This document shows positions 1-64,000 of a stretch of 64,000 bases of DNA, piece after piece (positions within the stretch are counted from its first letter, which is position 1; each line of letters opens with the position of its first letter). The notes under the pieces are model-generated. The model did not search any database and had not been told where the DNA came from. It worked only from the letters and a program-made list of their open reading frames with translations. A program made the translations under genes and the position numbers. This stretch comes from Macrostomum hystrix (taxonomy: Eukaryota > Animalia > Platyhelminthes): assembly GCA_950097015.1 (NCBI GenBank), contig CATNEN010000029.1, positions 2,356,001 through 2,420,000 on the forward strand, given 5' to 3'.

Positions 1-401
<401 letters not shown>

Positions 402-3400
402 TTAAAGAGTTTTTTATTTTTACTGAATTAACTAGATTGATGAAGAAAAGAAGAAGAAAGAAAAAAAAGAAGAAAGTGTCAGAAGCAGTCCTTTTTGTTC
501 ACATCACAAATGAAAATATATGTAGAGCTACATAGCACAAGAAAAATATTTAAAATTTGATTTAAGGAACTTGCACTATTTTACATAATAATTAAGTCCA
601 TCAATTATAAGTGGAACATGGAAATATAATTTGCCTTTTAACATACTAAAGAAGTACTCAGTGAATATAAGAAGATGCAAACCATAATCATAAATAAATA
701 TAGTTTAATAGCCACATCTTCTAACCTTTGTTTTTATATTTAATGGCTAGACAACAGCTTAGGACATTTGCTGATACTATTAACTATGCAATAGTAAAGC
801 TATGCCAAAACTAAAACTAAAATATTGTTAAAATGATATTTTCTTTATATATATTGTTTTTCATTTGAAGCTAAAGCTTTGCTTCATTCTAGTATCATTA
901 ATATATTGAAATATATAGCTGTATTATAAGCTATATAAGCTACTATATAGCTTATTACATAAAAACTTAATAATAGTCTATAGATCCACAAAAAACTCAA
1001 ATAAAAAAATTTGATGCCATTCTATTCTAAATTATAATTAAAAAATTGTTTAAAATTATTTTTCTAGAATTAATTTTGACAATAAACATACTAGTTATAT
1101 ATTTTTAATTCAAAAAAAACTTTTATATCAATTTTATTCCTAAATATACTTGTATTTTATTAACTATTCACTAATACTTAAAAAGGTAATTTGAATTTTT
1201 TTCTAATTTGGACTGAAGCTTGGCCCTATTATGTGGCTACACAATCTTCAGTCTTAAGTTAGAAATCTTGGGCATCTTTGATTGAATATTTTATTTAATT
1301 GGCAATAAGCATAGCAATGATGGTCAAGCAACAATTAAACAAGCTGGTTGCGATGTCAAAATGCTAACTGACTTAGCCAGGTGCAAGACAGTGAACAGTC
1401 AATATATATTTTGTAAATTTTCAATTAGACATAGTTAAACATATTAAACCATGTTCTTAAGCTATACATTTTAGCACATTAAAAAAAGTGGGATTCCACA
1501 CATCTGAGCAAAAAGAACTGCAGTTGAATAGGTTTTCATAGTTTTCCAATTCAGCTTGTGTATTAGCAAATATTTATGTTTTGTTCATTGATTAGATTAG
1601 GAGATTAGATTTGATTAGGACTACTGTCATCAGCCATATACTATTTACTTAGCTAAATAGTGGTTTGTGACCTAGAATTTTTACGTGAGTATTCTAAGAT
1701 TGAAACAAACTTACTTTGTTTTAACTTGCGCCACAGAAGTTAGGACATTTTAGAACAGAGCAACTCAGAGTCTCAAAGACAAAACATTATGTAATGATAT
1801 GCAGATAGCTTGCTAATTAGTAATTCTTTAATTCATAAAAATTACATGCTTTGTATCTCAGGGCTAACGACATAGCACTGTTAATCTAGGCCATTGCTAA
1901 TTTTTCAATTGCTAAAATTACTATACAATAATTTAGAAAGTAGTAGTTTTAACTTCTAAGAAAGAAAAAAAAAGTTAAGAGAAAAAAATTTATTTTAATT
2001 TAATTTTTTTAACAAGCCGATCGCCCTTAATAAAAAATAGATAATATTATCAAGTGTTTATGTATTATTATACAATATTTTGTGATCTCTAGCAAGCCGT
2101 AATAGCTTTATAAGTTTAGAATCTGATAATTATATTTATGTTACAATATACGAAAAGCATATTAACTGTTTAAAAATTATACGAAGAAGTGAAATTTATA
2201 AGAGACTAAAATCAAGACCTATGTCGTAGCAAAATACAGGAATGATAGTAGACTGATTTAACAGAGAATAGAGAAGCCATAGGTGTGTAACTAGGTGAGA
2301 TATGTGTAGACGGTGGAACGACGAATAATTGTTGTTTAAACTTTTAATAATAAAACAAAAATACAGACAAAAAGTTGCAAATACGATTTAATACTATTTA
2401 TAAACCTCAGATACTTTTTAATTAGGTAAGCTAATACAATTTTGTGATCATGTTTAAATAGACTATTCACGAGAATACCTCGTGAATCTAATGTTTATTG
2501 TACGTATAAATCTTTCACCGCATTGTTTTCCGCATGGTTTTCCGCATGGTTTTCCGCATGGTTTTTTTTCCTGTATTTTTGCATCATGCTGACTTGAATA
2601 AAGCACTCATGTGCTGCAATAATCCTTGGTAACATTTTTAGCAAACATATGAAAGAGATTCTAACAACTATATCATACAAGATTATATGATACTAGGTCA
2701 TATCTTATCATGCCATATCATACCATAACATGCCATATTATACCATATCATGCCATATAATACAAAATCATGCCATATCATACCAGATTATGCCATATCA
2801 TACCATATCATACCAGATCATGTCATATGCTAACATATAGACTACTTCATCATACAAGATTAATACTATACCAGGTCATATCATACCATTCATTAAATTA
2901 AATTACAGTTTCACAGTAATTTTTACACCATACAAAAGTTATTTCTTTTGCTTTTTAATTAGTGAATTGCTATAAATAATTTTAGCGTAAATTTGGGAAA
3001 TTAGTAATTAAAGATCTTACTGATTTTAAAGTATAGTGTGAAGAGTTCGCGTAGAGTCAATTTAGAAAGTATAAAAGCAGAACTCTACATGTTGTCTGCA
3101 TGGCTTCCTTTCATTGTACACCAGCCTGCGGAATAAACGATGAGTTTTCGGTTTCATTGAGTTAGTTCAGTCTATTCGATCAAAAAGGCCAGGTGCAAAA
3201 GCGCCGCGCAGCCAGGCCATCGCTGGGGGCTTCTATGGCTGATATAAAGCGGCCTCTATATGCATGTCCTCATGCAGCGACGGCCGAGATCAGCAACTGC
3301 CGGAGCGACGCGTGGAAGATGGGAAATTCGCACAAGTTGTTGACTTTCTTAATATTCATCGAAACTTGCTCGAAAGAATTTTTTGGAATTTTGGCTTTGG

Positions 3401-4059
3401 GCTTTGTTCAATTTCGTCATATATTGATCCCCCTCTCTCTCTCTCTTATAGACTCAAAATTGGCCTATACACCTTAAAATTGTAAATGGGCGGAATCAGA
3501 TCGTGGTTGACGACATACAAAGTAGATTCTATTGTTTAATTGTTGGCCATGGGCTTCGACAAACGTTTATAATGTAATATAATTTTCTTGTCTGTCTACA
3601 GCGAGACAGCTAGTGTTTCCATAGACAGCGAGACAAAGGCATTGGTTTGTAACCCAGTGTCAGAATCGAATGACCGATGTCATAGTTGCTTGCAAAGTGT
3701 CAACAAAGCTTGAAGTTTGTCAATATCGGATGCAAATTGTCAGAAGTGAACCAAAGTTTGTCAAAATAGGATGAACATTTTAGCTATGCGCTGCCAAAGG
3801 CTGTCAAAATTGGATGCAACGATGTCAATATCGAGTGCACCTTTTCCAAAATAGAAAGTAAAATGTGTAGTAGCATGTATTAGTTTATGGTCCACTAGGC
3901 TATCATGATGTTGGGCACTTTAAAAAGAGATCACTTCGGGTATGGAACCATCAGGGGAATTGCAGAATCCTATCGTGATTAGAAATATGCACTTTAAATG
4001 GTATTTAGCATGTAAAATAAATGCTTAATATGGAGCTATCGATAATAATGTTGATGACG

Positions 4060-4400
4060 TAATCTACATCTCGCTTCCTTATACTTAAACGTTGCGATTC
4101 GAAAGACGAAAGATGGAGTAGCAACTCGCTGGCAGCATATGCTGGAGATAGGTATATGGACATCGGCACCATCCGCTACATGCGACTTCGGGTGTGCAGC
4201 GTGCGATTTATCGACGGCTCTCTTACAAACTTTCCGATCTCGTTGGTTATGGAAGTGCTCAAACAAGAAGCCGCTATCGAGTGCGGGCTCAGTAGCTGAA
4301 ATCTTGTTGCTGACAACTCAACAAAAGGCCTTGGGCAACGAGCTGCACTCTCGAATCGAAATAACGTAGAGAAATGGACATTCGTCGTTAATAGAGTCAA
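4060..4400 (+). pseudogene. Possible heavily decayed Penelope-like reverse transcriptase fragment
   Basis: Fragments in different frames (SLYLNVAI; GSLTNFPISLVMEVLKQEA; NELHSRIEIT*RNGH) occur in the order expected for the Penelope RT motifs SLYTNVP, GSPLSP..A.L.ME.LE and N.LHP.I.FT.E.E.NG. The similarity is weak and judged by eye. Confidence 0.25.
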
Positions 4401-5582
4401 AATACGAATTTTTGCACACTAACGAAGATGGCAGTCATCTGTACGTGTTTACTGGGCACAATAGTGCTCTTGGAAGCTAAGAACCTCATAATCTGTGCTC
4501 TATCTGTGCTTTTTGCACAAAATCACGTTTTTCGATTTTGACAGTCGATTATAACAAAATTTTGCAACTGACAGACGTGAATGTCACTTTTTCTGAGCGT
4601 AGTCATCTAGGTGTTTCTAATAAGTACAAATTTTGGCTCATTCTTTTCCTTCCCCTATCCTTAGTATAGGTACAAAGTCTTTATTTCATTTCCAGCAAGT
4701 CACGTGACCTGGCCTGAGGTGTACAAAACATCGTGCAATGACAGCGAACATACACTCAAATAAAAGTACATCAAAAATGTAGTTCAATGACACCAAGCAC
4801 GCCGCGCTCCGGTAATCCGCTCAAAAGTTACAGGCTAAAAATAATGTTCGGTATGCAAGCCCCCGTACTGTCGATAAAGTACATTTCCGTACCGGCAACG
4901 ACTTCAATGAACGAAGACAAAATTTCAAGATATACATATTGTGCGCAATTTAGTTGTGCACCTTGCCTAAAAAGTCAGATTTTCCGAGCATGTCCTCGTT
5001 TCTTATTTTTTGTACATTTGTATCATGAAAAATGCATAAAAATAGCCTAAATCACGTTTTGGACTTTAGCAGTGTATGGCTCAGAGTCAATGCGCCGAAA
5101 CGGCTCAAAATGTATTTTAAACATGTAGATCTTACCTAAATGACCTCACAGATTCATGTACTTTTTAGAGTCTCGCAACAAGGTTGAATTTCCTCTATTT
5201 TGGTTCGAATACCTACCCGTCGAATATTCGAATGTAATTAACAGGTGCGAAAGTATAGTTAAAGTGAGTATCTTGGTTAAAGTCGTGCGTTATGTAACAG
5301 TCCCAGGTGCCATCGTTAGTATGGTGCCATTCGCGTCAGCGCGACCTTTGAGCTGCGTCAGTTGAAAGTTGAAAAAATGCACATTTTTCGACATTTGAAA
5401 AACACACTTTTACAGAATTATCTGTCAAGGTAAGCATTTAGCGGAAAATAACTAATCAGTGTCTTGTATGTCCGAAAATTCGCCAAAAGTTGGGTTCAAT
5501 CAATTTTTTACTCTATATTGTGAATCCTTATTTTTTGAGATTCAATTAAGATTTCGACGGGTCTCAAAAAAGTCACTTTTTC

Positions 5583-5618
5583 GTTGCCATGGCAACTAAG
5601 ACGCGTTGCTATGGAAAT
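5583..5618. promoter_or_regulatory. Two adjacent RFX X-box-like motifs
   Basis: Perfect palindrome GTTGCCATGGCAAC (5583-5596) followed by GTTGCTATGGAAAT (5605-5618). Confidence 0.4.
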
Positions 5619-7708
5619 TTCACGTCGCTCATCTTGTAGCCCTAAATGTTTTACGTCCATAGAGGGGTCACACATGGTTTTATCTCAAGTGGTTTTAATT
5701 CTGAATCAATTTTAGTTTCTAAAACGTTGATTTTACTTTCGGGGAGTCTCGCTTCCGCTCGCATCGCTCCTCGTTGGCAATTTTTCCGGACTGCACTTCG
5801 ACCTAACTAGCTGCCCTCGATTGCCATTGTTGCAGCGGTTGATCTCGCTGCTGCTGCTGTGGATGCTGCGTAGATTGACCAGCCGAACGTGCAACGTTAG
5901 ACTGTAGTTGAGCTGCTGTTGATGCTAAAGCGTCGACACATGCTGGAGAGACTGCGGACAATGACAGTGGTGTAGAACGTGGCGCATCGACTCACCATTC
6001 TCGCACAGCATTTCCGCCACCTCCTTTGCATAATTGTCATCGGCTAGCTGCGATGACAACGCACTGGTAGCATTACTTGTGACAGTTGCAGCTGCCAAAT
6101 CGGAGGCGGCATTCTCGTCTGCATTATCTACACTACCAATCCATTCATCCACTACCTCCAGCTGAGCATCATCTGCGAAAATATCGTCGACGTGTCCTCG
6201 GCTGAATCTTTTTGCAGAGCTGCCTCGTCAACACCAGATTGGTATTACAGGTACAGAATTCCCGCAAACAGGATAGTCGCCGGCACCGTAGACTGATTTG
6301 ACGGCACGCCGATAATTGCACGAAGATTTCGCACGAGTATCTTCTTCACCATCAGGAAGAAGCCGATCTAGGAAGAAACATCAAAAGTAAAATTGCTCTT
6401 TCGTTGAGCAGAAAACATTGATTTATGATATTAATGCTGATCTGTTTATGTAATCTATTGTGCTTTTCCAAATAGCAAAAAATTCACTTATAATATAATT
6501 TGATCAGTCGCACAATTGTGAGAAGGCGACATGAGCAGCCTATCGCCTCGATCCACCGGGAAAGGGCGCAAGTACCAACAATTTAAACCGGTCGAAAGCC
6601 TCGATAACCTATAGCTACCATGGTTTCACCGGGAGCTCATTGCCTCGATATCTTTTCTCACGTTGTATATTGTATTGCAGAATAAACCACCAGAAGCCAT
6701 GTAGAAGTCAGTCAGAATTTTTAATATCGAATTCTCGACGATTTCATTTCCTTAAAACAATATAATCATAATTATTCTTCTAACTGCACGGTTTACATTA
6801 TGTTGATAGCGTACGAGTATAAGTTGTCGGTATTACCAAGATTTTTCAATCTACTAGTGCATTTTATAATTCTAACGGCAACGGATGTGCCTCAAAAGCA
6901 CAATCCTTTCATTCAGATTATAATGAAGGGTCCAGCGGGGGGGACGCATGTCAACATGCAGTAGGTGGAGAAATTTGAGATCATACTTAGGGTGCGACGG
7001 TAATTTCAATATTATCTTACGTTTCCCTACACTTTTATTCGAAAGTGTTTAAAGAACATCATTAATTAGGGTCGCTCTCGGGCATTTGCAACACCCTTGA
7101 TTTACTCTATTAACTAATTCAATCATCAATTAATTCCTACTTTTTTGCTCAGGAAAATATGAGCACGTAACTGAGTGAGCACTTACACTAGTAATTGATG
7201 CATTACATAAGTCACAAAGTTAATTCAGAAACTATTTAGATAACTCACGAGCTCCTGTTTTAAAGTATAAAACGCTACCGCTCATTTTGAATGTTTTCTT
7301 ATATTAAGTTTTGCTTAAGATTAAACAAACTGGTCTATTAGAATACCTAACCAAAAAAGTATAGCAATTAATGATAGATTGTATAATTTTTAAAAGAGCT
7401 GTCTAAGAGATGTTTTTGCGTTTGTATTTAAATAATTAGAATCGTTGCATTTTGCAAGAAATATCTTTCAAGGGTCTGGGTGTAATTTTCATAATTTCAC
7501 AAAAGCTGTAACTCTAAGATAGTAATGCGCGATTGCTTTGTATTATGGCAATCTTCAATGGATTTTTGAAACAAGATACCAAACTGACAGATTTATTTTA
7601 TAGTGGTTTTCATAATTTTTATAACTGTACTCTTATAGCTAAAGTAGACTAAACGTCTTAGCAAAAAATCTACTCTATTAACACTGTCATAACTCATAAT
7701 ATTAGTAA

Positions 7709-8011
7709 GTTGTAGCCTAGTGGTTAGGGCGTTGGACTCACGACTTGAAGGTCGGGGGTTCGATTCCCGACTCCACTGGAACAATTTGTGTCCTTTAGCA
7801 AGACACTTAACTCTGCATTGCTTCAGTTCACCCAGCTGTTAAATGGGTACCAGCATCAGCTGGGATAATTGAAGGTGGGTGTGGCGTCCCCCCAGTCCAT
7901 GGACTGAACAGCTGTACGCAGCCTTCAGATGTGCTGCGCATTAGCTGCTGCTGTGCTGTTGGCTGCACATCTGACCTAATTGGGGCAGGTGTAATAAAAA
8001 AAAAATAAAAA
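7709..8011 (+). mobile_element. tRNA-derived SINE with CORE-like domain, copy 1
   Basis: A box TAGCCTAGTGGTTAGGGCG, B box GGTTCGATTCC, CORE-like segment at 7787-7847 and an A-rich tail. Target-site duplication ATTAGTAA at 7701-7708 and 8012-8019. Confidence 0.9.
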
Positions 8012-8334
8012 ATTAGTAAGTTAATCGCATCATAACCGTTCATGCAGAAATTTTTTTAGTTAAACTAACATTTTAAAATCCATTTCGTAAGTTTTTATAA
8101 AAAACTATAATTAAATTTATGAACTTCTTTTATAAAAAAAGATGGATGGATCATGGATATAATTTTTAGCTTGGCTAGGCTAGCCTTAACCTAAGCAATG
8201 TTTTTTATCAAAAGTTTCTTAATTTTCGATTTATACATTTTTTAATGTACTACTTTTAGTTGTAAAGTTGAAATAAACAATTTTGCTCAGTATGTATGCT
8301 TAAGTATTTTTGCTACATTGCACATCTTCAATAA

Positions 8335-8640
8335 CAATAATAATAATTGATTATACCTGCCCCAATTGGGTCAGATGTGCAGCCAACAGCACAGCTGCAG
8401 CTAATGCGTGGCACATCTGAAGGCTGCATACAGGTGTTCAGTCCACGGACTCGGGGGACGCCACACCCACCTTTAATTATCCCAGCTGATGCTGGTACCC
8501 ATTTAACAGCTGGGTGAACTGAAGCAGTGCAGAGTTAAGTGTCTTGCTAAAGGACACAAATTGTTCCAGTGGAGTCAGGAATCAAACCCCCAACCTTCAA
8601 GTCGTGAGTCCGATGCCCTAACCACTAGGCTACAACCTCT
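8335..8640 (-). mobile_element. tRNA-derived SINE with CORE-like domain, copy 2 (inverted relative to copy 1)
   Basis: Reverse complement of copy 1 with scattered substitutions and a (TTA)n tail. 13-bp TSD ACATCTTCAATAA at 8322-8334 and 8641-8653. Confidence 0.9.
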
Positions 8641-10150
8641 ACATCTTCAATAAAAATATGAGATCTAATCTAGTAATAGCTTGGCTATCTTGCAGTTTTG
8701 CACCTTAAATTATTTGCTTCTCTTTAAAATTTATTTTAGCTAATAATAATGATATTTTATGTAGTTAGACAAAGTTTGACTAAGTGTTTAGTGTGGGGCC
8801 TAACAAGTAAAAAAACTATGAACAAGTTTTGTCAATGTGACAGTCAGTTATATATGTAGGATTACCTAGACTAGGTAGTAGCAGGTAAAACAGAACAAGA
8901 GATTGCTGAATGCCTTTGCACAATAGATCCAATGCCACAGACACTCCTTGATATGGCTGTTGAAAAGGCTTCCAGTTAATTTAGCGACAGTCCAATTCTG
9001 CTACAACTAATTAGGCAACAAGTCAGTTTGGCAACAGTCAATTTGGCGACAGCAAAAAAGGTTCTGCAAGAAATTATATAAATTGAGAGTTTAATTCGAC
9101 ATGACATGTATCAGTGACTTATTCTTTGGACATTTATTCGTTTTTTGTTTGAGTATTATTAGATTATTTTTTGGGTGAAATTATTTTCCAATCTCTGCTT
9201 TTATAAATTGGGTGTTGTAGATGCCCGGGAGTGTCCTCAGACTGACAGCGTCATTGTAAGTAAAAAGGTTATGCTCCTTTCTGAGCTCTTGTTTTCACTT
9301 GGACTATATACAAGCAGATTGACACAATTTATGTTTGTGAGCGAGCAATTTAAAATGTTTTTTTATCACACAAAAGTAAAAATGCATATAAACATCAAGT
9401 GCCTCATCAAAAGCTTACATACCATATGTATGCAATAAGTACTGTATGGTAAAAAGCTGTTAAAATGTGCATGCTCAACATGTAGATTAAAAACTCAAGG
9501 GCCATTCAGCAGGCTGCATGATTCAAACAATTTTTCTGAGGTCTGCTCTACAGAGAGATATTCGGCCCAATAGCACTGGTACTGCAGGTCCCGCCGGCGA
9601 TAATTTACCCTTTGTCGTATTTGCTGGGTACCTTGAGCAACATACACTCAAGGTAACCCAGTACACAATTGCTAGCCTTATTATCAAATACATGCATGAA
9701 TAAAAATTACCTTCATTCCAATATACTCTACTTATAGTAGAGTTCTTGAGTTCTTACAGAGACTCAAAGAAATGATGTTAATTTAAATCATTGTACCATC
9801 CAAAATTAGTAAAAGCATCATAAATTAGTAAACCAAGTACATGTAGCCAGTCAAATAATTCTCAAATGACATGTGAATTTTTTATGTTTTCATTCTGCAC
9901 ACATTCCCGCACAAACTAAGCAAAAATGGTAATAAACCCATGAATTCGTTTTATTTTATTAATTTTTATCTTAGCAAGCAGGCAGAGTTTCGAAAGGGCT
10001 TTTTTGTTCAGTTTAATAACTATAATTTTCTTCTTGTATATCATTATATGATTCTTGAATATAACCATAGAAGGCTTTATTTATTGAAATAAGCAATTAT
10101 AACCGATATTGTTTAAAATAAATTGCAGTGTTCTAATCTAAATCAGCAGC

Positions 10151-11670
10151 ATGTACAACGGCATAGGCTTGACAACGCCGCGTGGCAGTGGCACCAACGG
10201 CTATGTGCAGCGCAACATTGCATTTGTTAAACGAGCCAAAGAGCGAGTTGACTACAAGAGCGAAGCTGAACTGCGCCGTGCTGACGAGCTCATGTTTAAA
10301 GAACCAAATAAAGAGATTCTTGAGCACGAGAGGAAGCGCAAGATTGAATTGAAGTGCGCCGAAATGGAGGAGCTCATGGAGGAGCAGGGGTGAGCACTGT
10401 TCAACTTCCGTCTCAACTTCAGAGACGATAGAGAGAGATAGATTTGAGCGAAGTTGAGCTAGCTTTTATTGATGAAATGCGAGAAAGTATTTGGATTGAA
10501 AAAGCTTAGGCATGCGTAAATTGTGTTAAAGTTGGCCGTAAAAAACACTCAGAGCGGCAGGAAAGTGTACAATCAAAGCAACAACAAATCAGAGAACGAG
10601 AACCGAAAACGATCAAGTAGATAAAAACAATTCTTAAATACAGTCTTTATAAGGACAACCAATTCTTTTAAATGAGAAATAAATAGTGTGCTAAAAACTC
10701 AGGCGAAAAGTAGCCTACTGCAGTTAATTAATTCAGATATATGCACTGGGGGCTGATGAAAGCCTCAGACAGGTGGGAAGTCCAGGACGGATCAGTCCCA
10801 TGCCAGGTCCTTGGACACATGCGGCCCGGCCCTGCTGTTGTGCTACTGCTGACTGTGGTATGTACTGGGTGGAGCTAAATGAAAGCCTTCGCTGCATTGC
10901 GTGCAACTTGTTCGCTGTTCCAATAGAGCCTCGGACGACTGTTAAACGAGATTTATTGTCAAAATAAGAGGAGATCAATCGCTGGTCCTGGGAGAAGATA
11001 GACGAAAGCGAAACTAGACACGCAGTGAAAGAACTTCTTTTAGTTTTACATTAATGAAACCGATATTTCGGCCTTCGTCAGGTCTTTTATATTTCATTTA
11101 AAATGACGTGCCATTTTCCTATATCCATTGCACATTAACAGCTTCGACGCTGAGGAAATTCGTCGGAAGGTTTCAAATTTTCGCAAATTTCTCGCCGTCG
11201 AAGACGAGCAACAACAAAAGCAGCGACTGGAATCCGCTGCCGCCACTGGCAGGCCAATCTTTCCGTCCGTTGCTAAGGACGCAGAGACTGGCCGACCAGT
11301 TGCTAAGGGGACGCACGAGGTCACGGCGGCCAGACAGCAGCAGGCTGAGCTAATGCGCGACGCTTTGAAGATCGATCGCAGCCGCGAAGCCGGCTCCACA
11401 GCGGCCTCGGCTACAGCCGCATCCGCCCTGCCCTACCTGCGCTCCGATTCCGACGATTCGGAAGATTCCGACTCAGATTCCGCCGCAGCTAAAAAATCTG
11501 CCAAGAAGGCGGCTAAAAAAGAGCGAAAAAAGGACAAAGAAAAGAAAGACAAGAAGAAAAAGAAGAAGTCAAAGCGCAGCAAGAAGGATAAGGCGGACAA
11601 GAAGGATCGATCGGGCAGGCGCGAGCGCAGCCGGAGTCCGATGGCGCGCTCCGGTGACAGGCGGAAATGA
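10151..11670 (+). CDS. SRRM2: Cwc21/SRRM2-like splicing factor (cwf21 domain), 2 exons: 10151-10389 and 11142-11670, about 255 aa
   Basis: The N-terminus MYNGIGLTTPRGSGTNGYVQRN and NKEILEHERKRKIELKC are the hallmark of Cwc21/SRRM2. A phase-2 intron (GG|gtgagc ... ttaacag|C) joins exon 1 to FDAEEIRRKVSNFRKFL. The C-terminus has an acidic Ser/Asp stretch, a Lys-rich stretch and a short RS tail. Confidence 0.9.
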
Positions 11671-11964
11671 GACTTGCACATACCTTAGCCGTGTCTTGAA
11701 TGCTGATCATTCAATTGAACTGCTCTCTGTCTGTGCATTGGGCACAAAGTTTGCTGTTCATTTGTAAATTTCCAATTTCATTATCATTGCCTTTGTTGCT
11801 TATTTGTTTGCTATTATGACATAATTTAACAACTGAGAGGCCTTTCGTACTCCCATAATTTATCTATTAGAATGCGACATCCCCCACAGCCATCGGAACA
11901 TCGGAACAACTTTAATTATTAATAAGTGATACTTTTTGTGTCTCAAATCATTTTAGGACAACTG

Positions 11965-13425
11965 GTTGGCTGCACAATTGTCTGTTGGTGGATAATTTTC
12001 TGCGTGGACAATTGTCTGTTGGTGGATAATTTTCTGCGTGGACAATTGTCTGTTGGTGGATAATTTTCTGCGTGGACAATTGTCTGTTGGTGGATAATTT
12101 TCTGCGTGGACAATTGTCTGTTGGTGGATAATTTTCTGCGTGGACAATTGTCTGTTGGTGGATAATTTTCTGCGTGGACAATTGTCTGTTGGTGGATAAT
12201 TTTCTGCGTGGACAATTGTCTGTTGGTGGATAATTTTCTGCGTGGACAATTGTCTGTTGGTGGATAATTTTCTGCGTGGACATTGTCTGTTGGTGGATAA
12301 TTTTCTGCGTGGACAATTGTCTGTTGGTAGATAATTTTCTGCGTGGACATTGTCTGTTAGGGGATAATTTTCTGCGTGGACAATTGTCTGTTGGGGGATA
12401 ATTTTCTGCGTGGACAATTGTCTGTTAGGGGATAATTTCTGCGTGGACAATTGTCTGTTAGGGGATAATTTCTGCGTGGACATTGTCTGTTGGGGGATAA
12501 TTTCTGCGTGGACATTGTCTGTTAGGGGATAATTTCTGCGTGGACATTGTCTGTTAGGGGATAATTTTCTGCGTGGACAATTGTCTGTTGGGGGATAATT
12601 TTCTGCGTGGACAATTGTCTGTTAGGGGATAATTTCTGCGTGGACAATTGTCTGTTAGGGGATAATTTCTGCGTGGACATTGTCTGTTGGAGGATAATTT
12701 TCTGCGTGGACAATTGTCTGTTAGGGGATAATTTTCTGCGTGGACAATTGTCTGTTAGGGGATAATTTTCTGCGTGGACATTGTCTGTTGGGGGATAATT
12801 TTCTGCGTGGACAATTGTCTGTTGGGGGATAATTTTCTGCGTGGACAATTGTCTGTTGGTGGATAATTTTCTGCGTGGACAATTGTCTGTTGGTGGATAA
12901 TTTTCTGCGTGGACATTGTCTGTTAGGGGATAATTTTCTGCGTGGACAATTGTCTGTTAGGGGATAATTTTCTGCGTGGACATTGTCTGTTGGGGGATAA
13001 TTTTCTGCGTGGACATTGTCTGTTGGGGGGATAATTTTCTGCGTGGACAATTGTCTGTTGGGGGATAATTTTCTGCGTGGACAATTGTCTGTTGGGGGAT
13101 AATTTTCTGCGTGGACAATTGTCTGTTGGTGGATAATTTTCTGCGTGGACAATTGTCTGTTGGTGGATAATTTTCTGCGTGGACAATTGTCTGTTGGTGG
13201 ATAATTTTCTGCGTGGACAATTGTCTGTTGGTGGATAATTTTCTGCGTGGACAATTGTCTGTTGGTGGATAATTTTCTGCGTGGACAATTGTCTGTTGGT
13301 GGATAATTTTCTGCGTGGACAATTGTCTGTTGGTGGATAATTTTCTGCGTGGACAATTGTCTGTTGGTGGATAATTTTCTGCGTGGACATTGTCTGTTGG
13401 AGGATAATTTTCTGCGTGGACAAGT
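11965..13425. repeat. 33-34 bp minisatellite
   Basis: Unit GACAATTGTCTGTTGGTGGATAATTTTCTGCGTG, about 40 copies with GG(T/G/A)GG variants. Confidence 0.97.
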
Positions 13426-13614
13426 GTGTGCTAGTGATATTTCGGGGAAATCTTTCCCAGTTGTATTTTTTGTCATCTCTTCTATTTCACTTTACTGGTG
13501 TATCAAATTTCATACACTTTCTGTTATTTTGGGCAGAATTTAATTGTGAATATGAAATTAAATAAATGACAATGTTGCTTTTTGTCTGTCTGTAATGCTT
13601 TTATTCCTTATGTT

Positions 13615-14750
13615 CGCTGTTATGTTGAAATATCCTCAAATCTCTGGTCACAGTTATGTTGAAATATCCTCAAATCTCTGGTCACAGTTATGTTGAAATA
13701 TCCTCAAATCTCTGGTCACAGTTATGTTGAAATATCCTCAAATCTCTGGGTCACTGTTATGTTGAAATATCCTCAAATCTCTGGTCACAGTTATGTTGAA
13801 ATATCCTCAAATCTCTGGTCACAGTTATGTTGAAATATCCTCAAATCTCTGGGTCGCTGTTATGTTGAAATATCCTCAAATCTCTGGGTCACTGTTATGT
13901 TGAAATATCCTCAAATCTCTGGTCACAGTTATGTTGAAATATCCTCAAATCTCTGGTCACAGTTATGTTGAAATATCCTCAAATCTCTGGGTCACTGTTA
14001 TGTTGAAATATCCTCAAATCTCTGGTCACAGTTATGTTGAAATATCCTCAAATCTCTGGTCACAGTTATGTTGAAATATCCTCAAATCTCTGGGTCGCTG
14101 TTATGTTGAAATATCCTCAAATCTCTGGTCACTGTTATGTTGAAATATCCTCAAATCTCTGGTCACTGTTATGTTGAAATATCCTCAAATCTCTGGGTCA
14201 CTGTTATGTTGAAATATCCTCAAATCTCTGGGTCGCTGTTATGTTGAAATATCCTCAAATCTCTGGGTCACTGTTATGTTGAAATATCCTCAAATATCTG
14301 GGTCGCTGTTATGTTGAAATATCCTCAAATCTCTGGTCACTGTTATGTTGAAATATCCTCAAATCTCTGGGTCACTGTTATGTTGAAATATCCTCAAATC
14401 TCTGGGTCACTGTTATGTTGAAATATCCTCAAATCTCTGGGTCGCTGTTATGTTGAAATATCCTCAAATCTCTGGGTCACTGTTATGTTGAAATATCCTC
14501 AAATCTCTGGGTCGCTGTTATGTTGAAATATCCTCAAATCTCTGGGTCACTGTTATGTTGAAATATCCTCAAATCTCTGGGTCACTGTTATGTCCAAATA
14601 TCCTCAAATCTCTGGGTCACTGTTATGTTGAAATATCCTCAAATCTCTGGGTCACTGTTATGTCCAGATATCCTCAAATCTCTGGTCACAATTATGTTGA
14701 AATATCCTCAAATATCTGGTCACAGTTATGTTGAAATATCCTCAAATTTC
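13615..14750. repeat. 34-35 bp minisatellite
   Basis: Unit TATGTTGAAATATCCTCAAATCTCTGG(G)TCACAGT, about 32 copies. Confidence 0.97.
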
Positions 14751-14975
14751 TGTGTCCATTTATTGTTTTCCATGGCAGCTTAAAATATAGTATTTAAAAT
14801 GCATTTCAGTGGCACCTTATCCGCTACGACGGTGTTAGAGCTGCTACGAATCCCAACACAGCGCCTGCTTACAGCGGGGCTCGCCAATTAACTCGTTGGC
14901 CACTGCTTCTCCTTGCTATTTATCTGGTCCACATTGCATATATCTGCTCTCTACTCATAGTAGAAAGTTGAGAAC

Positions 14976-17900
14976 ATGCGGCTTCATCAAATATTAACCG
15001 GCTCGTGCAATGCCACCGCCAGGGCGTTCTCTCGCGGCGTAGCCGAAGGCGCCACATTCATTGCATACGCCAGCGGCTGCGATCTAGTTATCCTCGATGG
15101 CAGCTTCAAGCGTGTTCAAATCCTGCCCGGCGTCACTCACGGCCAGGTGCAAATTAGCGGCCTGGATTGCAGCCAGGAGACTGGCAAAATTGCCGCATCC
15201 TACGGTGATCACATTGTGATCTTCGAGCCTGTACCCGTAACCCAGGAGGACGCATATTTCCCATGTAAATGGAAACGATTTGGCGACATCTGCGCCGATA
15301 GTTCCGTCACCGATCTGGCCTGGAGTCCGAATGGAGACCATCTCATCACTGCCGGCGAGTCCATCCAGATCTGGGTGTCAGCGCCGGCTTTCACCATCAT
15401 CCTGGACGATGGGCTGGACGACCCCGAGCCCAACGGCCCGGCCAAATGGCGCTGCGCATGGGGCCAGAAGCTGTCTAAACCTGTCGATCACGTGCGTTTC
15501 TCATCCGACGGCTTATTCTTCGCCTCCTACGGCCGCAGCGATCCGTTCCTGAAGATCTGGTACCGCGACAATCCGCCTGGCTGCTGCGATTCGGACTCTT
15601 CGGCCGCTGATGACCGGCCGCCGGCCTTCAATTTTGTCTACCTGTCCCACCCGGCGCCAGTGACCGGTTTCTCCTGGCGGCAGACCAGTCAGCACATGCC
15701 GCGCGGCTGCGTTGCCAACCTTTTAATAACATCGTGCGAGGACAATGTCTGCAGGATCTGGTCCGAGACTGTGTTGCCAGATGATGGCTTGATCGATGCG
15801 TCAGCTTCGGCCACCGCTGCGGCTGCTGCTGCCGCCGCCGGCGAGGATGGCGCCACCATCGATTCGGCAGCCGCTTCGGGTGAGACTAATTCTCCAACAT
15901 CTTTTAAATCACCCATCTTCTTCAGACCCATGTTCTAATATTTTTATTATATCCTATCCTTTCCTATGTTCAAATATCCCATCCTGTTCCTATGTTCTAA
16001 TATCCTATCCTTTCCTATGTTCAAATATCCCATCCTGTTCCTATGTTCTAATATCCCATCCTGTTCCTATGTTCTAATATCCCATCCTGTTCCTATGTTC
16101 TAATATCCCATCCTGTTCCTATGTTCTAATATCCCATCCTGTTCCTATGTTCTAATATCCCATCCTGTTCCTATGTTCTAATATCCCATCCTGTTCCTAT
16201 GTTCTAATATCCCATCCTGTTCCTATGTTCTAATATCCCATCCTGTTCCTATGTTCTAATATCCCATCCTGTTCCTATGTTCTAATATCCCATCCTGTTC
16301 CTATGTTCTAATATCCATCCTGTTCCTATGTTCTAATATCCCATCCTGTTCCTATGTTCTAATATCCCATCCTGTTCCTATGTTCTAATATCCCATCATG
16401 TTCCAGGTTCTAATATCCCATCCTGTTCCTATGTTCTAATATCCCATCCTGTTCCTATGTTCTAATATCCCATCCTGTTCCAGGTTCTGATCTTAAAATC
16501 CCTATTTTTCTCTAGATTTGTACTATTATTTCTCTGTAAAAATGTGTACTTCTATTCGGAGCGCCCGCTAACACTAACTCGAAGCAGCTCCGTCAACAGC
16601 CTGGTCGCGCCGATCCGCCGGCCTCAGCATGGGCTGGCCGCAGGAGTTCGGCGCCAGTCGCCAGCCGGGTCGCTCGCCGCTGCCCAGCGTCAGATTCAAT
16701 CTGGTTGCCAGCGTCAATCCGGAGACGGACATTCCACTGATGCCCTCATTTGGTCGGCACCTGCGCGGCGGTGGCGGAAGCGGCAGCAACGGCTTTGTCA
16801 TGCACTGGCTCAACAATAAGTATCTGAATTTCACAAAGCGTTCCTCCCGTCAGCAGCAGCAGCAGCAGCAGCGGCAAAATCGGAAGTTTTTAAACGACGA
16901 AAATAATATCGAAGGGGGAGCGACTTCAGCTGCGACCAGCCTCGACGCCGCCATGGACCGCTGGTACCAGTGCCCGGACATGCTATTCGCCATTCATCCC
17001 TACGACGGCAGCTTCTTGGTTTGGATGGTGGAGTGGATCGACGAGCGCTCATCCGGCTGCTATCGCCAGGCCCATGTCAGCTTCTCTTCTAGCATTCCGC
17101 GCGCCTTCCCAGTCGGCGATGCAATCTCAATGTCATCGCATCTAATATTATACGGCGAGGATGCCGACGTTTGGGGCGGCCTGCCAGCGGCCAGGCAGCA
17201 GCAACAGCTTGGTAATTTTGTTCTTCTCTTTATTAAATCTCTAAAATTATTAGAGAGTTTCGAGTTTGAGCAGGTCTCTTGCTGGTCCTCGAGTTTGAGC
17301 AGTTCCATTCCTGACCCTCGAGTTTGAGCAGTTCCCTTCCTGACCCTCGAGTTTGAGCAGTTCTCTTGCTGGCCCTCGAGTTTGAGCAGGTCTCTTGCTG
17401 GCCCTCGAGTTTGAGCAGGTCTCTTGCTGGCCCTTGAGTTTGAGCAGTTCCATTCCTGACCCTCGAGTTTGAGCAGTTCTCTTCCTGATCTTCCTGACCC
17501 TCAAGTTTTGAGCAGTTCATGATCCCCTGTTTCAAACAACCGCGCAGGCGAATCGCTGTCCACCTCAGTCGGCAACCTGTGGAAAGGCGGAGGCGGAGGC
17601 GGCGCCGGTGGAAAGAGTCGCGGCGGCGGCCTGATCCTGCCATGCGCCATGATCCTGTCCAAGCACCGCAACGGCTCGTTGAACCTGTGGCAGATTAACT
17701 TTGCCGAGAATTCCAGCTACCAGACTGTAGTGAGCATTAGCCATGTGGACCGCATGAGTGGGCATCGCTTTCGCACCAACAATGTCCAATGTCACCCGGT
17801 GCTGCCGCTAGTGCTGACCAGCTCTCAGCACGAATCCCAGCAGCAAGAAGCAGATGCGCAATCGGGGTCTGATTTCAACTCCGAGCTGATCCTGTGGCGC

Positions 17901-20900
17901 GTTGAGTCCGTTGGCCCCCTATCTAGCAGTGGCGGCATGACTGAGCTGGCTCGCGTGAACTCAGCCCTGCCCACGGCCTTCACCCACATGGCTTGGCTAC
18001 CAGTGCTGCTGCCTACCTCTGTTCTGGGCCCGTCGAATCGTTCGCCAGGAACCGTCTTTGTCGCTTTCAATGGCGTCCGATTGCGCTGCTACTTGGCTGT
18101 CATCGATGCCAGAAGCATCCTCACCGCCCGGTCTGGGCGGCATCGGCAACAAGCGGTGCGCTGTTTGGACTGCACTTTCGCAGTCATAATGTTATTTAGG
18201 AAAATTAAAAACTGGCATTTGCCAAGCTTGTGAATGGGTCAACCAGTGAGCTTGTAAATGGGTCAACCAGTGAGCTTGTGAATGGGTCAACCAGTGAGCT
18301 TGTGAATGGTTCAACCAGTGAGCTTGTGAATGGGTCAACCAGTGAGCTTGTGAATGGGTCAACCAGTGAGCTTGTAAATGGGTCAACCAGTGAGCTTGTG
18401 AATGGGTCAACCAGTGAGCTTGTGAATGGGTCAACCAGTGAGCTTGTGAATGGGTCAACCAGTGAGCTTGTGAATGGGTCAACCAGTGAGCTTGTGAATG
18501 GGTCAACCAGTGAGCTTGTGAATGGGTCAACCAGTGAGCTTGTGAATGGGTCAACCAGTGAGCTTGTAAATGGGTCAACCAGTGAGCTTGTGAATGGGTC
18601 AACCAGTGAGCTTGTGAATGGGTCAACCAGTGAGCTTGTGAATGGGTCAACCAGTGAGCTTGTGAATGGGTCAACCAGTGAGCTTGTGAATGGGTCAACC
18701 AGTGAGCTTGTGAATGGGTCAACCAGTGAGCTTGTGAATGGGTCAACCAGTGAGCTTGTGAATGGGTCAACCAGTGAGCTTGTGAATGGGTCAACCAGTG
18801 AGCTTGTAAATGGGTTAACCAGTGAGCTTGTAAATGGGTCAACCAGTGAGCTTGTGAATGGGTCAATCAGTGAGCTTGTAAATGGGTCAACCAGTGAGCT
18901 TGTGAATGGGTCAACAAGTGAGCTTGTGAGTCTTGAGTTTGTGGGTCAGTCAGTGAGCTTGTGAATGGGTCAACCAGTGAGCTTGTGAATGGGTCAATCA
19001 GTGAGCTTGTGAGTCTTGAGTTTGTGGGTCAGTCAGTGAGCTTATCAATTCGTCAATAATTCAGTCTTCTCATAGTTTTTCATCACTCTATTGATTGATA
19101 TTCAGGGCGCCGCAGCCGGCGCTATGAGCTCTTCAACCACCGACACCAGCATTGCTAGCCACGTGTCCCTAGCCGGCAGCGTCAACAGCAGCAGCGAGAT
19201 TGTCAGCCTGCAGAGCGCCTCAAAGCCCGGCTGCGTTGTTGAACTAGCTGAGGTGGCCGACTCGCGCGTGCCAGGGGGCGGCCACGCCCTGATTCTGCAC
19301 GCCTTCGCGGAGCCGCTTGTCACTGGCAGCCGATGGTCAGCTGAGACAGCTTCTAGTAGTACCGCCGCCTCCACAGATGCGCAGACTGGCAATTTCTACC
19401 TGGCAATGCTTGTTGGCGATTCAGACGGCTCTACACGATTGCACGTGTGGCGCATCACTTTAGGTGCGACTGCCAACTCCACAAGCGGCTCTCTTTGATC
19501 TTCCATGCTTCCAGCTCTTAGACAGGCGGCTCCCTTTGATCTTCCATAGCTCTACCAGTTCTTCAGTTAGACAGGCGGCTCCCTTTGATCTTCCATAGCT
19601 CTACCAGTTCTTCAGTTAGACAGGCGGCTTCCTTTGATCTTCCATAGCTCTACCAGTTCTTCAGTTGGACAGGCGGCTCCCTTTGATCTTCCATAGCTCT
19701 ACCAGTTCTTCAGTTAGACAGGCGGCTCCCTTTGATCTTCCATAGCTCTACCAGTTCTTCAGTTGGACAGGCGGCTCCCTTTATTACTCCACTCTTCCAG
19801 TTCTCAGGTTTGGCAGGCGGCTCCCTTTGATCTTCCAGTCTCCCTCTTTTCCTGTCATAGAGCCAAGCCATTTCGCTCGCTCCCTCCGCCAGGCAAGCGC
19901 CCACCAGCAGAGCAGCAGCAGCACGCTGCGGGCGTTGGCAGTCCTAATGAACCGGAGTCACCGCACGCCGACTCCAGCAGGCGCACTCTGCTCAGCGAAC
20001 TCAACCTGACTGTGACGTCAGCTAAGGTGGCCTCCGCTGTTCTCAGCCTTCCACCCGGAGTCGGCATCAGCCAAGCGGCCGTGTCTGCCGGACACCTGAG
20101 CTCGGCCTCAATCTACCCGGCCTGCCTGTCGCCTTACCTGTTGGCCACCGTGTGCACTGACAATCGTATCCGCTTCTGGTCGCCATGGCAACAGCCGCGC
20201 AGCGGCGCCACAGGCTCGGATTGGCGGGAATGGCTAATGCTGGGCGAATCGGCTAGCGCCATTGAGGTGCCCGGCCAGCCGCTGTGCGTCTCCTGCGCCT
20301 ACAGCGGACGCATCGCTGTTGCTTATCGCAGCACCAGCAGCGGAGGCCAGCAGGATGGTGATGAATTGGGAGGCTCCGGTCGTCTATTCGACATTCGAGT
20401 TGCCATCTACGAATGGGAGTCCAGTGGCGGCACCTGTTGGACACTAGAGGACTCAATTCATCTGCACAAGAGCATACTAGCGTCTAGCCTGTGAGTGTCT
20501 GCTGTTGTCCCCTCTCACCTACCAATGCTATCCCCTCTCACCTACCAATGCTATCCCTCTCATCTACCAATGCTATCCCCTCTCATCTACCAATGCTATC
20601 CCCTCTCATCTACCAATGCTATCCCCTCTCACCTACCAATGCTATCCCTCTCATCTACCAATGCTATCCCCTCTCATCTACCAATGCTATCCCCTCTCAT
20701 CTACCAATGCTATCCCTCTCATCTACCAATGCTATCCCTCTCATCTGCCAATGCTATCCCCTCTCATCTACCAATGCTATCCCTCTCATCTACCAATGCT
20801 ATCCCTCTCATCTACCAATGCTATCCCCTCTCATCTACCAATGCTATCCCCCCTCTCATCTACCAATGCTATCCCTGTCATCTACCAATGCTATCCCCTC

Positions 20901-23900
20901 TCATCTACCAATGCTATCCCCTCTCATCTACCAATGCTATCCCCTCTCATCTGCCAATGCTATCCCCTCTCATCTACCAATGCTATCCCTCTCATCTACC
21001 AATGCTATCCCCTCTCATCTACCAATGCTATCCCCTCTCATCTACCAATGCTATCCCTGTCATCTACCAATGCTATCCCCTCTCATCTACCAATGCTATC
21101 CCTGTCATCTACCAATGCCATCCCCTCTCATCTACCAATGCTATCCCCTCTCATCTACCAATGCTATCCCCTCTCATCTACCAATGCTATCCCTGTCATC
21201 TACCAATGCTATCCCTGTCATCTACCAATGCTATCCCCTCTCATCTACCAATGCTATCCCCCCTCTCATCTACCAATGCTATCCCTCTCATCTACCAATG
21301 CTATCCCCTCTCATCTACCAATGCTATCCCTCTCATCTACCAATGCTATCCCCTCTCATCTACCAATGCTATCCCCTCTCATCTACCAATGCTATCCCTG
21401 TCATCTACCAATGCTATCCCTCTCATCTACCAATGCTATCCCCTCTCATCTACCAATGCTATCCCCTCTCATCTACCAATGCTATCCCTCTCATCTACCA
21501 ATGCTATCCCCTCTCATCTACCAATGCTATCCCCTCTCATCTGCCAATGCTATCCCCTCTCATCTACCAATGCTATCCCTCTCATCTACCAATGCTATCC
21601 CCTCTCATCTACCAATGCTATCCCCTCTCATCTACCAATGCTATCCCCCCTCTCATCTACCAATGCTATCCCTCTCATCTACCAATGCTATCCCCTCTCA
21701 TCTACCAATGCTATCCCTCTCATCTACCAATGCTATCCCCTCTCATCTACCAATGCTATCCCCTCTCATCTACCAATGCTATCCCTGTCATCTACCAATG
21801 CTATCCCCTCTCATATACCAATGCTATCCCTGTCATCTACCAATGCTATCCCCTCTCATCTACCAATGCTATCCCTGTCATCTACCAATGCCATCCCCTC
21901 TCATCTACCAATGCTATCCCTGTCATCTACCAATGCTATCCCCTCTCATCTACCGATGCTATCCCCTCTCATCTACCAATGCTATCCCCTCTCATCTACC
22001 AATGCTATCCCCTCTCATCTACCAATGCTATCCCCTCTCATCTACCAATGCTATCCCTGTCATCTACCAATGCTATCCCTCTAACCTATCAATGCTATCC
22101 CTCTCAACTACCAATGTTGTCCCCTCTCACCTACCAATGTTGTCCCCCCGTCACTTGCCGATCCCCTTGCTACCTTGTAGCAAAAGTGTTCAGCCAAACG
22201 GCAGTGTTTCTACTGGGTCAGTCTGGCCGCATGAGCGCTTCGTTCAACTAGACTGGGTGTCCACAGAGGACGGCTCGCATATTCTGTCCGTAGCTGCCAG
22301 CACCTGCATCCAGATGTTTGCTCCGGTGTCGCACGAGTTAGCCACTGCCACCGCTAAGGACTATCACGACATGAAGGCCGCGCTGAAGCGCCAGGGTCGG
22401 GCGGTGTTGCAGCAGCGCACCAAGATGACGGGCGAGTCCGGAGCCGGCCTTGAAATTCGCTGGATGCGCCTGCGGGCTATTCAGCTATCAACGGCTGACG
22501 ATCTGGCTCCGTTGCCAATGCGCGTAGCCTGGGTGCGCGAGGGTCTGCTAGTGGTTGGCATGGACAACGAGTTGCACGTCTATTCCCAGTGGAAGCCTCT
22601 GCTAGGTGGCCTGCTAGGCGCCGTCGATGCCGAGCCGAAGGAGAAGGAAGCTAAAACGGCCGCCATACCGACAATTGCAACGGCAAAGTCTCGCTCCGGC
22701 TACGTTGATAAACGCGAGCTGACTGACTTGGCCCTGTCCAAGTCTGCCGCCAACCTGCCATTGAACCGATTGCACAGCACCTACTCGGCTTATAGCCTCA
22801 CCGAGCACGACCAATTGGCCTCGTCGTCAGCGACAGCTGCGACACAGTCCGGCCAGTCGCAGCACCAAGATCTGGCTTCCTTCATCCAGGATGTTGGCCT
22901 ATTCGAAGCCGCCCAGATTTGCAATCCCACCCTGCCTCAGTATCATCCCAAGAAGCTCATGGAGCTGCTGGGCTTCGGCAAGTTCAAACGAATCCGAGCG
23001 ATTCTAGCACACCTGACGCGATGCGTTGTTGATGGAGCTCAGCCTCATGTGGCTAAGGATGAGGCGGTGAGTTCAGCGCTTTGTGCTGCAGGCCCTGTCT
23101 CCGTAATTTATTGGATATCATCATCATGTTGCTAGCTCATCCCCTGCAACTGTTTTTTTCAGCTTATATCCCATTGATGTCCTAATTTAATCCGATCCCA
23201 CTGTTATCCCATTGAATTCCCATTGATATTCCCACTTTTATTACTCATTGCTTTTTCCAGCTGCTATCTATCCTATTACCATTTCTACTTTACTGAAATT
23301 CCACTTACGAGTATATTCCAATTCATATTCCTACTAAATCCCATTGATATCCCTACTAAATCCCATTGATATCCCTACTAAATCCCATTGATATCCCTAC
23401 TAAATCCCATTGATATCCCTACTAAATCCCATTGATATCCCTACTAAATCCCATTGATATACCTACTAAATCCCATTGATATCCCTACTAAATCCCATTG
23501 ATATCCCTACTAAATCCCATTGATATCCCTACTAAATCCCATTAATATTCCCAATTTAATCCGATTAACAATTCCACTGTTATCGCATTGGTATTCCAGC
23601 TGTAATACTCATTGCTAGTCTGCTACCTTCCAGCAATAGTTTCAGTGTTTATCTTTCTCGCAGGTGCTGGACATCAAAGCCATACCGCCACTGCCACTGT
23701 ACGCCCTGCTGGAGGCCGACAGCGACACGGGCGGCGTTGGCGCCGGCTCCCAATCCGGCGTTGGTGCCGACGCCTCCGCAGCCCTGCTGAATGGTAGCGG
23801 CCTAATCGACGACGCATTCGACGCCGAATCAGCTCTGCCGGACACCTACACGCACGACATCCTGGCGGAGGACGACGGCGAAGAAGCCGACGGCGATGTT

Positions 23901-26900
23901 GACTCGCCGTCCTCTCGACCTCGCCGCCAACGTCTAACATCGACCGGTCATCAGCAAAGCGGCAACCGCATGGCATTCGGTCCGGCCACAGCCAAGCTGC
24001 TCACCGAGCACCTGATGCAGATCCAGCTGCCAGGCCTGAGCCGCCTGGACCAGATGTACCTGCTGGCTCTCGCCGAGGTGGTGGCCAACCTGCAGACTGG
24101 CCTAGGCGCCGATTGGCAGCCGACTACCGCTTCAAGCGGCGCTCGGCTCGCCTCCATGGACGATGGCAGCGTGCGAGGCTACACCAGCACAGAGGGATCT
24201 GTAAGCAATAAAACAATCTAAAAATACTCCCAATCCTTAGTTCTCAAAATCCTCTAAAAACACTCCCAATCTTCATTTCCTAGAAATCCTCTAAAAACAC
24301 TCCCGATCCTCATTTCCTAGAAATCCTCTAAAAACACTCCCGATCCTCAGTTTCTAGAAATCCTCTAAAAACACTCCCGATCCTCATTTCCTAGAAATCC
24401 TCTAAAAACACTCCCGATCCTCATTTCCTAGAAATCCTCTAAAAACACTCCCAATCCTCAGTTCCTAGAAATCCTCTAGAAACACTCCCAATCCACAGTT
24501 CCTAGAAATCCTCTAAAAGCAATCCCGATCCTCAGTTCCTAGAAATCCTCTAAAAACACTCCCAATCCACAGTTCCTAGAAATCCTCTAAAAGCAATCCC
24601 GATCCTCAGTTCCTAGAAATCCTCTAAAAACAATCTCAATCCTCAGTTCCTAGAAATCCTCTAAAAGCAATCCCGATCATCAGTTCTCAATTCTCCGTAA
24701 CTTTCATTTTACGGTTCATAAAAATCCTTTGGAAAAGTCCCAATATGTTACTAGAAATCATACCGTACTCTAGGCTAGGGGTCGTAACCTAGTGGTTAGA
24801 GCGTCGGACTTTCGGATTGAAGGTCGGGAGTTCGATTCCCTAATCCACTGGATAAATGTGTCCTTTAAGTTAGACACTTAACTTATCAGTTCACCCAGCT
24901 GTTGAAATGGTGCCGGCATCAGCTAAGGATGTGTGATGCGTCCCCCCCTTTTAGCTTACATCTGACCCAATTCAGCTAGATTTAGTCAATTATTCCTATT
25001 TTATTATTACTAACTATTAAGCTATGGATACCCAAGGTATCTTGGATTCTTGGATTTCCTCTAAAGTTATCCGATTTTCTCCCGAAACCAATTTCCAGGT
25101 GCGCGGCCTGACAGACTCGCTAGACGCCTGCGGTCTCCGCTTCTTCGTAGTGCTTCAGCACCACACCTACCTGCTGCGCACTCTGCCGCCTGGTCAGCGC
25201 GCCGAATTGGCCCAGAATGGCATCGCGGCTGGCAATCTAGTCTGGGCGTTTCACAGCGAAGCTCAAGAGGAGCTGCTCAGCCGGCTGCCGGTTACAGAGT
25301 CCGGCGACCTCGCCTGGTCGGTCATGAAGCAGTACGGCTGCGGCTGGTGGGTGCGAAACGATTCGCTGCTGAGGCGCTGCGCTGAACGGGCCGCCAAAGC
25401 CGCCTTCCAGGCTAAGCAGGAGCCGTTGGATGCGGCCGTGTTCTACCTGGCGATGCGGCGAGTGAAAGTGTTGGCTGCTCTGTACAGAACAGTCAGCAAT
25501 CAGAAGCTGCAGGATTTCTTTCGCCAGGACTTCAGTCAAGAGCGCTGGCGCACGGCGGCGCTGAAGAATGCCTTTGATTTGCTTGGTGAGCAAAACTGTC
25601 ACATTTTCTATTGCTCTTGCAACCGGAGGTTGGTTTATTTTGGAATAGAGCTGCGAATGCTGTACAAAGTTTCAGGTCAGAACCGTGTGTTGTATAGAGT
25701 CTGGGGACGAAACTGTTAGTGCTGTACAGAGTCTAAGGAATGCGATAAGTGCTGTACAAAGTTTAAGAACGGAGCGGTTAGTGACGAACAGAGTTTGAGA
25801 ACAGATTTTAGAACAGAGCGAGGAGTGATGTACAGAGTTTGAGAACAGATTTTAGAACAGCGGTAGTGATGTACAGAGTTTGAGAACAGATTTTAGAACA
25901 GAGTGGTTAGTGATGTAGAGTTTGAGAACAGATTTTAGAACAGAGTGGTTAGTGATGTAGAGTTTGAGAACAGAGCGGTTAGTGATGTAGAGTTTGAGAA
26001 CAGAGCGGTTAGTGATGTAGAGTTTGAGAACAGAGTGGTTAGTGATGTAGAGTTTGAGAACAGAGTGGGAAGTGATGTAGAGTTTGAGAACAGAGTGGTT
26101 AGTGATGTAGAGTTTGAGAACAGAGTGGTTAGTGATGTAGAGTTTGAGAACAGAGTGGGGAGTGATGTAGAGTTTGAGAACAGAGTGGTTAGTGATGTAG
26201 AGTTTGAGAACAGAGTGGGGAGTGATGTAGAGTTTGAGAACAGAGTGGTTAGTGATGTAGAGTTTGAGAACAGAGTGGTTAGTGATGTAGAGTTTGAGAA
26301 CAGAGTGGGGAGTGATGTAGAGTTTGAGAACAGAGTGGTTAGTGATGTAGAGTTTGAGAACAGAGCGGGGAGTGATGTAGAGTTTGAGAACAGAGTGGGG
26401 AGTGATGTAGAGTTTGAGAACAGAGCGGGGAGTGATGTAGAGTTTGAGAACAGAGCGGGGAGTGATGTAGAGTTTGAGAACAGAGCGGGGAGTGATGTAG
26501 AGTTTGAGAACAGAGTGGGGAGTGATGTAGAGTTTGAGAACAGAGCGGTTAGTGATGTAGAGTTTGAGAACAGAGCGGTTAGTGATGTAGAGTTTGAGAA
26601 CAGAGCGGTTAGTGATGTAGAGTTTGAGAACAGAGCGGTTAGTGATGTAGAGTTTGAGAACAGAGTGGTTAGTGATGTAGAGTTTGAGAACAGAGTGGGA
26701 AGTGATGTAGAGTTTGAGAACAGAGTGGTTAGTGATGTAGAGTTTGAGAACAGAGTGGTTAGTGATGTAGAGTTTGAGAACAGAGTGGGGAGTGATGTAG
26801 AGTTTGAGAACAGAGCGGTTAGTGATGTAGAGTTTGAGAACAGAGTGGTTAGTGATGTAGAGTTTGAGAACAGAGTGGGGAGTGATGTAGAGTTTGAGAA

Positions 26901-29900
26901 CAGAGTGGTCAGTGATGTAGAGTTTGAGAACAGAGTGGTTAGTGATGTAGAGTTTGAGAACAGAGTGGGGAGTGATGTAGAGTTTGAGAACAGAGTGGTT
27001 AGTGATGTAGAGTTTGAGAACAGAGTGGGGAGTGATGTAGAGTTTGAGAACAGAGTGGTTAGTGATGTAGAGTTTGAGAACAGAGTGGTTAGTGATGTAG
27101 AGTTTGAGAACAGAGTGGGGAGTGATGTAGAGTTTGAGAACAGAGTGGTTAGTGATGTAGAGTTTGAGAACAGAGCGGGGAGTGATGTAGAGTTTGAGAA
27201 CAGAGTGGGGAGTGATGTAGAGTTTGAGAACAGAGCGGGGAGTGATGTAGAGTTTGAGAACAGAGCGGGGAGTGATGTAGAGTTTGAGAACAGAGCGGGG
27301 AGTGATGTAGAGTTTGAGAACAGAGTGGGGAGTGATGTAGAGTTTGAGAACAGAGCGGTTAGTGATGTAGAGTTTGAGAACAGAGCGGTTAGTGATGTAG
27401 AGTTTGAGAACAGAGCGGTTAGTGATGTAGAGTTTGAGAACAGAGCGAGGAGTGATGTAGAGTTTGAGAACAGAGCGCGGAGGGATATAGAGTTTGAGAA
27501 CAGAGCGGTTAGTGATGTAGAGTTTGAGAACAGAGCGGTTAGTGATGTAGAGTTTGAGAACAGAGTGGTTAGTGATGTAGAGTTTGAGAACAGAGCGGTA
27601 AGTGATGTACAGTGTTTGAGAACAGAGTGGTTAGTGATGTACAGTGTTTGAGAACAGAGTGGTTAGTGATGTACAGTGTTTGAGAACAGAGTGGTTAGTG
27701 ATGTACAGTGTTTGAGAACAGAGTGGTTAGTGATGTACAGTGTTTGAGAACAGAGTGGTTAGTGATGTAGAGTTTGAGAACAGAGTGGGGAGTGATGTAG
27801 AGTTTGAGAACAGAGTGGTAAGTGATGTACAGTGTTTGAGAACAGAGTGGTTAGTGGTGTACAGTGTTTGAGAACAGAGCGGGGAGTGCCAGACGGGTTG
27901 GAGCGTGCACAACAATGTGATCAAATCTCAATTTCCCGCCCGCAGGCAAGCAGCGCTTCGAGCACGCAGCCGCTTTCTTTCTTCTTGGCAACAGCGTGAA
28001 GGACGCCGTTGAAGTTTGCGTGACGAAGCTGCACGATCTGCAGCTGGCGGTTGTGCTGGCCAGGCTGCACGCAGCCGAGGGTGTCCTGATCTCGGACAGC
28101 AATCAGCCTCTGTTCGACCTGCTCAACAAGCACGTACTCAGCCCGACCGGCAAGTACTATCCAAATCCGTTCTACCGCAGCATGGCCCACTGGCTGTTGA
28201 AGGACTACGACCAGGCAGTCAGCACTCTGCTGCTGGGCGAGCCAGACTCGGCCCTGCTAGATCAGTCCAGTCCCAGCGTGTTTAACTACTTCAACTATTT
28301 GAAGTGTCATCCGCTGATTCTGCGCCAGGCTAAGCTGCGCGGCGGCCTCCCAGTTGGCATGGGAGGCGGAGGCGGAGGCGGCGCGGGCGGGAACGCCGTT
28401 GGCGGCGCCAACGCGGAGCGAATGAGCCTGACGGAGCGGCGGCTGTTCTTTCGCACCGCCCACGCCTACTTCCGCCTTGGCTGTCCCAGCCTGGCGCTGG
28501 AGGTGCTGACTCGCCTGCCAGACTATCTGCGACTTGAGTCTACAACTGGTGACGACAAAGACGGTCAACAACAGCTGGAGACAGCAGAACAGCCGCCGCC
28601 ACCGCCGCCTCTCAAAGAGGAAGACAGCTTCCTGTGCTGGAACGACATCGGCACAGTCGCCGACGCAGCGGATGACAGGCCGCCCTCGCTGCATCTAAGC
28701 AGCAGCAGCGATGGCAGCGACGCTGGCGATGATGAAAATGCCAACGGAGATCATGTCGACGGCGGTGGCAATGGAGGAGCGGCTGACGAGACGCCTTCTA
28801 CACTGGCTGCCAACAGTTCTGCCGAGTCGCAACAGCGCGAAGCTTCTCCAATGGTGCTGGATGTGATGACTCACCAGCTGAGATTCGTCGCCTGCCAGCG
28901 GATCATGTCCGAGGAGCTCAGCACCCTGGCCACCGGCTTCGAGGTTGACGGTGGGCAGCTCCGGGCGCAGCTTTACGCCTGGTTGGAGCGCGAGACTGCA
29001 CTGCTGAGGCGTCTGTGCCACTACGGCTGCGCGCCAAATGAGGACGAAAGCTCGATCGCCGCCGCGCCTACAGACGGTTTCGGCGGTCGCAAGGCCAGCC
29101 TAGTTGATCTCGGCGGCTTCGGATCCGCCATCAGTGGAGGAACCCGCTCCAGGCAGAGCAGCTTTCACAGCCGCCTGGACTCGTGGCAGCGCAGGAAGCT
29201 CTGGCTGCGCGACAATGAGCAGCTGTTGCGCACATTGTTGAGCTTCTGCTCACTGCACGGCGCCTCCGGAGGCGGCCTGACCTCGGTGCGCATGGAGCTC
29301 GTACTGCTGCTGCAGGAGCTGCTGCAGGACAATCTGACAGATGCGCCGCTGCAGCTGGAGTCCAAAGTGCCGCTGCCCAATAGTTTGCCTTTGATCAATG
29401 CGGCTGTTAGCAATTTCAAAACTGTCGTAGCCGATCCTATTCGCCAGCTGCAGAATCTCATCGGCGACGTCCTTGGCCAGCTGCGCCGCTGGGCCGCGCC
29501 GCCTGAGCTGCCAGCCAACGCCCAGGAGCTGTTCTTGCTGCGCAGCATCAGCGCGGCTGTGTCCGCCTGCGTGTACCAGTGCCTTGTGGACACCGTCGGT
29601 CCGCCAGGCGATGCCGCAGCCGCTGCCGGATTCACCACTAGCCTGGTCTATGGCGACTATTACTGCTTGATGAGTCGCCTAGCTGGGTCGCGGTCCGATC
29701 AACAGCCCGGACACCAGCAGCTGGGGGCACTGAGGGATGCCTCTGTTTGTGCCTACGGTGCGTCTGTGTTATTTCATTTGCACCTAGTACTTGGTGGCTA
29801 CTCAAATCCCTGAGCTCGATTTGGCGGAGAGAATGCTTGGGGGCTGCTTGTAGGGCTACTTACGCCCATGAGGGCCAACCTTTAAGGCACAGTAAGAGTG

Positions 29901-32900
29901 CACACTTGCCTGGCAATGAAAAAGTGAAGGCAGATGTACACCCCTTGTGACTGTGAACAGTGTTAACAGATACTGGTCTGCGTATGGTATGTGTGCATTT
30001 GTGCTCAGGAGTCAGCGGAATGGGCTGGCTTATTTGCCGCTTTCTGGCTGCTGGTCTACTGTAACCTAGTGATGTGCTGGCAGTGTCCACAGCCCTCAGG
30101 GGTGAGTAGCTGAGTAGTCTAATGCGTTAGCCTATCCCACCAAGGTCTCTGAGCTCGATTCCACGGCGAGGCCAGATTTCATTTAGGTGGCTTGTTGTGC
30201 CATTTACACCCTTAAAAGCCAATCTCCAAGGGCGCAGTGAAAGTGTGCACTACGTTGAGAAACTCGGGGCAGATGTACACACCTGTGTGAGTGTGTGAGT
30301 GTGTGCTCAGGAGTTAGCGGAATCGGCCTCAGTCACGTGTGCACAAATCTCTGCTGCAAATATATATATAAGATTTGAATGACTACAGATTAAAGTATAA
30401 TTAGGACTAGTTTTAATCGCGCAAATTGATTTCTTATTCGCAGATGCCAGTCAGCAGCAGCTGGAGGACTCTGAGGCGCCCAACACTCAGCCCAGCAAAT
30501 GGCCGGGCATTGCGCACCTGCGCAGCCTATTAGAACGGCACAAAGACGACGATGTGCCCAGACTGAACATCATCCTGACGGAGGCCTTTCTTAGTGTCTA
30601 CCTGGCCACCCTGACCTACGGCCTGACAACAGCCAATGCCAAGATTCTTCACCGCCTAACTGCCCGGCCGCTCAACGCCAGCGTCTGGGGCGCAGTCTTC
30701 GGCGGCGGCCTGAAGACAGCGCAGCGGCCTGCTCCAATGCGCATTAGCGACAGCGCCAGTCCCAGGCGGCCGGCGCAGCAGCAGCAGCCGGTCATTCCCC
30801 GCGTCACTGACGAGATGTCCAAGCAGCGCGTTCGTCTCTACTTGACAACTGTCCAAGGCGGTGGGGCCCCGCCTCTGCCACCGCCGCCGCAGACCCAGCA
30901 GCAGCAGCAGCAGATGCCAGTAATGCCATCGCCAACCACACCCAGCAGCGGCGCCGGGGTAGGCGGCAGCCGCGGGTACACGGAGCGCTTTGTACAACCC
31001 CGCGCATCCATCCTGGGCTGCCTGCTGGCCAAACTGCCGCCCGATCCGCGTCAGCCAGCCGGCCAGGCCGCCGACTTCGACTCAGCCAACGCCTCCGAGG
31101 AAGACGTCGACGCTGACGACCCGGATGATGAGCACGCCGATGCTGGCGCGCCAGACGAGATTCCCGGTTTCGGCGGCTCCATGGCTGAGCTAGACGCGGA
31201 CAGATCCTACCGGTCCAGCAGGCAGCTTCGCCAGACGCCGGCTGTTTCCAGGCGGCGCCAGGCGGCTCTGGAGCGGCGCGAATACGCCTGGCTGCTAATG
31301 CGCTGCGCCTGCGTGCGAGTCGCCCTAGACCAGGTAGGCCGCTTCCTGCCCCAGGTCGGCCTGGAGCTGTCCGACCTGCCGGTTGAGTCGCCCGCTCTGT
31401 ACAATGCGGTCAAACGAGTTCACCAGTGGCAGCGCGCCTTCCGCGATCGCCTGCGCCGATACGGTCAGCCTCCTGACGGCTTCCTGTGCGGCGGCGCCTC
31501 CCTCAACGATGATCTGACTGCCCAGCCGGCCCGCCTTCTGATGGAGCGTTACAAGCTGCTGTTGGACGCAGAGCGGACCCCATTCCCAGGCCGCTCCCTG
31601 TCCGATCGGCTCTGCAACCGGCTCTGGGCCCTGCTGCTGCGCAAGGAGGTCGCCCGCGACGTCTTCGCCAAGTTCGCCTTCCCGCCGCCGCCTCCGCCAC
31701 CGTCGTCGGCAGCGTCAAATTCGCGCCAGAGAGCGCCGCCTCGACCGCCGCCTCCGAATGTGTCTAGCGCCGAGCTGACCGAGTCGGCGCCACCGGCCGC
31801 CTCGGACTTGCCCGTAGCTCTGGTGCACGACACAAAAGGTGAAGCCATCAGCAGCTTCTGTCTTAGCCGGGCCAATCAGAACTGTCTAACACTGGCCACT
31901 AGCAAAGAGCTGGTGGAGTTGGACATCTGCGACCTCATGTTGCACCCGTTTGCTTCGCCCGGCCTGGATGACGAAGACGACGGTGGGCCGGCGGCGATTG
32001 TCGCCAGCGGAGGCGGAGGCGGCGGATTTGTTAACGACGCCGTCAGCCAGCTGGACGCTGATCAGTTGCCACGCCTGCTAACTAGTTTCGCCGTGCCCGG
32101 CGTCACCCCGGTGCCGACCCTGACATCCAGTGTCATCAAGGGCTGGCCAGCAAGGCTCATCACGCGGCGCTCTCTGCCAAAGCCGCGGCAGGTAAGACTG
32201 ATGGACTGCGATGCATGTTTATGCGATTGTCACTTCACCGATCTTGCAGTTTTATTAAGTGCTTCAACTGTCCAATATTCTTAGCCAGGTACTTTTGCTA
32301 GCTAATATCCCCCATCCAGATGCTTGAGTTCCTATTATCCCCATCCAGGTAATTTACCACCCTCGTCTTTTAAATCTCGCATCCCATAGGTGGCAGCCCA
32401 CCCGGACCGGCACAATTATTTGTTTGGCTCAGCCAGTGGCGCCATCGACTGCTACGAATGGTCGCACAGGGCCCCCTTAACCAAGCCAGGCAGTGTCAGC
32501 GTCGGCGGCCGCGTCACCGCCCTGCGCTTCAACGCCTACGGCAATCGATTCGCCGTAGGCGACAGCGAGGGCTACGTATCTCTGTGGCACTGGCGCAGCA
32601 TTGTCGGCGGCGCCGGCATGGGCTCCGAGGCGGACCGGCCCTATCGAGTGTGGCGCGGACATTCGCGCGGCTGCTCGGACCTGCAGTTCGCAGGCTGTTC
32701 AACTCTGTACGCTACTGGCGGCATGGGCGCCGAGTCCGAGGCCAACGCCGCACTGTGGGACACCCTGCTGCCGGTTGAAAAGTCCGTAGTGCAGCGCTTC
32801 TTTGAACCGGCTCTGCATGCCGGCTGCACTTCGCTGGCCTACGCGCCTCAGCGTCAGCTGCTGCTGGCCGGCACAGGAAAGGGCGGCGTGGCGCTGCTTG

Positions 32901-35039
32901 ACCTGCGCAAGGCCGCTGTGCGACACAGCTTTCAGGTGAGAACAATACAGCTAGTCAGTACGGTATATGGCTTTATCAGACTACTTGCAGTAGCTTATTG
33001 TAGTAGGTTGAGTAGCCACCTCTCAGATCCTCTGTAGGGAGAGTAGCCACCTCTCAGATCCTCTGTAGGGAGAGTAGCCACCTCTCAGATCCTCTGTAGG
33101 GAGAGTAGCCACCTCTCAGATCCTCTGTAGGGTGAGTAGCCACCTCTCAGATCCTCTGTAGGGTGAGTATCCGCCTCTCAGATCCTCTGTAGGGTGAGTA
33201 GCCACCTCTCAGATCCTCTGTAGGGTGAGTAGCCAACTCTCAGATCCTCTGTAAGGTGAGTAGCCACCTCTCAGATCCTCTGTAGGGAGAGTAGCCACCC
33301 TCTCAGATCCTCTGTAGGGTGAGTATCCGCCTCTCAGATCCTCTGTAGGGTGAGTAGCCACCTCTCAGATCCTCTGTAGGGTGAGTATCCGCCTCTCAGA
33401 TCCTCTGTAGGGTGAGTAGCCACCCTCTCAGATCCTCTGTAGGGTGAGTAGCCACCCTCTCAGATCCTCTGTAGGGTGAGTAGCCACCCTCTCAGATCCT
33501 CTGTAAGGTGAGTAGCCACCCTCTCAGATCCTCTGTAGGGTGAGTAGCCACCTCTCAGATCCTGTGTAGGGTGAGTAGCCACCCTCTCAGATCCTCTGTA
33601 AGGAGAGTAGCCACCCTCTCAGATCCTCTGTAGGGTGAGTAGCCACCCTCTCAGATCCTCTGTAAGGTGAGTAGCCACCTCTCAGACCCTCTGTAAGGTG
33701 AGTAGCCACCCTCTCAGATCCTCTGTAGGGTGAGTAGCCACCCTCTCAGATCCTCTGTAAGGAGAGTAGCCACCCTCTCAGATCCTCTGTAGGGTGAGTA
33801 GCCACCCTCTCAGATCCTCTGTAGGGTGAGTAGCCACCCTCTCAGATCCTCTGTAAGGTGAGTAGCTACCTCTCAGATCCTCTGTAGGGTGAGTAGCCAC
33901 CCTCTCAGATCCTCTGTAGGGTGAGTAGCTACCTCTCAGATCCTCTGTAGGGTGAGTAGCCACCCTCTCAGATCCTCTGTAAGGAGAGTAGCCACCCTCT
34001 CAGATCCTCTGTAGGGTGAGTAGCCACCCTCTCAGATCCTCTGTAAGGTGAGTAGCCACCTCTCAGATCCTCTGTAAGGTGAGTAGCCACCCTCTCAGAT
34101 CCTCTGTAGGGAGAGTAGCCACCCTCTCAGATCCTCTGTAAGGTGAGTAGCCACCCTCTCAGATCCTCTGTAGGGAGAGTAGCCACCCTCTCAGATCCTC
34201 TGTAGGGTGAGTAGCCACCCTCTCAGATCCTCTGTAGGGTGAGTAGCCACCCTCTCAGATCCTCTGTAGGGAGAGTAGCCACCCTCTCAGATCCTCTGTA
34301 AGGTGAGTAGCCACCTCTCAGATCCTCTGTAAGGTGAGTAGCCACCCTCTCAGATCCTCTGTAGGGAGAGTAGCCACCCTCTCAGATCCTCTGTAGGGTG
34401 AGTAGCCACCCTCTCAGATCCTCTGTAGGGAGAGTAGCCACCCTCTCAGATCCTCTGTAGGGAGAGTAGCCAACTCTCAGATCCTCTGTAGGGTGAGTAG
34501 CCACCCTCTCAGATCCTCTGTAGGGTGAGTAGCCACCTCTCAGATCCTCTGTAGGGTGAGTAGCCACCTCTCAGATCCTCTGTAGGGAGAGTAGCCACCC
34601 TCTCAGATCCTCTGTAGGGTGAGTAGCCACCCTCTCAGATCCTCTGTAGGGTGAGTAGCCACCCTCTCAGATTCTCTGTAGGGAGAGTATCAAACTACAC
34701 TACTCTAAGTAGAAATACGCGCATTTTAAACACAATTTTGCAATGCAGGCACACGAGCCGGGCTCCGCGGTGACCACACTGTGCGTTGATCCAAGCGAGC
34801 GGCTTCTCCTAACCGGCTCCGCTGACGGCTCCGTCCGCGCCTGGCGCCTCGGCGCCCACGAACCCTTGGCCTGCTTCCGCGACGAGCACGTTGCGCCTCG
34901 TTCTCTGCTGCGCTCGGCCTCAGATCAGGGCGTACAACGCCTGGAGTTGTGCAGCCGCGACGGTCACTGCTACTTGTTCTCCTGCGGCTGCGATGGCACC
35001 GTCAAACTGCGACCAGTTGACTCGCTTATTGCCGCTTGA
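14976..35039 (+). CDS. DMXL: DmX-like protein / rabconnectin-3 alpha (RAV1-related WD40 V-ATPase assembly factor), 12 coding exons, about 3132 aa
   Basis: The N-terminus MRLHQILTGSCN...FIAYASGCDLVIL...RVQILPG matches the DMXL family, as do NLVASVNPETDIPL, LDWVSTEDGSHILSV, LPQYHPKKLMELL, WRTAALKNAFDLLGKQRFEHAAAFFLL, KWPG and the C-terminal WD40 repeats. Hand-built exons: 14976-15879, 16588-17211, 17548-18155, 19106-19463, 19893-20490, 22181-23066, 23664-24200, 25099-25585, 27946-29757, 30444-32191, 32390-32935, 34749-35039. All junctions are GT/AG and phase-compatible, summing to 9399 nt. The acceptors of exons 2 and 5 and the donor of exon 9 are the least certain. Confidence 0.95.
15925..16490. 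repeat. 26-bp minisatellite in DMXL intron 1
   Basis: Unit ATCCCATCCTGTTCCTATGTTCTAAT. Confidence 0.95.
17255..17515. repeat. ~29-bp minisatellite in DMXL intron 2
   Basis: Unit GGCCCTCGAGTTTGAGCAGGTCTCTTGCT with variants. Confidence 0.9.
18224..19045. repeat. 24-bp minisatellite in DMXL intron 3
   Basis: Unit GTGAGCTTGTGAATGGGTCAACCA. Confidence 0.97.
19480..19840. repeat. 49-bp minisatellite in DMXL intron 4
   Basis: Unit GACAGGCGGCTCCCTTTGATCTTCCATAGCTCTACCAGTTCTTCAGTTA. Confidence 0.95.
20508..22160. repeat. 22-23 bp minisatellite in DMXL intron 5
   Basis: Unit CTACCAATGCTATCCC(C)TCTCAT, about 70 copies. Confidence 0.97.
23330..23545. repeat. 22-bp minisatellite in DMXL intron 6
   Basis: Unit CTACTAAATCCCATTGATATCC. 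Confidence 0.95.
24215..24685. repeat. 37-bp minisatellite in DMXL intron 7
   Basis: Unit CTAGAAATCCTCTAAAAACACTCCCGATCCTCA(T/G)TTC. Confidence 0.95.
24778..24985 (+). mobile_element. Degenerate copy 3 of the CORE-like SINE (DMXL intron 7)
   Basis: GTAACCTAGTGGTTAGAGCG...GAGTTCGATTCC...TGTGTCCTTTAAGTTAGACACTTAAC...CAGTTCACCCAGCTGTTGAAATGG...CATCTGACCCAATT aligns with copies 1 and 2, with internal deletions. Confidence 0.85.
25770..27890. repeat. 30-31 bp minisatellite in DMXL intron 8
   Basis: Unit AGTGATGTAGAGTTTGAGAACAGAG(T/C)GG(TT/GG), about 65 copies. Confidence 0.97.
29800..30365 (+). mobile_element. Two tandem copies of a second SINE-like family in DMXL intron 9
   Basis: The copy at 30099-30365 has A-box-like TAGCTGAGTAGTCTAATGCG, B-box-like GCTCGATTCC and a (TA)n tail. 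The copy at 29800-30050 shares CTGAGCTCGATT, GGCAGATGTACAC and GTGCTCAGGAGT.AGCGGAAT in the same order. Confidence 0.55.
33008..34690. repeat. 31-32 bp minisatellite in DMXL intron 11
   Basis: Unit GAGTAGCCAC(C)CTCTCAGATCCTCTGTAGGGT, about 53 copies. Confidence 0.97.
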
Positions 35040-36339
35040 GGATAGAAACTTTCTTAGCGAGAAAACAAGTTAACACTGACTGCTTCAGATACTACTTAGC
35101 ATTGTCTAGTAGAGTAGCTGGTGTTTTAGTTTATCCACAAGCTCCCGTGCATATGTTAAAAGGTCGCACAATAACATTAGTTTCTGATTCTTTTCAACTC
35201 AAATTAAATAATTTTAGGAATCATGTTATGCTAGATTTGCAATTTGCAAGCCTCACAAACCTTTACTTTCCTGTCCAATCTACTCTGCTAATTAGTCAAA
35301 GAGAGTAATTAGTCGATTCTCTTTTTGTTCTTTACGAAATCTTTCGACTGTCCAACCAGGCATAATATTAAACTGTGCATAGCCGTTTACCATGCTGTTG
35401 TTCTTTCTGTTGTTTAAAAATTGACTAATCCAAATGCCATATATATACGAGTATATACATGCTGCATGTCATACATTGATTTTTGTTGATGCACATAGAT
35501 CGTAGATTTCTGACTAAGAATTTACTGATTCCGACAACTTACTAATCTGTTCTATTCTGTTCCTCTCTCTCTATAGCCTATGTCCTAATTCTTTAGAAAT
35601 GTAGCTTTGTGTTTTTTATACAAGCTTTTCAGGTCAATTAATTCTTATTTTATTGTCTTAAAATCCACTATTGTTAAGCTTGTCTCATTAACTAGCAGTA
35701 GCAAGATATTGTTGAGATTATATGCAATGCAATCTAAAGATTAGATTAATTAGAAATCGATATTCCTGTCTCTTCATAAGGTAGTATGAGGGCCGTCTAA
35801 CTAGTAATTATTTTCATTTTCTAAACTGATCCTTTTATATTAGAAAACAATTTCGCAACAAATTTTGTTGCTTTTAGTTTATATTATTATCAATATTTTA
35901 CCCTGCTCATTTCAAGTCACTTTTATAATTATGTATTCTCCTACTAATAGTACTAGATATTTAGCGGTCGGGCAGTAGTATGCAGAGTGACAGTCGTTCT
36001 ATTTAAAAAATGGCGTCTGATCGGTTCATGCATAATTTACAGTGTACTCAAGTTTACTTATAAAATCTGACTTAGTGTTTAGTATGCTAATTAATATTGA
36101 GTACCATCGCTTCCAACAAGGACTACAATTATGTCTAATCTTTATGTTTTGCATCGTTTTTTCTTACATTATTAAATAATAGACCGTTAGTCCCCTCACA
36201 GTTTCGGCCCATACTATCTCATGCACCATCATCATTCCCTGTCTATTTTGCAACTGTGATTAATAAACTGTGGAGACTGTAGACAATAGAAATTACCATT
36301 TCGCTTTTTTTCTGTGTGCATTCTTTCTTAACTCTTCTT

Positions 36340-38760
36340 TTAACCACGAGAAGACTGATGGTAAGCAGTGCTTACCAAGGCCTAATTTTACTTCCTGCCG
36401 GCTTGAGTAGATAGAATTCTATGGTTAAATTGATATTATCGGTTCCTGCCTGCAGTGGTAAGCACAGCTTACCGTGAATATTCTAGATTTTTTTCTGACA
36501 AGCATAAATTTTAAATTGTACATTCTTAATTATGTGTTGTTTGTACATCTCCTTTATAGCTTTTAGTTCAAACATTCTATTTTATTCAAGAAGGCTCTGA
36601 TAAATTTGAATTCCAATATCTTAACTTTCTCGTAGTATTGTAAAAATAACTAAAGAACAAAGAAGAGCATCGAAACAGCCGATACATCTGTCCAATCTAA
36701 CTTACCAGCGCATACAGAGGGTACGACTGGTACACTATGCAGAAACTATAACTAGCAAAACTAGAATAAATAAATAATAGTCATTAACAAATTTAAGCTA
36801 AAGACAAGAGGCAAAAACTGAAAACTTAAGTCATTTTGAGTGTTAAGCTGGTCCATTCTGTCGATACTTCAACGCTGCGAATGCCAACGTTGGAAGCAAT
36901 CGAACAAACAAAGTCCCGGGCATCCTGGACATCGGCTATTTGATATTTGATGAAGGTATTCTGGCCACCACACTTGGAGTACAGAACCCAAGCGTTGCGC
37001 ACCATTTGAAGGCACATATGCAAGCCCAGCTTGTGGAACCATTTTGTTGTTTTTCTGCCGGCGTCATAAGGCTGCAGGGTGCCGTCTAGCTTGTCCACAC
37101 CACCCATGCAGCGATTGTAAGTTAAGACACTGCGGCTCTTCTGCACTGCCACATGTTGTCCAGCTCGATTGATCTTGACTTTCTCGGCCTTTGACGCAAC
37201 GTCCTTCGTGTCCAGCAAATACACGGTCTTGACTCCACTCTGCTTCCTCTCGACAGCCTTCACAATTAGAACTCGTCCCTTCCTCACGAAAGCTACATTA
37301 TTCGGAACCACCACAGCCTGCCGAAGCTGAGCCGGAACTCCTCGGTCTGGCCTCACGGTGCCCGTCAGGAACGTTGAATGGTCAATAAGGAACTGGGATA
37401 ACCTGTATGATGTAAACCAGGTGTCGGTAAATATTCTGTACCCTAGGTCCAGAATGTCATTGGCCAGCTCAGCTACGATTCGCTCGCTGAGAGAAAGATT
37501 TACACAGTCCTGTGTGGAGCCGAACTTCCGATTTTCTTCTGGAGTTGAGTGCACTATGAAATTGAAGAGATAAGCAGACTTGGACTCACACAGACAGTAC
37601 ATCTTCATTCCGGACTTGGCCCGCTTTGTTGGAATGTACTGTTTAAAACGAAGTCGCCCCTTAAACAGTATCAAGGACTCGTCAATGCTCACTTCACACT
37701 CAGGCCTGTAGTTGTTCTTGCAATAAGCTTGCAGCATATTCATAAATGGACGAATCTTGAGTAGTGGATCTGCGCTTGCTTCTTCCCTGCTGTCGTAGAA
37801 GCGCAGAAATGTCAGCAGCTGCTTGAATCTATCGCGAGCTAACGCCTCGGGCTTCTGAAAGTATGGCATGCAGTGAAAATCATCTGTGCTCCAGTAGTCA
37901 TGTAGCTCGGACTTTTTTTTCAGGCCCATGTACAGGTGCATGCCGACTAGCTTTTTCATCTCGCTTGCGGTGCAGTCCCGCCAGCTAGTCAAGATAGGTG
38001 GAAGGACGTCCGTCTCAGGATCCAGCTCCATCAGCATGGTGGCCACCTTGGCGTTCGTCCATTCAGCGAGACGTTGGAAAAGCTCATCAGAAAGGAACAT
38101 TTGTAAAAATAAAGACTTATCCAGCTCAACATTGTCAGGAATTAAAACGTTAGGATTTAGGCCAGCAGTTCCGGTAAATTCAAAACTTTCTGTCCCTTCA
38201 TCGGAGCCAGGCTCGACAAACCGCCAAACATTCTCAACTTCAGCCGCTTCGCCATCTGCGAACTCCTGTCCTTCCTCGCCTTCAGGCTCTTCCATGATTG
38301 GAGGATTGCCATTCAGTGCGTCTTCGATGCCAACCTCCTCACCAGGCTCCTCGTCTATTGTTAAGTAGGAGTCGAGGCTCACTTCACTGTCTGAGGTCAT
38401 GTATTCGATCCCAGAGAGAGAAGCCATGTACTGCAGGTTTTCAGTGAGTACGCTCGTACTGAGAAATTTAGTGAGAAAAGACTAACAAACAAGATGGTCA
38501 GAATATTATTGTAAGAAAGCTTGTCCTACTGTAAAGGGGACTTGCTGCGCACAGATTTCTATGGTAAGCAGCGCATACCAAGCAGGCAGCAAGTGAGACT
38601 GCTTTACTGGCTAAAGGCAGTAGTGCTGCTCATTTCCTTCCCGTCTAGTGCATCAGTTTAAGCCATGCTTGATAGTAAGCCTAGCCGGCAGGAATGGGAG
38701 TGACATGCTATGCCAGAAAATATCTATGGTAAGCACTGCTTACCAAGCAGTCGGAAACAG
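36340..38760 (-). mobile_element. piggyBac DNA transposon
   Basis: TTAA followed by CC at 36340. The 19-bp palindrome TGGTAAGCA-n-TGCTTACCA sits near both ends (36359-36377 and 38727-38745), TTCCTGCCGGCT is shared by both ends, and a transposase ORF lies inside. The exact right terminus is unclear because no TTAA sits at the symmetric position. Confidence 0.85.
36826..38427 (-). CDS. piggyBac-family DDD transposase, C-terminal cysteine-rich domain disrupted
   Basis: 533-aa ORF with an acidic N-terminus, DPLLKIRPF, SIDESLILFKGRLRFKQYIPTKRAKSGMK, FTDTWFTS, YNRCMGGVDKLD and KWFHKL. The catalytic triad is intact. The CRD remnant is in another frame (36931-36869). Confidence 0.93.
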   Translation of the reverse strand: MASLSGIEYMTSDSEVSLDSYLTIDEEPGEEVGIEDALNGNPPIMEEPEGEEGQEFADGEAAEVENVWRFVEPGSDEGTESFEFTGTAGLNPNVLIPDNVELDKSLFLQMFLSDELFQRLAEWTNAKVATMLMELDPETDVLPPILTSWRDCTASEMKKLVGMHLYMGLKKKSELHDYWSTDDFHCMPYFQKPEALARDRFKQLLTFLRFYDSREEASADPLLKIRPFMNMLQAYCKNNYRPECEVSIDESLILFKGRLRFKQYIPTKRAKSGMKMYCLCESKSAYLFNFIVHSTPEENRKFGSTQDCVNLSLSERIVAELANDILDLGYRIFTDTWFTSYRLSQFLIDHSTFLTGTVRPDRGVPAQLRQAVVVPNNVAFVRKGRVLIVKAVERKQSGVKTVYLLDTKDVASKAEKVKINRAGQHVAVQKSRSVLTYNRCMGGVDKLDGTLQPYDAGRKTTKWFHKLGLHMCLQMVRNAWVLYSKCGGQNTFIKYQIADVQDARDFVCSIASNVGIRSVEVSTEWTSLTLKMT

Positions 38761-38810
38761 ACAAATGATGGATTCTGGTTAGGCAGGAAGAGGTTTTAAT
38801 GTGAAACTGG

Positions 38811-39982
38811 ATTCTGCCTTAGGAAACGTACGAAGAATCGCAGCAGCCTTAGGAAACGTACGAAGAATCGCAGCAGCCTTAGGAAACGTACGACGAATTG
38901 CAGCTGAAATCACAGCAGCCTTAAGAAACGTACGACGAATTGCAGCTGAAATCACAGCAGCCTTAGGAAACGTACGACGAATTGCAGCTGAAATCACAGC
39001 AGCCTTAGGAAACGTACGAAGAATCGCAGCTGAAATCACAGCAGCCTTAGGAAACGTACGAAGAATCGTAGCTGAAATCACAGCAGCCTTAAGAAACGTA
39101 CGAAGAATCGTAGCTGAAATCACAGCAGCCTTAGGAAACGTACGAAGAATCGTAGCTGAAATCACAGCAGCCTTAGGAAACGTACGAAGAATCGTAGCTG
39201 AAATCACAGCAGCCTTAGGAAACGTACGAAGAATCGTAGCTGAAATCACAGCAGCCTTAAGAAACGTACGAAGAATCGTAGCTGAAATCACAGCAGCCTT
39301 AGGAAACGTACGAAGAATCGTAGCTGAAATCATAGCAGCCTTAGGAAACGTACGAAGAATCGTAGCTGAAATCACAGCAGCCTTAGGAAACGTACGAAGA
39401 ATCGTAGCTGAAATCATAGCAGCCTTGGAAACGTACGAAGAATCGTAGCTGAAATCACAGCAGCCTTAAGAAACGTACGAAGAATCGTAGCTGAAATCAC
39501 AGCAGCCTTAGGAAACGTACGAAGAATCGTAGCTGAAATCATAGCAGCCTTAGGAAACGTACGAAGAATCGTAGCTGAAATCACAGCAGCCTTAAGAAAC
39601 GTACGAAGAATCGCAGCTGAAATCACAGCAGCCTTAGGAAACGTACGAAGAATCGTAGCTGATATCACAGCAGCCTTAGGAAACGTACGAAGAATCGCAG
39701 CTGAAATCACAGCAGCCTTAGGAAACGTACGAAGAATCGTAGCTGATATCACAGCAGCCTTAGGAAACGTACGAAGAATCGTAGCTGAAATCACAGCAGC
39801 CTTAGGAAACGTACGAAGAATCGTAGCTGAAATCACAGCAGCCTTAGGAAACGTACGAAGAATCGTAGCTGAAATCACAGCACCCTTAGGAAACGTACGA
39901 AGAATCGCAGCTGAAATCACAGCGGCCTTAGGAAACGTACGAAGAATCGCAGCTGAAATCACAGCAGCCTTAGGAAACGTAT
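38811..39982. repeat. 42-bp minisatellite abutting the piggyBac end
   Basis: Unit GCCTTAGGAAACGTACGAAGAATCGTAGCTGAAATCACAGCA. Confidence 0.97.
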
Positions 39983-40260
39983 AAAGGAAACGAAAAGAAG
40001 AATAGGATGAATAATATATTAAATAAAGAATCCTCTTGAAGTACGAGTGAGTCGGTTCAGTTGAATAATAAAACCAAGAAACAGTTATCCGTTTCATTTA
40101 TTTAAGTTTATGATTTTGCATAAAAGCATGGCAATTGGTAAGTTAGTAAAACATGTCCTAGTTTTCAGCTGGTTCAGTTGCTTTATAAAAAATGAGATCG
40201 TAAATTTAAGGCCTAGCAATTGTTCTTTTGTGTTCCGCGATGTTCAATTCCAACGATTAA

Positions 40261-42857
40261 TTAGACGGAGCCCTTAAAAGAGTGATTGAAGAGTACGACA
40301 AACTCTGAAATGGCATTTGGTGAGGTAGAATTTTAAATTGTTAACAAGTTCAATGCTTTTACACGAGCGCGTGATTGAAAACCAATTAAACCACTGGGTG
40401 CCTGAATCTGAGGACCAATTAAACCACTGGGTGCCTGTATCTGAGGGCCAATTAAACCACTGTGTGCCTGAATCTGAGGAACAATTAAACCACTGGGTGC
40501 CTGAATCTGAGGACCAATTAAATCAATGGGTGCCTGAATCTGAGGACCAATTAAACCACTGGGTGCCTGTATCTGAGGGCCAATTAAACCACTGTGTGCC
40601 TGAATCTGAGGACCAATTAAACCACTGGGTGCCTGAATCTGAGGACCAATTAAATCAATGGGTGCCTGAATCTGAGGAACAATTAAACCACTGGGTGCCT
40701 GATTCTGAAGACCAATTAAAACACTGGAGACCTGAATCTGAGGACCAATTAAAACACAGGAGACCTAAATCTGAGGACCAATTAAAACACAGGAGACCTA
40801 AATCTGAGGACCAATTAAAACACAGGAGACCTAAATCTGAGGACCAATTAAAACAAAGGAGACCTGAATCTGAGGACCAATTAAAACACAGGAGACCTGA
40901 ATCTGAGGACCAATTTAAACACAGGAGACCTGAATCTGAGGACCAATTAAAACACAGGAGACCTAAATCTGAGGACCAATTAAAACACAGGAGACCTGAA
41001 TCTGAGGACCAATTAAAACACAGGAGACCTGAATCTGAGGACCAATTGACTCACCTTTGTAGCTGATTCGGCCGTCCTCATTAGTGTCGGCGAAGCGAAA
41101 CATCTCGTCCACCTCGTCGGCAGTGAGCTTCTCGCCGATGGAGGTGAGCACGAACTCCAGCTCCTGCCGGCTGATGTAGCCGTTGCTGTCGCGGTCAAAC
41201 ACCTGAGCGGATTTCATGAGAGAACTAAATACTGGCTTAAACTCGACATCAATAGGATGCCTCTTACCTGAAACGCGGACATAAGCTCGTGGTCCATCTC
41301 GCTGGCCGACTTGAACTTGTAATTCATCTTCATGATGCGAGCGAACTCGTTGAAGTCTATTTTGCCGTCGATCACTAAAAGAATTTTGTGATTGGATTTT
41401 GTCAAGCATCTACGAGCATACTTCTCGTAGTAGATTGGATACGAAGTAACTAGGATACAAACGAAACTATACTGCAACTGTTAAGAAATCCCTGACAAAA
41501 TGCAGTACTTGCTGCGATTCTAGCTGCTGTTCTTGCTGCGATTCTAACTGCAGTTCTTGCTGCGATTCTAGCTACTGTTCTTGCTGCGATTCTAGCTACA
41601 GTTCTTGCTGCGATTCTAGCTACTGTTCTTGCTGCGATTCTAGCTACAGTTCTTGCTGCGATTCTAGCTACTGTTCTTGCTGCGATTCTAGCTACAGTTC
41701 TTGCTGCGATTCTAGCTACTGTTCTTGCTGCGATTCTAGCTACTGTTCTTGCTGCGATTCTAGCTACTGTTCTTGCTGCGATTCTAGCTACTGTTCTTGC
41801 TGCGATTCTAGCTACAGTTCTTGCTGCGATTCTAGCTACTGTTCTTGCTGCGATTCTAGCTACAGTTCTTGCTGCGATTCTAGCTACTGTTCTTGCTGCG
41901 ATTCTAACTACAGTTCTTGCTGCGATTCTAGCTACAGTTCTTGCTGCGATTCTAGCTACTGTTCTTGCTGCGATTCTAGCTACAGTTCTTGCTGCGATTC
42001 TAGCTACTGTTCTTGCTGCGATTCTAACTACAGTTCTTGCTGCGATTCTAGCTACAGGTTTTGCTGCGATTCTAGCTACTGTTCTTGCTGCGATTCTAAC
42101 TACAGTTCTTGCTGCGATTCTAGCTACAGTTCTTGCTGCGATTCTAGCTACAGTTCTTGCTGCGATTCTAACTACAGTTCTTGCTGCGATTCTAGCTACA
42201 GCTCTTGCTGCGATTCTAGCTACTGTTCTTGCTGCGATTCTAGCTACAGTTCTTGCTGCGATTCTAGCTACTGTTCTTGCTGCGATTCTAGCTACAGTTC
42301 TTGCTGCGATTCTAGCTACTGTTCTTGCTGCGATTCTAACTGCAGTTCTTGCTGCAATTCTAGCTGCTATTCTACGAATATAATTTGAAGCTGTGGCTGA
42401 ATCCTCACCAATGACGTCGGCCTCTTTAATGATGCTGTCAATCTCGGCTTTGGTCGGGTTCTGGCCCAGCACCTGGAGGATGTGGCGCAGCTCCTGCGGC
42501 TCAATGTACCCGGACTTGTCCTGGTCGAAGATGGCAAACGCTTCCTGGAGCTCTGCGCCACAGAAAATAATTTTATGGAGTTTTTAATCTTCAAAGCTCG
42601 CACGTGTCGAAAGCTCAGTCTTATCACCTACAGTTTCATGAGGCTCTCACCTCTCACCTGTCGGAAGGTTAATCTTATCACCTACAGTTTCATGAGGCTC
42701 TCACCTGTCGGAGGTCAGTCTTATCACCGGATTCGATTTATTTTCTTATCAGCTGAAATAGTTTCACACCATCATGTAAAGAACGAAAGACAGCCTCACC
42801 TTCGAGCTCTTCGCCGCTAATTTTCAGCGCTTTCATCAGCTCCTGGTTGATCTTCAT
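40261..42857 (-). CDS. Calmodulin-like EF-hand protein, 5 coding exons (42857-42800, 42552-42409, 41374-41268, 41202-41055, 40304-40261), about 166 aa
   Basis: Spliced protein: [166 protein letters not shown]. All junctions are GT/AG and in phase. There is an acceptor at 42878 and a probable 5'UTR exon ending at about 44041 (cag|gtaagc). Confidence 0.9.
40372..41048. repeat. 33-bp minisatellite in calmodulin-like intron 4
   Basis: Unit AATTAAACCACTGGGTGCCTGAATCTGAGGACC grading into AATTAAAACACAGGAGACCTGAATCTGAGGACC. It begins a few nt from the donor site. Confidence 0.96.
41505..42370. repeat. 24-bp minisatellite in calmodulin-like intron 2
   Basis: Unit TTGCTGCGATTCTAGCTAC(T/A)GTTC. Confidence 0.97.
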
Positions 42858-43289
42858 GTCCGCCTCTCTCAGATCACCTGTAGTGAGCGAAGTGGGTGAA
42901 AAAGTGAATTTAACACTGCTCAAACATGCCTTAGTGCTGCTAGAAATTCAGCACATTATTTTTGCAGGGTGCGATAATGAAAATTAATTGATCGTTTTAG
43001 GAGGCCTGGATCTATCCTACATCCGTCCACCCCAACAACTCTCCACCTGCCCTCTCCAGTGGACTTGCTATGTCTTGAGCACTCTGCTCTCACCTAGCTA
43101 CTGCAGTCCAATTGTCTCCATGCGGGCACCTGTCGCCATTCTTTAACAGCGCATTCCTAACCTACCTACCCAACCCACCTTGAGACTCATTGGGCCAATT
43201 TAAAATGCTGAGAATAGTACTCAGTCTTTTAGCCTCTCTACATTGTCTGCTTCTGGGAAATCTATTAGACAGCTCATGGTAAGACGTCA

Positions 43290-44030
43290 GTAATTGGCTT
43301 CACTGGTGTACAGAACTCCTTCTAGACTGTCAGGAATTGGCTTCACTGGTGTACAGAACTCCTTCTAGACTGTCAGGAATTGGCTTCACTGGTGTACAGA
43401 AATCCTTCTAGACTGTCAGGAATTGGCTTCACTGGTGTACAGAAATCCTTCTAGACTGTCAGGAATTGGCTTCACTGGTGTACAGAAATCCTTCTAGACT
43501 GTCAGGAATTGGCTTCACTGGTGTACAGAAATCCTTCTAGACTGTCAGGAATTGGCTTCACTGGTGTACAGAAATCCTTCTAGACTGTCAGGAATTGGCT
43601 TCACTGGTGTACAGAACTCCTTCTAGACTGTCAGGAATTGACTTCACTGGTGTACAGAACTCCTTCTAGACTGTCAGGAATTGACTTCACTGGTGTACAG
43701 AAATCCCTCTAGACTGTCAGGAATTGGCTTCACTGGTGTACAGAAATCCTTCTAGACTGTCAGGAATTGGCTTCACTGGTGTACAGAAATCCTTCTAGAC
43801 TGTCAGGAATTGGCTTCACTGGTGTTCAGAAATCCTTCTAGACTGTCAGGAATTGGCTTCACTGGTGTTCAGAAATCCTTCTAGACTGTCAGGAATTGAC
43901 TTCACTGGTGTTCAGAACTCCTTCTAGACTGTCAGGAATTGACTTCACTGGTGTACAGAAATCCTTCTAGAGTGTCAGGAATTGACTTCACTGGTGTACA
44001 GAAATCCTTCTAGACTGTCAGGAATTGGCT
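43290..44030. repeat. 43-bp minisatellite in the probable 5'UTR intron of the calmodulin-like gene
   Basis: Unit AATTGGCTTCACTGGTGTACAGAAATCCTTCTAGACTGTCAGG. Confidence 0.96.
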
Positions 44031-45029
44031 TGGTGCTTACCTGCAGCTTGCCAGAGAGTGGTGAAATTTGCTGCCCGATGGATTTCAAGGAATGGCGCTG
44101 ATCTGCTTTAGTCAACAATATTAGCCTGAGGCGCTTCTGCTACAAAATTAGCTATAGACGGATCGCCGTAGAATGAACTACGCTGCAAATCTGCGCGAGC
44201 GGTTCTCCTGGTCGCTGTGCAAGCGTCTGCATCCTCTTTACCTGTGCCTCTCATCCCCATCCCTACCTTCAACAGTCCTGTCCGGACAGTCGGAATGGAC
44301 AAAGCGACCTTCAGCGCGAGGCAATCTGTCGGGAGTCGGGTGTACGCTTTAGGGAGACACAAGAACACGCTGAGAGAGGATGTTACCAGTACGGAAATAG
44401 AGAAATGGGAAATGCACGCCGAGGTATAATTGTTTCGCGGGTCGGAAGAAAAAACTGCCGCTGCTGTTGCAGCAAAAGCAGGCCCTATGCGCACGGGATT
44501 ATTTGCCAACGATTCCTGCGTAGATAATTCGCATCACTAAAATGCGCCCCTCCTCCATCTCCTTTTGGGCTTTCTGCGTCAGGAGGCTGCCTCGACCCCC
44601 ACCCTAGCAACTAGCTCTCTCCGTGTCTTTCCTTGCCCCTCGTCAATAATCCGGTTACATCAGGATGCGCCGGCCTCACTAAACGAATCATCAACTGTGG
44701 AGCCTTGCAGATTTTTAGAAGGCGAATTCGCTCGATTTATTATTTTCGAACGATCACTACACTATATATTACTTAAGCGCCCTGGAGGACAGTAGTCAAT
44801 TGCAAAATTATCAGAAAAATGTTCACTTTAAAAAATGTAATTAAAAGGGCAGAGGAACCTTTTATTACTTTTTGTGCAAATTTTTGTGCAAATTTTCTAG
44901 TAAAATGTAACATCACTGTGAATAGTCTAAGTTAGCATTACTCTCCATAGGGATACGACTGTCACAGCTCAAAAAGTGTAACTGTTGAAATAACATCTCT
45001 TATCACTGATGCATCATCTACCCTGTCTA

Positions 45030-45840
45030 TGTCTAATTTCTCATTTTGCCTCTGTCTCTTCCCTGTCTCATCTCTCCCTTATCTTATCTCTCCCCTGTCT
45101 CATCTCTCCCCTGTCTCATCTCTCCCCTGTCTCATCTCTCCCCTGTCTCATCTCTCACCTGTCTCATCTCTCACCTATCTCATCTCTCACCTGTCTCATC
45201 TCTCCCCTGTCTCATCTCTCACCTGTCTCATCTCTTCCGTGTCTCATCTCTCCCCTGTCTCATCTCTCCCCTGTCTCATTTCTCCCCTGTCTCATCTCCC
45301 CTGTCTCATCTCTCCCCTTTCTCATTTCTCCCCTGTCTCATCTCTCCCCTGTCTCATCTATCCACTCTCTTATCACTCCCCTGTCTCATCTCTTTCCTGT
45401 CTCATCTCATCCCTGTCTCATCTCCCCTGTCTCATCTCCCCTGTCTCATCTCCCCTGTCTCATCTCTCCCCTGTCTCATCTCTTTCTTGTCTCATCTCAT
45501 CCCTGTCTCATCTCATCCCTGTCTCATCTCATCCTTGTCTCATCTCCCCTGTCTCATCTCTCCCCTTTCTCATTTCTCCCTTGTCTCATCTCTCCCCTGT
45601 CTCATCTCTTTCCTGTCTCATCTCATCCCTGTCTCATCTCTTTCTGTCTCATCTCTTTCTGTCTCATCTCTTCCCTCTTATCCCTCTTATCTATTCTATG
45701 TCTCAGCGCTCTGCTATTGAATCTCTCTCTTTTCTCATCTCTTCCCTGTCTCATCTCATCCCTGTCTCATCTTTTCCCTGTGTCATCTTTTCCCTGTCTC
45801 CTATTTCCCCTGTGTCTACACTACCCTGTCACATCTCCTC
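45030..45840. repeat. Degenerate pyrimidine-rich microsatellite
   Basis: Variants of CTGTCTCATCTCTCC(C), 13-17 bp. Confidence 0.93.
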
Positions 45841-46564
45841 CCCGTCTCCCCGTCCCCGTCTTATAGTTTCCATCTCACCTCGCTCAAATGCAGTCCCCCA
45901 ATCTATCAATCACATTCAGTTATTTACATTCCTACTGTCCCACGAGACATATAAGGTTGGCGGCCCCGTGATAAACAGATTCGAGTTGAATTGGTGCAGA
46001 TTATAAAAACCGATTTAATACACAGGAAAGCGTGATACCCTAGGCAGAAGTTAGACTCTAAAAATAGCTGCTCATTTAGAGCTCTCTGTACGCTGTCATA
46101 CGTTGAGGTTGAGACCAATTATTAGCCTGTCAACAAGCAGATCTAGCCTACTAGGGGGCAGATGCTAACTTGGGTTCGCTGCTAGGGCAAGGGCGGGGCG
46201 AGCCAGTATAGTTTGTTCTACCGCGTCAGTGTTTAGAAAGCGCCAGTTTTTTGTGGATTGAATCAGCCAATGGTGGGTCGGCTACCCGAAAGCACTAATC
46301 CCAGTCAGCCGGTTCTTGTTGACACACTATTCCCTGCTTGCAGCTGCTTGTTTCTGCTATCTGGATTTTCAGAAATCTAAAAATAGACAAAGCACGTGTC
46401 TTTCTCTTTCACCTCTCCCTGGCCAGGCCAGTCTGGGAAACGGACAACAAAAGATAAGCTGCCTGTGCGTGTAGTGCAAATAGAAAAGCTGGATTCAATT
46501 TCAATTAATAAATGTGTAGGATTTGTGCAACTGTATTGTATCATCCATATTTCTAAGGGAATAA

Positions 46565-46870
46565 TTTCTGTAGATCTAAAGAAAGATTATCTGATGGAAG
46601 AATATCTGCAGATCTGATGGAAGATTGTCTGTAGATCTGATGGAAGATTATCTGATGGAAGAATATCTGTAGATCTGATGGAAGATTGTCTATAGATCTG
46701 ATGAAAGATTGTCTGTAGATCTGATGGAAGATTGTCTGTAGATCTGATTGATGATTGTCTCCAGATCTGATAAAAGAATATCGGTAGATCTGATGGAAGA
46801 TTGTCTGTAGATCTGATGAAAGATTGTCTGTAGATCTGATGGCAGAATATCTGTAGATCTTAGATCTGTA
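46565..46870. repeat. 23-bp AGATCT-containing satellite, left flank of the macro-repeat
   Basis: Variants of TCTGTAGATCTGATGGAAGATTG, the same family as the spacer inside each 2.31-kb unit. Confidence 0.93.
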
Positions 46871-47076
46871 GTAAACAAAATTTAGCAAGAAATAAAATAT
46901 AATAAACTAAAAATGAAGCAGTATTTTGTTATTCAGAATGCTGCATAGATCATGAACTCATTCTGTTCTATTTCAGACAGTTTCGGCATAGGAAACAGGC
47001 TGACGAATAACAAACAGTTGCCCGAGGTCATTCCGTCCACAAAAACACCAGTGCAATCCAGCCCAGTCAAAATGAC

Positions 47077-47083
47077 TATAAAT
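47077..47083 (+). promoter_or_regulatory. TATA box of the repeated mini-gene (also at 49387, 51699, 54011)
   Basis: TATAAAT lies 108 nt upstream of the ATG in each complete unit. Confidence 0.55.
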
Positions 47084-47184
47084 ATGCGCCCTGTCCGATG
47101 CACTAACTCCAACTCTTATTTCAGCGTTAAAGCGTTTCGCCAATTCAGATCCGAAAACAATCAAGCAAAACTTTCAACTGCAAG

Positions 47185-47322
47185 ATGAAGCCCGCCGACA
47201 AGAAAGTAGATGCCGCCGCTGGTGCCAAGCAGCACGACGCCAAGCAGCACGACGCCAAGCAGCACGACGCCAAGGCGCCGCCGGCCCAGGGCCAGCAGTC
47301 CAAACCTGCGCATAAGAAGTGA
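47185..47322 (+). CDS. Putative 45-aa microprotein, copy 1
   Basis: caagATG context; MKPADKKVDAAAGAKQHDAKQHDAKQHDAKAPPAQGQQSKPAHKK*. It is a GC-rich island with codon usage like the DMXL exons (GCC, AAG, CAG, GAC). AATAAA at 47578-47583. Confidence 0.7.
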   Translation: MKPADKKVDAAAGAKQHDAKQHDAKQHDAKAPPAQGQQSKPAHKK

Positions 47323-49494
47323 AGCTCCCGCGCCTGATCGGGATCTACTTTGCACTCGTGTAATTTTCAGCTACTAATTAGTAGTATCTTACAAGTATTC
47401 GTATACTTGGCAACTATTGCCGAATTCTAAACAAATATTAATTCTATATAAATCAGTCAAGCTAATCAGATAAGATCATACAGAAAAGACTGAGTATTTC
47501 ACTGAGGTGCTGATAATCTGTATTCAGTAATTTATTGTGCACCAGGTGATCTGACATTTCCAACGAGTAACCTCTCAAATAAACAATGTACAATATGTAC
47601 CAAGTAGTTCACTAAGTGACTACATCTACTAAAATTTGTGAAGATAAATTCATGTTAGAAACTGAATTCTTTTTTGACTATTCATATGTCAGTGTTTGCG
47701 GCAAATTAGTTAACAGGCAAATATGCATATGATACCTGCATATACCTGCATGAAAACTCAAACGGCAAAACTGCTTGACTTAAAAGCAAACAGAAAGCAC
47801 GCCGTGCCATAGACAAAATAATTGTCTGTAGATCTGATGCAAGAATATCTGTAGATCTGATGCAAGAATATCTGTAGATCTGATGGAAGATTATCTGTAG
47901 ATCTGATGAAAGAATATCTGCAGATCTGATGGCAGAATCTCTGTAGATCTGATGCATGAATATCTGTAGATCTGATGGTAGAATATCTGAAAATTTTTTG
48001 AAAGATTATCTTTAGATCTGATGCAAGAATATCTGTAGATCTGATGCAAGAATATCTGTAGATCTGATGGAAGATTATCTGTAGATCTGATGAAAGAATA
48101 TCTGCAGATCTGATGGCAGAATGTCTGTAGATCTGATGCATGAATATCTGTAGATCTGATGGTAGAATATCTGAAAATTTTTTGAAAGATTGTCTGTAGA
48201 TCTGATGCAAGAATATCTGTAGATCTGATGCAAGAATATCTGTAGATCTGATGGAAGATTATCTGTAGATCTGATGAAAGAATATCTGCAGATCTGATGG
48301 CAGAATGTCTGTAGATCTGATGCATGAATATCTGTAGATCTGGTGGCAGATTATCTGTAGATCTGATGAAAGATTGTCTGGAGATCTGATGCAATAATAT
48401 CTGTAGATCTGAGGCAAGAATATCTGTAGATCTGGTGTAAGATTATATGTAGATCTGGTTGCAGATTATCTGTAGATCTGGTGGCAGATTATCTGTAGAT
48501 CTGATGAAAGATTGTCTGTAGATCTGATGCAATAATATCTGTAGATCTGAGGCAAGAATATCTGTAGATCTGATGCAAGATTGTCTGTAGATCTGATGCA
48601 AGAATATCTGTAGATCTCATAAAAGATTGTCTGTAGATCTGGTGCAAGAATATCTGTAGATCTGGTGGCAGATTATCTGTAGATCTGATGAAAGATCGTC
48701 TGTAGATCTGAGGCAAGAATAACTGTAGATCTCATAAAAGATTGTCTGTAGATCTGATGCAAGAATATCTGTAGATCTGATGCAAGAATATCTGTAGATC
48801 TGATGCAAGAATATCTGTAGATCTGGTGGCAGATTGTCTGTAGATCTGATGCAATAATATCTGTAGATCTGAGGCAAGAATATCTGTAGATCTGATGCAA
48901 TAATATCTGTAGATCTGATGTAAGATTATATGTAAATCTGATGAAAATAGATGTATAGATCTGGTGGCAGATTATCTGTAGATCTGATGAAAGATTGTCT
49001 GTAGATCTGAGGCAAGAATATCTGTAGATCTGATGTATGAATATCTGTAGATCTGATGGTAGAATATCTGAAAATTTGATGAAAGATTGTCTGTAGATCT
49101 GATGAAAGATTGTCTGTAGATGTGATGAAATATACCCATTGGGTTTGATTGTCCCAAGTCTTGCAGCTTATAATTTTTATTGAAAACAAGATAAAGCAAG
49201 AAATATAAAATATAAATTAAAAATGAAGCCGTATTTTGTTATTCAGAATGCTGCATGGATCATGAACTCATTCTGTTCTATTTCAGACAGTTTCGGCATA
49301 GGAAACAGGCTGACGAATAACAAAAAGTTGCCCGAGGTCATTCCGTCCACAAAAACACCAGTGCAATCCAGCCCAGTCAAAATGACTATAAATATGCGCC
49401 CTGTCCGATGCACTAACTCCAACTCTTATTTTAGCGTTAAAGCGTTTCGCCAATTCAGATCCGAAAACAATCAAGCAAAACTTTCAACTGCAAG

Positions 49495-49638
49495 ATGAAT
49501 CCCGCCGACAAGAAAATAGATGCCGCCGCTGGTGCCAAGCAGCAGGACGCCAGGGCGCCGCCGGCCCAGGGCCAGCAGCACGACGCCAAGGCGCCGCCGG
49601 CCCAGGGCCAGCAGCCCAATCCTGCGCATAAGAAGTGA
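49495..49638 (+). CDS. Putative 47-aa microprotein, copy 2
   Basis: MNPADKKIDAAAGAKQQDARAPPAQGQQHDAKAPPAQGQQPNPAHKK*. The frame is preserved relative to copy 1 despite rearrangement of the internal repeats. Confidence 0.7.
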   Translation: MNPADKKIDAAAGAKQQDARAPPAQGQQHDAKAPPAQGQQPNPAHKK

Positions 49639-51806
49639 AGCTCCCGCGCCTGATCGGGATCTACTTTGCACTCGTGTAATTTTCAGCTACTAATTAGTAG
49701 TATCTTACAAGTATTCGTATACTTGGCAACTATTGCCGAATTCTAAACAAATATTCTATATAAATCAGTCAAGCTAATCAGATAAGATCATACAGAAAAG
49801 ACTGAGTATTTCACTGAGGTGCTGATAATCTGTATTCAGTAATTTATTGTGCACCAGGTGATCTGACATTTCCAACGAGTAACCTCTCAAATAAACAATG
49901 TACAATATGTACCAAGTAGTTCACTAAGTGACTACATCTACTAAAATTTGTGAAGATAAATTCATGTTAGAAACTGAATTCTTTTTTGACTATTCATATG
50001 TCAGTGTTTGCGGCAAATTAGTTAACAGGCAAATATGCATATGATACCTGCATATACCTGCATGAAAACTCAAACGGCAAAACTGCTTGACTTAAAAGCA
50101 AACAGAAAGCACGCCGTGCCATAGACAAAATAATTGTCTGTAGATCTGATGCAAGAATATCTGTAGATCTGATGCAAGAATATCTGTAGATCTGATGGAA
50201 GATTATCTGTAGATCTGATGAAAGAATATCTGCAGATCTGATGGCAGAATCTCTGTAGATCTGATGCATGAATATCTGTAGATCTGATGGTAGAATATCT
50301 GAAAATTTTTTGAAAGATTATCTTTAGATCTGATGCAAGAATATCTGTAGATCTGATGCAAGAATATCTGTAGATCTGATGGAAGATTATCTGTAGATCT
50401 GATGAAAGAATATCTGCAGATCTGATGGCAGAATGTCTGTAGATCTGATGCATGAATATCTGTAGATCTGATGGTAGAATATCTGAAAATTTTTTGAAAG
50501 ATTGTCTGTAGATCTGATGCAAGAATATCTGTAGATCTGATGCAAGAATATCTGTAGATCTGATGGAAGATTATCTGTAGATCTGATGAAAGAATATCTG
50601 CAGATCTGATGGCAGAATGTCTGTAGATCTGATGCATGAATATCTGTAGATCTGGTGGCAGATTATCTGTAGATCTGATGAAAGATTGTCTGGAGATCTG
50701 ATGCAATAATATCTGTAGATCTGAGGCAAGAATATCTGTAGATCTGGTGTAAGATTATATGTAGATCTGGTTGCAGATTATCTGTAGATCTGGTGGCAGA
50801 TTATCTGTAGATCTGATGAAAGATTGTCTGTAGATCTGATGCAATAATATCTGTAGATCTGAGGCAAGAATATCTGTAGATCTGATGCAAGATTGTCTGT
50901 AGATCTGATGCAAGAATATCTGTAGATCTCATAAAAGATTGTCTGTAGATCTGGTGCAAGAATATCTGTAGATCTGGTGGCAGATTATCTGTAGATCTGA
51001 TGAAAGATCGTCTGTAGATCTGAGGCAAGAATAACTGTAGATCTCATAAAAGATTGTCTGTAGATCTGATGCAAGAATATCTGTAGATCTGATGCAAGAA
51101 TATCTGTAGATCTGATGCAAGAATATCTGTAGATCTGGTGGCAGATTGTCTGTAGATCTGATGCAATAATATCTGTAGATCTGAGGCAAGAATATCTGTA
51201 GATCTGATGCAATAATATCTGTAGATCTGATGTAAGATTATATGTAAATCTGATGAAAATAGATGTATAGATCTGGTGGCAGATTATCTGTAGATCTGAT
51301 GAAAGATTGTCTGTAGATCTGAGGCAAGAATATCTGTAGATCTGATGTATGAATATCTGTAGATCTGATGGTAGAATATCTGAAAATTTGATGAAAGATT
51401 GTCTGTAGATCTGATGAAAGATTGTCTGTAGATGTGATGAAATATACCCATTGGGTTTGATTGTCCCAAGTCTTGCAGCTTATAATTTTTATTGAAAACA
51501 AGATAAAGCAAGAAATATAAAATATAAATTAAAAATGAAGCCGTATTTTGTTATTCAGAATGCTGCATGGATCATGAACTCATTCTGTTCTATTTCAGAC
51601 AGTTTCGGCATAGGAAACAGGCTGACGAATAACAAAAAGTTGCCCGAGGTCATTCCGTCCACAAAAACACCAGTGCAATCCAGCCCAGTCAAAATGACTA
51701 TAAATATGCGCCCTGTCCGATGCACTAACTCCAACTCTTATTTTAGCGTTAAAGCGTTTCGCCAATTCAGATCCGAAAACAATCAAGCAAAACTTTCAAC
51801 TGCAAG

Positions 51807-51950
51807 ATGAATCCCGCCGACAAGAAAATAGATGCCGCCGCTGGTGCCAAGCAGCAGGACGCCAGGGCGCCGCCGGCCCAGGGCCAGCAGCACGACGCCA
51901 AGGCGCCGCCGGCCCAGGGCCAGCAGCCCAATCCTGCGCATAAGAAGTGA
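51807..51950 (+). CDS. Putative 47-aa microprotein, copy 3
   Basis: Identical to copy 2. Confidence 0.7.
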   Translation: MNPADKKIDAAAGAKQQDARAPPAQGQQHDAKAPPAQGQQPNPAHKK

Positions 51951-54023
51951 AGCTCCCGCGCCTGATCGGGATCTACTTTGCACTCGTGTAATTTTCAGCT
52001 ACTAATTAGTAGTATCTTACAAGTATTCGTATACTTGGCAACTATTGCCGAATTCTAAACAAATATTCTATATAAATCAGTCAAGCTAATCAGATAAGAT
52101 CATACAGAAAAGACTGAGTATTTCACTGAGGTGCTGATAATCTGTATTCAGTAATTTATTGTGCACCAGGTGATCTGACATTTCCAACGAGTAACCTCTC
52201 AAATAAACAATGTACAATATGTACCAAGTAGTTCACTAAGTGACTACATCTACTAAAATTTGTGAAGATAAATTCATGTTAGAAACTGAATTCTTTTTTG
52301 ACTATTCATATGTCAGTGTTTGCGGCAAATTAGTTAACAGGCAAATATGCATATGATACCTGCATATACCTGCATGAAAACTCAAACGGCAAAACTGCTT
52401 GACTTAAAAGCAAACAGAAAGCACGCCGTGCCATAGACAAAATAATTGTCTGTAGATCTGATGCAAGAATATCTGTAGATCTGATGCAAGAATATCTGTA
52501 GATCTGATGGAAGATTATCTGTAGATCTGATGAAAGAATATCTGCAGATCTGATGGCAGAATCTCTGTAGATCTGATGCATGAATATCTGTAGATCTGAT
52601 GGTAGAATATCTGAAAAATTTTTGAAAGATTATCTTTAGATCTGATGCAAGAATATCTGTAGATCTGATGCAAGAATATCTGTAGATCTGATGGAAGATT
52701 ATCTGTAGATCTGATGAAAGAATATCTGCAGATCTGATGGCAGAATGTCTGTAGATCTGATGCATGAATATCTGTAGATCTGATGGTAGAATATCTGAAA
52801 ATTTTTTGAAAGATTGTCTGTAGATCTGATGCAAGAATATCTGTAGATCTGATGCAAGAATATCTGTAGATCTGATGGAAGATTATCTGTAGATCTGATG
52901 AAAGAATATCTGCAGATCTGATGGCAGAATGTCTGTAGATCTGATGCATGAATATCTGTAGATCTGGTGGCAGATTATCTGTAGATCTGATGAAAGATTG
53001 TCTGGAGATCTGATGCAATAATATCTGTAGATCTGAGGCAAGAATATCTGTAGATCTGGTGTAAGATTATATGTAGATCTGGTTGCAGATTATCTGTAGA
53101 TCTGGTGGCAGATTATCTGTAGATCTGATGAAAGATTGTCTGTAGATCTGATGCAATAATATCTGTAGATCTGAGGCAAGAATATCTGTAGATCTGATGC
53201 AAGATTGTCTGTAGATCTGATGCAAGAATATCTGTAGATCTCATAAAAGATTGTCTGTAGATCTGGTGCAAGAATATCTGTAGATCTGGTGGCAGATTAT
53301 CTGTAGATCTGATGAAAGATCGTCTGTAGATCTGAGGCAAGAATAACTGTAGATCTCATAAAAGATTGTCTGTAGATCTGATGCAAGAATATCTGTAGAT
53401 CTGATGCAAGAATATCTGTAGATCTGATGCAAGAATATCTGTAGATCTGGTGGCAGATTGTCTGTAGATCTGATGCAATAATATCTGTAGATCTGAGGCA
53501 AGAATATCTGTAGATCTGATGCAATAATATCTGTAGATCTGATGTAAGATTATATGTAAATCTGATGAAAATAGATGTATAGATCTGGTGGCAGATTATC
53601 TGTAGATCTGATGAAAGATTGTCTGTAGATCTGAGGCAAGAATATCTGTAGATCTGATGTATGAATATCTGTAGATCTGATGGTAGAATATCTGAAAATT
53701 TGATGAAAGATTGTCTGTAGATCTGATGAAAGATTGTCTGTAGATGTGATGAAATATACCCATTGGGTTTGATTGTCCCAAGTCTTGCAGCTTATAATTT
53801 TTATTGAAAACAAGATAAAGCAAGAAATATAAAATATAAATTAAAAATGAAGCCGTATTTTGTTATTCAGAATGCTGCATGGATCATGAACTCATTCTGT
53901 TCTATTTCAGACAGTTTCGGCATAGGAAACAGGCTGACGAATAACAAAAAGTTGCCCGAGGTCATTCCGTCCACAAAAACACCAGTGCAATCCAGCCCAG
54001 TCAAAATGACTATAAATATGCGC

Positions 54024-54379
54024 CTTCTGATGAATGCCTTTTGATGAATGTCTTCTGATGAATGTCTTTTGATGAATGTCTTCTGATGAATGTCTTTTGA
54101 TGAATGTCTTCTGATGAATGTCTTTTGATGAATGTCTTCTGATGAATGTCTTCTGATGAATGTCTTCTGATGAATGTCTTTTGATGAATGTCTTCTGATG
54201 AATGTCTTCTGATGAATGCCTTTTGATGAATATCTTCTGATGAATGTCTTCTGATGAATGCCTTTTGATGAATGTCTTCTGATGAATGTCTTCTGATGAA
54301 TGCCTTTTGATGAATGTCTTCTGATGAATGCCGTTTGATGAATGTCTTCTGATGAATGCCTTTTGATGAATGTCTTCTG
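54024..54379. repeat. 14-bp minisatellite at the truncation point of unit 4
   Basis: Unit TCTT(C/T)TGATGAATG. Confidence 0.95.
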
Positions 54380-55639
54380 TTTATCATAATTCGGGATAAA
54401 ATATAATGTGAAGGTACAACGTCAATGCTATCAGGGATACTTAGATTCGTTGACTACCGTTACTTATACGTATATTGTTACGGAATTAACACTTTATCAA
54501 TACCACCCACTGTTTCTGAACAGTAGAAAGTCCATGGGGTGTTTCAAAAACCCACCTTTTTGTATCTCCTGAAATGTTCAAACAGTCGCCATGAAAATCC
54601 AGAAAATGGGCAAAAAACTTCCGTTCTATTATATGAAACAACTTCCAGAATGACAAAGCGTCGGCATTGTCAATATATTCAATGATTCTTGTCGGGGTAT
54701 CAGGAGACAATAACCAACCAATAGAAACATAACTTTTCTGTTCACAACAATGTCATCATGTAATCAAGTCGGCTATTATTGGTGGCTATATATTGCATTG
54801 ATTATTTTGTTTTTATATGATTGAAGCAATACGGACTCGCCATTGAGATTTTTTACAGATCATTGTTAGTCGTCCTTGTCAGCAGAGACTTTGAAAAATG
54901 GTAGAATATCTCAACTAATATTCTGAGGTTGGATAGCTTGGAAAGCAAATTCATCGTACAGGACAGAAAATGTCGATCTATATTGTGGACTTTCATAAAA
55001 CTCGGTCATTTGGTTTGGGAGCTATCGTGAACTAGGGCTAGGCAGTGGTTATTGAATTCCCCGTGGTATTTTTCTCCAGGGAGGGATAGCGTATTTCTAC
55101 AGTTAAAGAATCCCACAGCATATTTTTACTGTACTGGTCCGATTGGTCCCATTCAGACCATTATCATTAAACAGTACATGCGAAACTTTTCCACCTCTCA
55201 ACGCCGGAACATGCCACGTGCCTCAAGTAATTACTATCTGAGAATTCACGTGTTTACAAACTTCTGTTGAATTTATCGCTAATAAGATAGTCAGTCAAGG
55301 TGCAAAAACCGGATTAAACCGGTTATTATGTCAGGCTTGGCGTTAGTTGGACATGATGTCCATATTAAGACATTAGCATTGCTGAACATGGACGGTGTAG
55401 AGGGTAGGGTAAGAAATATATGAATAGGCTTGAAGCCCAAATGTACTCACACATGTACTCACACCGTTTTGACAGCCAATTAGAATCAGCCTCTCCTGAT
55501 GAAATTCTGGGCTAGTCTTCTGACTGATCTAAAAACCACAAACCACCCACCCCCCAGGTGCTTGATCTCACTTTATTTAAACTACGTCCCCAGCTCTCTA
55601 AATTAACCATTCCAGAACAGTTGAACCGTCTCGAAAGAA

Positions 55640-56242
55640 ATGCAGATCGCCATATCACTGTCGGTAGTACTTCTTGCAGCTGCTGTCAGCCACCTCGCAG
55701 AAGGCGCCGCGATATACGATTGCAGCCAATGCCAGTACTGGGGTAACACTGTCGTGTGCGCCTATAGTAATGGTCAGAGTTACGCCAACGAATGTTACGC
55801 ACACTGTAACGGCGCATCGCCTCCTTACATAAACGGCTACTGCAACAGTGTAGCGACAGCGATCAACTCTAGAAGTGGCTCTTTCAATCCAGTCTATAAT
55901 AATTTAAACAGTAACTATATCGCAAGGAGTGGCTATCCATACAATACGAGGAACAACATTCTCTACAACAATCGGAATGCCCTTTGGTATCCGTACAATA
56001 ACTTCAACCGCTTCAATAACTTCAATAACTTCAACCGGTTCAACAACTTTAATCGCTTCAATCGCTTCTATCGCTTTAATGGCATTCCTAACATTGGCAA
56101 CGCTGGTAGTTGCAACTGCAACAACATGTACTCGCCTGTGTGCGCCAGAATTGGAAACAGTAATGTGCGCAACTCATATCTGAATCAGTGCTTGGCTGCT
56201 TGCTTTGGCGCTTCCATAGTTAACAATGGCCTCTGCACGTGA
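55640..56242 (+). CDS. Secreted protein with two Kazal-type domains and a central Asn/Phe/Arg/Tyr low-complexity region (200 aa)
   Basis: Signal-peptide-like MQIAISLSVVLLAAAVSHLAEG. Six-Cys motifs CSQC...VVCAYSNGQSYANECYAHC...GYC and CNC...SPVCA...SYLNQCLAAC...GLC. Central (NNFNRF)n repeat. AATAAA at about 56565. Confidence 0.9.
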   Translation: MQIAISLSVVLLAAAVSHLAEGAAIYDCSQCQYWGNTVVCAYSNGQSYANECYAHCNGASPPYINGYCNSVATAINSRSGSFNPVYNNLNSNYIARSGYPYNTRNNILYNNRNALWYPYNNFNRFNNFNNFNRFNNFNRFNRFYRFNGIPNIGNAGSCNCNNMYSPVCARIGNSNVRNSYLNQCLAACFGASIVNNGLCT

Positions 56243-56999
56243 ACTGCCATCGCAAGGTTTGCTTAGAATATCTTTTGGTATTACTATTAGTATTATGATA
56301 AGTAGCGAGGCGCAGTTGTATTAACTGGAATATTTGCTAGCGAAGCGTTTGTTTTACCAGGGCTAGTTTTTTTAGTTTTTGAAATCTGCAAATTTGAAAT
56401 CTGATACTGTTTTATTTTTAACTAATTTCTGTTGTCCATTATCGATTTGTGCGTGGTCAACATTCCATTTTGCCTATTTACTTATGGTTTTATATTGCAA
56501 TTACATCTGTGCACTTCAAATATTTACCAATAATGCCAATAGTTTTAATTAACAAATATGAGTCAATAAAATATTGTTCGGTTTCTTACGAGTGACGAAA
56601 TTATCACATCAAGTTGTTTATTTAACAATTTTTCTTATATATATTTTAAGCTTCGCCGTCCTTAAACAAGCTGCAGTAGATTTAAGTCAACTTTAAGACT
56701 TAAGACCTAAAGACTTAAATGAGGCTTCAGCTTAAACTAAAGCATAAAATTTGAAAACTCGCGAATGTCTTTAAGAATCAAGAAGTGCCTGTGTTAATGT
56801 CATAATGCCTAGCATTTTAACGATCATTGTCTGTAGTTTTCTATGCAAGACAATGCATTTGCTGCATTCTTTTAAGATAATATTTAACGTTTTCTTTTTG
56901 CAAAGACGCATGGCATAAGTTTAACACACGTAGTTAAACGAGCAGTGGGCAATCCAATACAAACATGTAGAAAAGCAAGCAGTCACGTCGAAGAACATC

Positions 57000-57295
57000 G
57001 TCAGTTCTTCGAAGAACATTCGAAGAAGAAGTCGATTATATTGGCGCCTCCATCAACGTGTATTCGCATGCGCTTCTCTGGACACGATGAGTTGCTCCGA
57101 CTCAGTTGCCACACGCAGCTGGCAAGCAGTTGCTGAGGTACTAGGCCCCAAAGTAGCCGATTCAGTGGCTCCAGGATTTATGTCAACATTGACGGTTTGA
57201 ACACATAGAGCAGACTTGTAGAGACTTCGATCGCGTCGTTTGTGTAAATATCGCCTCACTGCAGATTCGGTCTTGTGACCAGTCCCCAGCATGAT
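57000..57295 (-). pseudogene. Inverted C-terminal fragment of a paralogous Crypton tyrosine recombinase
   Basis: IMLGTGHKTESAVRRYLHKRRDRSLYKS... then, after a frameshift, PEKRMRIHVDGGANIIDFFFE. This aligns with IMLVTSH*LEATVRRYLHKRRDRSLHKS...PEKKMRIEVNSSSNIIDFFFE of the plus-strand element. Confidence 0.8.
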
Positions 57296-57526
57296 AAGAT
57301 TTGCGCCGGTAGCGCCGGTAGGCGCGAGCAAATAACAATCGTTGTCACGCACTGGGCCGCTGTTTTATTTCATTGTATCGCTATTGGACGATCAAATCGT
57401 ATGAACTGTCTGTGGCATAGAAAAGTGAGACGCTCGTAGCAGGGGGTGTGAAGAAAACTTGAAGAAAACTTTGATGTCTATGGTAGAGTGTATTCATACC
57501 CTTCTGTTTTGTACTAAGGACGAAAG

Positions 57527-59027
57527 TTGATTGAGGCAAGCAGGGGAGAAGAGCACATGCTTAGACTAGTGAGAAATATTAACAAACCTGGAAGCCTAGA
57601 CATGGATGCTAGAAGTATCCATCTTCTAAATTTTAATAATCTTCCTGTCGATAGCTTAAATGCTTTGTCCCAGTCCGAGTTGGATCTCGTAGCCGAACTG
57701 TCGCGCAACGACTGCCGTCGTGACGAGCTAGTGGCCCAGTTCTTGTTGTTTTGTGAGAACTCCATCGGTGACAAAGCGAACTCATCCGATCTGCCTGTTG
57801 ATATTCGTGAACAACTTACCAGCATCGATGAAGCTGGGACGGAAAGTCTACCTCAAAGCAGTCGGAAACAGATGGAGGATCATGGGCGCAAGTTTGTCGA
57901 ATTTCTGGAGGGTCGCGGTCTGAACTCCGATTTGGCGAAAGTGAATGACAACACCCTGAATCAGTATCTACGATTATTCTACTTCCAGTTGAAAACAAAG
58001 AGCGGTGAGAGATTCACCATCGTCGTTAGTCTGCATCCGAGCCGCTATCCAGCGATATTTGAATATCATTGTGAAGAGACAGACAAATCTGGTTGCTACT
58101 GGGACCGTGTTTGATGGCTCAAACAGGATGCTCGAATTCAAGGTCCGTGAATTTATCAAGTCTGGCAAGACAGTTCAAAGCTACGATCCAATCGAGGAGG
58201 GAGACATAGTTAAATTGCGCAACTATTGAAGTACTTTGATCATAGTGACGGAGACCGACTCCAAGATGAATTGCTATTCAATCTCATGTATCAGCTTGGA
58301 GAGCGTGGACGGGAGCACATGAAGACGTTTCTCAATCGGAACTTTTTGGTGCGAGGTGTCGACTCGGATGGACAGCAGTATGCCTGTTTGCCGACGCTAC
58401 CATCGAAGAATCGATTAGCAACACTGGACGCTGGTCAGGTCGCCGATTTGAAGCACGCTAGAATATATGATCTTGAGCTGCTAGAACTGTACGACCGTCC
58501 TATGAAGAGCAACATTGGGAAGAAGTTTATCTTCTCTGATAAGGCACACCGTGGTCTGCGTTATTTACAAGAGTTCATGAAGAACCTATCCGAGAAGGCT
58601 AAGCTAAGCAAGCCTTATACCAACCACTGCATTAGGTGAGTATATATTTGTGTTACGAAGAAAAAGTAAAAGCATGATTGTTTGTTCACCTTTCTGAACA
58701 AGATACCATTGCATTTTTAGAGTCACGAGCATTTGCAACTTGGAAAGCGAAGGGCATGCTGTCCATGACATCATGCTTGTGACGAGTCACTAGTTGGAGG
58801 CGACCGTTCGGCGATATCTGCATAAGAGGCGTGATCGCAGTTTGCACAAGTCCTCTGTGAACGTGCATACCGCCATGAAGAAGTCTTTGGATTGTATGGA
58901 TCGTACTGAGGCTGCGCCATCCATTAGTGGAGATGAGGAGTTTCATCGGGTCCAAGGCCCACCAGAGAAAAAAATGCGGATCGAAGTGAACAGCAGTTCG
59001 AACATCATTGATTTCTTTTTTGAATAG
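57527..59027 (+). mobile_element. Crypton-type tyrosine recombinase (DUF3504-like) pseudogene with one intron
   Basis: Core-binding region KFVEFL...LNQYLRLFYFQLKTKSGE/SPSSLVCIRAAIQRYL. Catalytic motifs GERGRE, YTNHCIR, S/GH and RRY. An 85-nt GT-AG intron (58636-58720) splits the Arg of HCIR and restores the frame (R-VTSICNL). Frameshifts near 58010 and 58226 and an in-frame TAG at 58791. Confidence 0.85.
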
Positions 59028-61139
59028 CTTTAATGACTGCATTAACTGAAATTTAACTTTTGTTGGTGTTCGTTTGAGGCATTCATCACATAGGTTTCGT
59101 CTATGTTCGTTCTTGTTACTTCTTTCAAATAAATTGAACATTCGTCTAGGTTCAATGCCGAATGGGAATCAAAAAATGGCTTCCAAAGCGCGAAAAGAAA
59201 CAAAAATTGGCCATTGACAATTCGTGGCTTCGAGCCCAGCCCGCTGCTTTCAAGTACACACTAAGAATAAACAAACAAGCAAGGACTTCAAAACAACACA
59301 TAATAACTTTTTAACGCTTTCTAAATCACTTGCAAACAAATAGTTAATAGTCAGCAATTAGAGGATATACAAGCGTAGAATGTGATGAATTCACCTTGAC
59401 CTGACACTCTAAAATGTCGTAAATCAGCAAATATTTTTCTAGGCTGTCCGTAAATAAAACTATTAGATAGGGCGGCATGGGCGTACTGAGATGATTAAAG
59501 AGGTCATCACGTCGCATTGCGTGTTAACCCATATCTAATAAACCAACAAAGCATGGGCAAATAAAACTCTAAGTTGATCGTCACACTTTTATTTGCTATG
59601 CTACATTCTAATCAACTTTCTTGCAGAGAGACACAGGTAATTGTCTGTCCATTCGCGCACCGAAGTTGAACATTAGGATTCAATATTTAATTATTTTGAT
59701 TTTAAATATTAGAATAGTGGAATCAAAGCTAGACTTTTTTATAGATGTCTTCTATGAATTTTATAGCTTTTAAAGCTGCCTGTATGTAATTGATGTAATA
59801 GCGACAGTTTAGGGGGGAATGTTTTTGTCCAATTATTTAATCATCCAAATAATTCACCTCCTCCCTTTCCCGATGACTTACCATTTTTCCCGTGACCTTG
59901 AACGCCAACCCCTCCTTCGGTCGTAGATCATTTATTTTTTGGGTTTTTTCTCCTGTCGAATTCACCCACCTACCTCCATTTCTTTGATTTATGAGTTTCC
60001 CCACCTGTCAGCTTCACCCACCTCCTTCTTTTCCATTGTTCTCCGCCCATAAGTCATCCCCACCTGTCTATGCGCACCCACCTTTCTCCAGTTCCCCTAT
60101 GTTTGCTATAGTAATAGATCAAAACCCTCTTTTTTAGTTTGTGATCTGCCCTGTCTCTATATTTTAAGTCATAAATCATCCCGAATTGTTAACTGTCATC
60201 TTTTTAGACCATAAATCATCCCATGCGCCCACCCACTCCTTTCCCAGCCAATAACCGTCCGACTGGCGGAGCACGTGATCCGGTTGTCTGTCAAGGTCGG
60301 GCTGATCACGCGATCACGGCGTGTGTGTGTGTGATAATGGTTCTATAAGAAGGTGGTGTGGCGGCATTTCGTACAGACCTTTGGATTCCTCAGGCCCCTC
60401 TTCGAGACTCGTTCTCACCGTTGGACACTTTCGGACCTTTTCTGTTTTCGTCCTTTGCGTTATTCGAGACTTCGACACCCTTCGTACCCTTCTGTTACCT
60501 CGGCGTTTGGTTTCTACCGTCTGAGTCTACTTGAGACTGCCTGATCGCTGAAGCTAGTGGTTGAGGCTTTGTCTCCCGCCTATTGGCCTGTGCACCTGAG
60601 GCCTACATCCTAACTCAGCGCGTCCCGTCGCCGCCACCTCCTCGTGCCCACCTCTCTGAGCCAAGGTCGCGCCGCCGCCTCTCCCGACTTGACAGCAGCC
60701 GCGTGCTCCGTCGCCGGATTGCTGAGTCGAACCTAACCTCCTTGCCTTTAATATATTGGGGATTGCCTTAAGTGCGCTGACTTGTTAACTTACACTCTCC
60801 CTCATCTCTCTTAATCCCATTTTAACTTGTTATTTTTATGTCGCAATAATTATTAGAACTTAGGACTAAATTTAACTCAGTAAAGTAGGAGCAAAACGAA
60901 ATCTTAATCTAACATTTTGACTTATAAATATTCCTGTTTGCTTTTCATAGTATTTTCATTGTGGCAGTTTTCAGGCCTTATTTGTGATTTTCTACGCTAA
61001 CATTGAACATGGTCTCAAATGGTGTGATCAATTGTTATCAGTGTCAATATTTTTTTATTTATCTGCAAGTCTCTCTTTAAAAGACTCAATAACCAAATTT
61101 TAGTTCTCATTAAAAAAACTTGCTGACTCGGGTGCGAGT

Positions 61140-61396
61140 GACCCAATTAGGCCAGATGTGCAGCCGACAGCACAGTCGCAGCTTTTGCGCAGAGCATCTG
61201 AAGGCTGCGTACTGTAGTTCAGTCCATGGACTGGGGGGATGCCGCACCCACCCTGAATTACCCCAGCTAATGCTGGTACCCATTTAACAGCTGGGTAAAC
61301 TGAAGCAATGCAGAGTTAAGTGTCTTGCTAAGGGACACAATTGTTCCCGTGAAGTCTGGAATCGAACCCCCGACCTAACCACTAGGCTACAACACC
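61140..61396 (-). mobile_element. CORE-like SINE copy 4
   Basis: Reverse complement of copy 1 with a ~22-nt deletion in the tRNA head between the A and B boxes. Confidence 0.88.
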
Positions 61397-64000
61397 TACT
61401 CACTGTGGAGTGCAGTCAACTTAAAGCTGAGCAGAAGCACTTTAGATATTTCCTCCAGAAATAATAACTTCGTAATCTGAAATAGAAAATGTGTTTTGAA
61501 AATCATAAAAATGCATTCCCATACTATGTTTAATCGTCATAGCTTCTCCTTTTCAGTTATAATTATGTGTGCATTGAAAACAGCACTGATTATATTAGCT
61601 TAGTTTTGTTTTTCTCACGTCAACCCATTACGATTTAGGCTTTGCGGTTCCTTTGAAGCTAAAAAGCAGCAATATGCCAGAGCTTAGTCCAATATCAGCC
61701 ATTGTATTATTTGCCTCTTCCTGTCCAATGTGCCTTTGTAGAACAGTACAATTTGCCTTCCTGCCCTGCCCATGTCTATCGAATGCGCGATGATTAGAGG
61801 CAAGCATATTTTCCTACCTGTACGGCGTGACTTCTGTAATATGGCCCTTATAGAAATTCAGAATTTAGTGGCACAGCGAACCGTTTGACTTCCATAATGA
61901 GTTTTTTTTCACAAACAGTTTGCGATAATAGCTCGTATTACGCAGCAATTTTTCTTGCCGCTGCATTAAATCTGCTAGTTAATACATTAATGGCCTGTGG
62001 AAACAGTTATAATAAATAGGCAAGACGGCTATTGGTTTGTAGTTATTTTTCTGTGCAATCATTTCTCGTCGCTGAGGCCTAGTTGACACGGTCGCAACGT
62101 CATTTCGGTTTAATTCGGTTGTGGTCGGGCAGCTAACAAGAGCAGCATGTGAGGAGAGTGGTGCGAAAGCTTGGTTCCACCCTTTCCCTTAGTAAGCAGT
62201 GCGCCATAGTTCTCGGCATGTATTCGCTCGAAATGATCGAGCTTACAGAGCGCATCCACTCCCTTGCTATTCTCTCTCTCTCTCTCACTCGCTCAATTCT
62301 CCACGCATCGCCTAGTCTGAAGACGAGCTATGCGCGCACAATTCACACACAACAGCAAACCTGTCATGCCACGCACTCAGTGTACTAGATGCCATGGCCA
62401 CTCGCCATATGCAGTCCTACAGGCGCCCAGCCCCACCCCGACAGTGCCACATAAGTGCGCTATCGCATCCAACAAGTTTGGCCTAAATCTACAAATTAAG
62501 TCCAATGATTTAATGCCAGTGCAACTGAACTGAACAGAGATGACAAAGAGAGAGGCCTGTTAGCGACACCAGTCCCGCCCGCTAAGAGTTCTGAAACTCC
62601 CACAAGTCACTTGTCGTATCCTCACCTCCGGCAGGCGTGGGAATCTCTCCTGAAACCCCGGCCGCAGTCGGGTTTTGCGGGCGGTTGGCTGCGGGCGGAG
62701 TCAGGGGAGGGTAGGGAGGAGGGAGGGGAACCCTTAGCGTTTGAGCGCTAGGCTGCCTGGTGCTAAACTTACAGAGTTCTGGTTGGCTAGTGGATTCTCT
62801 CATTTTGCTTTAAATATGAGGGCCTAGTGGAAGAGAAGCCCTCTGTAAGAGCTAATAAACTAAATAAATGAGGAAAGGCTCAAAATTCAAGAATTAAATT
62901 TCTTTTTTGTTGAATTGGCCACTTTACGGAGTTTGGCTGGGTAGTGACGAGTGAGAGCGAAGAAAACAATGGCCAGCACAGCGGCGGCGACGGAGGGGCG
63001 TCCGCAGCACCGCCTGGGTCCTCTGGATGGCAGCCTGTACGCCATTGTTCGTCGTAGTGACGACGGCTGCTGGATCGAGGAGGACGGCCCGCCGGCCAGC
63101 TGTTCACCAGGGGCCACCGGTGGTCTCAGCGCCTACGACCCCGACTCTGGCTGCGCGTGTGAGTTGGCTGATAGAACCATAAAACATGTACGAGCTAAAA
63201 TCATAAGTCTCAGAGAACACTTCTTCATTTAGAGTATGGAAAACGCTTTATAACTTGCCTAATGTGCTTACTTGTGCTTAAAACAATGGGGATTTTATTA
63301 TCGATTAATAATATAGTTTTCATCTCTGTGTTCAAAGTTCCAACTTTTGCTAGCAAAGTCAGTCGCAGCAAGAGTCAGCTTCGCAGCCATATGCTTCTCA
63401 TTATCTTTGTCGAATTATCGGCTTCTGAACAAGCGGCTTCCGCATAGCTTGGTCCACTGGACGCACGCGGATCAGTTCAGTAAATGCTACCCAGCTTAGT
63501 CTGATTCCATAGCCGTCAACCAACCCCCAGTCCGGATTTTCCTCTCCTGCAGTTCCGGGAAATTCTGGCCGGAATTGGTACCGATGCAATTCCACCCAGC
63601 CTCATGCAGCCCATCCGTAACTCTGCGGCCGCTGCAAGAACAAGCCGTACTGTCCAGGCCAGCGTCCACAGAATTTCTTCCCCGTTGCGCTCCCTCCGTT
63701 CTTCCCAACGCCAGCAGCAGGGCTATCGACTCCAGAAGACTCGTTGATAAGATGCTGATGAGGAAGAACTTAGAGCTTGTGGATGCCTATGAGGGGAGCA
63801 TTGCTGGGGTTTAGCGAATACAATAATTCGGCTTGCATTCCATGCCATGCATTTTCCAGTCGGTTTGGAAAAGAGGATGCGAGGCATGGCAGAGGCCGCA
63901 GAAGCAACTGGCACTGCTGATGCCTCCCGTTTCGACAGGGAAAAGGCAGGGGGACGTGAGGCATACTAAATACTTTCTAGCAGCTAGCATCTACCATATA

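Follow-up and report, generated by a model that had tools for sequence, protein, structure and literature searches.

Within the analysed window, a 64,000-nucleotide stretch of the Macrostomum hystrix genome, we find a tandem gene array composed of three complete head-to-tail units of 2.31 kb and the 273-nt start of a fourth. Each complete unit holds a TATAAAT box, a GC-rich ORF of 45-47 codons opened by the first AUG, and an AATAAA signal located 252-256 nt 3' of the stop codon (units 1-3), with ~1.3 kb of a 23-bp minisatellite lying between the gene parts. The TATAAAT boxes start at 47077, 49387, 51699, and 54011, giving periods of 2310, 2312, and 2312, and the array is thus one of kb-sized units (2310-2312 bp), three with a complete transcription unit and one partial. 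Here, unit 4 breaks off just past its TATA box at 54024, 14 nt from the start of the motif, and the left and right junctions of the array are both defined and differ from each other. All of these unit elements, along with the caagATG start and PAHKK* end that the ORFs of the three complete units share, had been named in the original prediction, and each was found, the AATAAA lying close to the ~255 nt past the stop that had been given for it. The features, by window position and strand, are as follows.

46558-46860, +: diverged 23-bp minisatellite of the left flank (TRF, period 23, 85% matches; sequence)
46861-47820, +: unique part of unit 1, with promoter, transcript, and 3' flank (pairwise alignment)
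47077-47083, +: TATAAAT of unit 1
47128-47643, +: transcript of unit 1, with coordinates carried over from unit 2
47185-47322, +: ORF 1, 45 aa (CAI 0.51-0.61 in the ORF frame)
47578-47583, +: AATAAA of unit 1
47821-49127, +: 23-bp minisatellite block 1, 56.7 copies, with a 184-bp higher-order period (TRF)
49128-50132, +: unique part of unit 2
49387-49393, +: TATAAAT of unit 2
49438-49955, +: unspliced transcript as observed, in unit 2 coordinates (RNA contigs of runs X2, X5, X9, and X10)
49495-49638, +: ORF 2, 47 aa, opening at the transcript's first ATG, with A at -3
49520-49693, +: overlapping +1-frame ORF, 57 aa, R/S/P-rich, opening at the second ATG, with T at -3 (CAI 0.20)
49890-49895, +: AATAAA of unit 2
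49940-49945, +: ACTAAA variant, just ahead of the contig ends
50133-51439, +: 23-bp minisatellite block 2 (TRF)
51440-52444, +: unique part of unit 3, identical to that of unit 2 (alignment)
Starting at 51699, +: TATAAAT of unit 3
51807-51950, +: ORF 3, 47 aa, the same as ORF 2
Starting at 52202, +: AATAAA of unit 3
52445-53751, +: 23-bp minisatellite block 3 (TRF)
53752-54024, +: unit 4, reduced to a promoter head that matches unit 3 exactly, with TATAAAT at 54011 (alignment)
54024-54379, +: unrelated 14-bp satellite closing the array (TRF)

The array occupies the interval from a DMXL/Rav1-type gene to a Kazal-like gene. In the 220-Mb genome, this locus is the sole site of the unit, of the peptide, and of the minisatellite alike, and no paralogue of the unit was found there. 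In fact, all 94 of the 94 genome matches of the 23-bp repeat fall inside the locus. The earlier description of the genes as satellite-embedded therefore holds insofar as minisatellite flanks the units, but the repeat is private to the locus and we reject a genome-wide satellite. A transposon or solo LTR was likewise rejected, since the unit DNA matches a single locus and is not dispersed.

Transcription of the unit

RNA-type contigs from four public runs (X2, X5, X9, and X10; three studies) cover only 49438-49955 within 49128-50132, with contig depth falling to zero on both sides, over 310 nt upstream and over 177 nt downstream, and with word depth reaching up to 5,015-9,900 in run X5. Part of the transcript is also present in a sediment metatranscriptome. 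Neither joints over the unit nor spliced-leader-like loose ends were found in the RNA contigs of the four runs. Moreover, X10 record 1 (49438-49552) and X2 record 5 (49443-49499) pass uninterrupted through ATTCAG|ATCCGA (49458|49459), the acceptor-like site upstream of the start codon. Because coverage is restricted to 49438-49955, joints are lacking, and the acceptor is read through, the unit is an independent, unspliced, and abundant transcript. This putative mRNA of ~520 nt is plentiful in the RNA of whole animals. As had been supposed, then, the unit is a real transcription unit, and its ORF does not serve as the final exon of some longer gene.

With respect to the transcript ends, the 5' ends of the RNA contigs (49438-49443) leave a visible leader of 52-57 nt, shorter than the ~100 nt originally proposed, and lie 51-56 nt downstream of the first T of the TATA box. 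The usual distance from a TATA box to the start of transcription is ~30 nt, and the prediction that a start would be found at about that spacing was not borne out by these ends. In X2, the 5' end at 49443 adjoins sequencing adapter. The 3' ends (49941-49955) are situated 46-60 nt beyond AATAAA. The contigs, which carry no poly(A) tail, settle neither the start site, the cleavage site, nor the strand.

Letters of the copy-1 type are seen in the RNA contigs of all four runs, namely, G/G at codons 2 and 8, the KQHDA repeats, the S-K tail, and an added ATTA. The middle part typical of copies 2 and 3 is found as well, yet only together with a copy-1 tail, and there are several short variants around 49516-49552. 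The C-terminus of the copy-2/3 type (PN tail) is absent from the RNA contigs, though such gaps in contigs prove nothing. Here, the RNA came from animals other than that of the assembly, and the differences may be polymorphism.

Coding signal and the predicted peptide

The peptide predicted from ORF 1 reads MKPADKKVDAAAGAK(QHDAK)x3 APPAQGQQSKPAHKK, with KQHDA thus repeated three times, and the identical ORFs 2 and 3 hold a 36-nt unit in two copies, which agrees with the internal repeats as originally described. The ORF translations are composed of A, K, Q, P, D, and H, to which small numbers of M, V/I, G, S, N, and R are added, while aromatic residues and Cys are absent, again as had been noted. 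The ORFs have a GC content of 64.5-68%, whereas leader and 3' UTR have 35-38%, and this GC island matches the extent of the ORF. However, all three frames are open over the island, and hence an ORF of such length is not in itself unlikely.

As a reference for codon usage, GC3 stands at 88% in this genome's actin and tubulin genes, which favour GCC, AAG, CAG, GAC, CAC, GGC, and CCG. The ORF uses these favoured codons, with a CAI of 0.41-0.61 in frame 1 versus 0.18-0.23 in frames 2 and 3, and this exceeds composition-preserving shuffles at P<0.001, or at P 0.001-0.008 when each repeat enters the count a single time. Codon usage accordingly lends support to translation in the frame of the first AUG.

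The product would be a 4.8-kDa basic and extremely hydrophilic peptide (pI 9.7-9.8, GRAVY -1.44 to -1.61) with no signal sequence and no predicted fold, its AF2 model being devoid of secondary structure (pLDDT 66, pTM 0.14). Lys and Arg together account for 15-22% of residues and Asp for 9-11%. By inspection, the N-terminus MNPADKKIDAAAGAK has no hydrophobic core of a signal peptide. These properties match the small, basic, disordered peptide that had been envisaged. A secreted peptide or neuropeptide precursor was rejected on account of this non-hydrophobic N-terminus, as was a protamine-like or sperm nuclear basic protein, for which 15-22% K+R is too low; Arg is plentiful in the +1 frame alone, which is poorly supported.

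Searches for relatives gave nothing recognisable, and the original prediction had not recognised a family either. No homologue was returned by a word-indexed search of 5.8 billion proteins or by exact-product look-up, and nothing usable matched in a language-model protein atlas. With phmmer against 1.84 billion representatives there was one match (E 5e-4), a 738-aa protein of DDKRIPPASFHF repeats, which we rejected as unrelated. No Pfam family (E<=0.01) was assigned to either frame, LEA, dehydrin, and other named disordered families included. The units had no match in Rfam at E<=1, and arrays of snRNA, spliced-leader RNA, or snoRNA are not indicated. Two metagenome scans (back-translated peptide patterns and an exact 39-nt 3' UTR word) found no match, and our literature search found no paper on Macrostomum micropeptides. 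As far as these sequence comparisons reach, the gene is an orphan without a recognisable family.

Divergence among the units

Alignment of the units revealed a single differing base among the 2,312 of units 2 and 3, and showed that the interval running from the unit 1 stop codon up to the unit 2 ATG departs from its equivalent between units 2 and 3 by a lone 4-nt indel. This near-identity upholds the proposed recent amplification and would make the tandem triplication very young. The 5' portion of unit 1 (46861-47304) is ~2-4% diverged from units 2 and 3 by pairwise alignment. Unit 1 differs from unit 2 by 4 substitutions across 114 nt of the ORF and by another 4 across 265 nt of the promoter (Fisher P=0.25), in sharp contrast to 0 in the 2,172 nt downstream of both regions. 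Since the ORF and promoter are similarly diverged and the 2,172 nt that follow carry no substitution at all, we read this as a homogenisation boundary. The excess divergence of unit 1 would then mark an exchange breakpoint, not fast evolution specific to the ORF, and positive selection on the ORF was rejected, as the promoter of unit 1 has diverged too.

Among the variants, 6 non-synonymous versus 2 synonymous substitutions approximate the neutral ratio, albeit with very small counts, and give no sign of purifying selection on the amino-acid sequence. Every length variant in DNA and RNA preserves the frame, although with repeat units of 15 and 36 nt in-frame indels follow automatically. The retained frame had been taken to point to selection on a peptide, a claim that neither the substitutions nor the indels bear out. 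The exact peptide sequence thus appears barely constrained, with frame and composition persisting.

Alternative readings and proposed explanation

With a rough probability of 0.7, we regard the locus as a small orphan gene that codes for protein, is restricted to its lineage, and has been triplicated in tandem very recently. We consider it unlikely that the unit instead yields an abundant non-coding RNA whose ORF happens by chance to be open across a GC-rich minisatellite and undergoes no productive translation. Such an RNA would be consistent with the three open frames, the neutral-like substitutions, the lack of a homologue anywhere searched, and a region full of minisatellites, several of whose periods are multiples of three, but in its own frame alone the ORF matches the codons that highly expressed genes prefer, more closely than composition would bring about, it sits at the first AUG in good context, and neither an Rfam family nor another sign of structured RNA was found. 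The overlapping +1-frame ORF at 49520-49693 (57 aa, Arg/Ser/Pro-rich, protamine-like), reached via leaky scanning, is very unlikely to be the actual or an additional product: it is longer than the first ORF, occurs in all copies, starts 25 nt past the first AUG, and has a pI of 12, yet the AUG at which it opens is the second one and has T at -3, its CAI of 0.20 is at the level of the non-coding frames, and it runs into the AT-rich 3' part with a hydrophobic tail unrelated to the repeats. Most improbable of all is that the ORF belongs to a longer gene as its terminal exon, or gains an N-terminal extension by spliced-leader trans-splicing at ATTCAG|ATCCGA. This site is acceptor-like, in frame, and followed by no stop up to the ATG, and in M. 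hystrix 10-20% of genes are trans-spliced, with a spliced leader thought to end in ATG (PMC10468722); nonetheless, two contigs cross the site, no RNA lies upstream of 49438, and the joints and loose ends sought in the four runs were not there.

As for the array itself, we think it rather unlikely that the count of near-identical units (2, 3, and the head of 4) reflects an assembly error concealing a shorter or much longer array. The single difference between units 2 and 3 and the RNA variant combinations absent from the assembly would fit such an error, but the assembly was built from long reads and is highly contiguous (42 contigs), the two junctions are defined and different, and the RNA differences may simply reflect other animals. 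Regarding origin, we tentatively entertain de novo birth from an in-frame GC-rich minisatellite in minisatellite-dense intergenic DNA, giving what is now an abundant codon-optimised mRNA that evolves mainly by coding-repeat reshuffling and whole-unit unequal exchange. If true, minisatellite dynamics would here create and tune a functional disordered micropeptide.

Under the preferred reading of a young orphan coding gene, each 2.31-kb unit would use its own TATA-containing promoter to produce the unspliced ~520-nt mRNA, whose first AUG would open a codon-optimised, GC-rich, and presumably translated ORF of 45-47 codons. In-frame coding repeats of 15 and 36 nt would be gained, lost, and reshuffled, such that composition and frame persist and exact sequence drifts. 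Unequal exchange inside the locus-private 23-bp minisatellite probably built the array, with homogenisation so recent that 2.9 units would have remained virtually identical. Judging by its composition, the peptide might act in the cytosol or nucleus through its bulk physicochemical properties, much as a hydrophilin does, and gene copy number might lift its dose.

When compared with known systems, the gene resembles taxonomically restricted small-ORF genes in its short, first-AUG, GC-rich, disordered ORF, own promoter, single locus, fast turnover, and lack of a homologue in the searches of 5.8 and 1.84 billion proteins. Young smORFs mostly show weak expression and no codon adaptation, whereas the present gene has an abundant transcript and shares the codon preferences of highly expressed genes. 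With its GRAVY of -1.4 to -1.6, the predicted peptide is further like hydrophilins and small LEA-like proteins (yeast Hsp12, Stf2, and Sip18; nematode anhydrin) in being small, very hydrophilic, A/K/Q/D-rich, predicted to be unstructured, without a signal peptide, and highly expressed, though they have no sequence or Pfam relation to it. The hydrophilin criteria, reportedly set by Garay-Arroyo et al. in 2000, are a hydrophilicity index >1 and Gly >6%; Gly amounts to 6.4% in the 47-aa form of copies 2 and 3 and to 4.4% in the 45-aa form of copy 1. Gene-bearing macrosatellites (D4Z4/DUX4, RS447/USP17, TSPY, and histone arrays) likewise have kb-sized head-to-tail units with a promoter, intronless ORF, and polyadenylation signal, and near-identity of units that points to homogenisation by unequal exchange. 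The present array differs in its ~3 units, in more than half of the unit being 23-bp minisatellite, and in a product that would be a 45-47-aa orphan peptide and not a conserved protein.

The locus overturns nothing known, and its value is that of a clean, testable example and an annotation correction. ORFs of <50 codons are routinely omitted from annotation, and here one such ORF is part of an abundant transcript and displays coding-type codon usage, in a flatworm that serves as a model for research on reproduction and regeneration. If the peptide is made, it would provide a case for the usefulness of a young, sequence-unconstrained, disordered micropeptide at high dose, and for the shaping of genes by coding minisatellites and tandem unit exchange.

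Array anatomy, uniqueness, and surroundings

The sequence itself, Tandem Repeats Finder, and exact motif searches confirmed the units as originally described, each with TATAAAT, a caagATG ORF, AATAAA, and a 23-bp spacer. TATAAAT recurs at 47077, 49387, 51699, and 54011 (exact motif search; periods of 2310, 2312, and 2312), and an AATAAA lies 252–256 nt 3' of the stop codon in units 1–3. Tandem Repeats Finder resolved the spacers, which separate unique parts of ~1 kb, as 1,307-bp blocks of a 23-bp minisatellite whose higher-order period is 184 bp. Unit 4 comprises a 273-nt promoter head only and ends at 54024 in an unrelated 14-bp satellite. The main ORFs are as follows.

47185–47322, + strand: ORF 1, 45 aa, caagATG start, behind the first TATAAAT
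49495–49638, + strand: ORF 2, 47 aa, caagATG start, identical to ORF 3
51807–51950, + strand: ORF 3, 47 aa, caagATG start, identical to ORF 2

In the genome searched (220,453,370 bases, 42 contigs), this is the only locus with the unit DNA or the peptide, and the only one with the 23-bp repeat. The array is therefore not a transposon and does not belong to any satellite spread across the genome; the repeat that the original prediction called a satellite is a minisatellite private to this locus.

Only 1 of 2,312 bases distinguishes units 2 and 3, and the unit 4 head matches unit 3 exactly. Moreover, from the unit 1 stop to the unit 2 ATG (2,172 nt), only a 4-nt ATTA indel separates the sequence from the matching stretch between units 2 and 3. 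The divergence of unit 1 falls wholly within 46861–47304, that is, its promoter and ORF; the 265 nt upstream carry 4 substitutions, and the 114 alignable nucleotides of the ORF carry another 4. The two rates do not differ (P=0.25), though both differ strongly from the zero substitutions of the 2,172 nt downstream. Rapid evolution specific to the unit 1 ORF is accordingly rejected, the promoter having diverged as well. On the simplest reading, unit 1 would be an older copy, its 3' part having been drawn into a homogenised 2.9-unit repeat of very recent date. The numbers of units and of internal repeats would change by unequal exchange.

Surrounding features in the window are listed below.

~14976–32284, + strand: large DMXL/Rav1-type WD40 gene, WD40 and Rav1p_C matches across a series of long open frames
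36826–38427, − strand: intact piggyBac-type transposase ORF, 533 aa (DDE_Tnp_1_7, E 7e-67)
40381–45848: five distinct minisatellite arrays (periods 33, 24, 54, 43, and 16 bp; 0.1–0.9 kb each)
55640–56242, + strand: secreted double-Kazal-like ORF, 200 aa, signal peptide, downstream of the array

The string of open frames at 14976–32284 presumably represents exons of a DMXL/rabconnectin-3-type gene, and one frame within it (25945–27651) matches pentapeptide-repeat profiles, probably owing to a repetitive low-complexity stretch. The five minisatellite arrays crowd the 5.5 kb immediately upstream of the gene array. The 55640–56242 ORF, with no Pfam match at E<=0.01, carries two Kazal-like cysteine modules around an Asn/Phe/Arg-rich repeat core (NNFNRF...).

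An independent transcript and its variants

A search of public sequencing runs with a 1,005-nt query from unit 2 (49128–50132) gave thirteen matching runs from four studies. One of these, a DNA run with 84% of sampled words, may be the assembly's own source; the others contained 15–43%, about the share expected with only half of the query present. We aligned contigs from four of the runs (X2, X5, X9, and X10; three studies and three organism labels, A, B, and C). Their cover is unbroken and free of joints over 49438–49955, with none on 49128–49437 or 49956–50132. One X10 contig begins at 49438 and one X2 contig at 49443, the latter right after sequencing-adapter letters, and therefore many fragments end there. 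The 3' ends fall at 49941, 49954, and 49955, and a variant ACTAAA occurs at 49940. Given this sharp footprint, the lack of joints, and the read-through of the suspected acceptor at 49458|49459, which two contigs cross without interruption, the unit is an independent, unspliced transcript of ~520 nt. The contigs of the four runs together delimit a discrete transcript, and the alternative that the ORF is the last exon of a longer gene was not upheld. No spliced-leader-like loose ends were seen in the contigs of the four runs, which matters because 10–20% of M. hystrix genes are trans-spliced, with a leader thought to carry an ATG (PMC10468722).

Contigs fix neither the ends nor the strand of a transcript. 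With that limit, the observed 5' end, 51–56 nt past the first T of the TATA box, departs from the predicted start ~30 nt after it, and the contigs stop 46–60 nt beyond AATAAA. Mean word depth, a poor measure of expression, reached 5,015–9,900 in X5 and 133–442 in X2; the unit RNA is clearly not rare.

Organism A expresses both of the forms present in the genome. In X2, the copy-1-type letters (Lys2, Val8, and KQHDA repeats) have a depth of 298 and the copy-2/3-type middle 99. The 3' part in X2, X5, and X9 is of copy-1 type only (Ser-Lys tail, +ATTA), though holes prove nothing. Several short X5 contigs near 49516–49552 suggest further repeat-number variants. X10 (organism C) also contains a Pro-Asn-tail form that has diverged at seven of 188 nt (3.7%), namely H29Q, H45Q, two synonymous changes, and three in the 3' UTR. 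From these RNA variants, lines probably differ in their array. Runs X9–X12, labelled organisms B and C, contain a transcript whose UTRs match those of copy 1 exactly, and represent either the same species, a sibling species, or differing labels.

Coding potential and the predicted peptide

The ORF starts at the first ATG of the transcript, with A at −3, and forms an island of 64.5–68% GC within a 35–38% GC transcript. In this genome, actin and tubulin genes reach 88% GC3 and show a strong preference for GCC, AAG, CAG, GAC, CAC, GGC, and CCG. Against this reference, frame 1 has a CAI of 0.41–0.61 and the other frames 0.18–0.23; composition-preserving shuffles matched the observed CAI in fewer than 1 in 1,000 trials, or 1–8 in 1,000 with each repeat counted once. 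Counting against coding, none of the three frames is closed by a stop within the GC island, repeat units of 15 and 36 nt can only give in-frame indels, and the eight point differences comprise 6 non-synonymous and 2 synonymous. On the last two points, the selection on a peptide argued for earlier is not shown. On balance, we consider translation of frame 1 likely, at about three in four, and conclude that constraint acts on frame and composition, not on exact sequence.

Each unit also holds an overlapping +1-frame ORF, beginning 25 nt past the main ATG.

47210–47377, + strand: unit 1, +1-frame ORF
49520–49693, + strand: unit 2, +1-frame ORF
51832–52005, + strand: unit 3, +1-frame ORF

Although protamine-like (55–57 aa, Arg/Ser/Pro-rich, pI 12), it was judged unlikely to be the product for its poor start context and its CAI of 0.20, a non-coding-like codon usage.

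The main-frame peptide (4.8 kDa, pI 9.7–9.8, GRAVY −1.44 to −1.61) has no aromatic residues, Cys, or hydrophobic N-terminus. Its single-sequence AlphaFold model shows no secondary structure (pLDDT 66, pTM 0.14), which hints at disorder. As anticipated, no family was recognised: relatives were absent from a word-indexed search of 5.8-billion proteins and from a protein atlas, an exhaustive 1.84-billion search gave one, spurious match, and Pfam, exact-product look-ups, and two metagenome scans for peptide or transcript were blank, as was Rfam within the units.

The core of the original prediction therefore holds, and the locus is an expressed, orphan, tandemly amplified gene for a predicted micropeptide. 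A TATA-bearing unit yields abundant unspliced RNA and has been tandemly triplicated with near-identity. From its first-AUG ORF would come an abundant, soluble, disordered peptide, which may act by its bulk properties, much as a hydrophilin does; it is hydrophilic enough for that class, and its glycine content fits only in part.
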